Shown in pieces: positions 1 through 51,601 of a stretch of 51,601 nt of DNA. The notes below the pieces were generated by a model, which saw only the letters and a list, made by a program, of their open reading frames with translations, was not told where the DNA came from and searched no databases. The number at the start of each line of letters is the position of its first letter. Position 1 is the stretch's first letter. Source of the DNA: Candidatus Moraniibacteriota bacterium (GTDB lineage: Bacteria > Patescibacteriota > Minisyncoccia > Moranbacterales > UBA1568); contig CAIOMK010000033.1 in the NCBI GenBank assembly GCA_903859375.1, positions 1-51,601 of the forward strand. The letters are read 5' to 3'. The position numbers and the translations under genes are program-made.

Positions 1-30
1 AGTCACAAGTCACTAGTCGAAAGTCAACAG
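1..30 (+). repeat. Heptanucleotide array (AGTCACA AGTCACT AGTCGAA AGTCAAC), member of the dispersed AGTCGAA-type family
   Basis: Four consecutive 7-nt units with AGTC in fixed phase. The same motif recurs at more than 10 other sites in the window. Confidence 0.8.
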
Positions 31-100
31 CGGGAACGGGAACGGGAACGGGAACGGGAACGGGAACGGGAACGGGAACGGGAACGGGAACGGGAACGGA
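31..100 (+). repeat. Perfect hexanucleotide tandem repeat (CGGGAA) x11 plus a partial unit
   Basis: Direct reading gives cgggaa repeated without interruption from 31 to 96, then cgga. It directly follows the heptad array. Confidence 0.95.
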
Positions 101-250
101 GAGCGATAACCAATTTCCAATGTACAGAAAAAAGTGGACTGGGAGGATGGCAAAACGTGCCCGGCCCGTTATTTATCATGTCATCTCTGACTTGGTGTTC
201 ATGGGAAAAACAGTTTATAATGACTGAATATAAGCAGTAAACGTACTCAT

Positions 251-610
251 ATGGATTTTTCTCCCGAAGATTCCGTGCCGGAACAAGAAGATCAGAAGTC
301 GTCGGCGCAGGAACGATTGAACACGATAAATAAGGAGATCAAACAGGCTGCCGATAATTTCGAATTCGATAAATTGCCGGCGCTCGCCGAGTGGGCGAAA
401 GCATTGCAAGAAGAGATGGGGAAAGAGGCTTCCGGCGAGGGTTCGGCAGTGGAACGACCGCAGTCGGTCGAGCCGGCCGAACCGACCGTGAATGAGACCG
501 CCGAGCGGGAGGCTCAACAGCTTGCGGATAAGGAGAGTATTTCGACCGACGAGGCGAATGCCGCCGCGCGCGCGGAACGGATCAAGAGCGGAGGTCCGTT
601 GGGCGTGTAA
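251..610 (+). CDS. Hypothetical acidic protein (119 aa)
   Basis: ATG-initiated ORF with an E/A/K-rich, coiled-coil-like composition, followed by the hairpin terminator at 689-720. No family recognised. Confidence 0.5.
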   Translation: MDFSPEDSVPEQEDQKSSAQERLNTINKEIKQAADNFEFDKLPALAEWAKALQEEMGKEASGEGSAVERPQSVEPAEPTVNETAEREAQQLADKESISTDEANAAARAERIKSGGPLGV

Positions 611-688
611 GTGGTGAAAAATGCGGAGTATGAATCGCGTCTCACATTGGCGACTTGAATGTGGGATTCTCGATTGAAGGATATTTCA

Positions 689-720
689 AAAACACTCCCC
701 ATACGGGGAGTGTTTTCGTC
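689..720. terminator. Bidirectional intrinsic terminator between convergent genes
   Basis: aaaacactcccc-atac-ggggagtgtttt is a 12-bp perfect stem with an A-run on one side and a T-run on the other. It lies between the 251..610 (+) gene and the miaA (-) stop at 721. Confidence 0.85.
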
Positions 721-1653
721 TCAATCGTGGCGCCAGTCGATATGTATACCACGGCGTTCGAGTCGGCGAAGCGATGACATCTGACGTTTGGCATAATACC
801 GGCTGTCTTTGAGGAGTGCCGTTTCCATATCTTCGCGGGAGAGGGTGCCTTGGAGAAATCGGGTACACCATCGGTATTCGAGGCCGAAGCCGTCGAGGCG
901 TTTCCATGACAGCCCATCTTGTTCATGAAGCCGTTTCACTTCCTCAATCATACCTTGTTCAAGCCTTTCTTTGAGTCTTTTTTCAATGCGTCCATGCAGT
1001 ATGTCCTTCGGCAAATCGATCCCAATACACTGAAAATCCTCTGACTTTCGACTTTCGACTTTTGACTCGTGACTGTTGTCTGGAACCTTTCCGAGGGTCG
1101 CGATGATTTCGAGCGCGCGTATGAGACGGACCTTGTTGTGCCGGTCGATGGTTTCCGCGCGGTCGGGATCCTTTTCGGAAAGCAACGTGAACAGCTCGGG
1201 TGCCGTCAGTTTCGCGAGTTGTTTGCGGAGAGCCGGGTCCGGCTTCACTTCGGGGAACTCGGTATCGAAGACGAGTGCCTCGATCCAGAAGCTCGTCCCG
1301 CCACAGATGATCGGTACCTTGCCACGCTTCCGTATGTCCGCGATTGCCTCTTTCGCATCACGGAGAAAGTGCGTGACGGTATAGGACCGTTTCGGTGACG
1401 CGATATCGAGCAGATGATGCTGAATTCCGCCCGAAACGAATGTAGCACAATGACTTTCGACTTTCGACTTTCGACTTTCTGACTGGACAGGAAAATCCCT
1501 TGGGATTTTTCCTGTCCCTATATCCATCCCGCGATACACCTGTCGCGAGTCGGCGGAAATAATCTCGCCACCGATTTCATGGGCGAGTTTGATAGCGAAG
1601 TCTGATTTTCCCGACGCGGTCGGCCCGACGATGACAGGAATAGTCATAAACAT
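721..1653 (-). CDS. miaA: tRNA dimethylallyltransferase (MiaA/IPP transferase)
   Basis: P-loop VIVGPTASGKS near the N-terminus, then SADSRQVYRGMDIGTGK, HHLLD and GGTSFWIEAL motifs. The start is taken at the MFMTIPV Met, because the upstream ORF extension is read-through of a repeat array. Confidence 0.9.
   Translation of the reverse strand: MFMTIPVIVGPTASGKSDFAIKLAHEIGGEIISADSRQVYRGMDIGTGKIPRDFPVQSESRKSKVESHCATFVSGGIQHHLLDIASPKRSYTVTHFLRDAKEAIADIRKRGKVPIICGGTSFWIEALVFDTEFPEVKPDPALRKQLAKLTAPELFTLLSEKDPDRAETIDRHNKVRLIRALEIIATLGKVPDNSHESKVESRKSEDFQCIGIDLPKDILHGRIEKRLKERLEQGMIEEVKRLHEQDGLSWKRLDGFGLEYRWCTRFLQGTLSREDMETALLKDSRYYAKRQMSSLRRLERRGIHIDWRHD
1042..1075 (-). repeat. Heptad array embedded in frame in the miaA CDS (encodes SHESKVESRKSE)
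   Basis: Plus strand reads tgactttcgactttcgacttttgactcgtgactg. On the coding strand this is AGTCACG AGTCAAA AGTCGAA AGTCGAA AGTCA. Confidence 0.9.
1451..1486 (-). repeat. Heptad array embedded in frame in the miaA CDS (encodes QSESRKSKVESH)
   Basis: Plus strand reads tgactttcgactttcgactttcgactttctgactgg. On the coding strand this is AGTCAGA then AGTCGAA x3. Confidence 0.9.
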
Positions 1654-1692
1654 GAAGTGTAAAGTGTAAAGTGCAAAGCGAAAAGTGAAAAA
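1654..1692. repeat. Degenerate heptad array abutting the miaA start codon
   Basis: gaagtgt aaagtgt aaagtgc aaagcga aaagtga aaaa. On the miaA strand this is a T-rich CACTTTA-type array ending at the ATG. Confidence 0.75.
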
Positions 1693-1792
1693 TAAGAGAC
1701 GACGACAGCGATCAATTTCGAATTTTGAAATCGGGATCAATCTTTGACCTTACAAACTTTATAACTTTATAAACGTTACGAACTCCTTATCG

Positions 1793-4700
1793 TCATCTGA
1801 TACCCCGTACCCCGTGCATCGTGACCAGCCGTTCCCGTGTCGCGTCGTCGATCGTGACCGAGAACGCGGTGCGCACGGTCTGTCCGGCGACCGACAGGAA
1901 TATCCGCGTGAGACCTTTCGGCAAAGCACCGAAGAGTGAAGAGAGTTCGCCGAGCGCGGCGGCGGCGGATGCTTCGTCGAGGGCGATCGTGATCTGTTCT
2001 TCCGGGCCGGGTACCGTATTGTGATCGGAACCGTTTTGCCGTTCCGGTTTGCGATTCTTCTCGCGGGTGAATTTGAGCGACCGGTATCGGTCCACTTCGG
2101 CCTCGTCGAGCTTTTGTCCGGACTCGGCCATGACTTTGGTCGATCCGTCCCGACGGTTCACTTTTCCTTCGACGACGATGATACCGTCCTCCGCCCACAA
2201 TGTCTCGGTCTCGGCCGCGACACGGGGGAATACGAGGACTTCGATCCGTCCCGTGAGATCTTCGATACCGACAAAATACATCGGCTGACCGTTTTTGGAA
2301 AGGATTTTCTTGGACGTGGCAACCACACCGCCGAGGCGGACCGTCGCGCCGTCCGCGAGTTTTTCTATCGAGGCGACCGGTGTCGCGACCTCTTTCAGAT
2401 AGTCATCATAGTCCGAGACCGGATGGTCGGAGATGTAGAGTCCGATCAGCTCCTTCTCCCATGCGAGACGCTCCTTCTTCGTCGAGGGGCGCGCAGGCGG
2501 GACGAAGCGGATGGTCGGCTTGTCGAGAGAGAGCCCGCCGAAGAGGCTGTCCTGATGCGAGTCTTTGATCTTGTCGATGTTTTTGGAGAACGAGAGGATG
2601 GCGTCGATATTGGAAAGGAGCATATTCCGTTCCCCGAAAGCGTCGAGTGCGCCGACCTTGGCGAGTGCTTCGAGTGATTTCTTGTTGAGATCCTTGCTCC
2701 GTACATTTTCGAGAAGGCTTTCCAGTGTCTTGTAGCTCCCGTGCTCCTTCCGGACGCGGACGATTTCGAGTGCGGCCGGTTTGCCGACATTTTTGACGGC
2801 GTTCAGTCCGAACCGGATGCGATCGTGGCCGTCCTCCCCGTGTATCACGGCGAATTCCTCGAAGCTCTCGTTCACGTCCGGTGCGAGGACTTCGACGCCG
2901 ATCTGCCGGCTCTCCTCGACCTCGATGGCGATGCGGTCGGTGTCGCTCTGATCGCTTGTCAGTAGGGCAGCCATGAATTCCGCCGGATAATGCGCTTTGA
3001 GGAAGGCGGTCTGATATCCGACGAGTGCGTAACAGGCGGCATGGGACCGGTTGAATCCGTATCCGGCGAACGGTTCGATGAAGGCAAAGACTTTCTCCGC
3101 GATCTTTTTCTGGATGCCGTTCTCGATACAACGGATGATAAATTTCTCGCGCTGTTCGGCGACGAGTTCCTTGATCTTTTTGCCGACCGCTTTTCGGAGC
3201 ACGTCCGCTTCGCCCAAGGAGAACCCTGCGAGATCGCGACCGATCTGCATCAGCTGTTCCTGATAGACCGCGACACCGTAGGTATTGCGGAGGATCGGTT
3301 CGAGTTTGGGATGGAGATATTTGATTTCCTTGCGTCCGTGCTTGCCGTCGATGAAGTCGGGGATATAGTCCATCGGTCCCGGACGGTACAGGGCGACCAT
3401 AGCGATGATATCCTCGAACACGGTCGGCTTGAGCTGTTTGAGATAGCGTTTCATGCCGTTGGATTCGAGCTGGAACACGCCGGTCGTGCGGGCTTCCTGC
3501 AAGAGTGTGTAGGTCTTCTCGTCGTCGAGAGGGATATGATCCATCACATCGGATGCTGATCCGGTCACCGGGTCGATGCCGATCCGCTCCGCCAAGTCTG
3601 GGAACTTGTCGAGTGCGCGGATGATGCGGACGGTGTTTTGGATGATGGTGAGGTTCTTGAGTCCGAGGAAGTCCATCTTGAGGAGGCCGATCTTCTCTAC
3701 TGCGGAAAGCTTGGATGACGAGGCATATTGCGTGACAGCCGAATCGCCGTGACCGGCCACTTTCTGCAACGGGGAATATGCGGTGACCGGGTCCTTGGTG
3801 ATGACGACGCCACAGGCGTGAACCGACGCGTGCCGCGCATTGCCTTCGAGCTTGCGTGCGGTGTCGATGATGCGCTTCGCGTCGGCATTGCCCTCATAGA
3901 GCGTCTTGAGATCGGGAACTTCCTCCACGGCTTTCGAGAGCGACGTGAACATCGGTATGAGTTTCGATATCTGGTCGCAGAAGGAATACGGGAAGCCCAG
4001 TGCCCGCCCGGTATCCCGGATGGCCGCTTTGGCCGCCATGGTCCCGAAGGTGATGATCTGTGCGACATGATCGCGTCCGAACCGCTCCCGTACATATTCA
4101 AGCACGTCGTCCCGACGGTCATCGGCGAAGTCCATGTCGACGTCCGGCATCGAGATACGTTCCGGGTTGAGGAACCGCTCGAAGAGGAGGTCATATTTGA
4201 TCGGGTCGATGTTTGTGATGCCGGTCAGGTAGGCGACGAGTGATCCGGCAGCCGAACCTCGGCCTGGTCCCACGACGATGCCATTCAACTTCGCCCAGTT
4301 CACGAAGTCCTGGACGATGAGGAAGTATGACGCGAAACCGGTCTTCTTGATGACATCGAGTTCGAAATCCATGCGCTCACGATGCGAGGCGGGAATCGTC
4401 CCTTCCCCGTATCGCCGTATGAGCCCCTCTTCGCAGAGTTCGAGCAGGTACGTCTCATCGGTCTTGCCTTCGGGCACGTCGAAATGAGGGAGTTGCGTCT
4501 CGCCGAGACGGATCTTCACATTGCAGGCATCGGCGATTTTTTTGGTGTTTTCGATCGCGCCGGGATAATCCTTGAACAGTTCTTCCATCTCTTGCGGACT
4601 CCGGAAAGAGAGATCGAGGTGGGTCATCCGGGGACGATTTTCCTGGTTCACCGTCCAGTTGTTCTGGATACAGAGCAGGATGTCGTGCGTATCGCGGTCT

Positions 4701-5341
4701 TCGGGTCGCAGGTAAAAGGAATCGGCTGCCGCTACGAGCGGGATGCCGGTTTCCTCGTTCATCTGGCGCAGTCCCGCATTGACGGCCGCCTGACTCTCGA
4801 AGTCGACGTTCGGACCGAGTTCGAGATAGAAGTTGCCTTCGCCGAATATGGTCTGATAATCGAGGGCGATCGCCTTGGCAGCCTCGTAATTGTCGTAGAT
4901 GAGGTTCGCTGGTATTTCTCCGGTCATGTTGCCGGAAAGGGCGATGAGTCCCTCACCGTATTTTTTGAGCAGGGCCTTGTCGACGCGGGCCTTGTAATAG
5001 AATCCGTCGAGCTGGCCGATCGAGATGAGTTGGAGAAGATTGAGATAACCACGCTCGTTTTTCGCAAGCAGGACGATGGTGTTTCTCGGTCGGTCGTCGG
5101 GAGACGAGGTTTTGCTCGTGTGATCTTTCACGACATAGAGCTCGACGCCGATGATGGCTTTGATGCCGGCGTCCTTGGCATGCACGTAGAACTCGACCGC
5201 ACCATACATGTTGGACGTGTCGGTCAGTGCAAGCGATGTCATCCCGTACTTTTTCGCTTCCGCGATAAGGTCGTCGACCTTGGGCAGGGCGTTCAAAAGC
5301 GAGAAATGGGAGTGGACGTGGAGGTGGACGAAATCGGACAT
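1793..5341 (-). CDS. dnaE: DNA polymerase III alpha subunit (1182 aa)
   Basis: N-terminal PHP motif FVHLHVHSHFSLL. Full-length uninterrupted ORF with Pol III alpha palm/fingers-type sequence (PDVDMDF, GLLKMDFLGL) and a C-terminal OB-like region. Confidence 0.97.
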   Translation of the reverse strand: MSDFVHLHVHSHFSLLNALPKVDDLIAEAKKYGMTSLALTDTSNMYGAVEFYVHAKDAGIKAIIGVELYVVKDHTSKTSSPDDRPRNTIVLLAKNERGYLNLLQLISIGQLDGFYYKARVDKALLKKYGEGLIALSGNMTGEIPANLIYDNYEAAKAIALDYQTIFGEGNFYLELGPNVDFESQAAVNAGLRQMNEETGIPLVAAADSFYLRPEDRDTHDILLCIQNNWTVNQENRPRMTHLDLSFRSPQEMEELFKDYPGAIENTKKIADACNVKIRLGETQLPHFDVPEGKTDETYLLELCEEGLIRRYGEGTIPASHRERMDFELDVIKKTGFASYFLIVQDFVNWAKLNGIVVGPGRGSAAGSLVAYLTGITNIDPIKYDLLFERFLNPERISMPDVDMDFADDRRDDVLEYVRERFGRDHVAQIITFGTMAAKAAIRDTGRALGFPYSFCDQISKLIPMFTSLSKAVEEVPDLKTLYEGNADAKRIIDTARKLEGNARHASVHACGVVITKDPVTAYSPLQKVAGHGDSAVTQYASSSKLSAVEKIGLLKMDFLGLKNLTIIQNTVRIIRALDKFPDLAERIGIDPVTGSASDVMDHIPLDDEKTYTLLQEARTTGVFQLESNGMKRYLKQLKPTVFEDIIAMVALYRPGPMDYIPDFIDGKHGRKEIKYLHPKLEPILRNTYGVAVYQEQLMQIGRDLAGFSLGEADVLRKAVGKKIKELVAEQREKFIIRCIENGIQKKIAEKVFAFIEPFAGYGFNRSHAACYALVGYQTAFLKAHYPAEFMAALLTSDQSDTDRIAIEVEESRQIGVEVLAPDVNESFEEFAVIHGEDGHDRIRFGLNAVKNVGKPAALEIVRVRKEHGSYKTLESLLENVRSKDLNKKSLEALAKVGALDAFGERNMLLSNIDAILSFSKNIDKIKDSHQDSLFGGLSLDKPTIRFVPPARPSTKKERLAWEKELIGLYISDHPVSDYDDYLKEVATPVASIEKLADGATVRLGGVVATSKKILSKNGQPMYFVGIEDLTGRIEVLVFPRVAAETETLWAEDGIIVVEGKVNRRDGSTKVMAESGQKLDEAEVDRYRSLKFTREKNRKPERQNGSDHNTVPGPEEQITIALDEASAAAALGELSSLFGALPKGLTRIFLSVAGQTVRTAFSVTIDDATRERLVTMHGVRGIR

Positions 5342-5349
5342 AAGGAGGA

Positions 5350-5494
5350 GTCTAAAGTGAAAAGCCGGAGAATAGTTACAAGTCGAAAGTCGAAAGTCGG
5401 AGAATAGTTACAAGTCGAAAGTCGAAAGTCTATAGTCAAAATCGGGAATGGAGACAAGGAGGGGAATTAAGAGTCGAAAGTCGGGAATGGGAAA
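5350..5494 (+). repeat. Composite heptad array with a 32-bp duplication and G-tract tail
   Basis: ggagaatagttacaagtcgaaagtcgaaagtc occurs twice in tandem (5367-5398 and 5399-5430). It is followed by tatagtcaaaatcgggaatggagac...gagtcgaaagtcgggaatgggaaaat. Confidence 0.9.
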
Positions 5495-5559
5495 ATAAAA
5501 AACGCCTGTCCGGATAGGAAGAGACGCTCGAGATGATCGGATAGTAGTGGCCATATTTT

Positions 5560-5660
5560 TGCGCTTCCCCCGTACGCCGGCTTGCGCCCTGGCTTCCGCG
5601 AGGAAGATTACTTCCTCTCCAGGATATCACGGGGGCCGTTTCCTGTCATCCTCGCGGAAA
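5560..5660. ncRNA. Candidate structured RNA element of unknown class (strand undetermined)
   Basis: Nested pairings: cccccgt (5567-5573) with acggggg (about 5629-5636), cctgg with ccagg, and hairpin gaggaag-atta-cttcctc. It lies upstream of a TATACT -10-like box (5676-5681) for rnhB, so it is probably not the rnhB leader. Confidence 0.25.
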
Positions 5661-5719
5661 AGGCCGGTGTGGTTGTATACTGGTGTCAGATAACCCTTCT
5701 TAGCCCTGTTTTCAACCGT

Positions 5720-6409
5720 ATGACCCCAGAATCACTCTTCGATTTTGAAAAGCTGAGACACTCGCCCAGCGGAATGATCATCGTCGGGATCGACGAGGCG
5801 GGCAGGGGACCGTTGGCCGGGCCGGTCGTGGCGGCCGCGGCGTCGTATCGCGATCAGACATCGTTTGCCGTGGCGGAAGAATTGGAAAAGAAATTCCGGT
5901 TTGTCCGCGATTCCAAGACGCTTTCCGAAAAGAAGCGTGAGGAGATGTATGATTTCATACGGGAGCATTTCCAGATCGGCATCGGTATCGTGACGGCCGA
6001 GACGATCGATCGCGTCAATATCCTACAGGCCACGTTCCTCGCCATGAATGATGCGGTGACCGACCTTCGGAAGACGCTCGGAGTGACGGATTCCGGAATC
6101 CTGCTTCTCGTAGACGGGAATCAGAAAATCCCGAATCTTTCCGTCGCGCAGGAAACGGTGGTCGGCGGGGATGCGCTCGTACGGTCTATCGCGGCGGCAT
6201 CGATCATCGCCAAAGTGACGCGGGACAGGATGATGGCAGAATATGACACGGTATATCCGGTGTACGGATTCGCAAAACACAAGGGGTACGGGACCAAGGA
6301 ACACATGGACGCACTCAAAAGATTCGGCGCCTGTCCGATCCATCGTATGAGTTTCAAACCGGTCTTCTATTCCGTTCCGGAGAACGTGAACAGGAATTTG
6401 TTGAAATAG
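5720..6409 (+). CDS. rnhB: Ribonuclease HII
   Basis: GIDEAGRGPLAGPVV catalytic motif, DSKTLSEKKRE, and SIIAKVTRDRMM...KGYGT. The start is moved to the ATG at 5720, because the upstream 46 codons of the ORF look non-coding. Confidence 0.9.
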   Translation: MTPESLFDFEKLRHSPSGMIIVGIDEAGRGPLAGPVVAAAASYRDQTSFAVAEELEKKFRFVRDSKTLSEKKREEMYDFIREHFQIGIGIVTAETIDRVNILQATFLAMNDAVTDLRKTLGVTDSGILLLVDGNQKIPNLSVAQETVVGGDALVRSIAAASIIAKVTRDRMMAEYDTVYPVYGFAKHKGYGTKEHMDALKRFGACPIHRMSFKPVFYSVPENVNRNLLK

Positions 6410-6494
6410 TTCATAAAGCATGCCCCGTGGTCGTGTTTCACGACTGTGCAGGGTCCATCGCATCAAAAAACCGTACAGCCTTTGATGGATTTCA

Positions 6495-6512
6495 GGCTTT
6501 CGACTTGTGACT
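6495..6512 (-). repeat. Short heptad array at the stop codon of the exonuclease gene
   Basis: ggctttcgacttgtgact on plus, which is AGTCACA AGTCGAA AGCC on the gene strand immediately after the TAG. Confidence 0.6.
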
Positions 6513-7062
6513 ATTTCTGGATATATCGGAGGAGTTTCCCGTACGTTTCATGAAGGAGTTGCGCATCATTCAGCGCATGGTGCATCCGGCGGTGCGTCGA
6601 CGGTTCGACACCGATCGCTTCGGAGAGAAGCCGGTCGTTTTCGAGCAGGTTCGACGGGTTGAATCCGGCTGTGAAGAGCATGGAAGCGAAATCGATCGGG
6701 TATCGGCTGAAGGGACGCTCGCTGTCGCCGAAGAGTTTGTGGACGAAGACGGTGTCGAAATGGCTCACATAGGAGACGAGATACGGTTCTCCTTTGCCGA
6801 TGAACTCCCTGATCTTGTCGCAGGCTTCTTTGGGAGAAATCCCGTTTCCATCAAGCATCGGCAGGATGTTCGCCGTGACCCATTCATCCGACAGGGCGCG
6901 GTCACGCGTGATTTCGAGATAGAGCTCCTCGCCGGACGGTTTCACGAACGCGACCGAGAGAATCTCTCCGTTCTTGGGATGAAGCGACGTGAATTCAGCG
7001 TCAAAAAAAATGATATTTTCGGAAAAGACAGTATGTGACATATGATTTTGGTATGAATCCAT
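6511..7062 (-). CDS. DEDDh-type 3'-5' exonuclease (DnaQ/RNase T-like fold)
   Basis: Exo I-like FFDAEFTSL and Exo III-like HHALNDAQLL (H-x4-D). The 183-aa single-domain size fits. Confidence 0.7.
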   Translation of the reverse strand: MDSYQNHMSHTVFSENIIFFDAEFTSLHPKNGEILSVAFVKPSGEELYLEITRDRALSDEWVTANILPMLDGNGISPKEACDKIREFIGKGEPYLVSYVSHFDTVFVHKLFGDSERPFSRYPIDFASMLFTAGFNPSNLLENDRLLSEAIGVEPSTHRRMHHALNDAQLLHETYGKLLRYIQK

Positions 7063-7279
7063 TCTTTTCCCATAGTATCGTTCAAATCGTCACTTGAGGC
7101 AAGGAACGCCGGTGCCCCTTTCATTATTATCGGTTTTGTGTCTATAATAGGCGCGCTGGAGTATTCCTGTCTTTTTTTTACCATCGTATCGTTTTTATTG
7201 CCCTTTTGAGCCATTGGTCTGTATACGGTCTGTATTCGGACTCCACAGTGGCTCTTGTAGGAATTCGTAACGAAAGCAT

Positions 7280-8155
7280 ATGTCGAAATATTGTCATTTC
7301 AATGGGAAAGTAGTGCCCGTGGAAGATGCGCATATCAGTCCGCGAGACCTCGGGTTTTTGCGGGGGTATGCGGTGTATGACGTGATGCCGGTAGTGAACG
7401 GTGAGCCATTTCTGTTTGATGAGCATTGGAAACGATTTGAGCGGTCCTCGTCCGACCTCGGTTTGAAGGTGCCTGTTTCGGCTGACGAGGCGAGGGAGAT
7501 CGTTCGGGAGCTGATCCGTCGTCATGATTATGAGACGATGATCGTCCGGACGGTATTGTCCGGAGGTCCGAGCGAAAATGGTTTCCTTCCCGAAGGGGAT
7601 GAGACGTTTTGTGTGATGATCGAGGAAACGGCTCCGTTGCCGAGGGAACTGTACGAAAAGGGTGGCAAGGTGATCACACTCGGCTATCGGCGCACATTGC
7701 CGAGCTCCCGGACGGCGGATTTCATCGTGCCTCTCAAGGAGCGTGAACGGAAACTTGCCGAGAATGCGGTCGAGATCCTCTATGTGCATGGTGGCAAGGT
7801 GCTCGAGGCGTCTACAAGCAATTTTTTCATCGTCAAAGACGGTGAGATCCGGACAACGGGTCATGGACCCCGTTCCGGTGTGACGAGGAACCTCGTCGTC
7901 CGTCTCGCAAAGGGTGCCGGTATCGAGGTGAAGGAGCACGGACTCTTCGAGGGAGACCTCCGTTCCTGTGACGAGGCATTCCTTACGGCTTCGAACAAGC
8001 TTATCGTCCCGATTGTCCAGGTGAACTCATATCCGGTCGGAAACGGCGAAGTCGGTCCGGTGACGCGTCGGTTGCTCTCCATCATGGACGGGTTTATGAA
8101 GTCGTATGGACCGGATTCGGATCAGAGTCTGCCGGGAGAGTCTCCGTTGAGATAG
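7280..8155 (+). CDS. Class IV (fold type IV) aminotransferase, BCAT/D-amino-acid aminotransferase-like
   Basis: N-terminal pattern NGK.VP.EDA.IS..D.GFLRGY.VYD, plus LEASTSNFFIV and GVTR motifs typical of the family. Substrate is not assignable. Confidence 0.8.
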   Translation: MSKYCHFNGKVVPVEDAHISPRDLGFLRGYAVYDVMPVVNGEPFLFDEHWKRFERSSSDLGLKVPVSADEAREIVRELIRRHDYETMIVRTVLSGGPSENGFLPEGDETFCVMIEETAPLPRELYEKGGKVITLGYRRTLPSSRTADFIVPLKERERKLAENAVEILYVHGGKVLEASTSNFFIVKDGEIRTTGHGPRSGVTRNLVVRLAKGAGIEVKEHGLFEGDLRSCDEAFLTASNKLIVPIVQVNSYPVGNGEVGPVTRRLLSIMDGFMKSYGPDSDQSLPGESPLR

Positions 8156-8331
8156 GAAAGGAACCCGGACACTTGCCAAGCGCAAAGAAGAGTGTTACTT
8201 TGGTTTAGTAGCTTATTTTACGCCTCACTGCGAGAATCGAGGACGAATGTGGTGTATTACTCGATATAAGACGTAAGACAACCTCCAAAGAGTTGTAGAA
8301 GTCTGGTTTTATCCGTTTTTAGCAGATTGTT

Positions 8332-8541
8332 ATGGCATTGCCGAAGCAACGACACACACGACACCGAAGGGACCGGGCCCGTCGCGAGTTGGAGATGACC
8401 CCGACGAAGACCGTTACGTGTCCGAAGTGTGCGGCACCGATTCTTCCCCATCACGCGTGTCCGAAATGCGGCGAATATCGCGGACGCGTCGTCATCAAAA
8501 AGGCTCTCCCGAAACTCGTAAAAGCGAAGAAAGCGGAGTAA
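8332..8541 (+). CDS. rpmF: 50S ribosomal protein L32
   Basis: MALPKQRHTRHRRDRARR N-terminus and a CPKC...CPKCG zinc-ribbon pair. Confidence 0.9.
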   Translation: MALPKQRHTRHRRDRARRELEMTPTKTVTCPKCAAPILPHHACPKCGEYRGRVVIKKALPKLVKAKKAE

Positions 8542-8589
8542 CCGCCTTTCTTTCTTTTTGAGAACACTAACAAACATTGTTCCTTTCAT

Positions 8590-9153
8590 ATGGCAAACCG
8601 TCATCTGCAACGCTCCGTCTCCATGCAATCCCTCTTCGAGTGGGATTTCAAGGGATGCCCGGAGGATATCGCTCTGGATATCGTGAAGCACAACCTGCTC
8701 GAGTTCGCACCCGGACTCGAAGGAGGAGGCTTCTCATCCCGTTTGGTGGAAGGCGTCGTGAAGGAACATGATACGATCGATCGGCTTATCGAGAAGTGTG
8801 CCCCGGAGTGGCCACTCGAACAGATCGCTTCCGTGGACCGTTCCATCCTCCGTCTCGGTATCTTCGAACTTCTGTTCGGGGACTATGACGAGGTTCCCCC
8901 GAAGGTCGCCATCAACGAGGCTATCGAACTCGCGAAATCATTCGGATCCGACAGCTCGCCGAAATTCGTGAACGGTGTCTTGGGAACGATCTATCGTGAA
9001 ATGGGTGAGCCGATGAAGGACGATTCCTCGGAGAAGCGCAAAGAGAGACTTGAATCGTGGCAAGGCAAGCAGGTCGGGAAACCGCCGGTCGCGCCGAAAT
9101 CGGATACGGTCGTTTCGGAATCAGTCGGCGACGATACTCCGGTGGTCGGGTAG
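8590..9153 (+). CDS. nusB: Transcription antitermination factor NusB with a C-terminal extension of about 45 aa
   Basis: SRELAMQ-type start ([16 protein letters not shown]) and a [15 protein letters not shown] motif. Confidence 0.85.
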
Positions 9154-9189
9154 GAGTTATATTTTTCCATCATGTCTCTCACTTGATTC

Positions 9190-9897
9190 ATGAATCATAT
9201 GGACAACATTTTTGACTACAAAAAGTTTTCCGAATTACTCGGCGTAGAAATGCGCAATCGTGACCTTTTTCAGGAGTCAATCACGCACCGTTCGTACTTG
9301 AACGAGCACCGTGGATACAAACTGGAGCACAATGAGCGCCTCGAATTTCTCGGGGATGCCGTTCTCGAGCTTATCGTGACGGATCATCTCTATCTCAACT
9401 TTCCGAATCCGGAAGGGGATTTGACAAGCTTCCGTGCCGCTATCGTGAATGGGGAAATCCTTGCCGAGATCGCTTTCAGAATCGGTCTGGGTGATTTCCT
9501 GCTTATGAGCAAAGGCGAGGCCAAGGATACCGGCCGTGCCCGTATGTGGCTTCTTTCGAATGCAATCGAAGCCGTGATCGGTGCGCTCTATCTCGACCAG
9601 GGGTATGACGCCGCCAAGAAATTTATCGATGCCAATATCATTTCGGAACTGCCGAGAGTGATCGAGAGTGGCCTGTATACCGACCCGAAGAGCCGATTCC
9701 AGGAAGTATCGCAGGAAAAGACCGGCATCACGCCGTCATATCGCATCATGAAAGAATGGGGGCCGGATCACGATCGTCACTTTACGGCCGGCGTCTTTCT
9801 CGGTGAGAGCCTGATAGCCGAAGGTGAAGGCGCGTCCAAGCAGGAAGCCCAGCGAAATGCCGCCGCTGAAGGGATCAAAGAAAAGGGCTGGCAGTAG
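9190..9897 (+). CDS. rnc: Ribonuclease III
   Basis: RNase III signature NERLEFLGDAVLEL, plus a C-terminal dsRBD (KSRFQE...GEGASKQEAQRNAAAEG). Confidence 0.93.
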   Translation: MNHMDNIFDYKKFSELLGVEMRNRDLFQESITHRSYLNEHRGYKLEHNERLEFLGDAVLELIVTDHLYLNFPNPEGDLTSFRAAIVNGEILAEIAFRIGLGDFLLMSKGEAKDTGRARMWLLSNAIEAVIGALYLDQGYDAAKKFIDANIISELPRVIESGLYTDPKSRFQEVSQEKTGITPSYRIMKEWGPDHDRHFTAGVFLGESLIAEGEGASKQEAQRNAAAEGIKEKGWQ

Positions 9898-9907
9898 ACA
9901 GTCCATA

Positions 9908-9935
9908 AAGTCGAAAGTCATAAGTTGAAAGTATA
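9908..9935 (+). repeat. Heptad array in the rnc 3' UTR
   Basis: aagtcga aagtcat aagttga aagtata, starting 11 nt after the rnc stop. Confidence 0.8.
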
Positions 9936-10020
9936 CCCAGTGATCGTGACCTCACGATGTTACGGGGCGTGCCACTGAGATGATCCGCGACTGGCGGAGA
10001 ATTATACGAGGTGAAAGGAA

Positions 10021-10043
10021 AACGGGTTCAGGCCTGTTTTTTT
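10021..10043 (+). terminator. Weak candidate intrinsic terminator downstream of rnc
   Basis: aacggg-ttcagg-cctgtt stem including one G-U pair, followed by a T7 run. Confidence 0.35.
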
Positions 10044-10067
10044 AGTACCTTCTCCGTATTTCAGTTT

Positions 10068-10120
10068 GTACCGATAATACGCGGTCGCGTATCATCGGTA
10101 CATTTCTTCAATCGTTTTTT
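10068..10120 (+). terminator. Long hairpin followed by a T-rich tract
   Basis: gtaccgat/atcggtac outer stem and atacgc/gcgtat inner stem (about 14 bp in total), then atttcttcaatcgttttttt. Confidence 0.45.
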
Positions 10121-10266
10121 TGTCGCTTGGCGCCGGTATTGTGTCTGCGAATTCTCTGTTTCCTTCACACAACTTTCCTCTGATGGTAGTCGAATTATTA
10201 TTGCTACTCGTCCTACGATGTTTGTGATGCCCGCTATGAACGTATGATACGTGGTTGTTTTCGGGC

Positions 10267-10548
10267 ATGCGGATAAATGGAAGAAAACCAGACTACAGAT
10301 GGGAATTTCAGGGAAGTTGCTCTCTTGTCTCTTTTAGCTCTGATATCATACCCTCTCTCACGCCTGCTTTGTTTTTGAATGCCCTTTTCTTTTCTGTTTT
10401 GAACGTACTCATATACCGCTGTGGGGCCGTATATTCCCGCAATGATTCGGATCGAATGAAACGATTGACATGGATTGTTTTATATTGGGGCGTAGTTGCT
10501 GTTCTTTTTATGATTTTAGTCTTTTTGTTCACCGCTTCTCATCAATAA
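10267..10548 (+). CDS. Possible small membrane protein (about 93 aa, two hydrophobic segments)
   Basis: The only ORF with membrane-like segments (ALFLNALFFSVLNVLIY and WIVLYWGVVAVLFMILVFLF) in an otherwise non-coding 800-bp gap. No SD and no recognised homology. Confidence 0.3.
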   Translation: MRINGRKPDYRWEFQGSCSLVSFSSDIIPSLTPALFLNALFFSVLNVLIYRCGAVYSRNDSDRMKRLTWIVLYWGVVAVLFMILVFLFTASHQ

Positions 10549-10585
10549 TTCGGTCATCTTTGAAGTGGAGCCTTTTTGGCATATC

Positions 10586-10594
10586 TGGTATAAT
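10586..10594 (+). promoter_or_regulatory. Extended -10 promoter (TGGTATAAT) upstream of the SMC-like gene
   Basis: Exact TGnTATAAT match about 100 nt upstream of the 10698 start. Confidence 0.55.
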
Positions 10595-10697
10595 CGGGGG
10601 AGATACGTGGAATGAGAAGAGATTGCCCAAGCAAGGGATTTTTTGTCTTATATTCACCATTGCTGATTTCGGACCTTTTCTTCACTGATCTTCCCCG

Positions 10698-12995
10698 ATG
10701 TTTTTACGTAAAGTTGAAATTTCAGGATTCAAATCGTTCGCCGATCGGACGGTTTTTGACTTTGCTCCGGGCGATGCCGGTGCGATCCGTCAGCTCGGTA
10801 TCACGGCAATCGTGGGCCCGAACGGGTCGGGCAAGTCCAATGTGGCCGATGCGATACGATGGGCTATCGGCGAACAATCATCCAAGAACCTTCGTGGCAA
10901 GAAGTCCGAGGACGTGATATTCGGCGGGACGGCAAAACGTGGCAAGGTGGGGAGCGCGTCGGTCACGCTCCATTTTGAGAATCACGATCATCGCATCCCG
11001 ATCGAGTACGAGGAGGTCTCCATACGACGCAAACTGCACCGGAGCGGGGAGAGCGAGTTTCTCATCAACGGAGCCAAAGTCCGATTGCTCGACATCGTCG
11101 ATCTGTTGGCTAAGTCCGGTATCGGCAAAGACAGCTATTGCGTCATCACGCAGGGCATGAGCGATGCTGTCCTCAATGCGACCGCTTCGGAACGCCGTTC
11201 TATTTTCGAGGATGCAGCCGGGGTCAAACAGTATCAGATACAGAAGGAACGCGCCCTGCGGAAACTTGCCTCGACAAGAGAGAACCTGGCCCGCGTCGAT
11301 ACGCTCCTGATCGAGATCGAACCGCACCTCAAGATGCTCCGTCGTCAGGCGGAACGTGCTTTGCAGGGGAAGGACGTCGCCGCGCGGTTGCTGTCGAGAC
11401 AACTCGAGCTCTACGGGTTCCTGTGGCACTCTTTTCAGGGTGAACGGGGTGGATTGTCACAGGAGCGTGAAAACCTCGCCCGGGCGTCGGGGATGCTCGA
11501 GCGTGAGACGGATACGCTTCGTGAAGAGGTCGCCACGCTTACTGGAACGCTTGAGGACGGCGGTCAGCAAGACGCGTTGTCACAGGACGCGAATCGTTTT
11601 CGGGATGAGCTCAATACTGTCGAACGTGAAGCGGCCATCATGTCGGGACGGATAGAGGCGGAGCGCGAGCGTCAGAAGGACCGCGAGGAAATCAGGACTA
11701 TACCCGTCGATCTCGGTTATATACGAAAGGCGCTCGATGTGATTCGCACGAATCAGAATACCTTGTTCGATCGACTCGGACTTGTTGAAAAACTCGAGGA
11801 TATCCAGGATATCCGGGAATTCGCGCGCGCCATCGGACAGGAACTTGTCGATCTCGACGTGAAAGTGGAGGCGGGCAAGGTGACGGAGAAAGTCATCATC
11901 TCCCTTCCTGAGAATGAGAAACGCGAGAGTGACGCCAGACTTTCGACATACGTTGCTGAGAAGGAGGCTCTCGGGAAGCGCTCGGAGGCGATCCGAATAT
12001 TGATAACCGAAAAGGAAACGGCTCTCACTGCCGAACGGGAGAAGGGTCGCGAAGCCCGAGAACGGTATTTCCGTATCGAACGGCAGGTTCGCGAAAAGGA
12101 TCGCGAGCTGTCTTCGGCAAAGGACCGGTTGAACGATGTGAAAGTCCGACTGGCACGGGTGGAAGTCCGCGAGGAAGACCTGATCAACGAGGTCCGCGAG
12201 GAACTTCGGACGGATGTCCGCGAATTGACCTGGGACGGGGAATCACGAGATCGCGATACGCTTACTCGTGATATTATCCGGCTCAAGGGCGAAGTGGAAC
12301 GTATCGGTGCCATCGACCCGCTCATAGCCGAGGAATACGGGGAGACCGACAAGCGGTTCACGTTTCTCTCGACCGAATCGGCCGATCTCAGAAGTGCGAT
12401 GCTGTCGCTCGAAACGGTCATCAAGGAAATGGACGAGCGTATCGAGAATGAATTCTCTTCGGCGTTCGGTGAGATCGCAAAAAAATTCGAGCACTACTTC
12501 GCACTCATCTTCAATGGAGGCAAAGCTGAACTCATACGGACGAAGCCGAAGTCCCGTCGCATCGTCGGGACGGACGAGGACAGTGATATCCCCGAGGAAG
12601 ACGCCGCTGCGGAGGCGCCCGGTATCGAGATTTTCGCCTGCCCGCCCGGGAAAAAGATCACGAATCTCTCCGCATTGTCCGGCGGGGAACGTTCGCTTAC
12701 CTCACTCGCGCTCCTCTTTGCGATCATCTCTCATAATCCTCCGCCGTTCGCCGTCCTCGACGAAGTCGAAGCCGCGCTCGACGAGGCGAATTCGAAACGT
12801 TTCAGCAAGGTGCTATCCGAGCTTTCCGAGCGGACCCAATTTATCGTCATATCCCATAACCGTGAAACCATGCGACAAGCCGGGCTCCTGTATGGCGTGA
12901 CCATGGGTGACGACGGCTCTTCCCAGGTGCTGTCTTTGCGCATTGGGGACGTGGAGAGTCTGTCCCATGATCCGGGTGGGAATAAAGCGGGTTGA
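10698..12995 (+). CDS. smc: SMC-like chromosome-segregation ATPase, unusually short (765 aa), no hinge recognised
   Basis: N-terminal head MFLRKVEISGFKSFADRT...IVGPNGSGKSNVADAIRW and C-terminal head LSGGERSLTSLALLFAI...FAVLDEVEAALD, joined by about 450 aa of coiled-coil-like E/R/L-rich sequence. Confidence 0.85.
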   Translation: MFLRKVEISGFKSFADRTVFDFAPGDAGAIRQLGITAIVGPNGSGKSNVADAIRWAIGEQSSKNLRGKKSEDVIFGGTAKRGKVGSASVTLHFENHDHRIPIEYEEVSIRRKLHRSGESEFLINGAKVRLLDIVDLLAKSGIGKDSYCVITQGMSDAVLNATASERRSIFEDAAGVKQYQIQKERALRKLASTRENLARVDTLLIEIEPHLKMLRRQAERALQGKDVAARLLSRQLELYGFLWHSFQGERGGLSQERENLARASGMLERETDTLREEVATLTGTLEDGGQQDALSQDANRFRDELNTVEREAAIMSGRIEAERERQKDREEIRTIPVDLGYIRKALDVIRTNQNTLFDRLGLVEKLEDIQDIREFARAIGQELVDLDVKVEAGKVTEKVIISLPENEKRESDARLSTYVAEKEALGKRSEAIRILITEKETALTAEREKGREARERYFRIERQVREKDRELSSAKDRLNDVKVRLARVEVREEDLINEVREELRTDVRELTWDGESRDRDTLTRDIIRLKGEVERIGAIDPLIAEEYGETDKRFTFLSTESADLRSAMLSLETVIKEMDERIENEFSSAFGEIAKKFEHYFALIFNGGKAELIRTKPKSRRIVGTDEDSDIPEEDAAAEAPGIEIFACPPGKKITNLSALSGGERSLTSLALLFAIISHNPPPFAVLDEVEAALDEANSKRFSKVLSELSERTQFIVISHNRETMRQAGLLYGVTMGDDGSSQVLSLRIGDVESLSHDPGGNKAG

Positions 12996-13020
12996 CAGGG
13001 TTCCTTTCCTGCGGTATGAT
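12992..13020 (+). promoter_or_regulatory. Near-consensus sigma-70 promoter for rpsP
   Basis: TTGACA (12992-12997), a 17-nt spacer, then TATGAT (13015-13020). It overlaps the smc stop codon. Confidence 0.7.
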
Positions 13021-13066
13021 GCTTTTTGATAGTCAGTGACCGTCTTTTTTCGTTTTTATAGCCACT

Positions 13067-13429
13067 ATGCTTACCATCCGTTTCAACCGTACCGGCAAGA
13101 AGAACCGCGCGTCATTCCGTATCGCGCTCCAAGAGAAGGCCAAGGCCCCGAATCATCGTCATGTCGAAGTTCTCGGCAGCTATGATCCTCATTCCAAGGT
13201 TGTCGTGCTCAAAAAAGAACGTATCCTTCATTGGATCGGGCTTGGTGCTCAGGCGTCCGACTCGGTACACAATCTCCTCGTGAAGGAGGGTGTGGTCACG
13301 GGAAAGAAGACCGCCATCAAGATGGTCCGTCCGGTAAAGAAGGAAGAACCGGTTGTGGAAGTGGTCGCGGAGGCGGTTGTGGAGGCTGAAGTGAAGCCGG
13401 AAACAGTCGTGGAAGCGGCAACGAAGTAG
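13067..13429 (+). CDS. rpsP: 30S ribosomal protein S16 with a C-terminal V/E-rich extension
   Basis: MLTIRFNRTGKKNRASFRI...VLGSYDP is the canonical S16 N-terminus. Confidence 0.92.
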   Translation: MLTIRFNRTGKKNRASFRIALQEKAKAPNHRHVEVLGSYDPHSKVVVLKKERILHWIGLGAQASDSVHNLLVKEGVVTGKKTAIKMVRPVKKEEPVVEVVAEAVVEAEVKPETVVEAATK

Positions 13430-13458
13430 TTGACGGTCGTCCCGGAAAAAGGTATTCT
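13430..13458 (+). promoter_or_regulatory. Sigma-70-like promoter for rplJ-rplL
   Basis: TTGACG (13430-13435), a 17-nt spacer, then TATTCT (13453-13458). Confidence 0.6.
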
Positions 13459-13482
13459 GGGACATACAATACATATCGGATT

Positions 13483-13568
13483 CCGCAGAAATGGGGCGTG
13501 GTGGCGAAAGCTGCCTGGAAGTCCCCATGAGGAGCCGGTCGCGATTCGCGACCTTTCCTGATCTGCGG
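13483..13568 (+). promoter_or_regulatory. Structured 5' leader of rplJ (candidate ribosomal protein L10 leader)
   Basis: Closing helix ccgcaga (13483-13489) with tctgcgg (13562-13568), inner helix atgggg/ccccat, and hairpin ggtcgcg-attc-gcgacc. It lies between the promoter and the rplJ start. Confidence 0.45.
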
Positions 13569-13602
13569 TTCACACCGGAGATTTTTTTATTTGAAGAACC
13601 GT

Positions 13603-14127
13603 ATGATGAAACGAGCAGAAAAGGAGGCACTCCTCAAGGAAATCGTCATCGAGGCGAAGGCTGCGAAGTCAATCGTCTTCTCGGATTACAAGGGCGTGAC
13701 CGTCAAGCAGCTTTCCGCACTCCGTAGTGAGCTTCGCAAGGACGGTACCCGTTTCAAGGTCCTGAAAAAGACGATTCTCAATATCGCGCTTCGGGAGGCG
13801 GGCATCGATGTCGATGCGAAGAAACTCGAGGGACAGGTCGGTGTGGCATTCGCGAAAGACGAAGTGTCGGCGGCCAAGACAATCGCCAATTTCGTGAAAG
13901 CGAACAAGAACACCAATCTGACGATTGTCGGAGGTGCGCTCGAAGGAAAGAGCCTTACGGCTGCGGAAGTCAACGCGCTCGCGAAACTCCCTTCGAAAGA
14001 CGAAATGCGCGGCATACTCGCCGGTACGCTCCAGGCACCGATCGCCTCGTTCGTCCGGACATTGGAAGCCAACATTTCCGGTTTTGTCAGGGTGTTGAAG
14101 GCGGTATCGGATTCGAAGGTCTCCTAA
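13603..14127 (+). CDS. rplJ: 50S ribosomal protein L10
   Basis: KKEALLKEI...SIVFSDYKGVTVKQLSALRSELRK is a typical L10 N-terminus. It sits immediately upstream of rplL. The start is set at the first ATG (13603; the ORF track starts at TTG 13591). Confidence 0.9.
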   Translation: MMKRAEKEALLKEIVIEAKAAKSIVFSDYKGVTVKQLSALRSELRKDGTRFKVLKKTILNIALREAGIDVDAKKLEGQVGVAFAKDEVSAAKTIANFVKANKNTNLTIVGGALEGKSLTAAEVNALAKLPSKDEMRGILAGTLQAPIASFVRTLEANISGFVRVLKAVSDSKVS

Positions 14128-14242
14128 TTTCGGTTTCAAGGGTTTCATTGTTGCGCTGTCAGACGATTGAAAAAAGGTTCAGTCATCCGACAGTGTAGCA
14201 ATGGGGCTATAGGAAAATGTAATTCATTAGTCATACAAGACT

Positions 14243-14647
14243 ATGTCAGAAGAAAAAGAGGTAGTAGTGGTGCCGGCGAAGTTCGTGAAGCTTGTCGAGG
14301 AAATCGAGAAGATGAGCGTGCTCGACCTGTCTGAGCTCGTGAAGGTGCTCGAGGAGAAGTTCGGTGTATCAGCGGCAGCCCCGATGGTCATGGGCGCGGT
14401 AGCGGGCGGTGCGGCAGCCGAGGAGGTCGTGGAGAAGACCGAATTCGACGTCGAGCTCATCGCGATCGGTGATCAGAAGATCAACGTCATCAAGGCGGTT
14501 CGTGAGGCGACCGGACTCGGACTCAAGGAGGCCAAGGACCTCGTCGACGCGGCCCCGAAAGTGATCAAGGAGAAGATCGCCAAGGCCGAGGCCGAGGAAG
14601 TGAAGAAGAAGCTTGAGGCCGCAGGTGCGACCGTGACGATCAAATAA
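14243..14647 (+). CDS. rplL: 50S ribosomal protein L7/L12
   Basis: N-terminal dimerisation helix, an Ala-rich hinge ([18 protein letters not shown]), and a C-terminal domain [23 protein letters not shown]. Confidence 0.96.
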
Positions 14648-14670
14648 GGTCACGACACTGCATGTCCCCG

Positions 14671-14706
14671 AAAACGCCCGGCATACGCCGGGCGTTTTTC
14701 TTTTGC
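14671..14706 (+). terminator. Intrinsic terminator of rplJL
   Basis: aaaacgcccggc-atac-gccgggcgtttt perfect stem followed by ttcttttg. Confidence 0.9.
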
Positions 14707-14802
14707 CTGTCGAAGTGAATAGCGTGTGAGCCTTTACAAAAATACACTTTTGTTGTATGCTTCTTTGGTGTTCGTTCCTTTCCAACTCTAAACATGTGAA
14801 TC

Positions 14803-15249
14803 ATGGATGTCGCGCTTTCGTACCCACGTGCCCCGTTGTTCGGTCAGAAGGTGAAAAAAACGATGATCGAGGAAATCATCGGAGATCTGAGATTGTTTGA
14901 TCGGTTCATCGAGCGTCCAAAGGGCGAGGATCCGAGACCTCCTCTGTTGAAGTTTCTCTTGGAGAAAAGACATATAACGGAGAAGGACCTGGAAGAAGCG
15001 GTTCATAGTCGGCTTATCGAGGCCGGAGGAAGGATGGTTGATGTGTTACTGAAGTCAGGGGATTATGCGGATCATCTCGGTTCCTTGCCGGTACTCGGCT
15101 ATGCTATGAGATTTTGGATTATCCATCCTGAGGACTATGACAAACTCCATTTTGATCATGGGGATACTCCTCAAGGAGTCATACGATCGTCCGAAGGTCT
15201 GATTGAGCATGTAGTGAAACAATTGTTGACACCGTATGAGAAGCCTTGA
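14803..15249 (+). CDS. Hypothetical protein (148 aa)
   Basis: ATG ORF with its own TTTACA-17-TATGCT promoter-like sequence upstream (about 14737-14765) and a terminator downstream. No family recognised. Confidence 0.5.
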   Translation: MDVALSYPRAPLFGQKVKKTMIEEIIGDLRLFDRFIERPKGEDPRPPLLKFLLEKRHITEKDLEEAVHSRLIEAGGRMVDVLLKSGDYADHLGSLPVLGYAMRFWIIHPEDYDKLHFDHGDTPQGVIRSSEGLIEHVVKQLLTPYEKP

Positions 15250-15285
15250 TTGAAATGCCACAGCCCCAGATCTTTTTTGAAAAAC

Positions 15286-15320
15286 GCCCGGAACATATAC
15301 GTTCCGGGCTTTGAATTTTA
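15286..15320 (+). terminator. Intrinsic terminator
   Basis: cccggaac-atatac-gttccggg stem followed by ctttgaatttt. Confidence 0.7.
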
Positions 15321-15408
15321 TGAAGAGGGGTGTGACGGATGGCTGATTATGGGGTATACTGCATGGATGGAGATACTGACGGTCACGTAATAATTCGTTT
15401 CTTTTTTT

Positions 15409-16038
15409 ATGGAATATTTTGGATTCGATCTCATCGAGGTCATAAAAACGGCCGGGTATGCGGGACTGTTCGGTATCGTCTTCGCTGAGACAGGACTTTT
15501 TCTCGGTTTTTTCCTTCCCGGAGACAGTCTGATCTTCGTCGCCGGATTTCTTGCCTCGCAGGGGTTTTTCGGTCCGGTATTTCTCTCCGCGGTCCTGTTC
15601 GTGGCGGCATTCACCGGCAATATCGCCGGGTATGAATTCGGTCGACGGGTCGGGCCGAAACTGTTTTCCCGTGAGGACTCATTCCTGTTCCGCAAGGATC
15701 ATGTGGAGAAGACCAAACGGTTCTATGACAAATACGGTGGCAAGACGGTCATGATCGCACGATTTGTGCCGATCGTCCGCACTTTCGCTCCGATTCTGGC
15801 CGGTGTGGCGCAGATGAAATATTCTGTTTTCCTCGCGTACAATCTCGCCGGTGCGGCATTGTGGACGATCGGACTCGTCTATCTCGGATATTTTCTCGGG
15901 ACACGGGTACCGAATATCGACAAGTATCTCCTTCCGATCGTGATCGTGATCGTGGTTGCCTCGGTCCTGCCCGGCGCATGGCATCTCTATCGTGACCAAC
16001 AGGAAGCATCGCGGGAAAAAGCCGCGAAGGGCGAATAG
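15409..16038 (+). CDS. DedA/SNARE-associated (VTT domain) membrane protein
   Basis: FAETGLFLGFFLPGDSLIFVAGFL and GGKTVMIARFVPIVRTFAPILAG motifs, with a multi-pass hydrophobic profile. Confidence 0.88.
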   Translation: MEYFGFDLIEVIKTAGYAGLFGIVFAETGLFLGFFLPGDSLIFVAGFLASQGFFGPVFLSAVLFVAAFTGNIAGYEFGRRVGPKLFSREDSFLFRKDHVEKTKRFYDKYGGKTVMIARFVPIVRTFAPILAGVAQMKYSVFLAYNLAGAALWTIGLVYLGYFLGTRVPNIDKYLLPIVIVIVVASVLPGAWHLYRDQQEASREKAAKGE

Positions 16039-16055
16039 AAAGCGATTGTGATAAG

Positions 16056-16094
16056 CGGCTTCCCGGTAATGAAAACCTGGGGAGCCGTTTTCTG
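16056..16094 (+). terminator. Intrinsic terminator after the DedA gene
   Basis: cggcttccc pairs with ggggagccg (9 bp including one G-U), followed by ttttctg. Confidence 0.6.
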
Positions 16095-16101
16095 TTATAA
16101 T
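16093..16101 (+). promoter_or_regulatory. Extended -10 promoter (TGTTATAAT)
   Basis: Exact TGnTATAAT match 21 nt upstream of the ATG at 16122. Confidence 0.55.
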
Positions 16102-16121
16102 AGGAGTACTGTTCTTCATAT

Positions 16122-17351
16122 ATGACATTTTTTAGGCGACCAAAAACGAGGAACATGGTAATCGTGCCGGCCTTGCTTGCCGGGGTTGTTTCGGCATCAT
16201 TTTTAGTACAATCGCGCCTGGAAGGGGAGAAACTGACAGTCGGGCAACCGGAACCGTCTGTCGTGACTGAAACAAGTACGGTCAAGACGATGCCTCTTTT
16301 GCCGGAGACTCCGCCCGTGCCGACAGGCCTCCTTGGGGAGACGCTCGGTCCGCCTCCGCCGTTTCCGTCGATAGATCGGATGAAGAAACAGGGATGTATC
16401 GCGGACGGTCTTTTGAACGGTGATTTCCCGGGCGATGGCAAGACACTCAGTCTCATCAACCGGTCGGATTGCTATTATCTCCACCGTTCCATCGAGACGT
16501 GGCTCTCTCCGCCGGACTTCGAGACGATCGACAAGAACCGCAAGGATCTTCGTGACGGGTTTGTGCTGGGCATGTTTCTCGCCGAAGCGATCGATATCAG
16601 GGCACATTATGAGTATCCGCAAGAGGGGCGCGAGTTCGACTTCGGGGAGATGTGCCGTTCCGGTTCAAAGAATTTTTGGGGGGAACACACCTGTAAGCCG
16701 TATCTTCCGAGCGAGGAATACCAGGCGTATCTCCGTTTCATCACGCGTCGCGCGATCGATCGAGGCGTGCAGGTGTTCATGTTCGGACAAGTGTATCTTC
16801 AGGACACGAACGATCTCGCGAAGTCGCCCATAAGCGATATCATCGCCGACATGCGCGAGTATGCGGCCTCGCATGACATGGATATCCTGGTCGGTGCACA
16901 GACGAACGACATAACCGACCCCGTATATCTGTCGAAATTCGATTTCATCGAAGGCGGTGTCGGACTGTCTCCGGAAGGGACGGTCGAGAACGGCCCGTGT
17001 TATTCGCGCTGGTGGAAGAAAGAAGGTGACTGGTGTTGGGGGCTGTTGTGGAACGACCGGTACGTCAAGAAAGCGAGGAACGTTTTCGTCCATTATGATT
17101 GGAGCGGCGTGATCGGTGATGACATGAGCGTCCTGACCCGGATGGATGAGGTCGACCGGCACGCGGCGACGGCACGACTGCATACGTATTTCGTCTCGAA
17201 GAATGTCGGTTTTCTCCTGCCGTTTCTCGCACCGCTCGCCAAGGAAAACGGCGGGTGTATCGGACCGTCGAGACATTATTACACGGCCGATGACAAATTC
17301 TCGTGCAATGATGAGGACGCTTGGAATGCGATATTGAAAGGGAAGCTGTGA
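16122..17351 (+). CDS. Hypothetical exported or membrane-anchored protein (409 aa)
   Basis: N-terminal basic region plus a hydrophobic segment (RNMVIVPALLAGVVSASFLV), and a Cys/Trp-rich globular part. No family recognised. Confidence 0.65.
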   Translation: MTFFRRPKTRNMVIVPALLAGVVSASFLVQSRLEGEKLTVGQPEPSVVTETSTVKTMPLLPETPPVPTGLLGETLGPPPPFPSIDRMKKQGCIADGLLNGDFPGDGKTLSLINRSDCYYLHRSIETWLSPPDFETIDKNRKDLRDGFVLGMFLAEAIDIRAHYEYPQEGREFDFGEMCRSGSKNFWGEHTCKPYLPSEEYQAYLRFITRRAIDRGVQVFMFGQVYLQDTNDLAKSPISDIIADMREYAASHDMDILVGAQTNDITDPVYLSKFDFIEGGVGLSPEGTVENGPCYSRWWKKEGDWCWGLLWNDRYVKKARNVFVHYDWSGVIGDDMSVLTRMDEVDRHAATARLHTYFVSKNVGFLLPFLAPLAKENGGCIGPSRHYYTADDKFSCNDEDAWNAILKGKL

Positions 17352-17428
17352 GACGCGGGGAGCGGTTTGCAATGTTCGTAAAGGTATAGTGTCGTAAGGC
17401 TCGTACGGTCGCCGGTTGAAGAACGAAT

Positions 17429-17650
17429 ATGAAAATATCAGTCACGGTGAAACCGAATGCGAAAGAAGAGCATGTCGTCGCGCAAGATGACGGGAGTTTC
17501 GTCGTCTCCGTGAAGGCGCCCAGTCGGGAGGGGAAGGCGAATGGTCGATTGATGAAAGTGCTCGCGACGCACTTCGGTGTCGCTCCGTCATGTGTGTGTA
17601 TCATCTTGGGTGCCTCGTCGCGGAAGAAGATCGTCGAAGTGACGCTGTGA
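17429..17650 (+). CDS. DUF167 (YggU-like) family protein
   Basis: ISVTVKPNAKEE...V.VKAPSREGKANGRLMKVLATHFGV...ILGASSRKKIVEV matches the DUF167 pattern. Confidence 0.8.
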   Translation: MKISVTVKPNAKEEHVVAQDDGSFVVSVKAPSREGKANGRLMKVLATHFGVAPSCVCIILGASSRKKIVEVTL

Positions 17651-17820
17651 CGGTCGTTTCCGACCGTGTCGTGGATGACCGGAACATGGCTGTGAGGAGA
17701 CTGCCCATTGACGGAATGGGTGTTTTGTGCAAGTCTCAGCTGAGAGTCGTCTCGGAATTCACCGCACGGATGTCGAGATTTCCAGCCGTATTTTTACAAC
17801 AAAACATTCGGAGAATGAAT

Positions 17821-18147
17821 ATGAAAAATGATATCGTACGAGTCATCTCAAAAAAGTATTCCGACCCGGATCTGCTTCATTTTGCCGATGCGGTCGCGGA
17901 ATTCATCGAGACCATCGCCATGAGCCAGTATGATTATGTCGGGAAAGCGGATGTCGGGAGGGAGGAGTCGATACGTGAAGTTGTGCGACGATATGACGCG
18001 CTCAACGACAGGGTCGACGCGATGAAGATCAGGATACATGCACGTGTCATCCTCAGCTGTGCCGCGGTGTATCCTTTTTCCGACCGGAAGCTCTCGAGTC
18101 TTGTCGCGGGAGAGGTGTTGCCGCTGCTCGAGCGGTTCGAATATTGA
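17821..18147 (+). CDS. Hypothetical protein, tandem paralogue A (108 aa)
   Basis: GGAGA lies 8 nt upstream of the ATG at 17821. It aligns by eye with the next gene (LLHFADAVAEFIETI vs LLEFAESVTNFIDLI, and LLERFE vs LLDVFE). Confidence 0.55.
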   Translation: MKNDIVRVISKKYSDPDLLHFADAVAEFIETIAMSQYDYVGKADVGREESIREVVRRYDALNDRVDAMKIRIHARVILSCAAVYPFSDRKLSSLVAGEVLPLLERFEY

Positions 18148-18196
18148 ACGGGAACGAATCGTATACGATTTTTTGTGAACGAAAAAAAGGAGGAAC

Positions 18197-18520
18197 ATGA
18201 TGGACAAGGAAATTTTCAATGAGGTTTCGCGGGGATTTCACGAGGCCGCGCTGCTTGAGTTCGCGGAGTCCGTCACGAATTTCATAGATCTCATCCGCAG
18301 GAAGCATTGTAATCCTGCCGACGATGTCGGTGGAAAATTGGCGGTACGTGAAGCGGACATCATACTGCGGTATAATTCGCTGGAAACGATGAGACAGGTT
18401 TCCGCCCGTCTCGCCCTGTATCGGATGGCGACACTGTGTCTCTTGGACAAGGAACTGTCGGCGGTCCTGGTCAAGGAAGCGTCGCGTCTGCTGGATGTGT
18501 TTGAAAAAAAATCCTCCTGA
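18197..18520 (+). CDS. Hypothetical protein, tandem paralogue B (107 aa)
   Basis: Strong SD (AGGAGG) 3 nt upstream of the ATG. Paralogous to 17821..18147. Confidence 0.6.
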   Translation: MMDKEIFNEVSRGFHEAALLEFAESVTNFIDLIRRKHCNPADDVGGKLAVREADIILRYNSLETMRQVSARLALYRMATLCLLDKELSAVLVKEASRLLDVFEKKSS

Positions 18521-18557
18521 AAACGGAGAACAAAGGGAATCCGAGCCACACACGAAT

Positions 18558-18605
18558 AAAAAAAGGCCTGACCATGCGCAATCGCACGTCAGGCTTTTCT
18601 TTTTG
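18558..18605. terminator. Bidirectional intrinsic terminator
   Basis: A7 run, gcctgac...gtcaggc stem, then T-rich run. It lies between convergent genes 18197..18520 (+) and 18627..18821 (-). Confidence 0.75.
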
Positions 18606-18626
18606 GCCGGGAGAATCCGTCGCGGG

Positions 18627-18821
18627 CTAGATCATGTAGGCGGAGGTGAGGGTCTGCATGACCCACGGCGCGATGAAGGCAATTCCGATAATCGGCAACA
18701 CGAACGCGATGAGGGTCGCGATCATCGTCCACAGAAAATATGTGCGCGTCTTCTCGACGGAGACGTAGATGGCGTCGATCTTCTTGTCCTGCTCCGCGAT
18801 TTTTTTGAGGAGTTCTTCCAT
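18627..18821 (-). CDS. Small membrane protein (64 aa)
   Basis: Amphipathic N-terminus (MEELLKKIAEQDKKIDAIY) followed by one long hydrophobic stretch (FLWTMIATLIAFVLPIIGIAFIAPWV). It sits 12 nt downstream of the HAD gene stop. Confidence 0.5.
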   Translation of the reverse strand: MEELLKKIAEQDKKIDAIYVSVEKTRTYFLWTMIATLIAFVLPIIGIAFIAPWVMQTLTSAYMI

Positions 18822-18833
18822 AGGTCCGTATGA

Positions 18834-19472
18834 TTATATAGCGAGAGTATACTCCCTTTTCGTATTTTCTTCACCGAGCTGTTCCCGTATGTCGTCCCAG
18901 GAGAAGACCCGTGTGACGGAATCGTAGGGGACTTCCTGTCGGTTCCAAGGTGAATCGAGGAGGAATACGCGGTCCATGATCGGGGCGAGATCGTGTATGT
19001 TGGAAAGCGCGTCGTCGATGAATATCCCGATGCCGAGCTCCTCACATATTGCGCGCTTGCCGGGTTTCATCGTGGGATCCAGATGGTAATTCCCGGTGAA
19101 GTGGATGCTCGTGAAGATTCCTGGAAAATGCCGGTCGATCCATTTCTGGGTCATATCACGGAGGCGTTTCGGCTTTGCGGTCACGATGGCGAACTCATAT
19201 CGCTCCATAAGTGCCTGTAATGCCTCGTGGGCGCCGGAAACGGGAAGGGCGGCCAGGTGTTCCGGCGAATCGTAGAATGCCTCGACCAGCTCGTATACCT
19301 CTTCCTTCGAACACTCCAGGATGTTCCAAAGGTCGTAGTCCTTGATATCGTCTCGGACGAGGTTCGTGCCATGGCGGGCATTGTGATAGGCACAGAGCGC
19401 AGGGCTCAGGTTGAGAAGGACGTCGTCGAGGTCTACACCCACTTTTTTCTTGGGTCCGGATGGATTTGTCAT
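18834..19472 (-). CDS. HAD-superfamily hydrolase, 5'(3')-deoxyribonucleotidase-like
   Basis: DxDxV nucleophile motif VGVDLDDVLL near the N-terminus, and a later IFIDDA motif (HAD motif IV-like). Confidence 0.7.
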   Translation of the reverse strand: MTNPSGPKKKVGVDLDDVLLNLSPALCAYHNARHGTNLVRDDIKDYDLWNILECSKEEVYELVEAFYDSPEHLAALPVSGAHEALQALMERYEFAIVTAKPKRLRDMTQKWIDRHFPGIFTSIHFTGNYHLDPTMKPGKRAICEELGIGIFIDDALSNIHDLAPIMDRVFLLDSPWNRQEVPYDSVTRVFSWDDIREQLGEENTKREYTLAI

Positions 19473-20119
19473 AGGGAGTCGTTAGCCTTGTTGATTTTAT
19501 TTGCCAGTTTTCTGAGAGAGATCTTGCTGAAAATTCCACGTATCCTGAAAAGCAACAGCGGGTTGTTCGCCAGTTTCGCCGCACCATAGAGCTCACATTT
19601 GATGCCGATATAGTCGAGCTTGTTGTAGACATCCTTGTGTCTCGGATCCTCCCGCTGGTTATGTATGTAATATCGTATGGCCTTGTTTTCCCAGACCGTC
19701 GCGATGTAATAGCCGAATTCCTCATAGACCAAGTCGATGTCTATGATCCTTTTCTGTTCGAACAGGCCCAGATCGTAGATGTCACCGAGCAGGAAATCGT
19801 CGACCTCGTAAATCGTGAAGAATTTCCGGGTGATCCCGAGCTCCGCTTTGGTCTTGTCGTCGATTTTCACGACCTCGAATATCTCGTTCTCCTCGTCGTA
19901 GCGCAAATAGTCCTTTTCGAAGAGAAAATAGATCTCCCGGGTTTCCTTGTTGAAGAAATCGTTTTTGAGACGATGGATAAAATCTGCACTCGAGATGTGA
20001 TTGGCTTTTCGGAACTGCAGGTACGCGACAAAAACAAGGACAAACGTCCAAATAGCGGATCGGCTGATGGAGCCGTTCGCACTTGCGTCCTCGAAAAAGA
20101 ATGAAAATAATTCGTTCAT
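19469..20119 (-). CDS. Hypothetical membrane-anchored protein (216 aa), AT-rich codon usage
   Basis: One N-terminal TM segment (AIWTFVLVFVAYLQF) and a K/E/F/I/Y/D-rich body. Its stop overlaps the start of the HAD gene by 4 nt (ATGA). Confidence 0.6.
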   Translation of the reverse strand: MNELFSFFFEDASANGSISRSAIWTFVLVFVAYLQFRKANHISSADFIHRLKNDFFNKETREIYFLFEKDYLRYDEENEIFEVVKIDDKTKAELGITRKFFTIYEVDDFLLGDIYDLGLFEQKRIIDIDLVYEEFGYYIATVWENKAIRYYIHNQREDPRHKDVYNKLDYIGIKCELYGAAKLANNPLLLFRIRGIFSKISLRKLANKINKANDSL

Positions 20120-20449
20120 AAGCGTGATGATAGGTCATTATAGCCTGATTCGGCCTCTATTTCAAGCAGTGATGTGATTTGATTTTCAGCAGGGGGGTGT
20201 GGTCGGCTCGACGGACGTTTGAAAATGTACAAATATCCTGATTCTGCTATTATGAAGGTGTATGGATGTCGGATGTGTCGGTGTCGGAATGTTCCGCTCG
20301 ATTTTTCACTGTGGATGGCCACATGCGCAAGCGGATATGAATGTTTCAAGAGTCATCATCATACATCGGCACGCAACCACGAGCGAACTGCTCTGGGTTG
20401 TTTTTGTCCGGAATCGAACCGTGTGAAAAAAACAAAAACAGTGCGGCAC

Positions 20450-22843
20450 ATGAGATCTTTCAAGGGAGTGGCAACGCTGGTGGGAAGGATATCGGGACTC
20501 GTCTTATTGTCGACAGCCCTCTTTTCCGTGGGTCCGGGTTCTTTTGTTGGGAGAATGACCGTGGCTGATGCTTCGGGTGATCTTCCCACTTCCACAAAAT
20601 CGATTACCAGATTCAGTTTTCCCGGAGTGAGTCTGTATACCGCCGTCGGAGACAGCACTATCTCGGCCATGGTCGCATACCGAACCGACGTGCGCGGTCT
20701 GGCTCCGACCATCGATCACGGAGGGGTTTCCATCAGCCCGGCATCGGGAGTGTCTCAGGATTTCTCAGTGCCCGGGAACGTCAAGTATACCGTTACGGCT
20801 GCCGATGGGACGACGCAGATCTATGCCGTCACCGTGACCGTCCAGACGGAATTGGATTCCGCAAAGCTGTCCGCATACGCGGCGCTGCGATCTGCACTCG
20901 CCGGCTATTCCTCGGGGAACTATTCTGAGGGAAATTGGGGTGCTTTGAATGGTTACAAGGTGGTCGGGGATGCGGCGATAGAGTTTTCATCCGATACGAA
21001 TGCGGTCGCACTTGTCCGGACGATCGCGATCGATGCGATGGCCGGAGTGCCGACGAACGCCGAGCTTGCCGCGATCGATGCGGCGACCGCTTCGGTGGCG
21101 AACGCCGAAAGCGCCAAGACACGGGAGAGCGTGAGCGTGTCTCAGACCCTCGTGTCCGCGTTGCCGAGTGGTTCCATCAAGACGGCTCTTCAGAGTCGGC
21201 TCGATGCCGTCCGATTGATAATCGATATCGCGGAGGCGACCGCTTCGGTAGTGATCGCCGAAGGCTCAGGGACATCCGAAAACGTGAGCGCGGCCCAGAC
21301 CCTCGTATCCGCATTGCCGAGCGGTTCCATCAAGACGGCTCTTCAGAGTCGGCTCGATGCCGTCCGATTGGCGATCGATATCGCAGCGGCGACGGCCTCG
21401 GTAACGACCGCCGAAAGTACCGACACGAGGGAGAACGTGAGCGTGGCCCAGGCCCTCGTATCCGCATTGCCGAACGGCTCCGCCAAGTCCGCCCTGCAGA
21501 ATCGGATCGACATCATTCGATTGACGATCGATATCGTGGCAGCGACCGCTTCGGTGGTGATCGCCGAAGGCTCTGGTACATTTGAAACCGTGAGTGCCGC
21601 TCAGACCCTCGTATCCGCATTGCCGAACGGCTCCGCCAAGTCGTCTTTGCAAAATCGGATAGACGCGGTCAAGGCGACCATCTCTGCAGATTCTGTTCTC
21701 GTCGTTTCAAACCTGATTTCATCGCTTCCTGCGGTCGGGGTGCTGGCGTTGTCCGATGTCACCCGGATTTCCCGAGCGAGAGTCTCATACGATGCCCTTA
21801 CGGATAGTCAGAAGGCGTCCATTTCGAATTATTCCGTCTTGCAGGCAGCCGAGGCTCAGTTTTCGATTCTGACGACGGTGACCGCCTCGGTGGTGACCGC
21901 TGAAGGCACCAAGGTCCAGGAGAACATACGTGCGGCTCAGGTCCTCGTGTCCGCATTGCCGAACGGCTCCACCAAGTCCGCCCTGCAGAATCGGATCGAC
22001 GCGATCTTGTCGGGCATCGATTTGTCGGCGTCTATCGCATCCTCGAAAGTGGCGGCTCATGATGCTCTTCGGGTCGCATTCCAGACACATCGCGAAGCGG
22101 ATTACACTTCGGCGGATTGGACGACATTGCGAGGGTTCAGGACGGATGGTGACAGTGCTATCAATGCCGCTTCCGATGTGGCTTCGTCAATCGCGGCGAA
22201 AACGACGGCGATCGATTCGATGGCCGCGATAAAAACGATTGCCCAGACAGATCCTGACCCGGTGAAAGATCTCAAGGCCGAGTATCGAACCGCGACGAAA
22301 ACCGTCAAACTTACCTGGAAGGTCAAGGGCGATACTGCCACGGAAGTCTACATTTACAAAGGTTTGACCAACCACTATTCCACAAAAAGCCGTGAACAGG
22401 TCGCCACGCAGGACATCAAGGACGAGAGCTATGGCGACTCGGACGTGAGTCCCGGCACGACGTATTATTATAAGGTGTCCTCCGTAAATATCGCGGGCAA
22501 TGCCGGCGATGCCGAAACGGTAAAAGTCGTCATCCCCATGAATGAAGCCGGACTGATGGGAAATGCTAAAGGAACGGATAAAAAGACTGCCATTGGATCG
22601 GGTGCGGTTCCGAATGTGGCGAATACCGCTGTAGCAGGGGTGACGACGAACGATCGGGATGCAGATGTGATTCCGCTGAGGGTGATAAAGAACAATGGCG
22701 TGGTGCTCGGAACGAGCGTGGAAAAAACAGTGCCACATGACAGTTTTTGGGGATCGATATGGATGTGGCTGATGCTTGCCACAGCGGTCTTTTGCGCGAC
22801 GTTCATCTGGCAATGGCGAAGGTTCGGGAATTTCGATAGATAG
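20450..22843 (+). CDS. Repeat-rich cell-surface protein (797 aa): signal peptide, Ig-like domain, 51-aa helical repeats, FN3 domain, C-terminal TM anchor
   Basis: The start is set at MRSFKGVATLVGRISGLVLLSTALFSV (signal-like). Repeats follow the pattern A.ALVSALP.GS.K.ALQ.R.D. The FN3-like region is VKLTWKVKG...TTYYYKVSSVNIAGN, and the C-terminal TM is IWMWLMLATAVFCATFIW. Confidence 0.8.
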   Translation: MRSFKGVATLVGRISGLVLLSTALFSVGPGSFVGRMTVADASGDLPTSTKSITRFSFPGVSLYTAVGDSTISAMVAYRTDVRGLAPTIDHGGVSISPASGVSQDFSVPGNVKYTVTAADGTTQIYAVTVTVQTELDSAKLSAYAALRSALAGYSSGNYSEGNWGALNGYKVVGDAAIEFSSDTNAVALVRTIAIDAMAGVPTNAELAAIDAATASVANAESAKTRESVSVSQTLVSALPSGSIKTALQSRLDAVRLIIDIAEATASVVIAEGSGTSENVSAAQTLVSALPSGSIKTALQSRLDAVRLAIDIAAATASVTTAESTDTRENVSVAQALVSALPNGSAKSALQNRIDIIRLTIDIVAATASVVIAEGSGTFETVSAAQTLVSALPNGSAKSSLQNRIDAVKATISADSVLVVSNLISSLPAVGVLALSDVTRISRARVSYDALTDSQKASISNYSVLQAAEAQFSILTTVTASVVTAEGTKVQENIRAAQVLVSALPNGSTKSALQNRIDAILSGIDLSASIASSKVAAHDALRVAFQTHREADYTSADWTTLRGFRTDGDSAINAASDVASSIAAKTTAIDSMAAIKTIAQTDPDPVKDLKAEYRTATKTVKLTWKVKGDTATEVYIYKGLTNHYSTKSREQVATQDIKDESYGDSDVSPGTTYYYKVSSVNIAGNAGDAETVKVVIPMNEAGLMGNAKGTDKKTAIGSGAVPNVANTAVAGVTTNDRDADVIPLRVIKNNGVVLGTSVEKTVPHDSFWGSIWMWLMLATAVFCATFIWQWRRFGNFDR
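21083..21694 (+). repeat. Four tandem 153-bp (51-codon) coding repeats inside the surface-protein gene
   Basis: Unit starts (gcgac...) at 21083, 21236, 21389 and 21542. Stretches of about 48 nt are identical between units. A diverged fifth unit lies at about 21880-22030. Confidence 0.9.
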
Positions 22844-22867
22844 ATATTTCGGGAGTATCCGAGAAAG

Positions 22868-22898
22868 CACCCGAACGTTCCTGTTCCGGGTGTTTTTG
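22868..22898 (+). terminator. Intrinsic terminator of the surface-protein gene
   Basis: cacccgaac...gttccgggtg stem with one bulge, followed by a T5 run. Confidence 0.7.
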
Positions 22899-22933
22899 GT
22901 ATTTCGAATATTGGGGTCAAGATGATTGCTGTC

Positions 22934-22977
22934 TGAAAAAATAAATGATTCCGAACGAATGTCCGGAATCATTTATT
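22934..22977 (-). terminator. Intrinsic terminator for the minus-strand transcript running through tRNA-Gln
   Basis: 14-bp perfect stem aataaatgattccg/cggaatcatttatt. On the minus strand it is followed by a T6 run (plus-strand A-run 22936-22941). Confidence 0.65.
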
Positions 22978-23023
22978 ATATGCTATCAAGACAAATACCT
23001 GTTGAGTATCGCTCGCTAGGAAC

Positions 23024-23130
23024 GGGGAGGGATTTCCGCGTCGCTTCGCTCCTTGTCCAGGGCAGAGCTGAATGCTTGGGGAGGGATTTTCGCGTCGCTC
23101 ACTCGCCGTCGCTCGTTCGCTCCTTGTCCA
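23024..23130 (-). repeat. Two direct repeats (36 nt and 53 nt) that each start with a copy of the tRNA-Gln 3'-end sequence
   Basis: ggggagggatttccgcgtcgcttcgctccttgtcca (23024-23059) and ggggagggattttcgcgtcgc...cgctccttgtcca (23078-23130). Compare the tRNA gene end ggggaggagggattcgaa (23260-23277), which has the same orientation. Confidence 0.7.
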
Positions 23131-23225
23131 CGGTGGCGCCACATGCTGCGCTCGCTCGCATTTGTCGGCGCACGCTGTGCTATCGTCCTGCTGAACGATA
23201 GCTTGCTTAGCTGCCACCGGTTCTC

Positions 23226-23272
23226 ATCCCTCCTCCCCAACTATCACTGCGTTCTAGTTGGGGAGGAGGGAT
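23226..23272. repeat. 18-bp perfect inverted repeat in which one arm is the 3' end of tRNA-Gln
   Basis: atccctcctccccaacta (23226-23243), an 11-nt loop, then tagttggggaggagggat (23255-23272). Confidence 0.9.
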
Positions 23273-23329
23273 TCGAACCCCCGTGTGACAGGACCAAAAC
23301 CTGTTGCCTTACCGCTTGGCGACTCCCCA
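23258..23329 (-). tRNA. tRNA-Gln (anticodon UUG), no encoded CCA
   Basis: Manual fold: acceptor TGGGGAG/CTCCCCA, U8, D arm GCC..GGC, anticodon stem ACAGG/CCTGT with loop TTTTGGT (anticodon TTG), T arm GGGGG-TTCGAAT-CCCTC, discriminator A. Confidence 0.9.
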
Positions 23330-23353
23330 ATTTTTCATTGCTCGTGTCGTATG

Positions 23354-23390
23354 CTTCCGACTTCCGACTTTTGACTTGTAACTTTCGACT
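23354..23390 (-). repeat. Heptad array between the dnaX stop and tRNA-Gln
   Basis: cttccga cttccga cttttga cttgtaa ctttcga on plus, which is AGTCGAA-type on the dnaX strand directly after the TAG. Confidence 0.85.
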
Positions 23391-23391
23391 G

Positions 23392-25008
23392 CTATACCAC
23401 CTCTCCTCCCATCATCGAAAGTGCCTGGGAGACGAGCGGATTTCCGGCTTGTTCCTCCTTCGTCTCGACTATGACCGATATCTTAGTCTTTGCCTCGAAT
23501 ATGGTATCAAAAGCCTGTGCAAGGGTCAATGCATTCACATGATCGGCGAGACGGTCCCTGTGGAAGGGGAATCGGACCGCTATGGTGATCTTGTTGCCGA
23601 CGACCGATTTCGGAGTGGCATTCGAGAGCGCGAGTGTGAGTGATGCGTTGACTCGGGTCGCTTCACGAAGGACCTCACGCCAGCGATCCTGCACATCGAC
23701 GAGTGAGAAAGTCTTGCCTTCGGGTACCACCACCTTGTCCGGGACGGAAACTGTTTCCGGTTCGGCATCGGCTTGGGTCGTCGACGGTTGAACGGGAGTC
23801 GGCGTTTCTACGACGATGTCCTCTTTTTCTTCTTCCTCGTCTTCTTCCACCTCTTTGATCGCCACTTCTTCTTCCTCTTCCTCCTCATGTTTGAGTTCGC
23901 GGACGGGTGCGGCAGGCCGGACGACATCGGCAAGTGATTTGACGACGGCGATTTCTATAGGCAGTTCCGTGATGGAGGAATTTTTCATGTCGATTTCGGC
24001 GACACGGAACAGCCCGATGATGCTGATGATCCTCGCGGTGGAGAGTGATGCGGCGATGGAAAGTATTTCCTCCCTGCGTTCGCGGGTGAGCGGTTCGAGA
24101 TCGGCTTCGGCAGTTTCGATACTTATCGAAACGAGGAGCAGGATGCGGAGATACCGGAGAAAAGAAGGCATGAACGCGGTGAAATTCTCGCCGTTGTCGG
24201 AGAGCTCCCGTACGTATGCGAGTGATCCTTTGAGATCTGCCGATGCGAGCAGCTGTGCGAAATGCGCGAGTTTGGCTTGACTGGTCATGCCGAGGACGAG
24301 CGCAGCATCTTCTTCGGTAATCGGACTTTCCTGGAGCGTGGCGACTTGTGAGAGGAGGGACTCCGCATCGCGCATCCCGCCTTCGGCGGCGAGTGCGATC
24401 AACCTGAGCGCGTCATCGTTGATTTGCAGTTTTTCCGTTTTGGCGATGCGACTCAATTTCATGACGATATCCTTCACCGGAAACCGGGTTAGGTCGAATC
24501 GCTGACATCGGGAGATGATCGTTTCGGGGACCTTGTGAAAGGCAGTGGTCGCAAGAATGAACACGGCATGCGCCGGAGGTTCTTCCAGTGTCTTGAGGAA
24601 GGCGTTCCAGGCGCCGGTCGTCAGCATGTGTGCCTCATCGATGATATAGATCTTGTATCGGCCGGAAGCGGGCGGTGTCGGGACGGTCTCGAGGATATCG
24701 CGCATCTTTTCGACCTGCGTGTGGGTTGCGGCGTCGAACTCGATAAGGTCGAGAGAACGACCCTCGGAGATGAGCGTGCAGTTCACACATTTCCCGCACG
24801 GCTCGGCCCCGTTGCGCTCGGTGCAGTTGGCCGCCTTCGCGAGGAGTCTTGCGAGTGTGGTCTTACCGGTTCCTCTCGGACCGGTGAACAAATAAGCATG
24901 GCCGATACGGTCTGCCTGGATGGAATTCTTGAGGGTGCGGACGATATGGTCCTGTCCGACAATTTCCGAAAAACTTGATGGTCGGTAGGTCCGGTAGAAA
25001 GCGGGCAT
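23392..25008 (-). CDS. dnaX: DNA polymerase III subunit gamma/tau
   Basis: YRTYRPSSFSEIVGQDH, Walker A GPRGTGKTT, zinc-module cysteines CTERNGAEPCGKCVNC, and Walker B IYIIDEAHML. The start is set at MPAFYRT (25008). Confidence 0.93.
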   Translation of the reverse strand: MPAFYRTYRPSSFSEIVGQDHIVRTLKNSIQADRIGHAYLFTGPRGTGKTTLARLLAKAANCTERNGAEPCGKCVNCTLISEGRSLDLIEFDAATHTQVEKMRDILETVPTPPASGRYKIYIIDEAHMLTTGAWNAFLKTLEEPPAHAVFILATTAFHKVPETIISRCQRFDLTRFPVKDIVMKLSRIAKTEKLQINDDALRLIALAAEGGMRDAESLLSQVATLQESPITEEDAALVLGMTSQAKLAHFAQLLASADLKGSLAYVRELSDNGENFTAFMPSFLRYLRILLLVSISIETAEADLEPLTRERREEILSIAASLSTARIISIIGLFRVAEIDMKNSSITELPIEIAVVKSLADVVRPAAPVRELKHEEEEEEEVAIKEVEEDEEEEKEDIVVETPTPVQPSTTQADAEPETVSVPDKVVVPEGKTFSLVDVQDRWREVLREATRVNASLTLALSNATPKSVVGNKITIAVRFPFHRDRLADHVNALTLAQAFDTIFEAKTKISVIVETKEEQAGNPLVSQALSMMGGEVV

Positions 25009-25043
25009 AGGTGGAAACGTAAGGTGAAAAACGAAAAAACAGG
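25009..25043 (-). repeat. T-rich heptad-like array abutting the dnaX start codon
   Basis: On the gene strand: ttttcgt ttttcac cttacgt ttccacc then ATG. No AGGAGG-type SD is present. Confidence 0.55.
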
Positions 25044-25121
25044 AACAATTCACAAAAGACAACCAAGGAAAAGCGTCTTCGTTTCCTGTTAACTGTTATC
25101 TGCTCTCTGTTGACTGATCTT

Positions 25122-25130
25122 ATTATACCA
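25122..25130 (-). promoter_or_regulatory. Extended -10 promoter (TGGTATAAT) for dnaX
   Basis: The reverse complement of 25122-25130 reads TGGTATAAT. It lies directly downstream of the GtrA-gene terminator. Confidence 0.55.
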
Positions 25131-25132
25131 AG

Positions 25133-25160
25133 CAAAAACGCTCCCGACCAGGGGAGCGTT
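25133..25160 (-). terminator. Intrinsic terminator of the GtrA-like gene
   Basis: aacgctccc...ggggagcgtt stem. A T-run follows on the minus strand (plus-strand A5 at 25134-25138). Confidence 0.65.
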
Positions 25161-25187
25161 TCGTTCCGGAAAAGCCTTTGTGAAGCC

Positions 25188-25865
25188 TTATTTCTTGAAG
25201 ACGAAGAGCTTGTATCCGATGAAGTTCCATATGAGGCCGGCGATACTCCCGAACACCGCGCAGAGGAGTCCCCACTGCGACGGGTTGATGCCGCCGATCG
25301 GCGCAACTTTGGAGAAGATGAAGGATGAGAAGAACAGATTTATAAGGAATCCTACGATGCTGACGATGATGAATTGGATAAATTGCTCGCCGCTTTTTTC
25401 CGTGGAATGTCCGGAGAACGTCCAATGTTTGTTCCAGAGGAAGCTGTTCACGTTCGCGACCAGAAAGGAGATCGCCTTGTATATCATGAAGAACGAAATC
25501 GTGACGATGCCGATGCTGGTGACGGCGGATTCCGGATTGATACCGTAATTGGACAGGAGCAGTTTCATGAGCACCGCGAGGATCCCGATATCGACGAGCA
25601 TGTTCAGTCCGCCGACGAGTGCGAACTTGGCGATCTGCCAGATGACCGGGACAAACCGGCTCAGCTTCGAGGCGATGAGGATGCCGGTTGGTGCGGCAAT
25701 CAGAAAAAAGACCGGTATGGCCAGCCAGATGCTTGCATACAGATCCGGACGCGCGGTCGAGACGATAGGAAGCGCGAGGAATCCGATAAGGATTCCTGCA
25801 GCGATACTCGCCTCGTAGTCGAACGTTGTTGCCGGTCCGGGAGTGGTTTCGTGTGTCTGTTCCAT
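25188..25865 (-). CDS. GtrA-family membrane protein
   Basis: AKFALVGGLNMLVDIGIL, FLWNKHWTF and LIWNFIGYKLFVFKK motifs across four TM segments. The start is set at MEQTHE (25865), downstream of the preceding gene's stop. Confidence 0.8.
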   Translation of the reverse strand: MEQTHETTPGPATTFDYEASIAAGILIGFLALPIVSTARPDLYASIWLAIPVFFLIAAPTGILIASKLSRFVPVIWQIAKFALVGGLNMLVDIGILAVLMKLLLSNYGINPESAVTSIGIVTISFFMIYKAISFLVANVNSFLWNKHWTFSGHSTEKSGEQFIQFIIVSIVGFLINLFFSSFIFSKVAPIGGINPSQWGLLCAVFGSIAGLIWNFIGYKLFVFKK

Positions 25866-25906
25866 GAATTTCGTACTACGTATAAGTCTGACGATCGTCG
25901 GACCGG

Positions 25907-26749
25907 TCAGTCCTTTTTCTCTTCGGTAGCCGTCTGCGCCGCGATTTCCTTCTCGAGGGCTTCCATGTCGCGAATCCATTCGTCAAGCACTCCGCTGTGG
26001 CCGGACTGAACTGGTTCTGCTGTGACAGGCTCCTCTGAAAGGGAAAAGGTCTCTTCCTCGGGCGTGACTACGGGAACATCCTCATATGACGATGCTTCCG
26101 GTTTGAATTCTTCTTTCCAATTTCCCATGCGTGCCTCTCCCGCGGAAACCGTCTGTCGTGCGATGGCGAGCGCTTCCTCTTCGACGAGCGCACCCTTCTG
26201 GAGGACGTGTTCTATCGCAGCGAAGGTCGCCTGCAAGTCTCGGGGGAGCAGTATGGCCACTTCGTCACCGGGTTCGAGTTTGAAATAGGTGACCGACGCG
26301 AACAGGATCCGGTATGCGCGGTTATCGGCGGCGATGATGAAGTTGCCATGGTCGTCTTGTGTGACGATACCGATGACGTGTCTGCGCTCGACCGGGCCGA
26401 TCTGCTTGTAGATGAATGAACCGTCGTGAGTGATGGTGAGTTTGAGCATGTCACCCTCGACGAGTTTCGACTTCGAGGCATAGTTCGCCGGGACGGGGTA
26501 TTGTCTCCCATCCGTTCCCTGCATGAACTGGCCGTCGAACGTACCCAAGACGACCGTTCCTTCGCTTTCGTCTTCGTTCTGCTTCTTCGGTCGGCCGGTC
26601 TTCTTCTTGCCTTCGAGCTGGAGCAACATCGCTTTGGCCCCCTGTATGGTGCGTTCGGCATTGAGAACCATCTCGCGGAGTGCCTGAATCTTGGCGGCGC
26701 TGTCTGCTGCCTGGCGTGCGGATTCGTCGGTGTGATCGGTCGTACTCAT
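25907..26749 (-). CDS. Hypothetical protein (280 aa) with an N-terminal coiled coil and a GRPKK basic patch
   Basis: Clean ATG ORF with coding-like composition, sitting 42 nt upstream of the GtrA gene in the same orientation. No family recognised. Confidence 0.65.
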   Translation of the reverse strand: MSTTDHTDESARQAADSAAKIQALREMVLNAERTIQGAKAMLLQLEGKKKTGRPKKQNEDESEGTVVLGTFDGQFMQGTDGRQYPVPANYASKSKLVEGDMLKLTITHDGSFIYKQIGPVERRHVIGIVTQDDHGNFIIAADNRAYRILFASVTYFKLEPGDEVAILLPRDLQATFAAIEHVLQKGALVEEEALAIARQTVSAGEARMGNWKEEFKPEASSYEDVPVVTPEEETFSLSEEPVTAEPVQSGHSGVLDEWIRDMEALEKEIAAQTATEEKKD

Positions 26750-27224
26750 ATTTTTGTGTCGGTCCGATACGTGTGCCTGATTTTTTTTTCAGTCACGGAT
26801 CGCCCCCTACTTTTTATATTACTTGTATTATAAAAGAATTTTCAAATCTGAGCAAGTTCATTTTTGGAATGGATGATGTTTCTTCCGGGCCCGTATCGTC
26901 GGTATGATCGTATGCTGATCCGATACGGAAAAGAAACGACAAAACATGATCGGTTCATGTGGTCCGTTGGCATGCACATGGGGCGAATGATCGAACGGTC
27001 TGCGGTGTCCTATCGGAAATGTTTCGTTGTCCGGTTCCCGTATGAGACCCATCCGTATTGCGGAGCGAGACTGCCCGACTGGGGGATGAATCGGCAGACA
27101 ATCATAACGATGACGGAATCGGAGAATGGGTATTCGCATCGTGGTCGGTGACCGGGTGCGGAATGACGATTGGCCACGAAATCGCCCGTGCCGGTCGGCT
27201 GGAGCTATTTCGTGACGGTGATAC

Positions 27225-27254
27225 TTGACAAAGTTTTATAATATGCGATAGTAT
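27225..27254 (+). promoter_or_regulatory. Candidate sigma-70 promoter
   Basis: TTGACA (27225-27230), an 18-nt spacer, then TAGTAT (27249-27254). Confidence 0.4.
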
Positions 27255-27359
27255 ATTTATTCGTAAATGAACGCAGGCTATTCCCTTTCGTAAGGCTTTT
27301 CCGGTTCATCCGGTGAGCGGACGGCGAAGGAGGATGCCGGAACTAATATTCACCGAATT

Positions 27360-28445
27360 ATGGCGAACGCGAAATCCAAGACATCGGCGACGAGGAAGGG
27401 TACACAGACGGTTTCGTCGGGGCATTCCGAGACGAAGTCTTTTTCTGGTGCGCTGAAATCGTTTTCCGAGTCGTTTATCCCGAGGACGAATGATATCGTA
27501 CAGGCGAGATTCGGGCTGTCCGGTTCGAAACCGAAGACGCTTGAGGAGATCGGGAAGACATACGGGATAACGCGCGAACGTGTCCGGCAGATCCTGGCGG
27601 GAGCATTCACTGCCGTGAAACAGCGCCGTGAAGACCCTATATTCGTCGCATTGTCCGAGCGGATCGAGACGGCGGTCAAGGAGCGGTCCGGTATCGTATC
27701 CGTCGATGATCTGTTCAAGGCGCTTGCCTCGGATTCGAAGACGGAGGCCGGTGCGCTGTCCTTTTTTCTCGAATGCGTGAAGAATGTGAAAGATGAGCGG
27801 GAAACGAAGGATCGGGTACGCTCGTATTCAATCGCCTCGTTTTCATTCGAGTCATGGGAGGCGGTGCATGATATCGCGGTCGCTATCGCGAAAGAAACCG
27901 AAAACGCATTGTCCGAGGACGAGTTCTTCATGAAGGCGAAAAAGAAAGGACTGTCCGTGGATCGCGACACGTTCTTCGGGTATCTCGCGGTCTCTTCTTT
28001 GATACGACGCAACCCGTTCGGTCGTTGGGGTCTCACCGAATCGAGCGAGATCACACCGCGCGGGACGAGAGAGAAGGCGTATCTCGTGCTCAAGATGCAC
28101 GGTTCACCGATGCACTTCAAAGACATCGCGAAGCGGATCGATCAGACCGGACTGCAGAAGCGCGGTCGCTCCACACATCCTCAGACCGTCCACAACGAGC
28201 TTATCAAGGACAACAAATTCGTCCTCGTGGGACGCGGACTGTATGCGCTTTCGGAATGGGGATTTGAGAAGGGGACCGTCCGCGAAGTCATCGACGCCGT
28301 ACTCCGCAAGGAAACCGTTCCGATGTCGCGCGAAGAGGTTATCGCCGAGGTATTCCGTGTCCGCACAGTGAAGCGTTCCACTATCGTCATCAATCTGAAT
28401 GCCTTTTTTGGCAAGGTCGGTAAAGACAGGTATACTGTGAAGTAG
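27360..28445 (+). CDS. DNA-binding protein with a sigma-70 region-4-like HTH and a C-terminal HARE-HTH domain
   Basis: KTLEEIGKTYGITRERVRQILAGA is region 4.2-like. AYLVLKMHGSPMHFKDIAKRI...VHNELIKDNKFVLVGRGLYALSEWG is HARE-HTH-like. No sigma region 2 was seen. Confidence 0.7.
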   Translation: MANAKSKTSATRKGTQTVSSGHSETKSFSGALKSFSESFIPRTNDIVQARFGLSGSKPKTLEEIGKTYGITRERVRQILAGAFTAVKQRREDPIFVALSERIETAVKERSGIVSVDDLFKALASDSKTEAGALSFFLECVKNVKDERETKDRVRSYSIASFSFESWEAVHDIAVAIAKETENALSEDEFFMKAKKKGLSVDRDTFFGYLAVSSLIRRNPFGRWGLTESSEITPRGTREKAYLVLKMHGSPMHFKDIAKRIDQTGLQKRGRSTHPQTVHNELIKDNKFVLVGRGLYALSEWGFEKGTVREVIDAVLRKETVPMSREEVIAEVFRVRTVKRSTIVINLNAFFGKVGKDRYTVK

Positions 28446-28558
28446 ATTTGTCTCCGAATTTTTCGGAGATTTTCTTCCGAACACATTTCCGTTCGGGGAG
28501 ATAAAACGGAAAATGGGACGGATTTCGCGCAACGTCGCGGTCCGAACCACAGACATCC

Positions 28559-29851
28559 ATGGATATCCTCCTCCTTTCATTTTCAAATATGTTCCGCGAC
28601 ATGGGGAATGCGTTCTCTTTGCTCGTGGATTTTTGGTATTTCATCCTGCCACCGATTTTTTACTACGTATTTTTGGAGCTGTGGCTCGATCATGTCCAGG
28701 ACCATTACGCGTCGGGTGTGAAATACGTCCTCCTCGAGATCATCACTCCGCGTGAGATCGAGAAAAGCCCGAAACTCATGGAATCGGTTTTTTCCGGTAT
28801 GGCCGGCGTCATGAAAACCTACAATACCTTCGAGGAATACGTCGGAGGGATGTATACGCCTCCGTTCAGTCTCGAGATAACGAGCAGCGCCGGCAGCGTG
28901 CATTTCTACGTGAGGACACCGGCGGTGTTTCAGAACCTCGTCGAGGCGAATTTCTTCGCACAGTATCCGGATATGGAAATCACGGAAGTTCCGGATTATG
29001 CCAAAAGCGCTCCGGCGACGATTCCGAATGACCAGTATGAACTGTGGGGCTCGGACTTCGAGCTGACGAAACCGGACCTGTATCCGATCAAGACATACAA
29101 ATTCTTCGAGGAAGACGTGACGGGCAAAATGATCGATCCACTCGCGTCCGTCATCGAAGTCATCGGAAAGCTTCCTCCCGGACAGACCATGTGGATCCAA
29201 TGGATCATCTCCCCGGAAAAAGAATCCTGGTACAAGAAGGGCGTGGAGACCGTCGATGCGTTCCTCGGCAAGGCGAAACCGGAAAAGAAAGGTGTTCTCG
29301 GCGGACTGATGACCGATATTTTCGACATCCTGCGCAACCTCACGAAGGCCCTTTTGACTACGCCCGAATTCGAAAAGGCGAAAAAGGACGACAAACAGGA
29401 ACAGCCTCTCGAGTTCCGTCTTTCACCCGGACAGAAGGATGTGCTGAAGGCGCTCGAGAGCAACCTCGGGAAACAGATGTACCGGACTAAGATGAGGATC
29501 ATCTATTTCGGGGTCCGCGAGGGATTCACCAAGACATTCGTCGCGATGATCACCGGTGCACTCAAGCAGTTCTCCGACAACAACCTCAATGGATTCAAGC
29601 CGGAATCGGCATCGAAGACTCAGGCCGACTTCCTGTTCGTCAACAAGCGGATGCGGTTCCTCCAGCGTCGTATCTATGCCCGATACATCGCCCGCGACCG
29701 GACCCCGTCCTCGAAACAATTCCTGCTTTCCGTCGAAGAGTTGGCGACGATATTCCATCCACCGGATCTTTCCGTCATGGCGCCGGCATTGACCCGTGTG
29801 TCAGCCAAGCGCGGATCGGCCCCGATGAACCTTCCAGTCCTCGAAGATTAG
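28559..29851 (+). CDS. Membrane protein of unknown function (430 aa), 5' partner of the coupling-ATPase-like gene
   Basis: N-terminal hydrophobic hairpin (FSLLVDFWYFILPPIFYYVFLELW). A 15-nt gap to the next gene suggests translational coupling. Confidence 0.75.
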   Translation: MDILLLSFSNMFRDMGNAFSLLVDFWYFILPPIFYYVFLELWLDHVQDHYASGVKYVLLEIITPREIEKSPKLMESVFSGMAGVMKTYNTFEEYVGGMYTPPFSLEITSSAGSVHFYVRTPAVFQNLVEANFFAQYPDMEITEVPDYAKSAPATIPNDQYELWGSDFELTKPDLYPIKTYKFFEEDVTGKMIDPLASVIEVIGKLPPGQTMWIQWIISPEKESWYKKGVETVDAFLGKAKPEKKGVLGGLMTDIFDILRNLTKALLTTPEFEKAKKDDKQEQPLEFRLSPGQKDVLKALESNLGKQMYRTKMRIIYFGVREGFTKTFVAMITGALKQFSDNNLNGFKPESASKTQADFLFVNKRMRFLQRRIYARYIARDRTPSSKQFLLSVEELATIFHPPDLSVMAPALTRVSAKRGSAPMNLPVLED

Positions 29852-29866
29852 CAATCGGAAAATCAT

Positions 29867-32089
29867 ATGCCCGAACCAAACGAAATCAGTTTCTTCGCCA
29901 AGACGAACTTCCGCAATCAGGAACGTATTTTCGGCATCAAGACCGACGATCGTCGCCGGCACATGTACGTGATCGGCAAGACCGGTATGGGCAAGACGAA
30001 CCTGCTCGAGAATCTCGCGATCCAGGACATCAAGCACGGCAAAGGCGTCGCGTTCATCGACCCGCACGGCGACACGGCCGAGAAACTCATCAAGGCGATA
30101 CCGGCGGAACGTATCAACGACGTCATCTATTTCAATCCGTCCGATCAGAACTTCCCGATCGCGTTCAATGTGATGGAAAGCGTCGATCCGGAATACAAAC
30201 ATCTCGTCGCATCCGGACTCGTCGGTGTCTTCAAGAAACTGTGGGCCGATTCGTGGGGTCCGCGACTCGAATACATCCTGCGAAACGCTATCCTGGCACT
30301 TCTCGAATATCCGGGATCGACGTTGCTCGGCGTGACGCGCATCCTCGTCGACAAGGACTATCGCGAACGGGTCGTGGCCAAAGTGACCGATCCGGTGGTC
30401 CGTGCGTTCTGGGTGGACGAGTTCTCGAAGTGGAACGAACGCGTGTTGCAGGAGGTCATCTCTCCTATTCAGAACAAGGTCGGGCAGTTCCTCTCTACCT
30501 CGCTCATCCGCAACATCGTCGGCCAGACGGTGTCGTCGTTCGACGTGCGCGATATCATGGACAACCGCAAGATCCTCATCATGAACCTGTCCAAGGGCCG
30601 TGTCGGTGAGGACGCGAGCGCGCTTATCGGCGCGATGATGATCACGAAGATCCAGCTCGCGGCCATGGAGCGCGTGGACATGGCCGAAGAGGACCGTGCC
30701 GACTTCTATCTCTATGTCGACGAGTTCCAGAACTTTGCGACGGAATCGTTCGCGAACATCCTTTCCGAAGCCCGGAAATACCATCTCAATCTCATCCTCG
30801 CGAACCAGTACATCACCCAGCTTGACGAGAAGGTCGCGGACGCGATTTTCGGAAACGCCGGGACGATCATCTCGTTTCGTGTGGGAGCGGCCGATGCCGA
30901 AGTACTCGAGAAGGAATTCGAGCCGGTGTTCATGATGAACGACATCGTGAACCTTCCGAAATACAATGTCTATCTCAAACTGATGATCGACGGTATCGCT
31001 GGGGACGCGTTCTCCGCGACAGTGCTCCCTCCTATCTCGCTTGCGGACACACTCGACAACGAGGAGAAAATCATCCGTGTCTCACGTGAACGGTATGCGT
31101 CATCCAAGCAGGAAGTCGAGGACAAGATCCGCAGATGGAGCGGTATGCTGACCGACGAGGAACGCGCCGAGTTGCTTCAGAAAAAAAATGGGCCCGTCTC
31201 TGCGCCGGTCGCACAGATCAACCGTCCGGCACCGATCCGTCATGATCAGCCATCGGGTGGCGCCCGGCCGACACAGGCACGACAGGCTCCGCAGGCACCC
31301 GTCCGTCGCCCAATCGCACCCGCACCCGCACCCGCACCGGCACCGATTGTCCAGCCTGCACCGATCGTCCGACGCGAGCCCGAGCGACCGGCACAGCCGA
31401 TAGTGACAGCTGAAGTTCCGGTACGAGAAAATCAGCCCGTCGTGAAAGAAGTGACAGAAGAGTCCGTGATTCCGAGCGTCGAAGCACTTATCGTATCCCG
31501 ACCAGCAGAGGTCGATGTCGTCGTTTCCGAGCAAGAGATACCGACGGAGACGGTCATGCCGGAAGCTCCTGTGCCGATTCCGAGACGGGTCCCGACCATC
31601 GTGGAGGACGAGGACGAAGAGCTGCTCCTTGCGGCCGCGAACAAACCGGTGAAGCCGGCACGTGAATTTTTCGAAGAGCGTCAGATGTACCCGGCGTTGT
31701 GTGATACATGCGGTACGGAAATACGTGTCCCGTTTCAACCGGATGGGAAACGTCCGACCTTCTGCAAGGAATGTTTCAAGAGTCATCAGCGGGCGGTCAT
31801 AAAGACGAAGACGGATGCAGATCAGGAAGGGAAGGCCCCAGTCGAACCAGTTCGTCGACCGGCCGAACCGTATCGGAAAAAGGAATCGGTCCGTCCTGAG
31901 AAAAGTACGAGTGTCCATTCCTACATTCCCGACGAGGCTCCTATTTCCCTGTCCCGGGCGACGTTGGTCGCACCGAAGAAATTCCGACCGCTTCGTGAAC
32001 GACCTCTGCCCGACCTGAGTGCCGTCCGGAACATCATCGGCCAGACGAGGTCGAAAGAGGCTCATGAAAAGGACGATTCCGAGGAATAG
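29867..32089 (+). CDS. VirD4/TraD/TraG-like (type IV coupling protein-like, AAA-type) ATPase with a Pro-rich linker and a C-terminal CxxC-x17-CxxC zinc ribbon
   Basis: Walker A GKTGMGKT and Walker B FYLYVDEFQNF, with LILANQY afterwards. The linker is PAPAPAPAPIVQPAPIV. The zinc ribbon is CDTCGTEIRVPFQPDGKRPTFCKEC. Confidence 0.85.
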   Translation: MPEPNEISFFAKTNFRNQERIFGIKTDDRRRHMYVIGKTGMGKTNLLENLAIQDIKHGKGVAFIDPHGDTAEKLIKAIPAERINDVIYFNPSDQNFPIAFNVMESVDPEYKHLVASGLVGVFKKLWADSWGPRLEYILRNAILALLEYPGSTLLGVTRILVDKDYRERVVAKVTDPVVRAFWVDEFSKWNERVLQEVISPIQNKVGQFLSTSLIRNIVGQTVSSFDVRDIMDNRKILIMNLSKGRVGEDASALIGAMMITKIQLAAMERVDMAEEDRADFYLYVDEFQNFATESFANILSEARKYHLNLILANQYITQLDEKVADAIFGNAGTIISFRVGAADAEVLEKEFEPVFMMNDIVNLPKYNVYLKLMIDGIAGDAFSATVLPPISLADTLDNEEKIIRVSRERYASSKQEVEDKIRRWSGMLTDEERAELLQKKNGPVSAPVAQINRPAPIRHDQPSGGARPTQARQAPQAPVRRPIAPAPAPAPAPIVQPAPIVRREPERPAQPIVTAEVPVRENQPVVKEVTEESVIPSVEALIVSRPAEVDVVVSEQEIPTETVMPEAPVPIPRRVPTIVEDEDEELLLAAANKPVKPAREFFEERQMYPALCDTCGTEIRVPFQPDGKRPTFCKECFKSHQRAVIKTKTDADQEGKAPVEPVRRPAEPYRKKESVRPEKSTSVHSYIPDEAPISLSRATLVAPKKFRPLRERPLPDLSAVRNIIGQTRSKEAHEKDDSEE

Positions 32090-32160
32090 TCATGGAATGG
32101 GTACGGGTGTTCTTTCTTCCGCATCAAGTCGATTTCTGATATCATAAGTGAAAAGAACCT

Positions 32161-32277
32161 ATGGAATTCCGCAAACGTCACAAAAAATTGCACCTGGTTT
32201 TCATGATCATTTCGGTGATTGTCGCGCTTTCGATGGTGGCGTCTTCCCTCGCGATGCTGTTATTCTCCGGATCCTGA
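32161..32277 (+). CDS. Possible small membrane protein (38 aa)
   Basis: MEFRKRHKKLHLVFMIISVIVALSMVASSLAMLLFSGS has a basic N-terminus and one TM segment. It is below the ORF-track cutoff and ends 22 nt upstream of the FtsB-like gene. Confidence 0.35.
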   Translation: MEFRKRHKKLHLVFMIISVIVALSMVASSLAMLLFSGS

Positions 32278-32298
32278 TCGGGGTCGTACGTATCCACT

Positions 32299-32691
32299 AT
32301 GAAAATTCCGCTGTTCGCGAAATTGTCGCTCGTAATACTCGTTGTCGGGACGGGGGCCGTTCTCTCATCCAGCTGGAAGGAAATGGAACGGTCGAAACGG
32401 ATCGAGGCGGAAGTGGATTCTCTCCGACAGGAAGCCGATCGGATCCGTGGGGAGAACAGGACGGTCGAGGAAAAGATAGCCTTTTTTTCAACCGATTCGT
32501 TCGAGGAACGTGCTGCCAAGGAAAAACTCGGTATGAAAAAAAAGGATGAGCAGGCGGTCATGTTGGACACGGGAACAATGGCGGGTCAGGAATCGTCGGC
32601 TCGGGAAGAGACCGGTCCGGTCAGTCCGAAAGTTTCCTCGGACATGCCGAATTATCGGAAATGGGGGATATATTTCGGGATGATGAAATAA
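32299..32691 (+). CDS. Septum formation initiator (FtsB/DivIC-like)
   Basis: N-terminal TM, a coiled coil (RIEAEVDSLRQEADRIRGENRTVEEKI), and the family motif ..D.FEERAAKEKLGMKKKDE. Confidence 0.75.
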   Translation: MKIPLFAKLSLVILVVGTGAVLSSSWKEMERSKRIEAEVDSLRQEADRIRGENRTVEEKIAFFSTDSFEERAAKEKLGMKKKDEQAVMLDTGTMAGQESSAREETGPVSPKVSSDMPNYRKWGIYFGMMK

Positions 32692-32706
32692 AAAATAAAA
32701 AGAGAC

Positions 32707-33783
32707 ATGAAACATATGATACGAAACGAATATATACGGAAAATCTGGGGGGAATGGAGGATCGGATCCTGGCTGTTCGGCGTGGGGAGCGCGTTGTTCG
32801 TGGTCATTGTGTTCAGTCTGGCGTTCGCGTATCTCGCCCCCAATTCGTGGGGCATCACCGGACAGGTACGGGACAGACTCCCGTTTCCGGTCGTGATGAT
32901 CGGTTGGCAAAGTGCCGCCTCGTTTCATGATGTCGCCCGTAGCCTTTCTTCCGTCCGTCATTTTTATGAGAGTCAGGATTTTTCCTCGGTCGGCATGCGT
33001 GTCGATTTTACGACGGAGGACGGGAAGAAACGACTCAAGATACGTGAACGCGAAATCATCAACCGGATGATCGAGAACGATGTGATCCGCAGGCTCGCCG
33101 ATCGTGATGGTATTTCCGTGACCGAGGAACAGGCAACCCAGGCTGTATCCGATCAATTGAAAGTCAAAGGGAACGACACCAAAGCCGTGGAAGATCGGCT
33201 GACCAAACTCTACGGATGGAATATCCCCGAGTTCACCGAAAACGTCGTCCGACCGTCCCTGTATGAGGAAGAGCTTACCAAGCGGTTCGAGGCCGATTCA
33301 TTACGTTTCGCGGCGGCGAAGGGCAAGGCCGACGACGCCAGGAAGAGTCTTGACGACAGCCGATCATTCTCCGATGTCGCTCATGATTTTTCCGATGGCC
33401 GTACGGCTGACAAAGGCGGGGATATCGGATGGATATCATATGACGCCCTCGCGGCGCCTCTTCAGGATGTCGCGAAGAAACAGAAAATAGGCGTTCCGAC
33501 CGGCGTCATCGAAAGCGGGCTTGGATTCCATATCATCGTCGTGAATGAACGGAAAACCGAAAATGGGAAAGAACTCGTCGAGCTGAGTCAGATATTCCTG
33601 AAAAAGCAGACGTTCGGCGATTGGCTGGCGGAAGAAATGAAAGGAATGCCGGTCCATGTGCTGGCACCCGAGTACGAATGGAACCGTGATACGGCCCGGG
33701 TGGAATTCCGCGATCCCGTTCTCCAAGATTTTGAAAAGAACCTCCTACAGAATTCCGAAGGGGATGCCTCGGTACAGTTCTGA
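32707..33783 (+). CDS. Membrane-anchored parvulin-type peptidyl-prolyl isomerase (PrsA/SurA-like)
   Basis: N-terminal TM, and a PpiC domain FSDVAHDFSDG.TADKGGDIGWISY...GFHIIVV. Confidence 0.85.
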   Translation: MKHMIRNEYIRKIWGEWRIGSWLFGVGSALFVVIVFSLAFAYLAPNSWGITGQVRDRLPFPVVMIGWQSAASFHDVARSLSSVRHFYESQDFSSVGMRVDFTTEDGKKRLKIREREIINRMIENDVIRRLADRDGISVTEEQATQAVSDQLKVKGNDTKAVEDRLTKLYGWNIPEFTENVVRPSLYEEELTKRFEADSLRFAAAKGKADDARKSLDDSRSFSDVAHDFSDGRTADKGGDIGWISYDALAAPLQDVAKKQKIGVPTGVIESGLGFHIIVVNERKTENGKELVELSQIFLKKQTFGDWLAEEMKGMPVHVLAPEYEWNRDTARVEFRDPVLQDFEKNLLQNSEGDASVQF

Positions 33784-33889
33784 TCGCACTGAAAACTTTT
33801 ACGAGGTATATACGTAGGATTCGTACAATGCTGTCTTTTTTCATGCCTTCCCGTTCTTTCGGATAGAAACAACAATAATCATATCCCGT

Positions 33890-35215
33890 ATGGAAAACGA
33901 ACCACTCATCTCGTCCGATATTCAGAACAGAGAAGTGCCATCGTCCGAGACGGTCGCTCCGTTCCGCAGTCATCATACGGCCTTCGGTAAGGCTGTGTTC
34001 CTGTTCTCGGCCGTCATACTTTCATTGTTGTCCGGATTCGTCGGTTCCATGCTGGAGCGACGTCTCTCGTCGTCCGTGCCGAATATCCCATTCCTGTCGT
34101 CATTCCTGCAACCCGCTGTCGTGATGGATGATGGAAAGCAATCAGGCGCCGTCTCACAGATCGCGACCGACACGGGAGCGGAGACACTCGTCGGTATCGT
34201 CGATCGATCGTCATCGGCGGTCGTGTCGGTGGTCGCGACCAAGGAAGTCACGCAGTCGGGGCGGTTCGGCGGTCTTCCGTTCTTCTTCGGACAGTTTGGT
34301 TATGGCTCTGGCGGTCAAAACGGAACGGATCAGGGCACGACCGAGAAACAGAAAGTGGGAAGTGGGACTGGATTTTTCGTTTCGACCGACGGACTCGTCG
34401 TCACGAACAAACATGTCGTGTCGGATGTGACGGCCGAATATACCGTCGTTCTTTCCGGAGGGAAAGAATATCCCGCCAAGGTGCTTGCCCGGGCGACGAA
34501 TCGTGATATCGCGGTGCTCAAAATCGAGGGTGACAGTTTCTCTGCGCTTCCGCTTGGTAACTCAGCCTCGCTCAAGGTCGGCCAGACCGCGGTCGCGATC
34601 GGCAACCCGCTCGGGGAATTTCCGAACTCTGTTTCCCGCGGAATCATCTCCGGACTGAATAGGAATGTGACGGCCGGTAGCAGACTCGGAGATTCCGAGA
34701 CACTCTCCGACATCATACAGACGGATGCGGCGATCAACCCGGGCAATTCCGGCGGTCCGCTCCTCGATCTGGCCGGCAACGTGATCGGTATCAATGTCGC
34801 GACCGCGCAGGGTGCGGAGGGAATCGGATTCGCCATCCCGATCGATCAGGTGAAACGGACCATCGATGACGTGAAGACGACCGGCAAGATCTCGACTCCG
34901 TTCATCGGCATCCGCTATGCAATCATCGACGAGGCGACGAAACAGGCGAACAATCTTCCGTATGCCTATGGTGCGCTCGTGCTTCGCGGGACCAAGCAGA
35001 CCGATCTCGCAGTCATCCCGGGGTCGCCGGCGGACAAGGCCGGTATCGTCGAGAACGATATCATCCTTGAAATCGACGGGACCAAACTCGACACGGATCA
35101 TCCGCTCGGAAATGTCGTGGCCGACCATCGCACCGGGGACATACTGACACTTAAAGTCTGGCACAAGGGGGCGGAAGTGACGGTGCAAGTGACGCTCGAG
35201 GAACGACCGCAATAA
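33890..35215 (+). CDS. HtrA/DegP-family serine protease with a PDZ domain
   Basis: Catalytic motifs TNKHVV (His), DIAVLKI (Asp) and GNSGGPLLD (Ser). C-terminal PDZ (GSPADKAGIVENDIILEIDG). N-terminal TM anchor. Confidence 0.93.
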   Translation: MENEPLISSDIQNREVPSSETVAPFRSHHTAFGKAVFLFSAVILSLLSGFVGSMLERRLSSSVPNIPFLSSFLQPAVVMDDGKQSGAVSQIATDTGAETLVGIVDRSSSAVVSVVATKEVTQSGRFGGLPFFFGQFGYGSGGQNGTDQGTTEKQKVGSGTGFFVSTDGLVVTNKHVVSDVTAEYTVVLSGGKEYPAKVLARATNRDIAVLKIEGDSFSALPLGNSASLKVGQTAVAIGNPLGEFPNSVSRGIISGLNRNVTAGSRLGDSETLSDIIQTDAAINPGNSGGPLLDLAGNVIGINVATAQGAEGIGFAIPIDQVKRTIDDVKTTGKISTPFIGIRYAIIDEATKQANNLPYAYGALVLRGTKQTDLAVIPGSPADKAGIVENDIILEIDGTKLDTDHPLGNVVADHRTGDILTLKVWHKGAEVTVQVTLEERPQ

Positions 35216-35225
35216 GTCCGGAAGT

Positions 35226-35405
35226 TCATCCGTACAAGTCAGCCATCCCTCCATACAAGGCAGTCGTAAAGTATCCCTCCATACAAGGCAGTCGTAAATC
35301 ATCCATCCGTACAAGGCAGTCGTAAAGTATCCCTCCGTACAAGGCAGTCGTAAGGTATCACTCCATACAAGGCAGTCGTAAATCATCCATCCGTACAAGG
35401 TCGCT
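35226..35405 (+). repeat. 28-bp tandem repeat, about 6.5 copies, in the htrA 3' UTR
   Basis: tacaagg recurs at 35254, 35282, 35310, 35338, 35366 and 35394 (period exactly 28). The consensus is tccctccatacaaggcagtcgtaaagta. There are no spacers. Confidence 0.95.
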
Positions 35406-35443
35406 AAAGGACGGTTCCCGTGATAAGGGAACCGTCCTTTTCG
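35406..35443 (+). terminator. Intrinsic terminator of htrA
   Basis: 14-bp perfect stem aaaggacggttccc/gggaaccgtccttt with loop gtgataa and a T-run. Confidence 0.9.
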
Positions 35444-35476
35444 ACTCTCCGTTCAATATCCTCTCTTCGGTCTTTC

Positions 35477-35502
35477 ACTACCATATAATATTATATGGTA
35501 GT
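35477..35502. promoter_or_regulatory. 26-bp perfect palindrome ACTACCATATAATATTATATGGTAGT (copy 1 of 3)
   Basis: Self-complementary by direct reading. It contains TATAAT on both strands. Confidence 0.9.
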
Positions 35503-35515
35503 ACGGGGCGGAGAG

Positions 35516-35589
35516 AAGGGGAGAGGAGGAGGAAAGGGAAGGAATATTATGCCATAAAAATACGGATTCTCTCCGAGGACCGTCCTCGG
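35516..35589 (+). repeat. 74-bp direct repeat, copy 1 (purine tract plus palindromic hairpin)
   Basis: aaggggagaggaggaggaaagggaaggaatattatgccataaaa...attctctccgaggaccgtcctcgg. It matches 36861-36934 at about 68 of 74 positions, with an offset of exactly 1345 bp. Confidence 0.9.
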
Positions 35590-35839
35590 CGGCCGAAACA
35601 ACGTCCAGTCGCAGTACTCGAGAATGATATGATCACGGCTCTCTGGACCGCCACGCAGAGCCTCGCGGAGACAGACTTCTTCGGCTTTGCGAGGCTATGG
35701 AGCACAGTATGATACGTCACGTGCAGGTTGCGGTGAACGCTTGCTTTTATTCATATGAGATGGTTTGATATACAACTACGTTTTTTGAAAATATTTCTGC
35801 AAAACGGGATCAATCCCAAAAAAATAAAAGGAGAGAGAT

Positions 35840-36637
35840 ATGACGATGCCGATGAATCTTGTCCTGGTCAGACATGGTGAGTCTGAAGGCAATCTTGCCA
35901 CGAAGCTGTCCAAAAAAGGTGATGACAGCATGTTCACCAAGGCGTTCATGAAACGTCACAGCTCTACCTGGCGACTGACGGAAAAGGGAAAATCGCAGGC
36001 GCATGTCGCCGGAGAATGGATCAAAAACACTATCGGTGATTCCTTCGAGCGTTGCTATGTCTCGGAGTATGACCGGGCCAAGGAAACGGCGGCGTTGCTT
36101 GACCTTCCCGATGCCCGGTGGATGGTGACCCACTATCTGCGGGAGCGTGACTGGGGAGCTCTGGATGTGTTGCCTTTCAAGGAAAGGAGAAAGACATTCG
36201 CGGAAAATCTTCGCAGGAAAGAGATGGATCCCTTCTACTGGACTCCGACCGGTGGCGAATCGATTTCGACGCTGTGTCTGCGTCTCGAAAAAATTCTCGA
36301 TACACTTCATCGCAAGTGTGGCGGGAAGGATGCCATGCTCGTCGCGCATGGCGAGGTTATCTGGGGTTTCCGATACATACTCGAGCGGATGACCAACTCG
36401 GAAGTCAGGAGACTGGAGCAGTCGGATGATCCTTATGACAGGATCTATAACGGTCAGGTCATCCACTATACGAGGGTGGATCCCGTGACAGGGGAGGTCA
36501 GGCCGTATCTGTCCTGGGTGCGCTCGATCTGCCCCGACAATCTCACCCGTTCAAACAATGGATGGAAAGAGATCCAGTGGAAGAAATTTTCCAACGCGGA
36601 GCTTTTGCGGGAAGTCGAACTCAGGCACAACACATGA
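35840..36637 (+). CDS. Histidine phosphatase superfamily protein (phosphoglycerate mutase-like)
   Basis: LVLVRHGESEGN catalytic RHG motif at the N-terminus. SD AAAGGAGAG lies upstream. A later VAHGEVI motif is present. Confidence 0.85.
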   Translation: MTMPMNLVLVRHGESEGNLATKLSKKGDDSMFTKAFMKRHSSTWRLTEKGKSQAHVAGEWIKNTIGDSFERCYVSEYDRAKETAALLDLPDARWMVTHYLRERDWGALDVLPFKERRKTFAENLRRKEMDPFYWTPTGGESISTLCLRLEKILDTLHRKCGGKDAMLVAHGEVIWGFRYILERMTNSEVRRLEQSDDPYDRIYNGQVIHYTRVDPVTGEVRPYLSWVRSICPDNLTRSNNGWKEIQWKKFSNAELLREVELRHNT

Positions 36638-36643
36638 TGAAAA

Positions 36644-36685
36644 AAACGACGGATCACGAATGTGATTCCGTCGTTTGTTTTTTCC
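36644..36685 (+). terminator. Intrinsic terminator of the histidine phosphatase gene
   Basis: acgacggatcac-gaat-gtgattccgtcgt stem (one bulge) followed by ttgtttttt. Confidence 0.85.
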
Positions 36686-36860
36686 GGGTGCTTCCGTGTG
36701 TATCCTATTTTGTTCCATCTCATCTTGTTCCGTCCTCTTCGTCTTTGCGACCCCGCCAGTCGTGCAGGTCGGGGAGAAGCACTTCGCTGGAAGTGGTCGA
36801 TGACAGCCGGATTGTGGCTTAAAAATCCGAGGACCGTCCTCGGAGAAGGGGTGGAAGGAT

Positions 36861-36934
36861 AAGGGGAGAGGAGGAGGAAAGGGAAGGAATATTATGCCAT
36901 AAAAGTTGAAATTCTCTCCGAGGACCGTCCTCGG
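36861..36934 (+). repeat. 74-bp direct repeat, copy 2
   Basis: See 35516-35589. An extra copy of the ccgaggaccgtcctcgg palindrome lies at about 36827-36843. Confidence 0.9.
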
Positions 36935-36988
36935 AGGGAATGTCAGTGTGAAAAGCGGATTGTGCTGAAATCGAAAAAGCGGATGGAA

Positions 36989-37014
36989 CACCCGCTTGAA
37001 ATGCGGGTTTTTTG
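36989..37014 (+). terminator. Orphan intrinsic terminator (no annotated upstream gene)
   Basis: acccgc-ttgaaat-gcgggt stem followed by a T6 run. The preceding gene already has its own terminator at 36644-36685. Confidence 0.6.
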
Positions 37015-37164
37015 GTGGTGAAATCGGAAAAATGGGTATTGGGGATATGTTTTGGCTTGCTTTGTTTTGATGCTGGTCTTTTTGGCTCTATTGGCGTACA
37101 ATGGCGGCACGAAGCAAAGGGCTTGGGAATGGCCCCACTTAAATGTAAGGTGAGCGGTTTTACT

Positions 37165-38382
37165 ATGTTATACCGTCATCGATATTTCCGGCTCGATGTA
37201 GAGGCCGTGACCGTTTTCGACGAGAACGGAAAACAACTTTCCTTTACCAATCACCTTTTCCGGGCGCTTCTCTTTCTTTGCGAACACGACAAGGCGGGAA
37301 TCGACGAGCTCGGTGATTTCATAAGCGGCGGAGAGACCGATCGGCTCTATACGCACAACTCGATCCGTCAGTATCAATACCGGATAAACCAGGTCATCGG
37401 GCACGATGTCGTCTTGTACAAGAAGCAGGAATTTTTCATCAACGGGGAATTTCTGACGGACGACAGCCCGCCATCGCAGACGACGCCTGAAACCGATACT
37501 GCCGAGCAAGAACCCGTTCTTGCCGTGCCGACCGATGTCGGATTCGCTTTCCTGAAAAGACGCGTCATCATCGGCGCATCGATTTTTTTCATGTTGGTCG
37601 TGTCGGCCGCCATAATAGTGTTGTTCCAAAACCCGGTCGGTTTCGCGAAGCCGGCGTCGGCCATGGTGACGATACCGGCGGGGGATTTCATCATGGGAAG
37701 TACTGAGGAACAGGCGCTCGAAGCTTTCCGATTGAACGATGGGAATTTCGACAAGGCCGGCTATCTCTCCGAATATCCGCAACGGACCGTGACTCTCGGG
37801 GAATATGATATCGACCGGAAGGAAGTCTCGAACGCCGAATATCGGATGTTCGTCGATGCGACGAATCGCGCCGAGCCGACACCGTGGTCGGATCAGAAAT
37901 CGAACGACGCGATCCAGCCGGTTACGGGAGTGGATTGGAACGATTCGACCGCCTATTGCGAATGGCTCGGCAAGCGGCTCCCGACCGAGGCCGAGTGGGA
38001 AAAGGCCGCCCGTGGTATCGACGGTCGGATATGGCCGTGGGGCAACACCTGGGACCCGACCAAAGATAACCATGGCAATGGGAGTGAGTTCGGCTTCGAC
38101 ACTTCCGATGGGTTCCGATATTCCGCTCCTGTGGGGAGCGACCTGGGTGTCAGCCCGTTCGGCATCCTCAATATGGCCGGCAATGTTTATGAATGGACGG
38201 CGGATGACTTCGCCCCATATCCCGGCAACGACAAATACGTGCACCCTTATTATTTCGAAGCGTACAAGGTCTTCAAGGGCGGAGCCTACACCGATGGCCC
38301 CATGGAACAAAGACCCGCATCCCGAGTCGGTCATGCCAAGGATTTTCGGGAAGAAGATATCGGATTCCGTTGCGCGAGATAA
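37165..38382 (+). CDS. Membrane protein with an extracytoplasmic FGE-sulfatase (SUMF1-like) domain and a putative N-terminal CadC/ToxR-like winged-helix domain
   Basis: C-terminal motifs MVTIPAGDFIMGS, RLPTEAEWEKAARG, NVYEWTAD and IGFRCAR. One central TM segment (VIIGASIFFMLVVSAAIIVLF). The N-terminal 100 aa fit the pattern F.LD....V......L.....F..L.FL (inference). The start is uncertain: 37129 or 37165 ATG, while the ORF track starts at GTG 37012. Confidence 0.8.
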   Translation: MLYRHRYFRLDVEAVTVFDENGKQLSFTNHLFRALLFLCEHDKAGIDELGDFISGGETDRLYTHNSIRQYQYRINQVIGHDVVLYKKQEFFINGEFLTDDSPPSQTTPETDTAEQEPVLAVPTDVGFAFLKRRVIIGASIFFMLVVSAAIIVLFQNPVGFAKPASAMVTIPAGDFIMGSTEEQALEAFRLNDGNFDKAGYLSEYPQRTVTLGEYDIDRKEVSNAEYRMFVDATNRAEPTPWSDQKSNDAIQPVTGVDWNDSTAYCEWLGKRLPTEAEWEKAARGIDGRIWPWGNTWDPTKDNHGNGSEFGFDTSDGFRYSAPVGSDLGVSPFGILNMAGNVYEWTADDFAPYPGNDKYVHPYYFEAYKVFKGGAYTDGPMEQRPASRVGHAKDFREEDIGFRCAR

Positions 38383-38603
38383 TCAATTCGTTTCATTTTG
38401 ATCTGTGCCGTCCCGAGCGTGTCAGGTGAAGGTCCCATAACAAAGAAAATTTTGCGTACGAACGTACGGATTTCCAGAATATGATAAAAATGACAGGAAT
38501 CTGCGGACAGATAAAAAAAGAGTGGATCCGAATAAAAAGGCAGTCATATTTTCCGGTCCAAGCGCTTGCGTGAAAGGTCTCTTTTCGGGTAGAGTACATA
38601 TAT

Positions 38604-39104
38604 ATGAAACCTCCAGTCTGGAAACCGCTCTATCTTTTGCTCCGTCTGTTCGGCGCGCCGGTCGTATGGGAAGTGTCCGCGGGCGCGGCGGTGTTCCGTG
38701 TCAAAGACGGACGACGCCTGTATCTCGTGCTCCGCTATCCGAGCGGTCATTTTGATTTCCCCAAGGGACATGTCGAGAAAGGTGAGACCGAGGAAGAGGC
38801 GCTTCGTCGGGAGACCGAAGAGGAAACAGGCATCAGGACACTGCGCATTCTTCGCGGTCGCGAGAGTATCCGGTATTTCTATTCCGCCAAGGGTGAGGAA
38901 CGGGAGAAACGGCTCCGTACCGGACGGGGATTGTGGATCTTCAAGGCCGTACATTTCCGACCAGCGGAAACGACCGAATCCAAAGTCAGGATTTCCGATG
39001 AGCATATCGGTTTCGAATGGCTCCCATATGATGAGGCTCGGCGCCGGCTTACCTTCGAGAATGCGCGTCGCGTACTCGATATGGCGGAGAAATCCGCAAA
39101 ATAG
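38604..39104 (+). CDS. NUDIX hydrolase
   Basis: Nudix box GHFDFPKGHVEKGETEEEALRRETEEETG. Confidence 0.9.
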   Translation: MKPPVWKPLYLLLRLFGAPVVWEVSAGAAVFRVKDGRRLYLVLRYPSGHFDFPKGHVEKGETEEEALRRETEEETGIRTLRILRGRESIRYFYSAKGEEREKRLRTGRGLWIFKAVHFRPAETTESKVRISDEHIGFEWLPYDEARRRLTFENARRVLDMAEKSAK

Positions 39105-39131
39105 GAGGAAGGGAACAATACGTGTACCGAC

Positions 39132-39163
39132 AAGGGATGCCGAAGTGAGGCATTCCTTTTTTG
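39132..39163 (+). terminator. Intrinsic terminator of the NUDIX gene
   Basis: aagggatgcc-gaagtga-ggcattcctt stem followed by ttttg. Confidence 0.8.
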
Positions 39164-39187
39164 TCTGTAAAATGCGATCTGAAAATA

Positions 39188-39215
39188 TTGACAAAATGAT
39201 AAAAAACGGTATAAT
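39188..39215 (+). promoter_or_regulatory. Consensus sigma-70 promoter
   Basis: TTGACA (39188-39193), a 16-nt spacer, then TATAAT (39210-39215). Confidence 0.75.
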
Positions 39216-39221
39216 AATCAA

Positions 39222-39372
39222 GTAACTATGGCATGGAATCGTCCGCGGACGGCTTGGGATATGATATCCCGATTGCCGACCGGAACGCTTCCTATGACAC
39301 TCTCCATCCGGTCGGAGTCGGCCGGACGGACATCTGTTGTTTCACAATACTATCAAGAGGGAGGGACTCATA
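39222..39372 (+). promoter_or_regulatory. Long structured 5' leader (about 150 nt) of unknown class
   Basis: It lies between the consensus promoter and the SD (GGGAGGG) for the ATG at 39373. It contains palindrome gtccgcggac, hairpin gggatat-g-atatccc, and an 8-bp helix ccgaccgg (39275-39282) with ccggtcgg (39309-39316). Confidence 0.3.
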
Positions 39373-39903
39373 ATGGAAACTCAGGATACGCCGATAAGCC
39401 TGGTCGGATCGTTCGTCATGGATGGTCCGCAACGAGATACAGGCATCGCCTTGGCGGAATACTTCAGTACGAAGGACGGATTGAAGCCGTGGGAAAGTTT
39501 CGAACGAAATATCATCCCGCAAATTTCTCAGAACGCCGACACGACGTTGCTCGCCGGTCCGATGTGTGTGGACTGTTACGATGTACACGAAGAAATGTTG
39601 GACTGGGAAATTCACGAGAGGTTACCGGAGGGCCATGTATTCGAGTTGGTGGAATGCCTGTTTCTTATCAGATGGCTCCTCCTCAAGCAAGTCGACGGTG
39701 TGTTGGGGGGCATGTTCACTTCGGGACGGGCCAATCTGTTTTATGTGAAGGGAGCTTCCGACGACATACTGGCGATAAGCGTGTTTTGGGATGATGTCGG
39801 CGATACGTGGGGCATCGACATGTGGACATTGAAAGAGAGCGCCCAATGGCTGCCCGGCTCACGTGTCTTCGCTCTCCTGAGGAGATTGTTCGTTCTCGTT
39901 TGA
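39373..39903 (+). CDS. Hypothetical protein (176 aa)
   Basis: SD GGGAGGG lies 7 nt upstream of the ATG (METQDTPISL). A terminator follows. No family recognised. Confidence 0.6.
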   Translation: METQDTPISLVGSFVMDGPQRDTGIALAEYFSTKDGLKPWESFERNIIPQISQNADTTLLAGPMCVDCYDVHEEMLDWEIHERLPEGHVFELVECLFLIRWLLLKQVDGVLGGMFTSGRANLFYVKGASDDILAISVFWDDVGDTWGIDMWTLKESAQWLPGSRVFALLRRLFVLV

Positions 39904-39919
39904 GAACCCGGAATCGTCG

Positions 39920-39952
39920 GATCCCCGTGTCACTTGTGCGGGGATCTTTTTC
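39920..39952 (+). terminator. Intrinsic terminator
   Basis: gatccccg...cggggatc 8-bp stem followed by a T5 run. Confidence 0.8.
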
Positions 39953-40042
39953 TATCCGAATCGTCCGGTGACCGTCTGGCCGTGTCTTGTTGACTAAATG
40001 CGAAAAATAGGGGATAGTGGACAGACAGTGATACGAACGCGT

Positions 40043-40276
40043 ATGAAAGACTTGAATCCGACATTTCATGAGGATTCCACACAGGAGCTCTTTTCGGAGC
40101 TTCGTGGACGCGTGAGGTTCGAGGGTATCGAGACATACGGGGAATACCGTGAACTCGTGCAGGAGCTGATCCAGGAGAAAGTGAGTGAGGGCGTCTTCGA
40201 TATCAATGAGGACCTGCCGACCATCGAAATGGATCTCCAGGGACGCTGGACGGAGATCGAGGCGACACTCCGATAG
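40043..40276 (+). CDS. Hypothetical small acidic protein (77 aa)
   Basis: A TTGACT-17-GATAGT promoter-like sequence lies at about 39981-40009. The ORF reads MKDLNPTFHEDSTQELF...; the start choice is uncertain (the ORF track starts at 39998). Confidence 0.45.
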   Translation: MKDLNPTFHEDSTQELFSELRGRVRFEGIETYGEYRELVQELIQEKVSEGVFDINEDLPTIEMDLQGRWTEIEATLR

Positions 40277-40283
40277 GAGCGCC

Positions 40284-40328
40284 ACACGTCACACGTCGAA
40301 AGCGGGAACAGGGATCGGGAAAGAAAAG
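40284..40328 (+). repeat. Heptad array grading into G-tracts
   Basis: cacgtca cacgtcg aaagcgg gaacagg gatcggg aaagaaa, with period 7. It follows the stop of the 40043..40276 gene. Confidence 0.65.
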
Positions 40329-40360
40329 CCCGATTACCCGTTTTAGATTCTTGATTCCAT

Positions 40361-40396
40361 TTTTTTCACTTCTCATTTTCATTTTACGTTTTCATT
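40361..40396 (+). repeat. T-rich heptad array abutting the ABC-F start codon
   Basis: tttcact tctcatt ttcattt tacgttt tcatt then ATG. No SD is present. Confidence 0.65.
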
Positions 40397-42070
40397 ATGC
40401 TTACCGTCCGAAATATTTATAAACGTTATGGTCCGATCCGGGTATTGCTCGGGGCTGATTTTTCGATTGCACGCGGGCAGAAGGTTGCGCTCGTCGGAGC
40501 GAACGGTGTCGGCAAGTCGACCCTGTTGAAAATCATCGCGGGCGTGGAAAAGGAAGATCGTGGCGAAGTGGTCCGTGAACGCTATGCACGCATCTCGTAT
40601 CTTCCGCAGGAACTCTCTGATGAGGAGATAGATGATACGGCTCTCGGATATCTGAGGCGCATCTCTGGTATAGCGGAACTCGAGACCGAAATGACGGAGC
40701 TCGAGACGAAACTTGAGAATGAACAGTCGCTCGAACGCTATGGGGAACTCCGTGAGCGGTATGACCGCATGGACGGATATTCGTTCGACAAGAAGGCGAA
40801 GGAAGCACTCGTCGGCCTCGGCCTCGGTGCGAAATTCCTCTCCCGGAACCTCTCTGGTATCAGCGGAGGCGAACGTCGCCGGGTTGCGCTCGCGGCGGCA
40901 CTGCTTTCCGAAGACGATCTCCTTTTGCTCGACGAACCGACCAACGACCTCGACCTGTCCGCTATCTTGTGGCTCGAATCGTATATCATACGGAGTGCTT
41001 CGGCTATCCTGATCTCTTCGCATGACCGGGCGTTTCTCGATGCGGTCTCAGACAAAGTCCTCGAGATCGATTGGCATTTCCGTACGACGCGGATGTGGAC
41101 CGGAAACTACAGTCTCTATTTCAAGGAAAAGGCGGAAGAGCTCCGTCGCGATCGGGAAGACTATGAGCGTTCGGAAGAGGAGCGCGTCCGATTGTATGAC
41201 ACGGCGGATGAGAAGCGCGAATGGGCGCGCATCGGCGGGGAGCAGATGATGCCGGACAAGGACCGCATGTCCCAAGGCTATCATCGTGACCGATCGGAGC
41301 GGAAGTTCGGTGCGGCGGCGCATGCGCTCACGACCAGGGCCGGTCAGGTGAAACGGGTGAAGATCGCGGCGGCACGTGATCCGCTCGCCGTATTTTTCGA
41401 GGCGGCGGAAGGGGAAGGTCGCGATGTCACGATCAAAGGCGCGGTCGCGGGATATGGCGGGGATTTTTCCGCGGGCCCGATCGATCTCGTCATCTCATAC
41501 GGAACGCACCTTGGATTGTTCGGACGCAACGGTTCCGGAAAATCCACCATCCTGAAAATGATCGCCGGCACACTTCCTCTTTCGGCAGGGACGGTCACGC
41601 TCGGCAAAGACGTGAAACTCGGCGTGCTTACGCAGGAGAACGACATGCTCCCGAAGGAACTGTCGGCACTCGAATGGTTTGCGGAGAAGACGCCTATCAC
41701 GGAGGAGGACGACATCATCCGATTCATGCGGAAGTTTCTCCTTATCGGCGATGTGGCATCGTTCAAGATGGGCGAGCTTTCCCCGGGTGAACGTATGCGA
41801 CTCTCTCTGGCATTCCTGATGGCGACCAAGTCGAATGTACTCATCCTCGACGAGCCGACGAATCACCTCGACCTCGAGGCGGTCTCGGCACTGTCCGCGG
41901 CGGTGGACCTGTTCCCGGGTACCGTCATCCTCGTCTCGCATGATCGCGCGTTCCTTTCGAGCAGGAACTTCTCACAGGTACTCTCTGTCGACGCCGGGAA
42001 AATTATCGTCGAGAAAAACTACGTCGCGTATCTCGACAAGGCGATACATGACGCGGAGAAAGGTATCTGA
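40397..42070 (+). CDS. ABC-F family ATPase (two ABC domains, no TM domain)
   Basis: Walker A GANGVGKST and GRNGSGKST. Signatures LSGGERRR and LSPGERMR. Walker B LLLLDEPTN and VLILDEPTN. A charged inter-domain linker is present. Confidence 0.92.
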   Translation: MLTVRNIYKRYGPIRVLLGADFSIARGQKVALVGANGVGKSTLLKIIAGVEKEDRGEVVRERYARISYLPQELSDEEIDDTALGYLRRISGIAELETEMTELETKLENEQSLERYGELRERYDRMDGYSFDKKAKEALVGLGLGAKFLSRNLSGISGGERRRVALAAALLSEDDLLLLDEPTNDLDLSAILWLESYIIRSASAILISSHDRAFLDAVSDKVLEIDWHFRTTRMWTGNYSLYFKEKAEELRRDREDYERSEEERVRLYDTADEKREWARIGGEQMMPDKDRMSQGYHRDRSERKFGAAAHALTTRAGQVKRVKIAAARDPLAVFFEAAEGEGRDVTIKGAVAGYGGDFSAGPIDLVISYGTHLGLFGRNGSGKSTILKMIAGTLPLSAGTVTLGKDVKLGVLTQENDMLPKELSALEWFAEKTPITEEDDIIRFMRKFLLIGDVASFKMGELSPGERMRLSLAFLMATKSNVLILDEPTNHLDLEAVSALSAAVDLFPGTVILVSHDRAFLSSRNFSQVLSVDAGKIIVEKNYVAYLDKAIHDAEKGI

Positions 42071-42098
42071 CCATCCGTCGGATAAAATCGGAAACAAA

Positions 42099-42138
42099 AA
42101 AAGAGGCTGTCTCATGCGGGACAGCCTCTTTTTTTTCA
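42099..42138 (+). terminator. Intrinsic terminator of the ABC-F gene
   Basis: aagaggctgtc...gacagcctctt 11-bp stem followed by a T8 run. Confidence 0.9.
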
Positions 42139-42149
42139 TGCGGAGAAAG

Positions 42150-42181
42150 GAAAATAAAAAAGCAACCCGCGTGCAGGTTGC
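42150..42181 (-). terminator. Intrinsic terminator for the minus-strand mini-transcript
   Basis: gcaacc...ggttgc stem. On the minus strand it is followed by ttttttatttt. Confidence 0.6.
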
Positions 42182-42213
42182 CTGTAAGGGAATCACCTTT
42201 TTGGTGATAAACC

Positions 42214-42297
42214 CTATTTTTTCCAGAGGCTTACGATGAAGATGTATACATTCGTAATCCGGATCCTGATGCGGAATATGAAATAACGTATACCCAT
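42214..42297 (-). CDS. Candidate 27-aa hydrophobic/arginine-rich peptide (MGIRYFIFRIRIRITNVYIFIVSLWKK)
   Basis: Hand translation. AAGGAA lies 5 nt upstream of the ATG, an extended -10 lies about 50 nt upstream, and a hairpin plus terminator lie downstream. It is below the ORF-track cutoff. Confidence 0.3.
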   Translation of the reverse strand: MGIRYFIFRIRIRITNVYIFIVSLWKK

Positions 42298-42350
42298 GCC
42301 TGTTCCTTGTTTTTGACTATCGTTTGAAAATACAGCAGTTACGTTTTTAA

Positions 42351-42359
42351 ATTATAGCA
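42351..42359 (-). promoter_or_regulatory. Extended -10 promoter (TGCTATAAT) on the minus strand
   Basis: The reverse complement of 42351-42359 reads TGCTATAAT. It is divergent from secD. Confidence 0.5.
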
Positions 42360-42434
42360 CCTTTTTGCTTTCATGTCAACTCTTCACAAGGGGAAAGAAT
42401 GCGTCTATACTGCGCATATAACGTTCTCACCATC

Positions 42435-44252
42435 ATGAAGCAGAAAGAAAAAATCCGCTGGCAATTTGCCGGAGTGTTAGGTCTTGCCCTTATTTCGGGT
42501 CTTTTGGCATACCCGAAAGTTTTTTCATACCTCCGGTTTCCGAATGCCGAGACAATCGAACAGAAGCTCAAAGTGAATCTCGGTCTCGATTTGCAGGGTG
42601 GTATCCACCTCGAATATGCGGCCGATACCTCGCAGGTGCCGGCCGGTAAGAAGGCTGAGGCGCTTGCCGCAGCACTTTCTGTCGTGGAGCGGCGCGTGAA
42701 CGCGTTCGGAGTGGGCGAATCGATCATACAACTTTCAAGGTCCGGCTCCGAGGACAGGATCATCGTCGAGCTGCCTGGCGTGAAGGACGTCGAAGAAGCG
42801 AAAAAAATGCTCAAGGAGACGCCATTCCTCGAATTTCGCGAGTCCAACGAGGCGGCACTCACTACGCAGATAGCCCAGGTGAACGATGCTTCCAAGAAGC
42901 AGGCCGAAGATATCCTTGTCCGGGCGAAAGCCGGTGAAGACTTCGCGACACTCGCGAAGACATACAGCAAGGACGGTTCGAAAGACAAGGGTGGCGATCT
43001 CGACTTTGCGAAAAAAGGGATGTTCGTCCCGGAATTCGAAGCGGCTATTTTCAAGGATGGCTTTCAGGTGGGGACCGTCTACCCCGAAATCGTGGAAAGC
43101 CAGTTCGGGTGGCATATCATAAAGAAGACCGACGAGCGTGGCGAGGGTGACGCGAAAGAAGTGCGTGCGTCGCACATCCTGTTCCCGAAACAATCGATGG
43201 ATACGGTTCCGGATACGTATAAATACAAGCCGACCGGATTGTCCGGCAAGAATCTCAAGAACGCCACGGTCGACTATCAGGGACAGGGATTCGGTATGCC
43301 GCAGGTCGGCCTCCAGTTTGATGCCGAGGGAGCGAAGCTGTTCGCGGATATCACCAAGCGAAATATCGGCAAACAGGTGGCTATCTTCCTTGACGGCGAG
43401 GTCGTGAGTTCGCCGACGGTGCAAAACGAGATTCCCGACGGTCGCGCGGTCATCACGGGCAATTTCACGCTCACCGAGGTGAAAGACCTGGTACGACGGC
43501 TCAATGAGGGAGCTCTTCCGGTGCCGATCACGCTTGTGGGACAGCAGTCGATCGACGCATCCCTGGGTGAGAGCGCGTTGCAACAGAGCTTGTTCGCCGG
43601 ATTCATCGGGTTGCTTGCCGTATCGATCTTCATGGTCCTCTACTACCGTTTCCTCGGTTTCGGCGCGGTGTTCGCACTGCTCATCTATTCGGCGATGTTG
43701 CTGGCCATTTTCCGATTGTCCGGATTCACACCGTTCCCGATCACGCTCACTCTTTCCGGTATAGCGGGATTCATTCTTTCCATCGGTATCGCCGTGGATG
43801 CGAACGTCCTCATTTTCGAACGGACCCGCGAAGAGCTTTCGTACGGCAAGACCGTCGAAAAGTCGCTCGAGGAAGGGTTCCATCGCGCATGGCCGAGCAT
43901 CCGGGACGGACATGTCTCGACATTGATCACGACCGTCGTACTGATGGCTCTCGGAACCGGATTCGTAAAGGGATTCGCGGTCATCCTGGCTATCGGAGTG
44001 CTCCTCTCGCTCTTCACCGCAGTCGTCCTCGTCCATACATGGCTTCGATTCGTGGTCGGCGATTGGGCCGAAGGACATAAGTCGCTTCTCGTCGCTCCGA
44101 AGGCCGCGCCGGAATCGATTGTTGATGAGAAGAAAGAATCGGCTCCACGGCATATCGAATCGGAAATCGGGAATGAAGACAGAAAGGTCGGTGAAAAGAA
44201 GCCGGTCGCAAAGAAGTCGAAGCCGAAGCCGAAGAGAAGGAAACGAGGATAG
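42435..44252 (+). CDS. secD: Protein translocase subunit SecD with a parvulin-like insertion in the first extracytoplasmic domain and a Lys-rich tail
   Basis: LGLDLQGGIHL and IIVELPG motifs, and a C-terminal 5-TM block (GIAGFILSIGIAVDANVLIFER). The inserted segment is GEDFATLAKTYSKDGSKDKGGDLDF..GMFVPEFE...QFGWHIIK...ASHILF. The start is set at MKQKEKIRW (42435). Confidence 0.92.
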   Translation: MKQKEKIRWQFAGVLGLALISGLLAYPKVFSYLRFPNAETIEQKLKVNLGLDLQGGIHLEYAADTSQVPAGKKAEALAAALSVVERRVNAFGVGESIIQLSRSGSEDRIIVELPGVKDVEEAKKMLKETPFLEFRESNEAALTTQIAQVNDASKKQAEDILVRAKAGEDFATLAKTYSKDGSKDKGGDLDFAKKGMFVPEFEAAIFKDGFQVGTVYPEIVESQFGWHIIKKTDERGEGDAKEVRASHILFPKQSMDTVPDTYKYKPTGLSGKNLKNATVDYQGQGFGMPQVGLQFDAEGAKLFADITKRNIGKQVAIFLDGEVVSSPTVQNEIPDGRAVITGNFTLTEVKDLVRRLNEGALPVPITLVGQQSIDASLGESALQQSLFAGFIGLLAVSIFMVLYYRFLGFGAVFALLIYSAMLLAIFRLSGFTPFPITLTLSGIAGFILSIGIAVDANVLIFERTREELSYGKTVEKSLEEGFHRAWPSIRDGHVSTLITTVVLMALGTGFVKGFAVILAIGVLLSLFTAVVLVHTWLRFVVGDWAEGHKSLLVAPKAAPESIVDEKKESAPRHIESEIGNEDRKVGEKKPVAKKSKPKPKRRKRG

Positions 44253-44306
44253 ACACAGTCGTTTCGTCCCCGGGTTATCGTTCAATGTTCACTGTCATCC
44301 GATCAT

Positions 44307-45203
44307 ATGATCCAAATCATCCAGAAGCGAAAATTTACGTATTGGATCTCCGGGACACTTATCGTGCTTTCAATCGCGGCTATCGCTTTTTTCGGGCTTC
44401 GGCTCGGACTTGATTTCAACGGTGGGACCATGATCGAAGTCCGCTTCGCAAAGAATCCCGCTCCGCAGGTTTCCGAAATCCAGGACGCGCTTGCGACACT
44501 CGACCTGCGAAGCCTTACCATACAGGCGACCGGTGACAACGGGGCGATCATCCGTTTTCTCGCATCGGATGACGCGGTGAACGGGAAAGCGCTCGAGGAA
44601 TTGAAAAAGACGGATGCCGACCTTGCAGTACTTCGTACCGACTTCATCGGTGCCTCGGTGTCCGGCGATATCCGGAAGAACGCCATCTGGGGGACGATCA
44701 TTTCCGTCATTGCCATCGCGGCGTATATCGCCTTCGCGTTTCGAAAGGTGTCATTCCCGATCGGCTCCTGGGAATACGGATGGGGTGCGGTCATAGCCCT
44801 TGCTCATGACCTGCTTATCACGACCGGATGTTTTGCGGTCCTTGGGAAATTCTTCGGTATCGAGGTCGGTGTGCCGTTTGTCGCGGCGCTGCTCACTATC
44901 CTCGGTTATTCCGTGAACGATACCATCGTCGTGTATGATAGGATCCGGGAAAATCTCCTTCGAACCAGAAATAAATCCGGTTTCGAGGATATCGTGAACC
45001 GTTCCGTGAACGAGACGATGTCACGTTCCATCAATACGTCCCTTACCGTGCTTATCGTGTTGGCGTCGGTCGCGGCGTTCGGAGGCGAGGGCATCCGGTG
45101 GTTCTCTGTCGCCCTTCTGCTCGGTGTCATATTCGGCACCTATTCATCCATTTTCGTAGCGTCGGCCCTCCTGGTGTCGCGGTACAAGATGAGGGAGAAT
45201 TAG
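44307..45203 (+). CDS. secF: Protein translocase subunit SecF
   Basis: GLDFNGGTMIEV, and TILGYSVNDTIVVYDRIRENL. Six-TM profile. It lies directly downstream of secD. Confidence 0.93.
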   Translation: MIQIIQKRKFTYWISGTLIVLSIAAIAFFGLRLGLDFNGGTMIEVRFAKNPAPQVSEIQDALATLDLRSLTIQATGDNGAIIRFLASDDAVNGKALEELKKTDADLAVLRTDFIGASVSGDIRKNAIWGTIISVIAIAAYIAFAFRKVSFPIGSWEYGWGAVIALAHDLLITTGCFAVLGKFFGIEVGVPFVAALLTILGYSVNDTIVVYDRIRENLLRTRNKSGFEDIVNRSVNETMSRSINTSLTVLIVLASVAAFGGEGIRWFSVALLLGVIFGTYSSIFVASALLVSRYKMREN

Positions 45204-45218
45204 GCGTTCATACGGGTT

Positions 45219-45233
45219 ATAAAGTCGAAAGCC
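45219..45233 (+). repeat. Short heptad motif after the secF stop
   Basis: ataaagtcgaaagcc, 16 nt after the secF stop. Confidence 0.5.
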
Positions 45234-45360
45234 TGCCCTGTGGCCGATCTTCCAGCTCTATGAGAAGTTTTAGGGGGTCTGAAGTCCATCGAGTCCGTAT
45301 CATTCATGCCTCGTTCTCTGTCCCTTCTTCCTGATTCCTTATTCTTCATTCTTCAGTCAT

Positions 45361-45675
45361 ATGTTGAACATCTTCAAAGGCAAGGATAAAGACAAAGACA
45401 AGAAAGGTGATGACAAGAGTTTCGAGGAAAAACTCGCGGCATTTCCGGGCGCACCGAAGCTCGAGGATATGAACATGGCCGAGAAGTTCGCGATGAAGCG
45501 TTTTCTCAAAATGAGTCCGGAAGAGCAGAAGAAGATGGTCGAGAAGACCATGACACCGAAAAATATCGAGAAGAACAAGGCACAGATCATCGCCTCGATC
45601 GAAGAGATGCGCAAGAACCACATGATTTCCGATGACCAGTATCGTCTGATGAAACGCAAGTACGGGATCAAATAG
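45361..45675 (+). CDS. Hypothetical Lys-rich protein (104 aa)
   Basis: ATG ORF beginning MLNIFKGKDKDKDKKGDDKSFEEKL. Coding-like, with no family recognised. Confidence 0.55.
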   Translation: MLNIFKGKDKDKDKKGDDKSFEEKLAAFPGAPKLEDMNMAEKFAMKRFLKMSPEEQKKMVEKTMTPKNIEKNKAQIIASIEEMRKNHMISDDQYRLMKRKYGIK

Positions 45676-45949
45676 ACGAATAGTCGAAAGCCAGAGAATA
45701 GTCACAAGTGAAAAGTCGAAAGTCGAAGAATAGTCATAAGTCACAAGTCGAAAGCCAGAGAATAGTCACAAGTGAAAAGTCGAAAGTCGAAGAATAGTCA
45801 TAAGTCACAAGTCGAAAGTGAAAAGCGGGAGCGGGGAAATAATTGAAAGGCACAAGTGAAAAGTCACAAGTCGAAAGTCGGGGACGGGAGAGAATAGCCA
45901 CAAGTCGAAAGTCAAAAGTCGAAAGTCGGGGACGGGGGACGGGAAAAGC
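45676..45949 (+). repeat. Largest heptad block (274 bp), with a 64-bp tandem duplication and a G-tract tail
   Basis: It starts right after the stop codon. gtcgaaagccagagaatagtcacaagtgaaaagtcgaaagtcgaagaatagtcataagtcacaa occurs twice (45683-45746 and 45747-45810). It ends with gtcggggacgggggacgggaaaagc. Confidence 0.95.
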
Positions 45950-46017
45950 ATACCGTGTGAACGCGACCTCATGATTTTCCGGGGTCGGAAGTGAAAGACT
46001 GAGCTACATCCCTTAGC

Positions 46018-46041
46018 ATTCCCGCACAGGCGGGAATTTTC
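46018..46041 (+). terminator. Intrinsic terminator downstream of the heptad block
   Basis: attcccgc-acag-gcgggaat 8-bp stem followed by tttt. Confidence 0.6.
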
Positions 46042-46055
46042 GTATCTGTCATCTG

Positions 46056-46064
46056 TGGTACAAT
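46056..46064 (+). promoter_or_regulatory. Extended -10 promoter (TGGTACAAT) for tyrS
   Basis: TGnTACAAT lies 35 nt upstream of the ATG at 46099. Confidence 0.55.
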
Positions 46065-46098
46065 AGAGGCGAAAATATCCATATCAAATCTGAACAGT

Positions 46099-47301
46099 AT
46101 GAATGAACGGGAATTGAAAATCGAAGAATTGCTGACGCGGGGTGTGGCCGAAGTTATTGATGTGGAGCACCTGCGGAAACGGTTATTGAATGGGGAGAAA
46201 CTCCGCGTGAAGCTCGGTATCGACCCAACGAGTCCGGACATCCATCTCGGACGATCCGTCACGTTGCTCAAACTTCGGGACTTCCAGGAACTCGGTTGTC
46301 AGGTCGTGTTCATCGTCGGTAATTTCACCGGACTCATCGGCGATACCAGCGACAAGGAATCGGAACGGCCAATGCTCGACGAGGTGACCGTAACGTTCAA
46401 TATGAGTTCGTATTTCGATCAGGCGGCGAAGGTGCTCGACATGGAATCCGTCGAACGGCACTTCAATGCCGAATGGCTCCGTGAACTCGGGTTTCTCGAG
46501 ATCGGTGAACAGGCGGACGCATTTTCGGTGCATGAGTTCATCTCGCGGGAGAATATCAAAAAGCGGCTCGATGCCGGCAAGCGTGTTTCACTCCGGGAGA
46601 TCCTGTATCCTTTGATGCAGGGCTATGATAGCGTGCAGGTGAAAGCGGACGTCGAGATCGGTGGGACCGACCAGCGGTTCAATGTTCTTGCCGGCCGGAC
46701 ACTTCAGTCCAAGTACGGTCAGGCACCGCAGGATGTGTTGACGGTGAACCTTATCCCGGGAGTGGATGGACGAAAAATGAGTTCGAGCTGGGGCAATACA
46801 ATCAATCTCAACGACAATCAGAATGATATGTACGGCAAAGTGATGAGCATTCCCGACGAGCAGATCGGAACATATCTCGTCCATGCAACACGCGTCTCGA
46901 TGTCGGATATCGACGCGCTCGTGTCCGGTATGGGGGACGGGAGTGTGAATCCTCGTGATGCGAAGATGCGACTTGCCAAGGAAATCGTCACGATGTATCA
47001 CTCCGAGGAGTCCGCGACTGCGGCCGAAGAATATTTCGTCACGGCGTTTTCGAAGAGGGAAATTCCTCAGGATATCGGGGAACTCGCCGTTTCGGACGGG
47101 TCGGAAAGTCTCATCGATTATATCGTGCGTTCCGGGAATGCGACGAGCAGGGCGGATGCGCGGCGCAAGATCGAACAGGGCGGCGTCTCGATCGGCGACG
47201 ACAAGGTGACCGATTGGGCGCTTGTCTTGGACAAGTCGGCGCATGACGGGGCGGTCATCAAGATTGGAAAAATCGGTTTCGTGAAAGTGAAATGGGACTG
47301 A
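46099..47301 (+). CDS. tyrS: Tyrosyl-tRNA synthetase
   Basis: Class I HIGH-like motif (PDIHLGR), KMSKS-like motif (KMSSS), and a C-terminal S4 domain (SRADARRKIEQGGVSIGDDKV). Confidence 0.93.
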   Translation: MNERELKIEELLTRGVAEVIDVEHLRKRLLNGEKLRVKLGIDPTSPDIHLGRSVTLLKLRDFQELGCQVVFIVGNFTGLIGDTSDKESERPMLDEVTVTFNMSSYFDQAAKVLDMESVERHFNAEWLRELGFLEIGEQADAFSVHEFISRENIKKRLDAGKRVSLREILYPLMQGYDSVQVKADVEIGGTDQRFNVLAGRTLQSKYGQAPQDVLTVNLIPGVDGRKMSSSWGNTINLNDNQNDMYGKVMSIPDEQIGTYLVHATRVSMSDIDALVSGMGDGSVNPRDAKMRLAKEIVTMYHSEESATAAEEYFVTAFSKREIPQDIGELAVSDGSESLIDYIVRSGNATSRADARRKIEQGGVSIGDDKVTDWALVLDKSAHDGAVIKIGKIGFVKVKWD

Positions 47302-47333
47302 TTCCTGATTCAATGGAGTCGGAACAAGAGGAT

Positions 47334-47369
47334 AAACCGTCACGACAAGGCATCGTGGCGGTTTTTTTG
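47334..47369 (+). terminator. Intrinsic terminator of tyrS
   Basis: ccgtcacga-caaggca-tcgtggcgg stem (one G-U) followed by a T7 run. Confidence 0.85.
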
Positions 47370-47515
47370 CGTCCATGAGACGGAGAAGAAAACGTTCATT
47401 TCCATCTGTTGACCGAGCCTCGTTTTTCGCGCTACTATGAGATATCCATTGAAAAAGAACGGTTTCGGATCCATGGGGATTCGGGATATCATGAAATGAA
47501 AACAACGGAGAGAGG

Positions 47516-48025
47516 ATGCTTGAAATCGAAATGAAGATAGTGGTTGTGACCGACGGAAGGTCCGTTTCACATGCCGTATCGGGTTGTGCCGATTCCGGAC
47601 AGCTGTCATATATATCCGGAGATGGGTCCGGATGGTCCGATTGTCGGGCCATACATGCGAAGGAAGTCCGATGCATCGCCTGTGCGTTGCTCTCCGGAAT
47701 GCCGAATCGGTTCGATTTGGAAACTTTCCCGACAGTGGAGGCGAAAGTGACGGAGAAGGGAGTCAACCGTATCGTGAGGGAATGTAACATCTTTCCCGCA
47801 AGCGATGACGGCTCCCTGAGGATTTCTCTCCGTGATATCGGGACAGGGATTTCCGAATCCATGGAAATACTTTCCTCGGAATTGAAGTGTTTTTTCTGCT
47901 TCATCTTCAATGAGGAACGGTTTCCCGAAGATATATGGGAGATCTTCAATACCTGTCCGGATCTGTGTCAGTCCGGTTGTGTCGGACTTCCGTTCATGCG
48001 GAAAATGAAAAGGGTGCCCTCGTAA
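47516..48025 (+). CDS. Hypothetical Cys-rich protein (169 aa)
   Basis: ATG ORF with GGAGAGAGG upstream. A terminator hairpin overlaps its stop. No family recognised. Confidence 0.5.
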   Translation: MLEIEMKIVVVTDGRSVSHAVSGCADSGQLSYISGDGSGWSDCRAIHAKEVRCIACALLSGMPNRFDLETFPTVEAKVTEKGVNRIVRECNIFPASDDGSLRISLRDIGTGISESMEILSSELKCFFCFIFNEERFPEDIWEIFNTCPDLCQSGCVGLPFMRKMKRVPS

Positions 48026-48046
48026 TGAGAGGCACCCTTGTTTTAT
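48010..48046 (+). terminator. Intrinsic terminator overlapping the stop codon
   Basis: aagggtgcc...ggcaccctt 9-bp stem followed by gtttta. Confidence 0.6.
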
Positions 48047-48121
48047 GTTTCATCGGAGCGGTCGAATCTTCAGTCCTGTTCTTGGTACTCCACCGCTCGT
48101 ACCAGTGGTACGTGACAGGAG

Positions 48122-48151
48122 ATACTACCATATAATATTATATGGTAGTAT
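48122..48151. promoter_or_regulatory. 30-bp perfect palindrome ATACTACCATATAATATTATATGGTAGTAT (copy 2 of 3)
   Basis: Self-complementary by direct reading. It ends 55 nt upstream of the TrpR/YerC-like gene and contains TATAAT. Confidence 0.9.
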
Positions 48152-48206
48152 TGAGGTGCGTTGAAAAACGAGTGGGATTTATGTAAATACGTGAATATGT
48201 ACGAGT

Positions 48207-48644
48207 ATGGCGAAAGTAAAACCATCCTCAATGTCGAGGAGTGATCGTGAGATTTCACTTGCAGGCTTTTTAGATATTGTCACAAATCTGAAAACGAAGG
48301 ATGAATCGGTTGATTTTCTATTCGGGATACTCACGCCGAGTGAAGCACTGATGCTTTCCAGGAGAATGCAGATAGCTGAAATGTTGCTTCGGGATTCATA
48401 TACGTATGATGGCATACGGGAGTCTCTTGGTGTCGGATACCGTACAATCGCTACGGTTGAGCATTGGTTGCATACTGGAAACGATGTCCGTGATGTCTGG
48501 CTTGCCAGTTTAATCCGTGGACGTTCGAAGAAAAAAAAGTCTTCGAAGCCGATAGGTTCGCGGAAAGGATATTCCATGTCGTTGCTCGACAGATATCCAC
48601 AACATCGGATTTTGTCCGATCTTATCTCTGAAATCCTGCGATAA
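48207..48644 (+). CDS. TrpR/YerC-YecD-like DNA-binding protein
   Basis: LTPSEALMLSRRMQIAEMLLRDSYTYDGIRESLGVGYRTIATVEHWL matches the Trp-repressor-related YerC/YecD pattern (..T..E...L..R..I...L......I....G.S..TI.R). Confidence 0.7.
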   Translation: MAKVKPSSMSRSDREISLAGFLDIVTNLKTKDESVDFLFGILTPSEALMLSRRMQIAEMLLRDSYTYDGIRESLGVGYRTIATVEHWLHTGNDVRDVWLASLIRGRSKKKKSSKPIGSRKGYSMSLLDRYPQHRILSDLISEILR

Positions 48645-48659
48645 ATACACGGTTGTCAG

Positions 48660-48689
48660 ATACTACCATATAATATTATATGGTAGTAT
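48660..48689. promoter_or_regulatory. 30-bp perfect palindrome (copy 3 of 3)
   Basis: Identical 30-mer to 48122-48151. It starts 15 nt after the TrpR-like stop and ends about 33 nt upstream of the hydrolase ATG. Confidence 0.9.
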
Positions 48690-48722
48690 AGCGTGGATCA
48701 GTCGAAAAACGATAGAAACTGT

Positions 48723-49349
48723 ATGTATATGCTTATGGAAAAACCGCAGATAATTTTCGTACACGGAGGCACCGCGTTTCCGGACCGGGAGGCATTTCTT
48801 GCGTACCTCAAGACGGCTGAGCCACGTGAACCGTTCTGGTCACAAGATGAGCCGACCCGCTGGCGTGAGACGATCGCACGACGATTCGCAGGCTCATGCG
48901 AGATCATGATGCCTTCGATGCCGAACAAGCAGAACGCCCGGTACGACGAATGGTCGCTCTGGTTCGAACGGCACATCCCGTTCCTTCGTGATGGGGTGAT
49001 CCTGATAGGGCACAGCATGGGTGGTATCTTCCTCGCGAAGTATCTTGCCGAACATATTTTCCCGGTCCGTGTCGGGGCGCTTGTGCTCGTGGCCGCACCG
49101 TTTGAAGACGAGTCCCTGGAATCACTCGGTGATTTCGTACTGCCGGAATGTCTCGACGGTGTCGCACGGCAGGCGGAGCGGATCATCCTGTATTATTCGA
49201 AGGATGACCCCGTCGTCTTGTCCGAAGAGATGGGCCGATATGTCCGAGCATTTCCCGAAGCGGAAACATCGGTGCTCGACGATCGCGGTCATTTCCTTAC
49301 GGAGGATTTTCCGGAACTTTCTGAGCGGATAACGAAAATTCTTGGATGA
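48723..49349 (+). CDS. Alpha/beta hydrolase (YdeN/RBBP9-like serine hydrolase)
   Basis: IIFVHGG, nucleophile elbow GHSMGG, and a late D...GHF acid/His pair. The start is set at the first ATG (the ORF track starts at GTG 48693). Confidence 0.8.
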   Translation: MYMLMEKPQIIFVHGGTAFPDREAFLAYLKTAEPREPFWSQDEPTRWRETIARRFAGSCEIMMPSMPNKQNARYDEWSLWFERHIPFLRDGVILIGHSMGGIFLAKYLAEHIFPVRVGALVLVAAPFEDESLESLGDFVLPECLDGVARQAERIILYYSKDDPVVLSEEMGRYVRAFPEAETSVLDDRGHFLTEDFPELSERITKILG

Positions 49350-49570
49350 AGGGCCGTTCGAGATCTCACCATATATGTGAGAGATCGGCTGCATCGAACA
49401 GTGCTGCCATATGACGTTTGGCATCGTTTCGTCCCGACTAAGGACTGTCCGGTCGTGCCCGGCTTTCGTCGGAATCGTCGAAATGATATGCGGAGTCCTT
49501 ACTGAGCCGATAGTCGTCGCACCTGCCGGATCCGTGGTATCATAAACATCATATTTTTGTTCGGACTTTT

Positions 49571-50617
49571 ATGCCATCGGAATCTGTCGAGGAAAAACAG
49601 GAAGAAAGATTTCTGAAATTCCCGACCTGGTCTCTGTTGTTGAGTCTTGTCGTCATCGTCTCGTTGTCTGTCGTGTTCTTCATCCGTTTCGGTGATTTCG
49701 GCAGATTTTTGGAAACCGCGAAACAGGCCGAGCCATGGTGGCTTGTGGTCGCGGTTATGTTCCAGGTGCTGACGTATGTAAGCAATGGCGAGGTCTGGAA
49801 TGTCGCGACACGTGCCGCAGGCTATCCTCTCAAATCGAAACTGCTCGCGCGGCTGTCCGTGGAACGGCTCACCATCGACCAGTTTATGCCGAGCGCCGGA
49901 GTCGCCGGACATGTCGGTACGCTCCAGGCGATGAGGCATTTCGGCATACCGACGCCTATCGCCATGGAAGCGCTCTTCGTCGATCTTCTTTCTCACCATG
50001 CCGCCTATATCACGGCCGTACTCGTCGCGTTTGCAGTGCTTATTTTCCATCACGATATCACGCCGATCGTCTCTTTGTCCCTGGTCGCGTTTGCGACTAT
50101 CACGATGGTCGTCTTGGTGAGCACTGTGTTGTTCCTTCGAAATCACGAGTGGATCAATAGGCTTCCTTCATGGATTTCGAAACGGACCCCGGTCTCTCGC
50201 CTGACACGCGCGGTCTCTCAGGTGAATGCGGAACGGATCCTCTCATGGAAGGTGTTCCTCGAATCGACGCTTTTTCAATTGGCTATCTTTTTTCTTGACG
50301 GGGCGACTTTGTGGGCGACACTGCGTGCCGTCGGTGTGCATGCACCGATCCTGGTCACGTTCTCGGCGTATGTCATCGCGACGGTCGCGGGGACCGTGCT
50401 TTTCATTCCTGGTGGAGTGGGCGTGTTCGAGGTCGGCGCCGTGACGACGTTGGTCGGGTTCGGTATCCCGTTTGAAGGGGCGTTCGCGGCGACGCTTCTC
50501 CTGCGTGGACTGACATTGTGGATCCCACTTATTCCCGGATCGATTCTGGCGCATCGTGATCTCATGCTGGGTGGCCCGATCAGTCATGCACGGATCCCAG
50601 AAGAGACGGTCAAATGA
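49571..50617 (+). CDS. UPF0104 / lysylphosphatidylglycerol-synthase-TM-region-like (flippase-like) membrane protein
   Basis: About 8 TM segments and the family motif IPGGVGVFEVG near the C-terminus. Confidence 0.75.
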   Translation: MPSESVEEKQEERFLKFPTWSLLLSLVVIVSLSVVFFIRFGDFGRFLETAKQAEPWWLVVAVMFQVLTYVSNGEVWNVATRAAGYPLKSKLLARLSVERLTIDQFMPSAGVAGHVGTLQAMRHFGIPTPIAMEALFVDLLSHHAAYITAVLVAFAVLIFHHDITPIVSLSLVAFATITMVVLVSTVLFLRNHEWINRLPSWISKRTPVSRLTRAVSQVNAERILSWKVFLESTLFQLAIFFLDGATLWATLRAVGVHAPILVTFSAYVIATVAGTVLFIPGGVGVFEVGAVTTLVGFGIPFEGAFAATLLLRGLTLWIPLIPGSILAHRDLMLGGPISHARIPEETVK

Positions 50618-50863
50618 CATCTCGCCGAGACGGTTTCGGAAAATCGTCTTTATGTGAAGTCGAAACCTGTCGCGATGGCCGGTGGATTTTTATTCGTCCG
50701 GATGTCCGGGGTCGTGTTGACAGTATGAGCACAGTAATTTACTCTCCGTGTGCAGGCAGGTTGTTTAACAGCCCGGATTTTCCGGGGTATAATTGAGAGC
50801 CCGATCATTCCGCCATATGTGCGACCCGGGTCGTAAACTGAACGAAATACAAGGAGAATATCT

Positions 50864-51319
50864 ATGAAACAAAAAAATTCCGCTGTCGATGACCGTATGT
50901 CCCGTTCCATCATCCGCGAACTGTGCGGGAATGATTCTGTGGAACAGGTCTCCCGCCTGATCTCGCAGCTGACTCGACGCTCCGTCGTGCCGGATATCGC
51001 AAGCATGGTTATGGATCCCTCTTGTCATGTTATCGTGATCGAATGTGACGGGGAGCTCCTGGGTCTCTCATCGATCGTCTTCTATCGTACTCCGACGCGC
51101 GGTCTGACCGGTCGGATCGAGGATGTCGTGGTGGATGAGAAAATGCGGGGCAGTGGGTATGGCCGAAAAATGCTCGAAGCGTTGCTTGATGAGGCACGGA
51201 TCCGCAAAACAGTGTGCGTCCAGCTTGTCAGTGAACCAGAACGTGCCACTGCTCGGGCCCTGTATGATTCTCTCGGATTTACGTTGCGTGAAACGGGCGA
51301 GTTCACGCACTGGTTGTAA
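50864..51319 (+). CDS. GNAT-family N-acetyltransferase
   Basis: Acetyl-CoA motif A: IEDVVVDEKMRGSGYGRKMLEALL. SD AAGGAG lies upstream. Confidence 0.88.
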   Translation: MKQKNSAVDDRMSRSIIRELCGNDSVEQVSRLISQLTRRSVVPDIASMVMDPSCHVIVIECDGELLGLSSIVFYRTPTRGLTGRIEDVVVDEKMRGSGYGRKMLEALLDEARIRKTVCVQLVSEPERATARALYDSLGFTLRETGEFTHWL

Positions 51320-51439
51320 AGAATCATCTGATGCTCTCACGGGGTACCCGGTACGTGTACGTGTGAACCGACAAATGCGACGATCGTGGAACATATCAGG
51401 AAATTCCATGTGACGGGCTTCAGTCCGGGAACAATATGC

Positions 51440-51475
51440 AACAGGGTCGTACGCTATGCGACCCTGTTTTTTTTA
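51440..51475 (+). terminator. Intrinsic terminator
   Basis: aacagggtcg...cgaccctgtt 10-bp stem followed by a T8 run. Confidence 0.85.
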
Positions 51476-51483
51476 TGTGAAAA

Positions 51484-51601
51484 CCCGTTGCGGAGGATAT
51501 GGGACCCGAGGATTTTGATAAACGAAGACCCCGTTGCGGAGGATATGGGACCCGAGGATTTTGATAAACGAAGACCCCGTTGCGGAGGTTATATGGGACC
51601 C
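51484..51601 (+). repeat. 46-bp tandem repeat, at least 2.6 copies, truncated by the window end
   Basis: cccgttgcggaggatatgggacccgaggattttgataaacgaagac starts at 51484, 51530 and 51576. The third copy has a 2-nt insertion. Confidence 0.9.

Follow-up and report, generated by a model that had tools for sequence, protein, structure and literature searches.

Heptanucleotide repeats in frame within two loops of MiaA in an uncultured Moranbacteria bacterium

How do tandem 7-nt units come to lie in frame inside the gene for a conserved tRNA-modification enzyme? We analysed a 51,601-nt stretch of DNA (contig CAIOMK010000033.1 of assembly GCA_903859375.1; hereafter "the window") from an uncultured, ultra-small Moranbacteria/CPR bacterium. 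On its minus strand, positions 721..1653 encode a protein of 310 residues starting at MFMTIPV, which its ORF and its Pfam, PDB and Foldseek matches identify as MiaA, tRNA dimethylallyltransferase. The Pfam IPPT profile (PF01715) matches at 2.9e-58 over profile positions 1-242 of 243, with a score of 197.9 bits against a curated cut-off of 23.6, and MiaA chains in the PDB match at 4e-44. A Foldseek search with the MiaA model retrieves 3exa, 3foz and 2zm5 (probability 1.0, TM ~0.62), and both the P-loop GPTASGKS (GPTxxGK(S/T)) and DSRQVYRGMDIGTGK (the DSxQ(V/I)Y motif) are present. Among the matches listed in a metagenome scan with the MiaA alignment, most are distant relatives of 41-51% identity. 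An identical, intact protein (P0001) is encoded on 106 contigs, and the read or k-mer length greatly exceeds that of the arrays; we therefore rejected both a pseudogene and an assembly artefact.

The two coding arrays, identified from the sequence and by TRF, are both read on the minus strand. Array 1 (~1451-1484) lies in loop 1, between GTGK and HHLLD. On the coding strand it reads AGTCAGAA (AGTCGAA)x3 AGTCAT, and it encodes the peptide QSESRKSKVESH. Array 2 (~1040-1074) lies in loop 2, between LGKVP and IGID, and consists of the five units AGTCACG AGTCAAA AGTCGAA AGTCGAA AGTCAGA, which encode SHESKVESRKSE. TRF calls both with period 7 and unit GACTTTC (1043-1067/1042-1078 and 1452-1484), as head-to-tail copies numbering 3.6 and 4.6 with 94-96% matches. 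The heptads are read through all three frames, which yields a 7-residue peptide period, SRKSKVE. As the earlier note had claimed, the arrays are translated within miaA: the peptides ...DNSHESKVESRKSEDF... and ...FPVQSESRKSKVESHCAT... stand in an intact ORF with its conserved motifs. A third array, of the TTTACAC/TTTTCAC type on the coding strand, was called by TRF in the 5′ leader of miaA (1655..1691, minus strand) and ends at the start codon.

Where do the coding arrays fall in the protein? Loop 1, measured as the GTGK-to-HHLLD spacing, has 29 residues, as compared to 10 in other CPR and canonical MiaA proteins, and in a HMMER alignment to Bacillus halodurans MiaA, 23 query residues face four at this site. 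The spacing had been put at ~17 residues longer than in E. coli MiaA; the lengthening is confirmed, but the excess is 19 residues, of which array 1 itself accounts for just 11-12. Loop 1 has 10 residues in the outgroups and in four family members, and 17-48 elsewhere, mostly with other repeats inside it. The lengthened loop 1 is thus order-wide and older than array 1 of the window. Loop 2 aligns to 2qgn without gaps and equals the B. halodurans linker in length, in agreement with the proposal that array 2 replaces a linker. In the AF2 model of MiaA, residues 46-70 (array 1) and 195-204 (array 2) have pLDDT values below 50 and form the two longest very-low-confidence stretches, consistent with the earlier placement of the arrays in surface loops. 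The two loops are thus probably disordered and unconstrained on the MiaA surface, as far as the model indicates, and the heptad-encoded peptide is probably a by-product that makes no contribution to catalysis.

The miaA arrays belong to a repeat family that is dispersed through the genome. Period 7 accounts for 227 of the 791 tandem arrays found by TRF, more than any other period, and the leading period-7 units are AAAGTCG (58) and AAGTCAC (27). The pattern AAGTCNNAAGTCNNAAGTC, which describes the AAGTCNN unit, has 82 matches in the genome, while the reversed pattern has none, and the suggestion that the coding and intergenic arrays share one unit is thereby borne out. The AAGTC family is specific to the species, with 10 matches in one congener and 0 in another; the other genomes of the family likewise have 7 as their commonest tandem period, with diverse units. 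Among ORFs of at least 250 residues, 21 segments repeat at lag 7, as compared to 0.6 in codon-shuffled controls, and lags 5, 8, 10 and 11 give 0-2 segments. Three Pfam-confirmed genes, tsaD, uvrC and a GT4 gene, contain in-frame heptads, and so do ORFs reading as polA and valS. Intergenic members of the family have a composite build, with GAATAG spacers and G-rich tails, and do not duplicate the coding arrays.

Next to these counts, we observed that most of the named array-bearing genes, namely those for MiaA, TsaD and UvrC and the valS-like and polA-like ORFs, have products that work on nucleic acids, which leaves room for a useful basic loop.

MiaA orthologues across the order bear heptad arrays at both loop sites, with quite different units. 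For loop 2, 24 of 30 orthologue sequences have 7 as their best DNA period, while the unit varies by species (ATTCGAA, ACATTCG, GATACGA, AGGAGCA, GCTACCA and others); because the units differ, the encoded peptides are unrelated. The periodicity therefore belongs to the DNA and not to the protein. None of the ~60 orthologues examined keeps the peptide segments without heptad DNA. The earlier note held that the family had colonised the loops or been generated in them. Since the units at these sites differ between relatives, we favour an origin and turnover in place over colonisation by a single mobile sequence.

Closer relatives show a different aspect of loop 2. Array 2 is 86-89% identical to the arrays of relatives whose fourfold sites are just 49% identical to those of the window. 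When six taxa are compared, 7 of the 10 same-residue codons within loop 2 never vary at the third base, as compared to 58 of 191 in the whole gene (Fisher p = 0.014). Loop 2 retains exactly five units with AGTC cores in these six taxa, with synonymous sites near saturation. This retention is no obvious outcome of simple neutral slippage and could reflect a function of the DNA, the RNA or the peptide.

The arrays also vary in nature by whole units. Contig L216 from a metagenome is identical to the window over 1200 nt on either side of a 7-nt deletion that removes one unit of array 1 and frameshifts miaA, while the window, L218, L219 and L220 have the array at its intact length. The natural allele lacking one unit truncates MiaA. 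It was seen in one assembly only; 106 contigs are intact and one is frameshifted, and the frameshifted 133-residue product, sought among called genes, is not on record. L217, a 97%-identical variant, has one unit (7 nt) fewer in the miaA leader array. In tsaD, the (TTCAAAA)n array has lost 14 nt—two units—in L221 and L222, and three different truncated N-terminal products in the tsaD cluster indicate at least two further frameshift alleles; the intact tsaD allele is on 93 contigs, as compared to ~5 with frameshifts. The contigs carrying these losses otherwise match or nearly match. Seven is not divisible by three, which makes the arrays hot spots for frameshifts. Accordingly, the description of the arrays as leaving the frame unbroken holds for the reference allele but not for the allele lacking 7 nt. 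The view of MiaA as essential finds no support here, and the natural frameshift allele argues that its loss is survivable.

How, then, did the arrays arise? In our best reading, to which we assign a probability of about 0.68, they are slippage-born heptanucleotide microsatellites of the AAGTCNN family, tolerated in frame in unconstrained MiaA loops, and act as hot spots of mutation. The arrays would be made, renewed and replaced by a process at the DNA level that runs in a 7-nt register. This process would most likely be slipped-strand mispairing, possibly aided by an adjoining fold-back hairpin, and it would be active throughout this CPR order, in intergenic DNA and in any coding stretch dispensable to the protein. 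Selection would act as a filter only, passing lengths that are multiples of three and free of stop codons, and it would mostly favour the purine-rich strand, which encodes S/K/R/E/Q/V. The shared repeat family, the position in the loops, the turnover of units at orthologous sites and the natural losses of units are shown; slippage as the generating mechanism and the neutrality of the peptide are what we infer.

The hairpin in question lies directly 5′ of array 1 (1485..1517, minus strand, by RNA folding). It has 14 bp and one bulge, and its arms are the GTGKIP and the RDFPV codons, so that it is built from the host GTGK codons and not from the array. Its predicted energy is −21.6 kcal/mol (z = −5.7), and none of 200 shuffles folds as well. 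Of 34 orthologue sequences, 15 have a similar loop-1 hairpin, and the registers number at least three. Native arms fold better together than swapped arms do (p = 0.02), and some hairpins have compensatory changes (GGT/ACC in L008, GGA/TCC in L009 and GGG/CCC in L175). Because the registers are several, about half of the orthologues lack the hairpin and the swap test gives just p = 0.02, we rejected the idea of one RNA hairpin conserved at the GTGK codons and claim no conserved structured element. Slippage alone does not explain why a hairpin of flanking codons so frequently precedes the loop-1 repeats. Nor does it explain the preference for 7 nt or the replacement of units at constant loop length.

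Cyanobacterial STRR heptamers are comparable heptanucleotide repeats. According to an earlier survey, as reviewed in PMC4679880, heptanucleotide repeats are the commonest class of long SSR in most of the genomes examined, they are ascribed to polymerase slippage, and units with lengths divisible by three are the likeliest to occur inside coding regions. The repeats described here resemble those long SSRs in their tandem 7-nt units, in period 7 being the commonest, in being mostly intergenic and in the slippage ascribed to them. Unlike the long SSRs of that survey, the present heptads are in-frame parts of internal loops in conserved housekeeping enzymes; they recur at orthologous sites order-wide, with units swapped between species. 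As here, the TAACTGA direct repeats described in marine Beggiatoaceae and in some cyanobacteria (MacGregor 2015, PMC4679880) form a dispersed heptanucleotide family that is specific to the species and concentrated ahead of start codons; a minority lie inside ORFs, where they encode 7-residue periodic peptides (LSVISYQ there). In Beggiatoa, the ORF copies in function-assigned proteins are near the very start or end, except in one RNA-polymerase beta-prime-like ORF, and the remainder belong mostly to hypothetical ORFs (PMC4679880). In contrast, the present arrays lie in the interior of enzymes that are conserved universally, and frameshift alleles from nature are on record.

Are the arrays switches? 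As selected contingency loci, they would randomly turn MiaA (i6A37) and TsaD (t6A37) off and on by gaining and losing units, so that cells would differ in decoding. The precedent is proven: in neuO of the E. coli K1 prophage CUS-3, the coding unit AAGACTC forms a VNTR (the poly-psi motif) that is ON only at copy numbers that are multiples of three (PMC3046976). As in neuO, a coding 7-nt repeat (AAGACTC there, AAGTCGA here) is read in all three frames into heptads (RLKTQDS there, SRKSKVE here), and slippage by one unit shifts the frame. The natural frameshift alleles of miaA (7 nt) and tsaD (14 nt, two samples) differ by whole units only, the tsaD cluster holds its three truncated products, and both enzymes modify tRNA position 37. 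However, neuO is a phage-borne gene for surface modification, with an array of 2-93 copies at its 5′ end and high-frequency switching (PMC3046976), while the window and orthologue miaA arrays have just 4-5 units, too few to count as long arrays. They occupy internal loops of tRNA-modification genes and are known from contigs, where the intact alleles dominate at both loci. Furthermore, contigs and protein clusters revealed no reversion, and loop 2 retains its five units in the six diverged taxa. Numerous unrelated housekeeping genes, and intergenic DNA as well, hold similar arrays, so that a general mutational process fits better than targeted switches. A selected on/off switch in miaA is possible, but we regard the contingency reading as unlikely overall.

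A more elaborate version, which we find distinctly doubtful, combines two elements. A lineage-specific process with a fixed 7-nt register would write, or overwrite, short arrays wherever the sequence is unconstrained, often immediately 3′ of a hairpin copied from flanking sequence, and the miaA and tsaD arrays would be used as random off/on switches of i6A and t6A.

Insertion of a small mobile element as a unit, like a MITE or a Rickettsia palindromic element, seems very improbable. The latter are discrete palindromic elements of ~100-150 bp; Ogata and colleagues reportedly found in 2000 that they occur in frame in protein-coding genes and are tolerated at surface positions of conserved proteins. 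The present repeats are also a genome-wide family tolerated in frame at the surface of conserved proteins. Several orthologues have palindromic loop-1 inserts, such as ACAACTG arrays followed by their reverse complement and elements of the CHPE...RRLARND type, and the 10-residue loop 1 of four family members and the outgroups could be taken as "empty"; loop 2, of canonical length, is never empty. Unlike the Rickettsia elements, however, the arrays of the window are tandem repeats of 34-35 nt without a palindrome of their own, and they have neither terminal inverted repeats nor defined ends. Loop 2 adds no length and folds no better than shuffles (z = −0.64). The differing units of relatives at one site and the composite intergenic copies also speak against transposition. 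A search of the genome for a Y1 (RAYT/IS200-type) transposase found none, and a REP/RAYT-type mechanism was rejected on this ground. Finally, an ordinary Ser/Lys/Arg/Glu-rich tRNA-binding linker under protein-level selection, with a coincidental DNA periodicity, is scarcely credible: the peptides are basic and hydrophilic, belong to a tRNA-binding enzyme and are alike in six taxa at loop 2, but unrelated orthologous peptides share DNA period 7, synonymous third positions are invariant inside the AGTC cores, the same unit fills non-coding DNA, and variation comes as whole 7-nt units.

If the arrays are slippage-born microsatellites, as we favour, it would be a DNA-level repeat process, and not protein selection, that determines which residues fill the surface loops of conserved housekeeping enzymes throughout a CPR order, and such loop peptides should not be taken for functional motifs. 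The arrays would also account for assembly breaks at repeats and for split gene calls in these genomes, and the orthologous sites with their changing units provide a clean data set on the prokaryotic preference for 7-nt units. The tRNA-modification genes miaA and tsaD contain frameshift hot spots, and broken copies of both are seen in nature. Do tiny symbionts switch off tRNA A37 modification through repeat slippage? If a 7-nt writing process with miaA and tsaD switches were true, decoding itself would be phase-variable in an ultra-small symbiont.

The miaA gene is an intact ORF on the minus strand (positions 721–1653, with the start placed at the ATG of MFMTIPV). The encoded protein matches the entire Pfam IPPT profile (2.9e-58) and the solved MiaA chains (best 4e-44), and its homologues from Candidatus Moranbacteria/Moraniibacteriota carry the name tRNA dimethylallyltransferase, which places the organism among the CPR bacteria. 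Two period-7 arrays, both with the TRF unit GACTTTC, lie inside the gene. Array 2 (1042–1078), in the loop between LGKVP and IGID (loop 2), reads AGTCACG AGTCAAA AGTCGAA AGTCGAA AGTCAGA on the coding strand. Array 1 (1452–1484), in the loop between the GTGK and HHLLD motifs (loop 1), reads AGTCAGAA (AGTCGAA)x3 AGTCAT. They are translated in frame into the peptides DNSHESKVESRKSEDF and FPVQSESRKSKVESHCAT. The earlier note had reported heptad repeats in surface loops of MiaA; TRF, the sequence and the in-frame translation agree with its description in every element, the feature is real, and the interpretation is largely right. A further heptad array (unit TTTACAC/TTTTCAC, coding strand) occupies the miaA 5′ leader at 1655–1691, up to the start codon.

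In the alignment to B. halodurans MiaA (2qgn), residues 7–52 and 76–297 of the query correspond to residues 6–51 and 56–279 of the chain. Loop 1 comprises 23 residues, as compared to 4 in the solved enzyme, while loop 2 aligns without a gap, which bears out the earlier note's view that the former is lengthened and that array 2 replaces a linker. The AlphaFold2 model, built from 37 Moranbacteria sequences (mean pLDDT 78), matches the structures 3exa, 3d3q, 3foz and 2zm5 with a probability of 1.0. Both arrays are predicted to lie inside its two longest segments with pLDDT below 50, residues 46–70 and 195–204; two short segments, 39–43 and 88–90, also fall below 50.

How widespread are the heptads in this genome (1.03 Mb in 78 contigs, the window being contig C33)? 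Among the tandem periods, 7 leads by a wide margin (227 of 791 TRF rows), with AAAGTCG (58) and AAGTCAC (27) as the main units. The genome holds 82 matches to AAGTCNNAAGTCNNAAGTC and none to the reversed control, while there are 10 in one congener, 0 in another and almost none in 14 further relatives; therefore, the miaA arrays bear the species' own unit. Many of the matches lie at contig ends, and many of the 78 contigs finish in AAGTC-type arrays, indicating that the repeats are where the assembly breaks. Period 7 is likewise the commonest tandem period in the family's other genomes, with diverse units and no dominant repeat family.

The ORFs of at least 250 aa contain 21 lag-7 repeat segments, as compared to 0.6 after codon shuffling. 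Lags 5, 8, 10 and 11 yield 0–2 segments, and the multiples of three yield 14–17, as compared to about 3 in the shuffled set. In-frame heptads also occur in three Pfam-confirmed genes, tsaD with three arrays, uvrC with two and that of a GT4 glycosyltransferase, and in putative DNA polymerase I and ValRS ORFs. Nearly all of the in-frame coding arrays are in the purine-rich orientation, encoding S, K, R, E, Q and V. The intergenic arrays at 5349–5441 and 45678–45943 are composite: they are built of 32-nt superunits, each with two or three AAGTCNN heptads and a GAGAATAG spacer, and finish in G-rich tails (GGGGACGGGAG). They do not simply copy the coding arrays. At the start of the window, a heptad array is directly followed by a perfect hexamer array, (CGGGAA)x11.5, at 31–99. 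Tandem repeats of other kinds, unrelated to the heptads, occur at 21080–21634 (153-nt unit, 3.6 copies), 35245–35400 (28/84-nt unit, 5.6 copies) and 51484–51601 (46-nt unit, continuing past the window end).

In a tree of the close clade, constructed after masking the MiaA loops, six taxa that make up a paraphyletic set (the window and its relatives L211, L002, L004, L005 and L212) have the AGTC-type array in loop 2, and L001, L006, L012 and L214 have other heptad arrays in its place. Between the window and L002, L004 and L005, only 49% of the 4-fold degenerate sites are identical, while array 2 is 86–89% identical and retains all AGTC cores. Moreover, 7 of the 10 same-residue codons of loop 2 show no change at the third base across the six taxa, as compared to 58 of 191 gene-wide (Fisher p = 0.014). 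This comparison of sequences points to a loop-2 array upheld at the DNA level, by homogenisation or some constraint, rather than to a decaying relic. In L211, the closest relative (80% amino acid identity), loop 1 also carries AAGTC units. A faint Y1_Tnp (PF01797) match is on record for the gene beside miaA in L212 (1716–2127).

Natural variation was surveyed in public assemblies, not reads. The intact 310-aa MiaA is encoded on 106 contigs, and over about 2.7 kb the contigs of two sister samples and of an NCBI MAG do not differ from the window. Among the five near-identical MiaA cluster members, four span the full protein and keep both arrays at the same length, and the fifth is a 175-aa fragment. 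In L216, a 15.3-kb contig (ERZ27313569), array 1 lacks one 7-nt unit; 1200 nt on each side match exactly, and the loss is the sole difference in the alignment. The resulting frame shift yields a product of 133 aa, and all that gene calling registered was the C-terminal 175-aa fragment. L217, a variant with 97% amino acid identity, has one unit fewer in the 5′-leader array. The tsaD gene lies outside the window, on contig C2 (6283–7512, minus strand). It contains three in-frame arrays (ESKVESQKSK, RKSQVESQKSE and SKFKIQNSKF), and its intact 409-aa product is encoded on 93 contigs. The TsaD cluster also includes three distinct truncated products from the N-terminal side and, on 5 contigs, a C-terminal fragment. 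In L221 and L222, from different samples, the (TTCAAAA)n array is short by exactly two units (14 nt), which splits the gene, and the rest of the 2.2-kb alignment matches the genome. No in-frame 21-nt variants were seen among the public assemblies surveyed.

Comparison of these near-clonal miaA and tsaD sequences revealed no differences other than whole-unit indels of the heptad arrays, which makes the arrays the most mutable parts of both genes. An assembly artefact is unlikely, because at about 30 nt the arrays fall far short of the k of 141 suggested by contig names beginning "k141_". The documented unit-loss alleles in the two genes are the most useful new result. We propose, with a probability of roughly two in three, that the arrays are slippage-born heptanucleotide microsatellites, which reside in unconstrained loops and act as frameshift hot spots. 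Although the off-alleles would also fit a selected phase-variable switch of tRNA A37 modification, as would the precedent of neuO, in which an AAGACTC VNTR encodes RLKTQDS heptads and the gene is ON only at copy numbers divisible by three (PMC3046976), such a switch is doubtful: the arrays are short, the intact allele prevails, loop 2 is constant over the long term, and similar arrays are spread over unrelated genes.

Orthologues were compared at the DNA level across about 60 MiaA genes of the order. In other CPR phyla, as well as in four genomes of the same family, loop 1 has 10 residues (ITKEEMQGIP type). Across most of the order it consists of xxRD, 7–38 variable residues and (Y/F)xSxGI, the variable part holding heptad arrays of many units (AAATTAC, AGATTCA, ACAAGAT and AGTTCAA, for example) and, in some orthologues, an ACAACTG array followed by its reverse complement. 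Loop 1 also houses other palindromic repeat families (CHPE...EGS and RRLARND peptides). Loops of L012, L177, L179, L010 and L009 contain other repeat families, including the palindromic element (V/C)HPE..EGS ... RRLARND, and loop 2 of L012 is swollen to 109 aa by a tandem triplet of about 25 aa (PPFxKGETWKSTQAM...). In most genomes, loop 2 is near-canonical in length (15–19 aa), and in 24 of 30 sequences the DNA period that fits it best is 7, a remarkable result for coding DNA. Its units vary by species (ATTCGAA, ACATTCG, GATACGA, AGGAGCA, GCTACCA, CAATCAG and GAATTAT, among others), so that the loops encode peptides with no relation to one another (SKFEIRN, RYEIRDT, TNNQRSTINK, NYESRIMNYE). 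What is conserved is thus the 7-nt period in the DNA rather than the peptide. TsaD shows the same: in 24 family genomes, its ORF contains 25 period-7 and 8 period-14 arrays (of 47 TRF rows), mostly around aa 135 and at aa 190–285.

RPE- or MITE-like transposition is improbable as the source of the arrays: those in the window have no defined ends, relatives bear different units at the same site, and the Y1 transposase family (PF01797) has no match in the 94%-complete assembly. Ordinary protein-selected sequence is the least credible explanation, since in the orthologous loops the DNA period is preserved and the peptide is not.

Directly 5′ of array 1, at 1485–1517, the GTGKIP codons pair with the RDFPV codons in a hairpin with a 14-bp stem and one bulge (−21.6 kcal/mol, z = −5.7). 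Hairpins of −15 kcal/mol or stronger occur at this site in 15 of 34 distinct orthologue sequences, some with compensatory changes: Gly GGT with ACC (L008), GGA with TCC (L009), GGG with CCC (L175), and ATC/GAT versus GTC/GAC. The hairpins adopt at least three registers and are absent from many sequences, and native arm pairs fold better than swapped ones with p = 0.02 only. We therefore describe a recurrent tendency at the GTGK codons rather than a conserved RNA element: the variable loop apparently tends to start with an inverted copy of the preceding conserved codons. Such a copy could arise from template switching or quasi-palindrome correction, and the hairpin might favour pausing and slippage.

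The classic example of repeat DNA lying in frame within conserved genes is that of the Rickettsia palindromic elements. An earlier survey of prokaryotic long SSRs, as summarised in PMC4679880, gives heptanucleotides as the commonest class in most genomes examined, and ascribes them to polymerase slippage. Most TAACTGA repeats lie upstream of a start codon; eleven copies located in ORFs encode LSVISYQ and, in proteins with assigned functions, lie near the very start or end, with one exception (PMC4679880). None of the papers that we found describes in-frame heptads at orthologous enzyme loops in CPR bacteria. In contrast to all of these systems and NeuO, the arrays described here are internal to universally conserved enzymes and recur at orthologous loop sites across an order, with the unit swapped from species to species and broken alleles observed in nature.

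MutS domain V (PF00488) has no match in the 94%-complete assembly, which may mean higher indel rates and does not account for the 7-nt register. If the arrays are born by slippage, as we propose, selection would filter them for frame, lack of stop codons and hydrophilic content.

Follow-up and report, generated by a model that had tools for sequence, protein, structure and literature searches.

A dispersed AGTCGAA-type heptanucleotide repeat family at gene boundaries and within miaA in an uncultured Moranbacteria lineage

Background

Dispersed heptanucleotide tandem arrays, mostly intergenic, occur in heterocystous cyanobacteria, where STRR1-3 have the units CCCCAGT, TTGGTCA and CAACAGT. Heptanucleotide families go back 35 years in the literature on cyanobacteria, xanthomonads and Beggiatoaceae, and we know of no established function for them.

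Repeats with the units GGGAATC in Xanthomonas and GGGGA(C/T)T in Nostoc were described by Rehm et al. (2015, PMC4692102) as following a rule of placement relative to open reading frames (ORFs), the same rule that we report below. For LSSR, a class with units of 5-11 nt (Mrazek et al. 2007), the account in PMC4679880 gives heptanucleotide units as the most abundant, and polymerase slippage over a footprint of ~7 nt was proposed as their origin. Direct repeats of TAACTGA are found in marine Beggiatoaceae, cyanobacteria and Bacteroidetes (MacGregor 2015, PMC4679880), and the tandem repeats of Borgs, which are A-enriched on the coding strand, are located both between genes and in frame within them, encoding disordered peptides (Schoelmerich et al. 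2023, PMC9879509).

Here we describe the AGTCGAA family of a 51,601-nt stretch of DNA (the window). A literature search found no report of heptanucleotide repeat families in the Candidate Phyla Radiation (CPR), and none of (AGTCGAA)2 as a repeat, the sole text matches being in two unrelated antibiotic-resistance papers. The window adds a CPR case, and its AGTCGAA family is a new member of an already recognised type of bacterial repeat. The host is an uncultured freshwater member of the Moranbacteria; the closest MiaA homologues carry the name Candidatus Moranbacteria (CPR).

Comparison with described repeats

The window arrays are like STRR1-3 in being dispersed heptanucleotide arrays, the parallel drawn in the first-pass annotation of this DNA, and differ from them in host phylum and in unit; the family is not a member of STRR1-3. 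With the Xanthomonas and Nostoc heptamers (PMC4692102) they share the 7-nt unit, numerous scattered copies with an excess in non-coding DNA, sites that are retained among close relatives as copy number varies, scarcity between divergent genes, and the placement rule. However, the unit here is AGTC[G/A]AA without a G-tract, G-rich tails are confined to some arrays, the host belongs to the CPR, four units are not preferred, and copies are also found in frame within genes.

The arrays fit the LSSR class, as outlined in PMC4679880, in their head-to-tail units of 5-11 nt, above chance, and their whole-unit copy changes, and period 7 also leads among units of at least 5 nt in an unbiased CPR sample (12 arrays, compared with 1-2 for periods 5, 6, 8 and 9). 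LSSR is, however, a statistical class and not a sequence family, and going by the same account CPR genomes lie outside the Mrazek survey. Like the TAACTGA repeats, which often lie a few nucleotides from start codons that have no canonical ribosome-binding site, the window arrays are mostly intergenic heptamers, with contig breaks within repeats and 7-nt indels between strains (PMC4679880). The unit is a different one, and whereas the repeats of Maribeggiatoa are mainly found before starts, about half of the window arrays come after stops: five leader arrays lie against start codons, in a window where 5 of 44 genes have an SD-like motif, and about as many arrays follow stop codons. Borg repeats are alike in being fast-evolving and copy-number variable, with both intergenic and in-frame arrays, but their in-ORF units are multiples of 3 in perfect copies, in contrast to the window unit, which is 7 nt long even within a gene (PMC9879509).

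The repeat family and its arrays

The claim of a dispersed heptanucleotide tandem-repeat family, made in the first-pass annotation, is borne out by shuffle statistics, TRF and a census of units. Period-7 arrays lie at the sites of Table 1, where TRF also reports period 7, and their abundance in the window is far above chance: measured against dinucleotide-preserving shuffles, AGTCNNNAGTCNNNAGTC (AGTC spaced 7, three in a row) has 16 matches with 0.01 expected, and AAGTNNNAAGTNNNAAGT has 17 with 0 expected. Pairs of AGTC at a spacing of 7 number 21 on the + strand and 11 on the - strand of the window, neighbouring spacings giving 0-3. The census of 61 in-phase units yields the consensus A-G-T-C-[A/G]-A-A, with AGTCGAA (including its AAGTCGA rotation) accounting for 23 of them; AGTCACA, AGTGAAA and similar units make up others, and arrays range from 2 to ~35 units in size. 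AGTC or GACT had been said to mark at least 13 sites. Of the 13 listed, three lack both, namely 1654-1692, 25009-25043 and 40361-40396, which consist of degenerate AAGTG/AACG-type heptads against start codons. Stop codons are absent from all six frames of the core AGTCGAA unit, as had been noted and as the census confirms. AGTCGAA-type arrays also produce spurious ORFs.

Both of the higher-order units that had been proposed were recovered by TRF, 32 bp x 2.6 at 5349-5430 and 64 bp x 2.1 at 45682-45818. The latter, whose duplicate copies match at 100%, lies in the main block, which ends in GGGGACGGGGGACGGGAAAA, while the 145-bp block at 5349-5494 occupies the divergent dnaE/rnhB spacer and has GGGAATGGGAAAA as its final part. 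The 28-bp array at 35245-35400 is possibly a higher-order derivative of the heptamer family. The window both starts and finishes in repeats, and the break in contig L123 falls at window position 49.

Table 1. Arrays and associated features of the window
Feature	Position	Strand	Context
AGTCACA AGTCACT AGTCGAA AGTCAAC	1-30	+	3' end of ~1 kb repeat mosaic reaching past window start, downstream of co-oriented 334-aa gene; rest of mosaic visible on contig L122
(CGGGAA)11.5 hexamer G-tract tail	31-99	+	3' end of 1-30 array
Array in miaA CDS	1040-1088	-	Sense, in frame; encodes ..SHESKVESRKSE.. (loop 2, residues ~194-205)
(GAAAGTC)4 in miaA CDS	1450-1486	-	Sense, in frame; encodes ..QSESRKSKVES.. (loop 1)
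AAGTGTA/AAGTGCA/AAGCGAA heptads	1654-1692	+	Antisense to miaA, against miaA start
Array block, 145 bp	5349-5494	+	Antisense to dnaE; begins 7 nt from dnaE start codon
Short array TAGTCACAAGTCGAAAGCC	6495-6513	-	Sense; overlaps and directly follows exonuclease-gene TAG stop
Array	9908-9935	+	Sense; 10 nt past rnc stop codon
Array	23354-23390	-	Sense; directly 3' of dnaX stop, ends 24 nt before tRNA-Gln
Degenerate purine-rich heptads without AGTC	25009-25043	+	Antisense to dnaX; against dnaX start at 25008
28-bp (4 x 7) unit x 5.6 with AGTCGTAAAGT	35245-35400	+	Sense; HtrA stop to terminator hairpin
(CACACGT)2, CGAAAG, then G-tract tail	40284-40328	+	Sense; directly 3' of hyp77 stop
T-rich heptads TTTTCAC/TTTTCAT	40361-40396	-	Leader against ABC-F start codon; purine-rich strand antisense
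Two units (AAGTCGAAAGCC)	45219-45233	+	Sense; begins 15 nt past secF stop
T-rich heptads CCTTATT/ATTCTTC	45323-45357	-	Leader against start of hyp104 (104-aa gene); purine-rich strand antisense
Main block, 274 bp	45676-45949	+	Sense; directly 3' of hyp104 stop
Intrinsic-terminator-like hairpin ATTCCCGCACAGGCGGGAAT then TTTCG	46018-46045	+	69 nt past main block

Placement and orientation

One rule describes the position and direction of the arrays: the purine-rich strand has an ORF directly at its 5' end, and that ORF may point either way. Past a stop codon, the purine-rich strand is therefore the sense strand; ahead of a start codon, it is the antisense one. About 12 of the 14 intergenic arrays of the window lineage obey the rule, in a sample that is small (about 20 arrays). 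Sense-strand arrays follow the stops of exo, rnc, dnaX, hyp77, secF and hyp104, with the 28-mer after HtrA, and arrays of the opposite orientation lie directly upstream of the start codons of dnaE, miaA, dnaX, the ABC-F gene and hyp104. As the purine-rich strand is antisense to miaA at 1654-1692 and to dnaX at 25009-25043, the RNA there would be a U/C-rich leader.

The earlier description of the arrays as lying between a stop codon and what follows it holds for the post-stop set and misses the start-codon set of opposite orientation. It also misplaces the array at 5350-5494, which no stop precedes and which abuts the dnaE start in a divergent intergenic region. Candidate terminators had been called after both rnc and the 45361 gene (hyp104); a simple terminator scan shows none after rnc, and in the second case a terminator at 46018-46037, within the hairpin feature at 46018-46045. 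Given the terminator hairpins beyond the hyp104 and HtrA arrays, those two arrays would be part of 3' UTRs, as had been suggested for hyp104, where the terminator is a candidate by sequence.

An orientation bias is also present further afield. Among 118 independent loci from many phyla, with genes taken from a crude ORF model, 46 arrays lie nearer the ORF on their 5' side versus 25 nearer the ORF on their 3' side (p = 0.017), and arrays within ORFs are sense in 37 cases and antisense in 13. Viral AGTCGAA loci appeared to contradict the rule (6 versus 28) and were set aside, since 28 of the 46 loci represent one homologous phage locus and the counter-case is thus a single event. General leader and trailer composition was rejected as the cause of the orientation, as the leaders that lack arrays show no excess of pyrimidines (purine fraction 0.52).

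The published rule holds here for a non-G4 unit, which weakens the G-quadruplex (G4) explanation of the rule and indicates a more general cause. We find it scarcely credible that the arrays themselves are G4 repeats of the Xanthomonas/Nostoc type acting via G4 DNA or RNA. G-tract ends are seen on the same strand at 31-99, 5481-5495, 40303-40322 and 45926-45947, and the placement equals that described for the G4 heptamers. However, G4-forming heptamers carry a G-tract of 3 or more in each unit across at least 4 units, whereas AGTCGAA units have no G-tract, so that G4 is not possible from the unit; most arrays lack a G-rich tail, and the four required G-tracts are present only at 31-97, whose hexamer array provides the one full G4 motif adjoining any array.

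Structured RNA was rejected as well, as the predicted fold of the main block is no more stable than those of shuffled sequences (z = +0.47) and the block has no Rfam match. At the gathering threshold only tRNA-Gln matches Rfam, and at E values up to 1 nothing credible appears at 9890-10700 or 45200-46100; the family, which the first-pass annotation did not recognise, has no Rfam counterpart for its arrays.

Arrays within miaA

Two tracts that had been assigned to gene boundaries (as 1042-1075 and 1451-1486) lie in frame within the miaA CDS, and in both (1040-1088 and 1450-1486) the unit has a length that 3 does not divide. The predicted structure of MiaA has pLDDT < 50 only at residues 38-69 and 194-202, and the in-gene arrays, in frame and on the sense strand, are in loops predicted to be disordered. 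Inside the gene, an array read in any frame gives the hydrophilic peptide ESRKSKV. With a 7-nt unit, only the total length of the array keeps the frame, which is lost when a single unit is gained or removed. Assembly L291 has exactly one GAAAGTC unit fewer (3 units) at 1450-1486, being otherwise identical over 560 nt, and this loss of 7 nt leads to a frameshift and a truncated gene. The natural frameshift allele shows a 7-nt unit inside a gene of an essential pathway.

Hypervariability of the in-CDS arrays was rejected, the L291 allele being the sole length variant found, in only 1 of ~110 contigs. Within the 90% MiaA cluster, five of six members keep both tracts unchanged, the sixth being the truncated frameshift allele, and both tracts are identical in a ~96% identical strain despite ~35 substitutions elsewhere in miaA. 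Among 80 unbiased CPR loci, miaA accounts for 7% of the DNA but 9 of the 26 heptamer arrays. These arrays occupy the same two loops with units that differ by lineage, making the miaA loops a hot spot for heptamer tracts across CPR lineages. Elsewhere among the Moranbacteria, these two loops of MiaA bear translated hairpin-type intergenic repeats, e.g. CHPGLDPGSS, the hairpin of which matches one at ~15950-16000 of contig L122.

The truncating allele brings to mind the SSR contingency loci of host-adapted pathogens, with which the miaA tract shares an in-CDS unit that is not a multiple of 3 and a truncated variant one unit shorter. Heptamers in miaA and in the dnaE, miaA and dnaX leaders would then be reversible ON/OFF or volume switches, turning tRNA i6A37 modification off in a subpopulation, for instance. 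The natural variant, the 7-nt and 32-nt indels in the miaA and dnaE leaders and the over-representation of miaA among arrays are compatible with such switching. Nevertheless, we consider it decidedly improbable, given how rare the off-variant is, the invariance of the in-CDS arrays across strains otherwise, and the location of most arrays in what would be 3' UTRs, for which a change in length should matter little on the face of it. The genes concerned are housekeeping and not surface genes, an argument that Rehm et al. also made against phase variation (PMC4692102).

The loops bear on a further possibility, that the arrays are footprints or cargo of mobile elements (MITE/REP-like) inserted at gene boundaries and permissive loops. 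This would be in keeping with the hairpin-type repeats in the MiaA loops of other Moranbacteria, with the pairing of some in-gene arrays of other phyla with an inverted copy, potentially forming a hairpin (L012, L098, L024), and with a Y1-transposase-like gene, flanked by REP-like hairpins, that adjoins miaA in L290. We hold it to be very unlikely nonetheless: the hallmarks of MITE/REP elements are absent from the arrays (no terminal inverted repeats, target-site duplications or fixed ends, and no stable hairpin at the z-score given above), which are unstructured as single strands; strains differ by whole internal units and not by presence or absence of an array; and the L290 hairpins are of unrelated sequence.

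Variation between assemblies and related species

The arrays are the fastest-changing DNA of the population, and they gain and lose whole units. Of the six inter-assembly SNPs, five fall in tandem arrays, with 0 CDS differences in the 31.6 kb compared; strain SNPs are seen at 35382 and 35405, in the region of the 28-bp array, and two lie inside the main block. Whole-unit copy change among close relatives amounts to 7 nt in L291, 7 nt in strain L372, which lacks one unit of the miaA leader (a CGCTTTG indel at 1654-1692), and 32 nt in contigs L122 and L123, which lack one 32-bp unit of the dnaE leader (5349-5430). The arrays are not assembly artefacts, a concern raised at the outset: an independent NCBI MAG contains the 274-bp block too, differing by only 2 SNPs, and the remaining arrays recur in ENA assemblies. 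Contigs do break within arrays, and this has a practical side, as the arrays break short-read contigs and a housekeeping gene may look truncated in a MAG.

The arrays are also present in relatives. A related species with just 78% MiaA identity has arrays in the corresponding places, namely the rnc 3' end, the dnaE leader and miaA loop 2, and in related species L290 the dnaE leader likewise ends ..GACTTTCGACT ahead of the ATG. Equivalent sites in the lineage of the window are taken by further heptamer families (ACAACTG, GAATCAG, AACAGAT, ATTCTTC).

Retention at orthologous sites could be taken to mean that the arrays are functional mRNA cis-elements, with (GACUUUC)n leaders serving as pads for S1 or other ssRNA binding and (AAGUCGA)n 3' UTRs either binding a stability factor or pairing in trans with the complementary leaders as RNase III substrates. 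The strict orientation against start and stop codons argues for this, as does the finding of an SD-like motif in only 5 of the 44 genes of the window; sense and antisense arrays of different transcripts are, as read from the sequence, perfectly complementary, and S1, Csp or CsrA binding was proposed for the TAACTGA repeats upstream of starts (MacGregor 2015, PMC4679880). On the other hand, the unit varies by site and by relative (AAGTCGA, AAGTGTA, ACAACTG, GAATCAG, ATTCTTC), the copy number of 2 to ~35 units is strain-variable, there is no structure whose covariation could be assessed, no candidate binding protein emerged, and the same heptamer is found in frame within genes. On balance we judge sequence-specific cis-elements of this kind to be rather unlikely.

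Recurrence of the unit across phyla

A genome scan for (AGTCGAA)3 returned at least 119 stretches in many phyla, among them Bacteroidota, Cyanobacteria, Planctomycetota, Verrucomicrobiota, Acidobacteriota, Chloroflexota and Patescibacteria. A conserved cross-phylum element was rejected on the evidence of composition-matched control heptamers, which are about equally frequent: in independent viral-contig clusters, 3-copy arrays of AGTCGAA number 12 and those of the controls 4, 8, 20 and 44, placing AGTCGAA mid-range after de-replication. With controls about as common, we read the recurrence across phyla as convergent microsatellites, and the AGTCGAA unit is not special.

Origin and maintenance of the arrays

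We suggest, with a probability of about 0.7, that the AGTCGAA arrays are a lineage-specific heptanucleotide SSR family of the same type as LSSR and STRR repeats, one that arises by slippage and that UTRs and disordered loops tolerate. Slipped-strand mispairing would account for the 7-nt changes, and unequal exchange of higher-order units for those of 32 or 64 nt. Slippage would be the generator, with selection merely filtering the site and orientation of the arrays that survive. A post-stop array, when transcribed, would form an A/G-rich 3' UTR spacer that lacks structure and precedes the terminator, and a pre-start array would form a U/C-rich leader without a Shine-Dalgarno site. Such arrays would act, if at all, through their length or composition and not as a sequence-specific site, and unit changes would probably retune leaders and occasionally knock out a gene such as miaA.

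Arrays at the same sites in the species with 78% MiaA identity, together with unchanged in-CDS arrays, imply a persistence exceeding what a purely neutral, fast-turnover SSR would predict. This persistence could reflect selection, or concerted evolution keeping the units alike. A bolder extension of the slippage origin would make CPR heptamer slippage a mechanism that is put to use, supplying in-frame disordered inserts (with the MiaA loops as hot spot), reversible frameshift switches (a phase-variable miaA affecting i6A37 and translational fidelity) and an RNase III-read network of trans-pairing RNAs coupling dnaE, dnaX, the exonuclease gene, rnc and miaA; we regard this combination as improbable.

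A second family, ACAACTG/ACAACTT, adjoins the window, and its units bear a loose resemblance only to TAACTGA.

Source and gene map

Judged by its nearest MiaA homologues, which are named Candidatus Moranbacteria, the window is from a CPR/Patescibacteria bacterium; it matches contig CAIWYX010000034.1 of GCA_903917065.1, which we take to be a freshwater-lake MAG. The called genes of matching contigs, backed by Pfam, provided a reliable gene map.

Genes of the window used as landmarks, with a leader array added to those listed by the first-pass annotation
Feature	Position	Strand	Basis
miaA	721-1653	-	called gene
dnaE	1793-5341	-	called gene
rnhB	5582-6409	+	called gene
exonuclease	6511-7041	-	called gene
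rnc	9190-9897	+	called gene
tRNA-Gln	23257-23329	-	Rfam
dnaX	23392-25008	-	called gene
HtrA	33890-35215	+	called gene
ABC-F	40397-42070	+	called gene
secD	42435-44252		Pfam on called gene
secF	44307-45203	+	called gene
fifth leader array	45323-45357		before 104-aa gene
104-aa gene (hyp104)	45361-45675	+	called gene
tyrS	46099-47301	+	called gene

An SD-like motif lies upstream (-20 to -4) of only 5 of the 44 window genes; of the genes without a leader array, 80% have a pyrimidine at position -1, and the dnaE leader terminates in CUCCUCCUU, the anti-SD sequence. The first ATG of miaA as called (1645-1653) reads CAC G in L372, a strain about 96% identical, which makes the second ATG (1647) the probable true start, with a product of 308 aa (310 aa as called). 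Pfam finds rotamase (PpiC-type) domains fused within SecD, an unusual architecture. A 153-bp unit (21080-21634, 3.6 copies, 78% matches) lies inside the gene of an 856-aa putative surface protein (20273-22843); its length is divisible by 3, which makes it a coding domain repeat. Between the rnc array and an SMC-like gene, 760 nt (9936-10697) are without a called gene.

Unit and statistics of the arrays

The 274-bp main block at 45676-45949 has the sequence that the first-pass annotation described, and almost all of the sites it listed come out of TRF as period-7 arrays, together with its higher-order units of 32 bp (x 2.6, 5349-5430) and 64 bp (x 2.1, 45682-45818, copies with 100% matches). 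AGTC or GACT, said to be present at all 13 sites, is absent from three (1654-1692, 25009-25043 and 40361-40396); these are degenerate AAGTG/AACG-type heptads, the T-rich strand of which abuts the miaA, dnaX and ABC-F start codons. In the window, 21 AGTC pairs on the + strand and 11 on the - strand are spaced by exactly 7 nt, adjacent spacings occurring 0-3 times. Three in-phase AGTC were observed 16 times versus 0.01 expected from dinucleotide shuffles, and three in-phase AAGT 17 times versus 0. Across the 61 in-phase units counted, the consensus is A-G-T-C-[A/G]-A-A, the commonest unit being AGTCGAA (23/61, including the AAGTCGA rotation), followed by AGTCACA, AGTGAAA, AGTCAAA and AGTCATA. 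The core unit is indeed without stop codons in six frames (sense SRKSKVE, antisense FDFRLST). An assembly artefact was excluded, as the main block was found again in an independent NCBI MAG with two SNPs only; arrays of the first 15 kb are present again in two ENA assemblies.

Placement relative to genes

When each array is read on its purine-rich strand, its 5' end adjoins an ORF regardless of ORF direction. Sense-strand arrays lie 3' of the stop codons of the exonuclease gene (its TAG being part of the array's first unit), rnc, dnaX, hyp77 (the gene ending before the 40284 array), secF, hyp104, HtrA (the 28-mer) and the gene that precedes the window start. Antisense arrays lie 5' of the start codons of dnaE, miaA, dnaX, ABC-F and hyp104, making the mRNA leader there U/C-rich. 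G-tract units, where present, occupy the distal 3' end. About 12 of 14 intergenic arrays of the window's lineage conform, and its other heptamer families (ACAACTG/ACAACTT, GAATCAG, AACAGAT, GAACAGG) follow the same rule, for which general leader/trailer composition does not account. The original description, arrays between a stop codon and what follows it, holds for several genes but not for the miaA sites or the leader arrays; one of the latter, the 145-bp block at 5349-5494, is antisense to dnaE, is behind no stop codon and starts 7 nt from the start codon of that gene. As for the terminators proposed behind rnc and hyp104, a terminator scan returned a terminator-like hairpin at 46018-46037, behind the main block, and none behind rnc.

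Rehm et al. 2015 (PMC4692102) reported the same rule for the GGGAATC repeats of Xanthomonas and the GGGGA(C/T)T repeats of Nostoc. AGTCGAA is unable to form a G-quadruplex; the rule is therefore independent of G4 potential, and an explanation by G-quadruplex repeats is hardly credible. The only canonical G-quadruplex motif beside a heptamer array is a perfect (CGGGAA)11.5 hexamer array at 31-99, inside which the near-identical contig L123 stops. The arrays could instead be functional UTR elements, serving as a platform for S1 or another RNA-binding protein or pairing in trans, sense with antisense, which we consider unlikely. RNA folding of the main block is no better than that of shuffles (z = +0.47), and at the gathering threshold Rfam matches nothing but tRNA-Gln; two sub-regions, one of them covering 9936-10697, yield no credible match at E up to 1 either.

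Arrays inside miaA and other genes

Sites 1042-1075 and 1451-1486 are no gene boundaries but lie within miaA, on the sense strand and in frame, encoding ..SHESKVESRKSE.. and ..QSESRKSKVES.., respectively. Two hypervariable inserts occupy fixed positions in the MiaA proteins of Moranbacteria, the second with the pattern SH[KE]S[QKRE]VES[RH]KS[DE], which corresponds to AGTCACA/AGTCGAA heptamers and is kept in 74-81% identical relatives. In an AlphaFold model of MiaA, the two array-coded segments, residues 38-69 and 194-202, are exactly the stretches with pLDDT below 50. In five other Moranbacteria homologues (P0013, P0014, P0045, P0055, P0062) the same loops hold translated copies of other intergenic repeats. 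Such loop repeats include tandem 16-aa units (VVGHPEPIEGSAAHQR x 3), and the loop motifs CHPGLDPGSS and CHPE..EGS match a hairpin, gtcaccccgggc..gacccggggtcc, of the near-identical contig L122.

In 80 CPR loci chosen through MiaA, an unbiased sample totalling 896 kb, perfect arrays of at least 3 copies number 12 for period 7 and 1-2 for periods 5, 6, 8 and 9. The 26 imperfect heptamer arrays fall in miaA loops (9), other ORFs (9, eight of them sense) and intergenic DNA (8); miaA thus holds 35% of arrays in 7% of the sampled DNA. All nine miaA-loop arrays are A-rich on the sense strand, their units varying by lineage.

Strain variation and persistence

Slippage can be seen directly: the arrays change by whole units and are mutational hot spots. 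The ENA contig L291 equals the window over 560 nt save for the miaA tract, with 3 GAAAGTC units versus 4; its miaA is frameshifted, the called ORF comprising only a 175-aa C-terminal part. Phase variation, chiefly of miaA, is improbable as an explanation. L372 has one 7-nt unit fewer in the miaA leader array, and both in-CDS arrays are unchanged versus about 35 substitutions in the remaining gene. At 5349-5430, L122 and L123 are shorter than the window by one 32-bp higher-order unit. Between assemblies (31.6 kb compared) there are zero CDS differences, and 5 of 6 SNPs are within tandem arrays. Arrays also form contig ends, as in the window and in L002 and L123.

Presence in a related genome, named beforehand as a test, was observed in L290, from a related species (MiaA 78% identical) syntenic with the window, which has arrays at the same places. 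In the rnc 3' spacer the block AAGTCGAAAGT..AAGTTGAAAG is the most conserved stretch, the dnaE leader reads ..GACTTTCGACT directly before ATG, and both miaA loops hold arrays; other heptamer families occur before miaA and after thyX, rnhB and miaA. Adjoining miaA in L290 (10928-11745) is a 176-aa gene with a faint Y1-transposase match, flanked by three REP-like hairpins (GAGACGCCCCGnCGGGGCGTCTC), possibly a REP/RAYT pair.

Other phyla and viruses

A genome scan found at least 119 stretches with (AGTCGAA)3, spread over many phyla (GC 32-72%) and essentially all independent loci. These arrays frequently abut CAT or a stop codon, and frequently lie in frame within housekeeping genes (IleRS, FtsK, RecF, LeuRS, MutS2, assigned by recognisable motifs in translations). 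Under a crude ORF model, 46 are nearer the 5'-side ORF and 25 nearer the 3'-side ORF (p = 0.017), and those within ORFs are sense in 37 cases and antisense in 13. Viral contigs carry AGTCGAA in 46 stretches versus 30, 9, 26 and 55 for same-composition control heptamers, or, de-replicated, in 12 clusters versus 4, 8, 20 and 44. Because control heptamers are about equally frequent, the unit is not exceptional, and convergence is the best reading of its occurrence in so many phyla. Among the viral loci the polarity rule seemed to be reversed, an effect of one phage family; its 28 IMG/VR contigs (L125-L169), with arrays of at least 6 units at a homologous locus, supply most viral matches. In Armatimonadota, Phycisphaerae and Anaerolineales MAGs (L012 1430-1514, L098 5886-5963, L024 2631-2690), an (AGTCGAA)n run precedes an inverted copy of itself within a long ORF (peptide ..ESRKSKV..FDFRLSTFD..) and could form a hairpin.

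Origin and maintenance

We suggest, with a probability of roughly 70%, that the arrays are heptanucleotide SSRs specific to this lineage, a family of the LSSR/STRR kind, made by slippage and unequal exchange and kept where the purine-rich strand is tolerated. Slipped-strand mispairing would make and resize arrays, and unequal exchange of higher-order units would also resize them. They would survive as sense copies in 3' UTRs, antisense copies in leaders and sense copies in disordered protein loops, where the peptide is hydrophilic in every frame. The arrays are presumably transcribed, with selection probably acting as a filter only. What speaks most against pure neutrality is that arrays persist at orthologous sites and that the in-CDS tracts do not vary. 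A mobile element is a very improbable source of the arrays. Heptamer SSR families and the placement rule are already published (PMC4692102, PMC4679880), and Borg elements carry in-frame, A-rich tandem repeats creating disordered regions (PMC9879509); our literature search returned no report of such repeats in CPR. New are CPR as host group, the validity of the rule for a non-G4 unit, and the miaA hot spot with its natural frameshift allele.

Neighbouring repeats

Upstream of the window start, L122 (15340-16200) has a ~1 kb intergenic mosaic in which GGGGAAC units and another heptamer family (ACAACTT/ACAACTG) occur beside a ~300-bp block in two copies, the block containing AGTC arrays and two hairpins, ATGCCGGG..CCCGGCAT and GGATTTCCG..CGGAAATCC. 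From the HtrA stop codon to a strong terminator hairpin, a 28-bp unit x 5.6 (alternatively 84 bp x 1.9; 35245-35400) includes AGTCGTAAAGT, with two strain SNPs within it or at its edge. Downstream of a GNAT gene, a 46-bp tandem repeat (51484-51601, 2.5 copies, 97% matches) runs on in contig L001 (16124-16286); the window therefore starts and ends in repeats.
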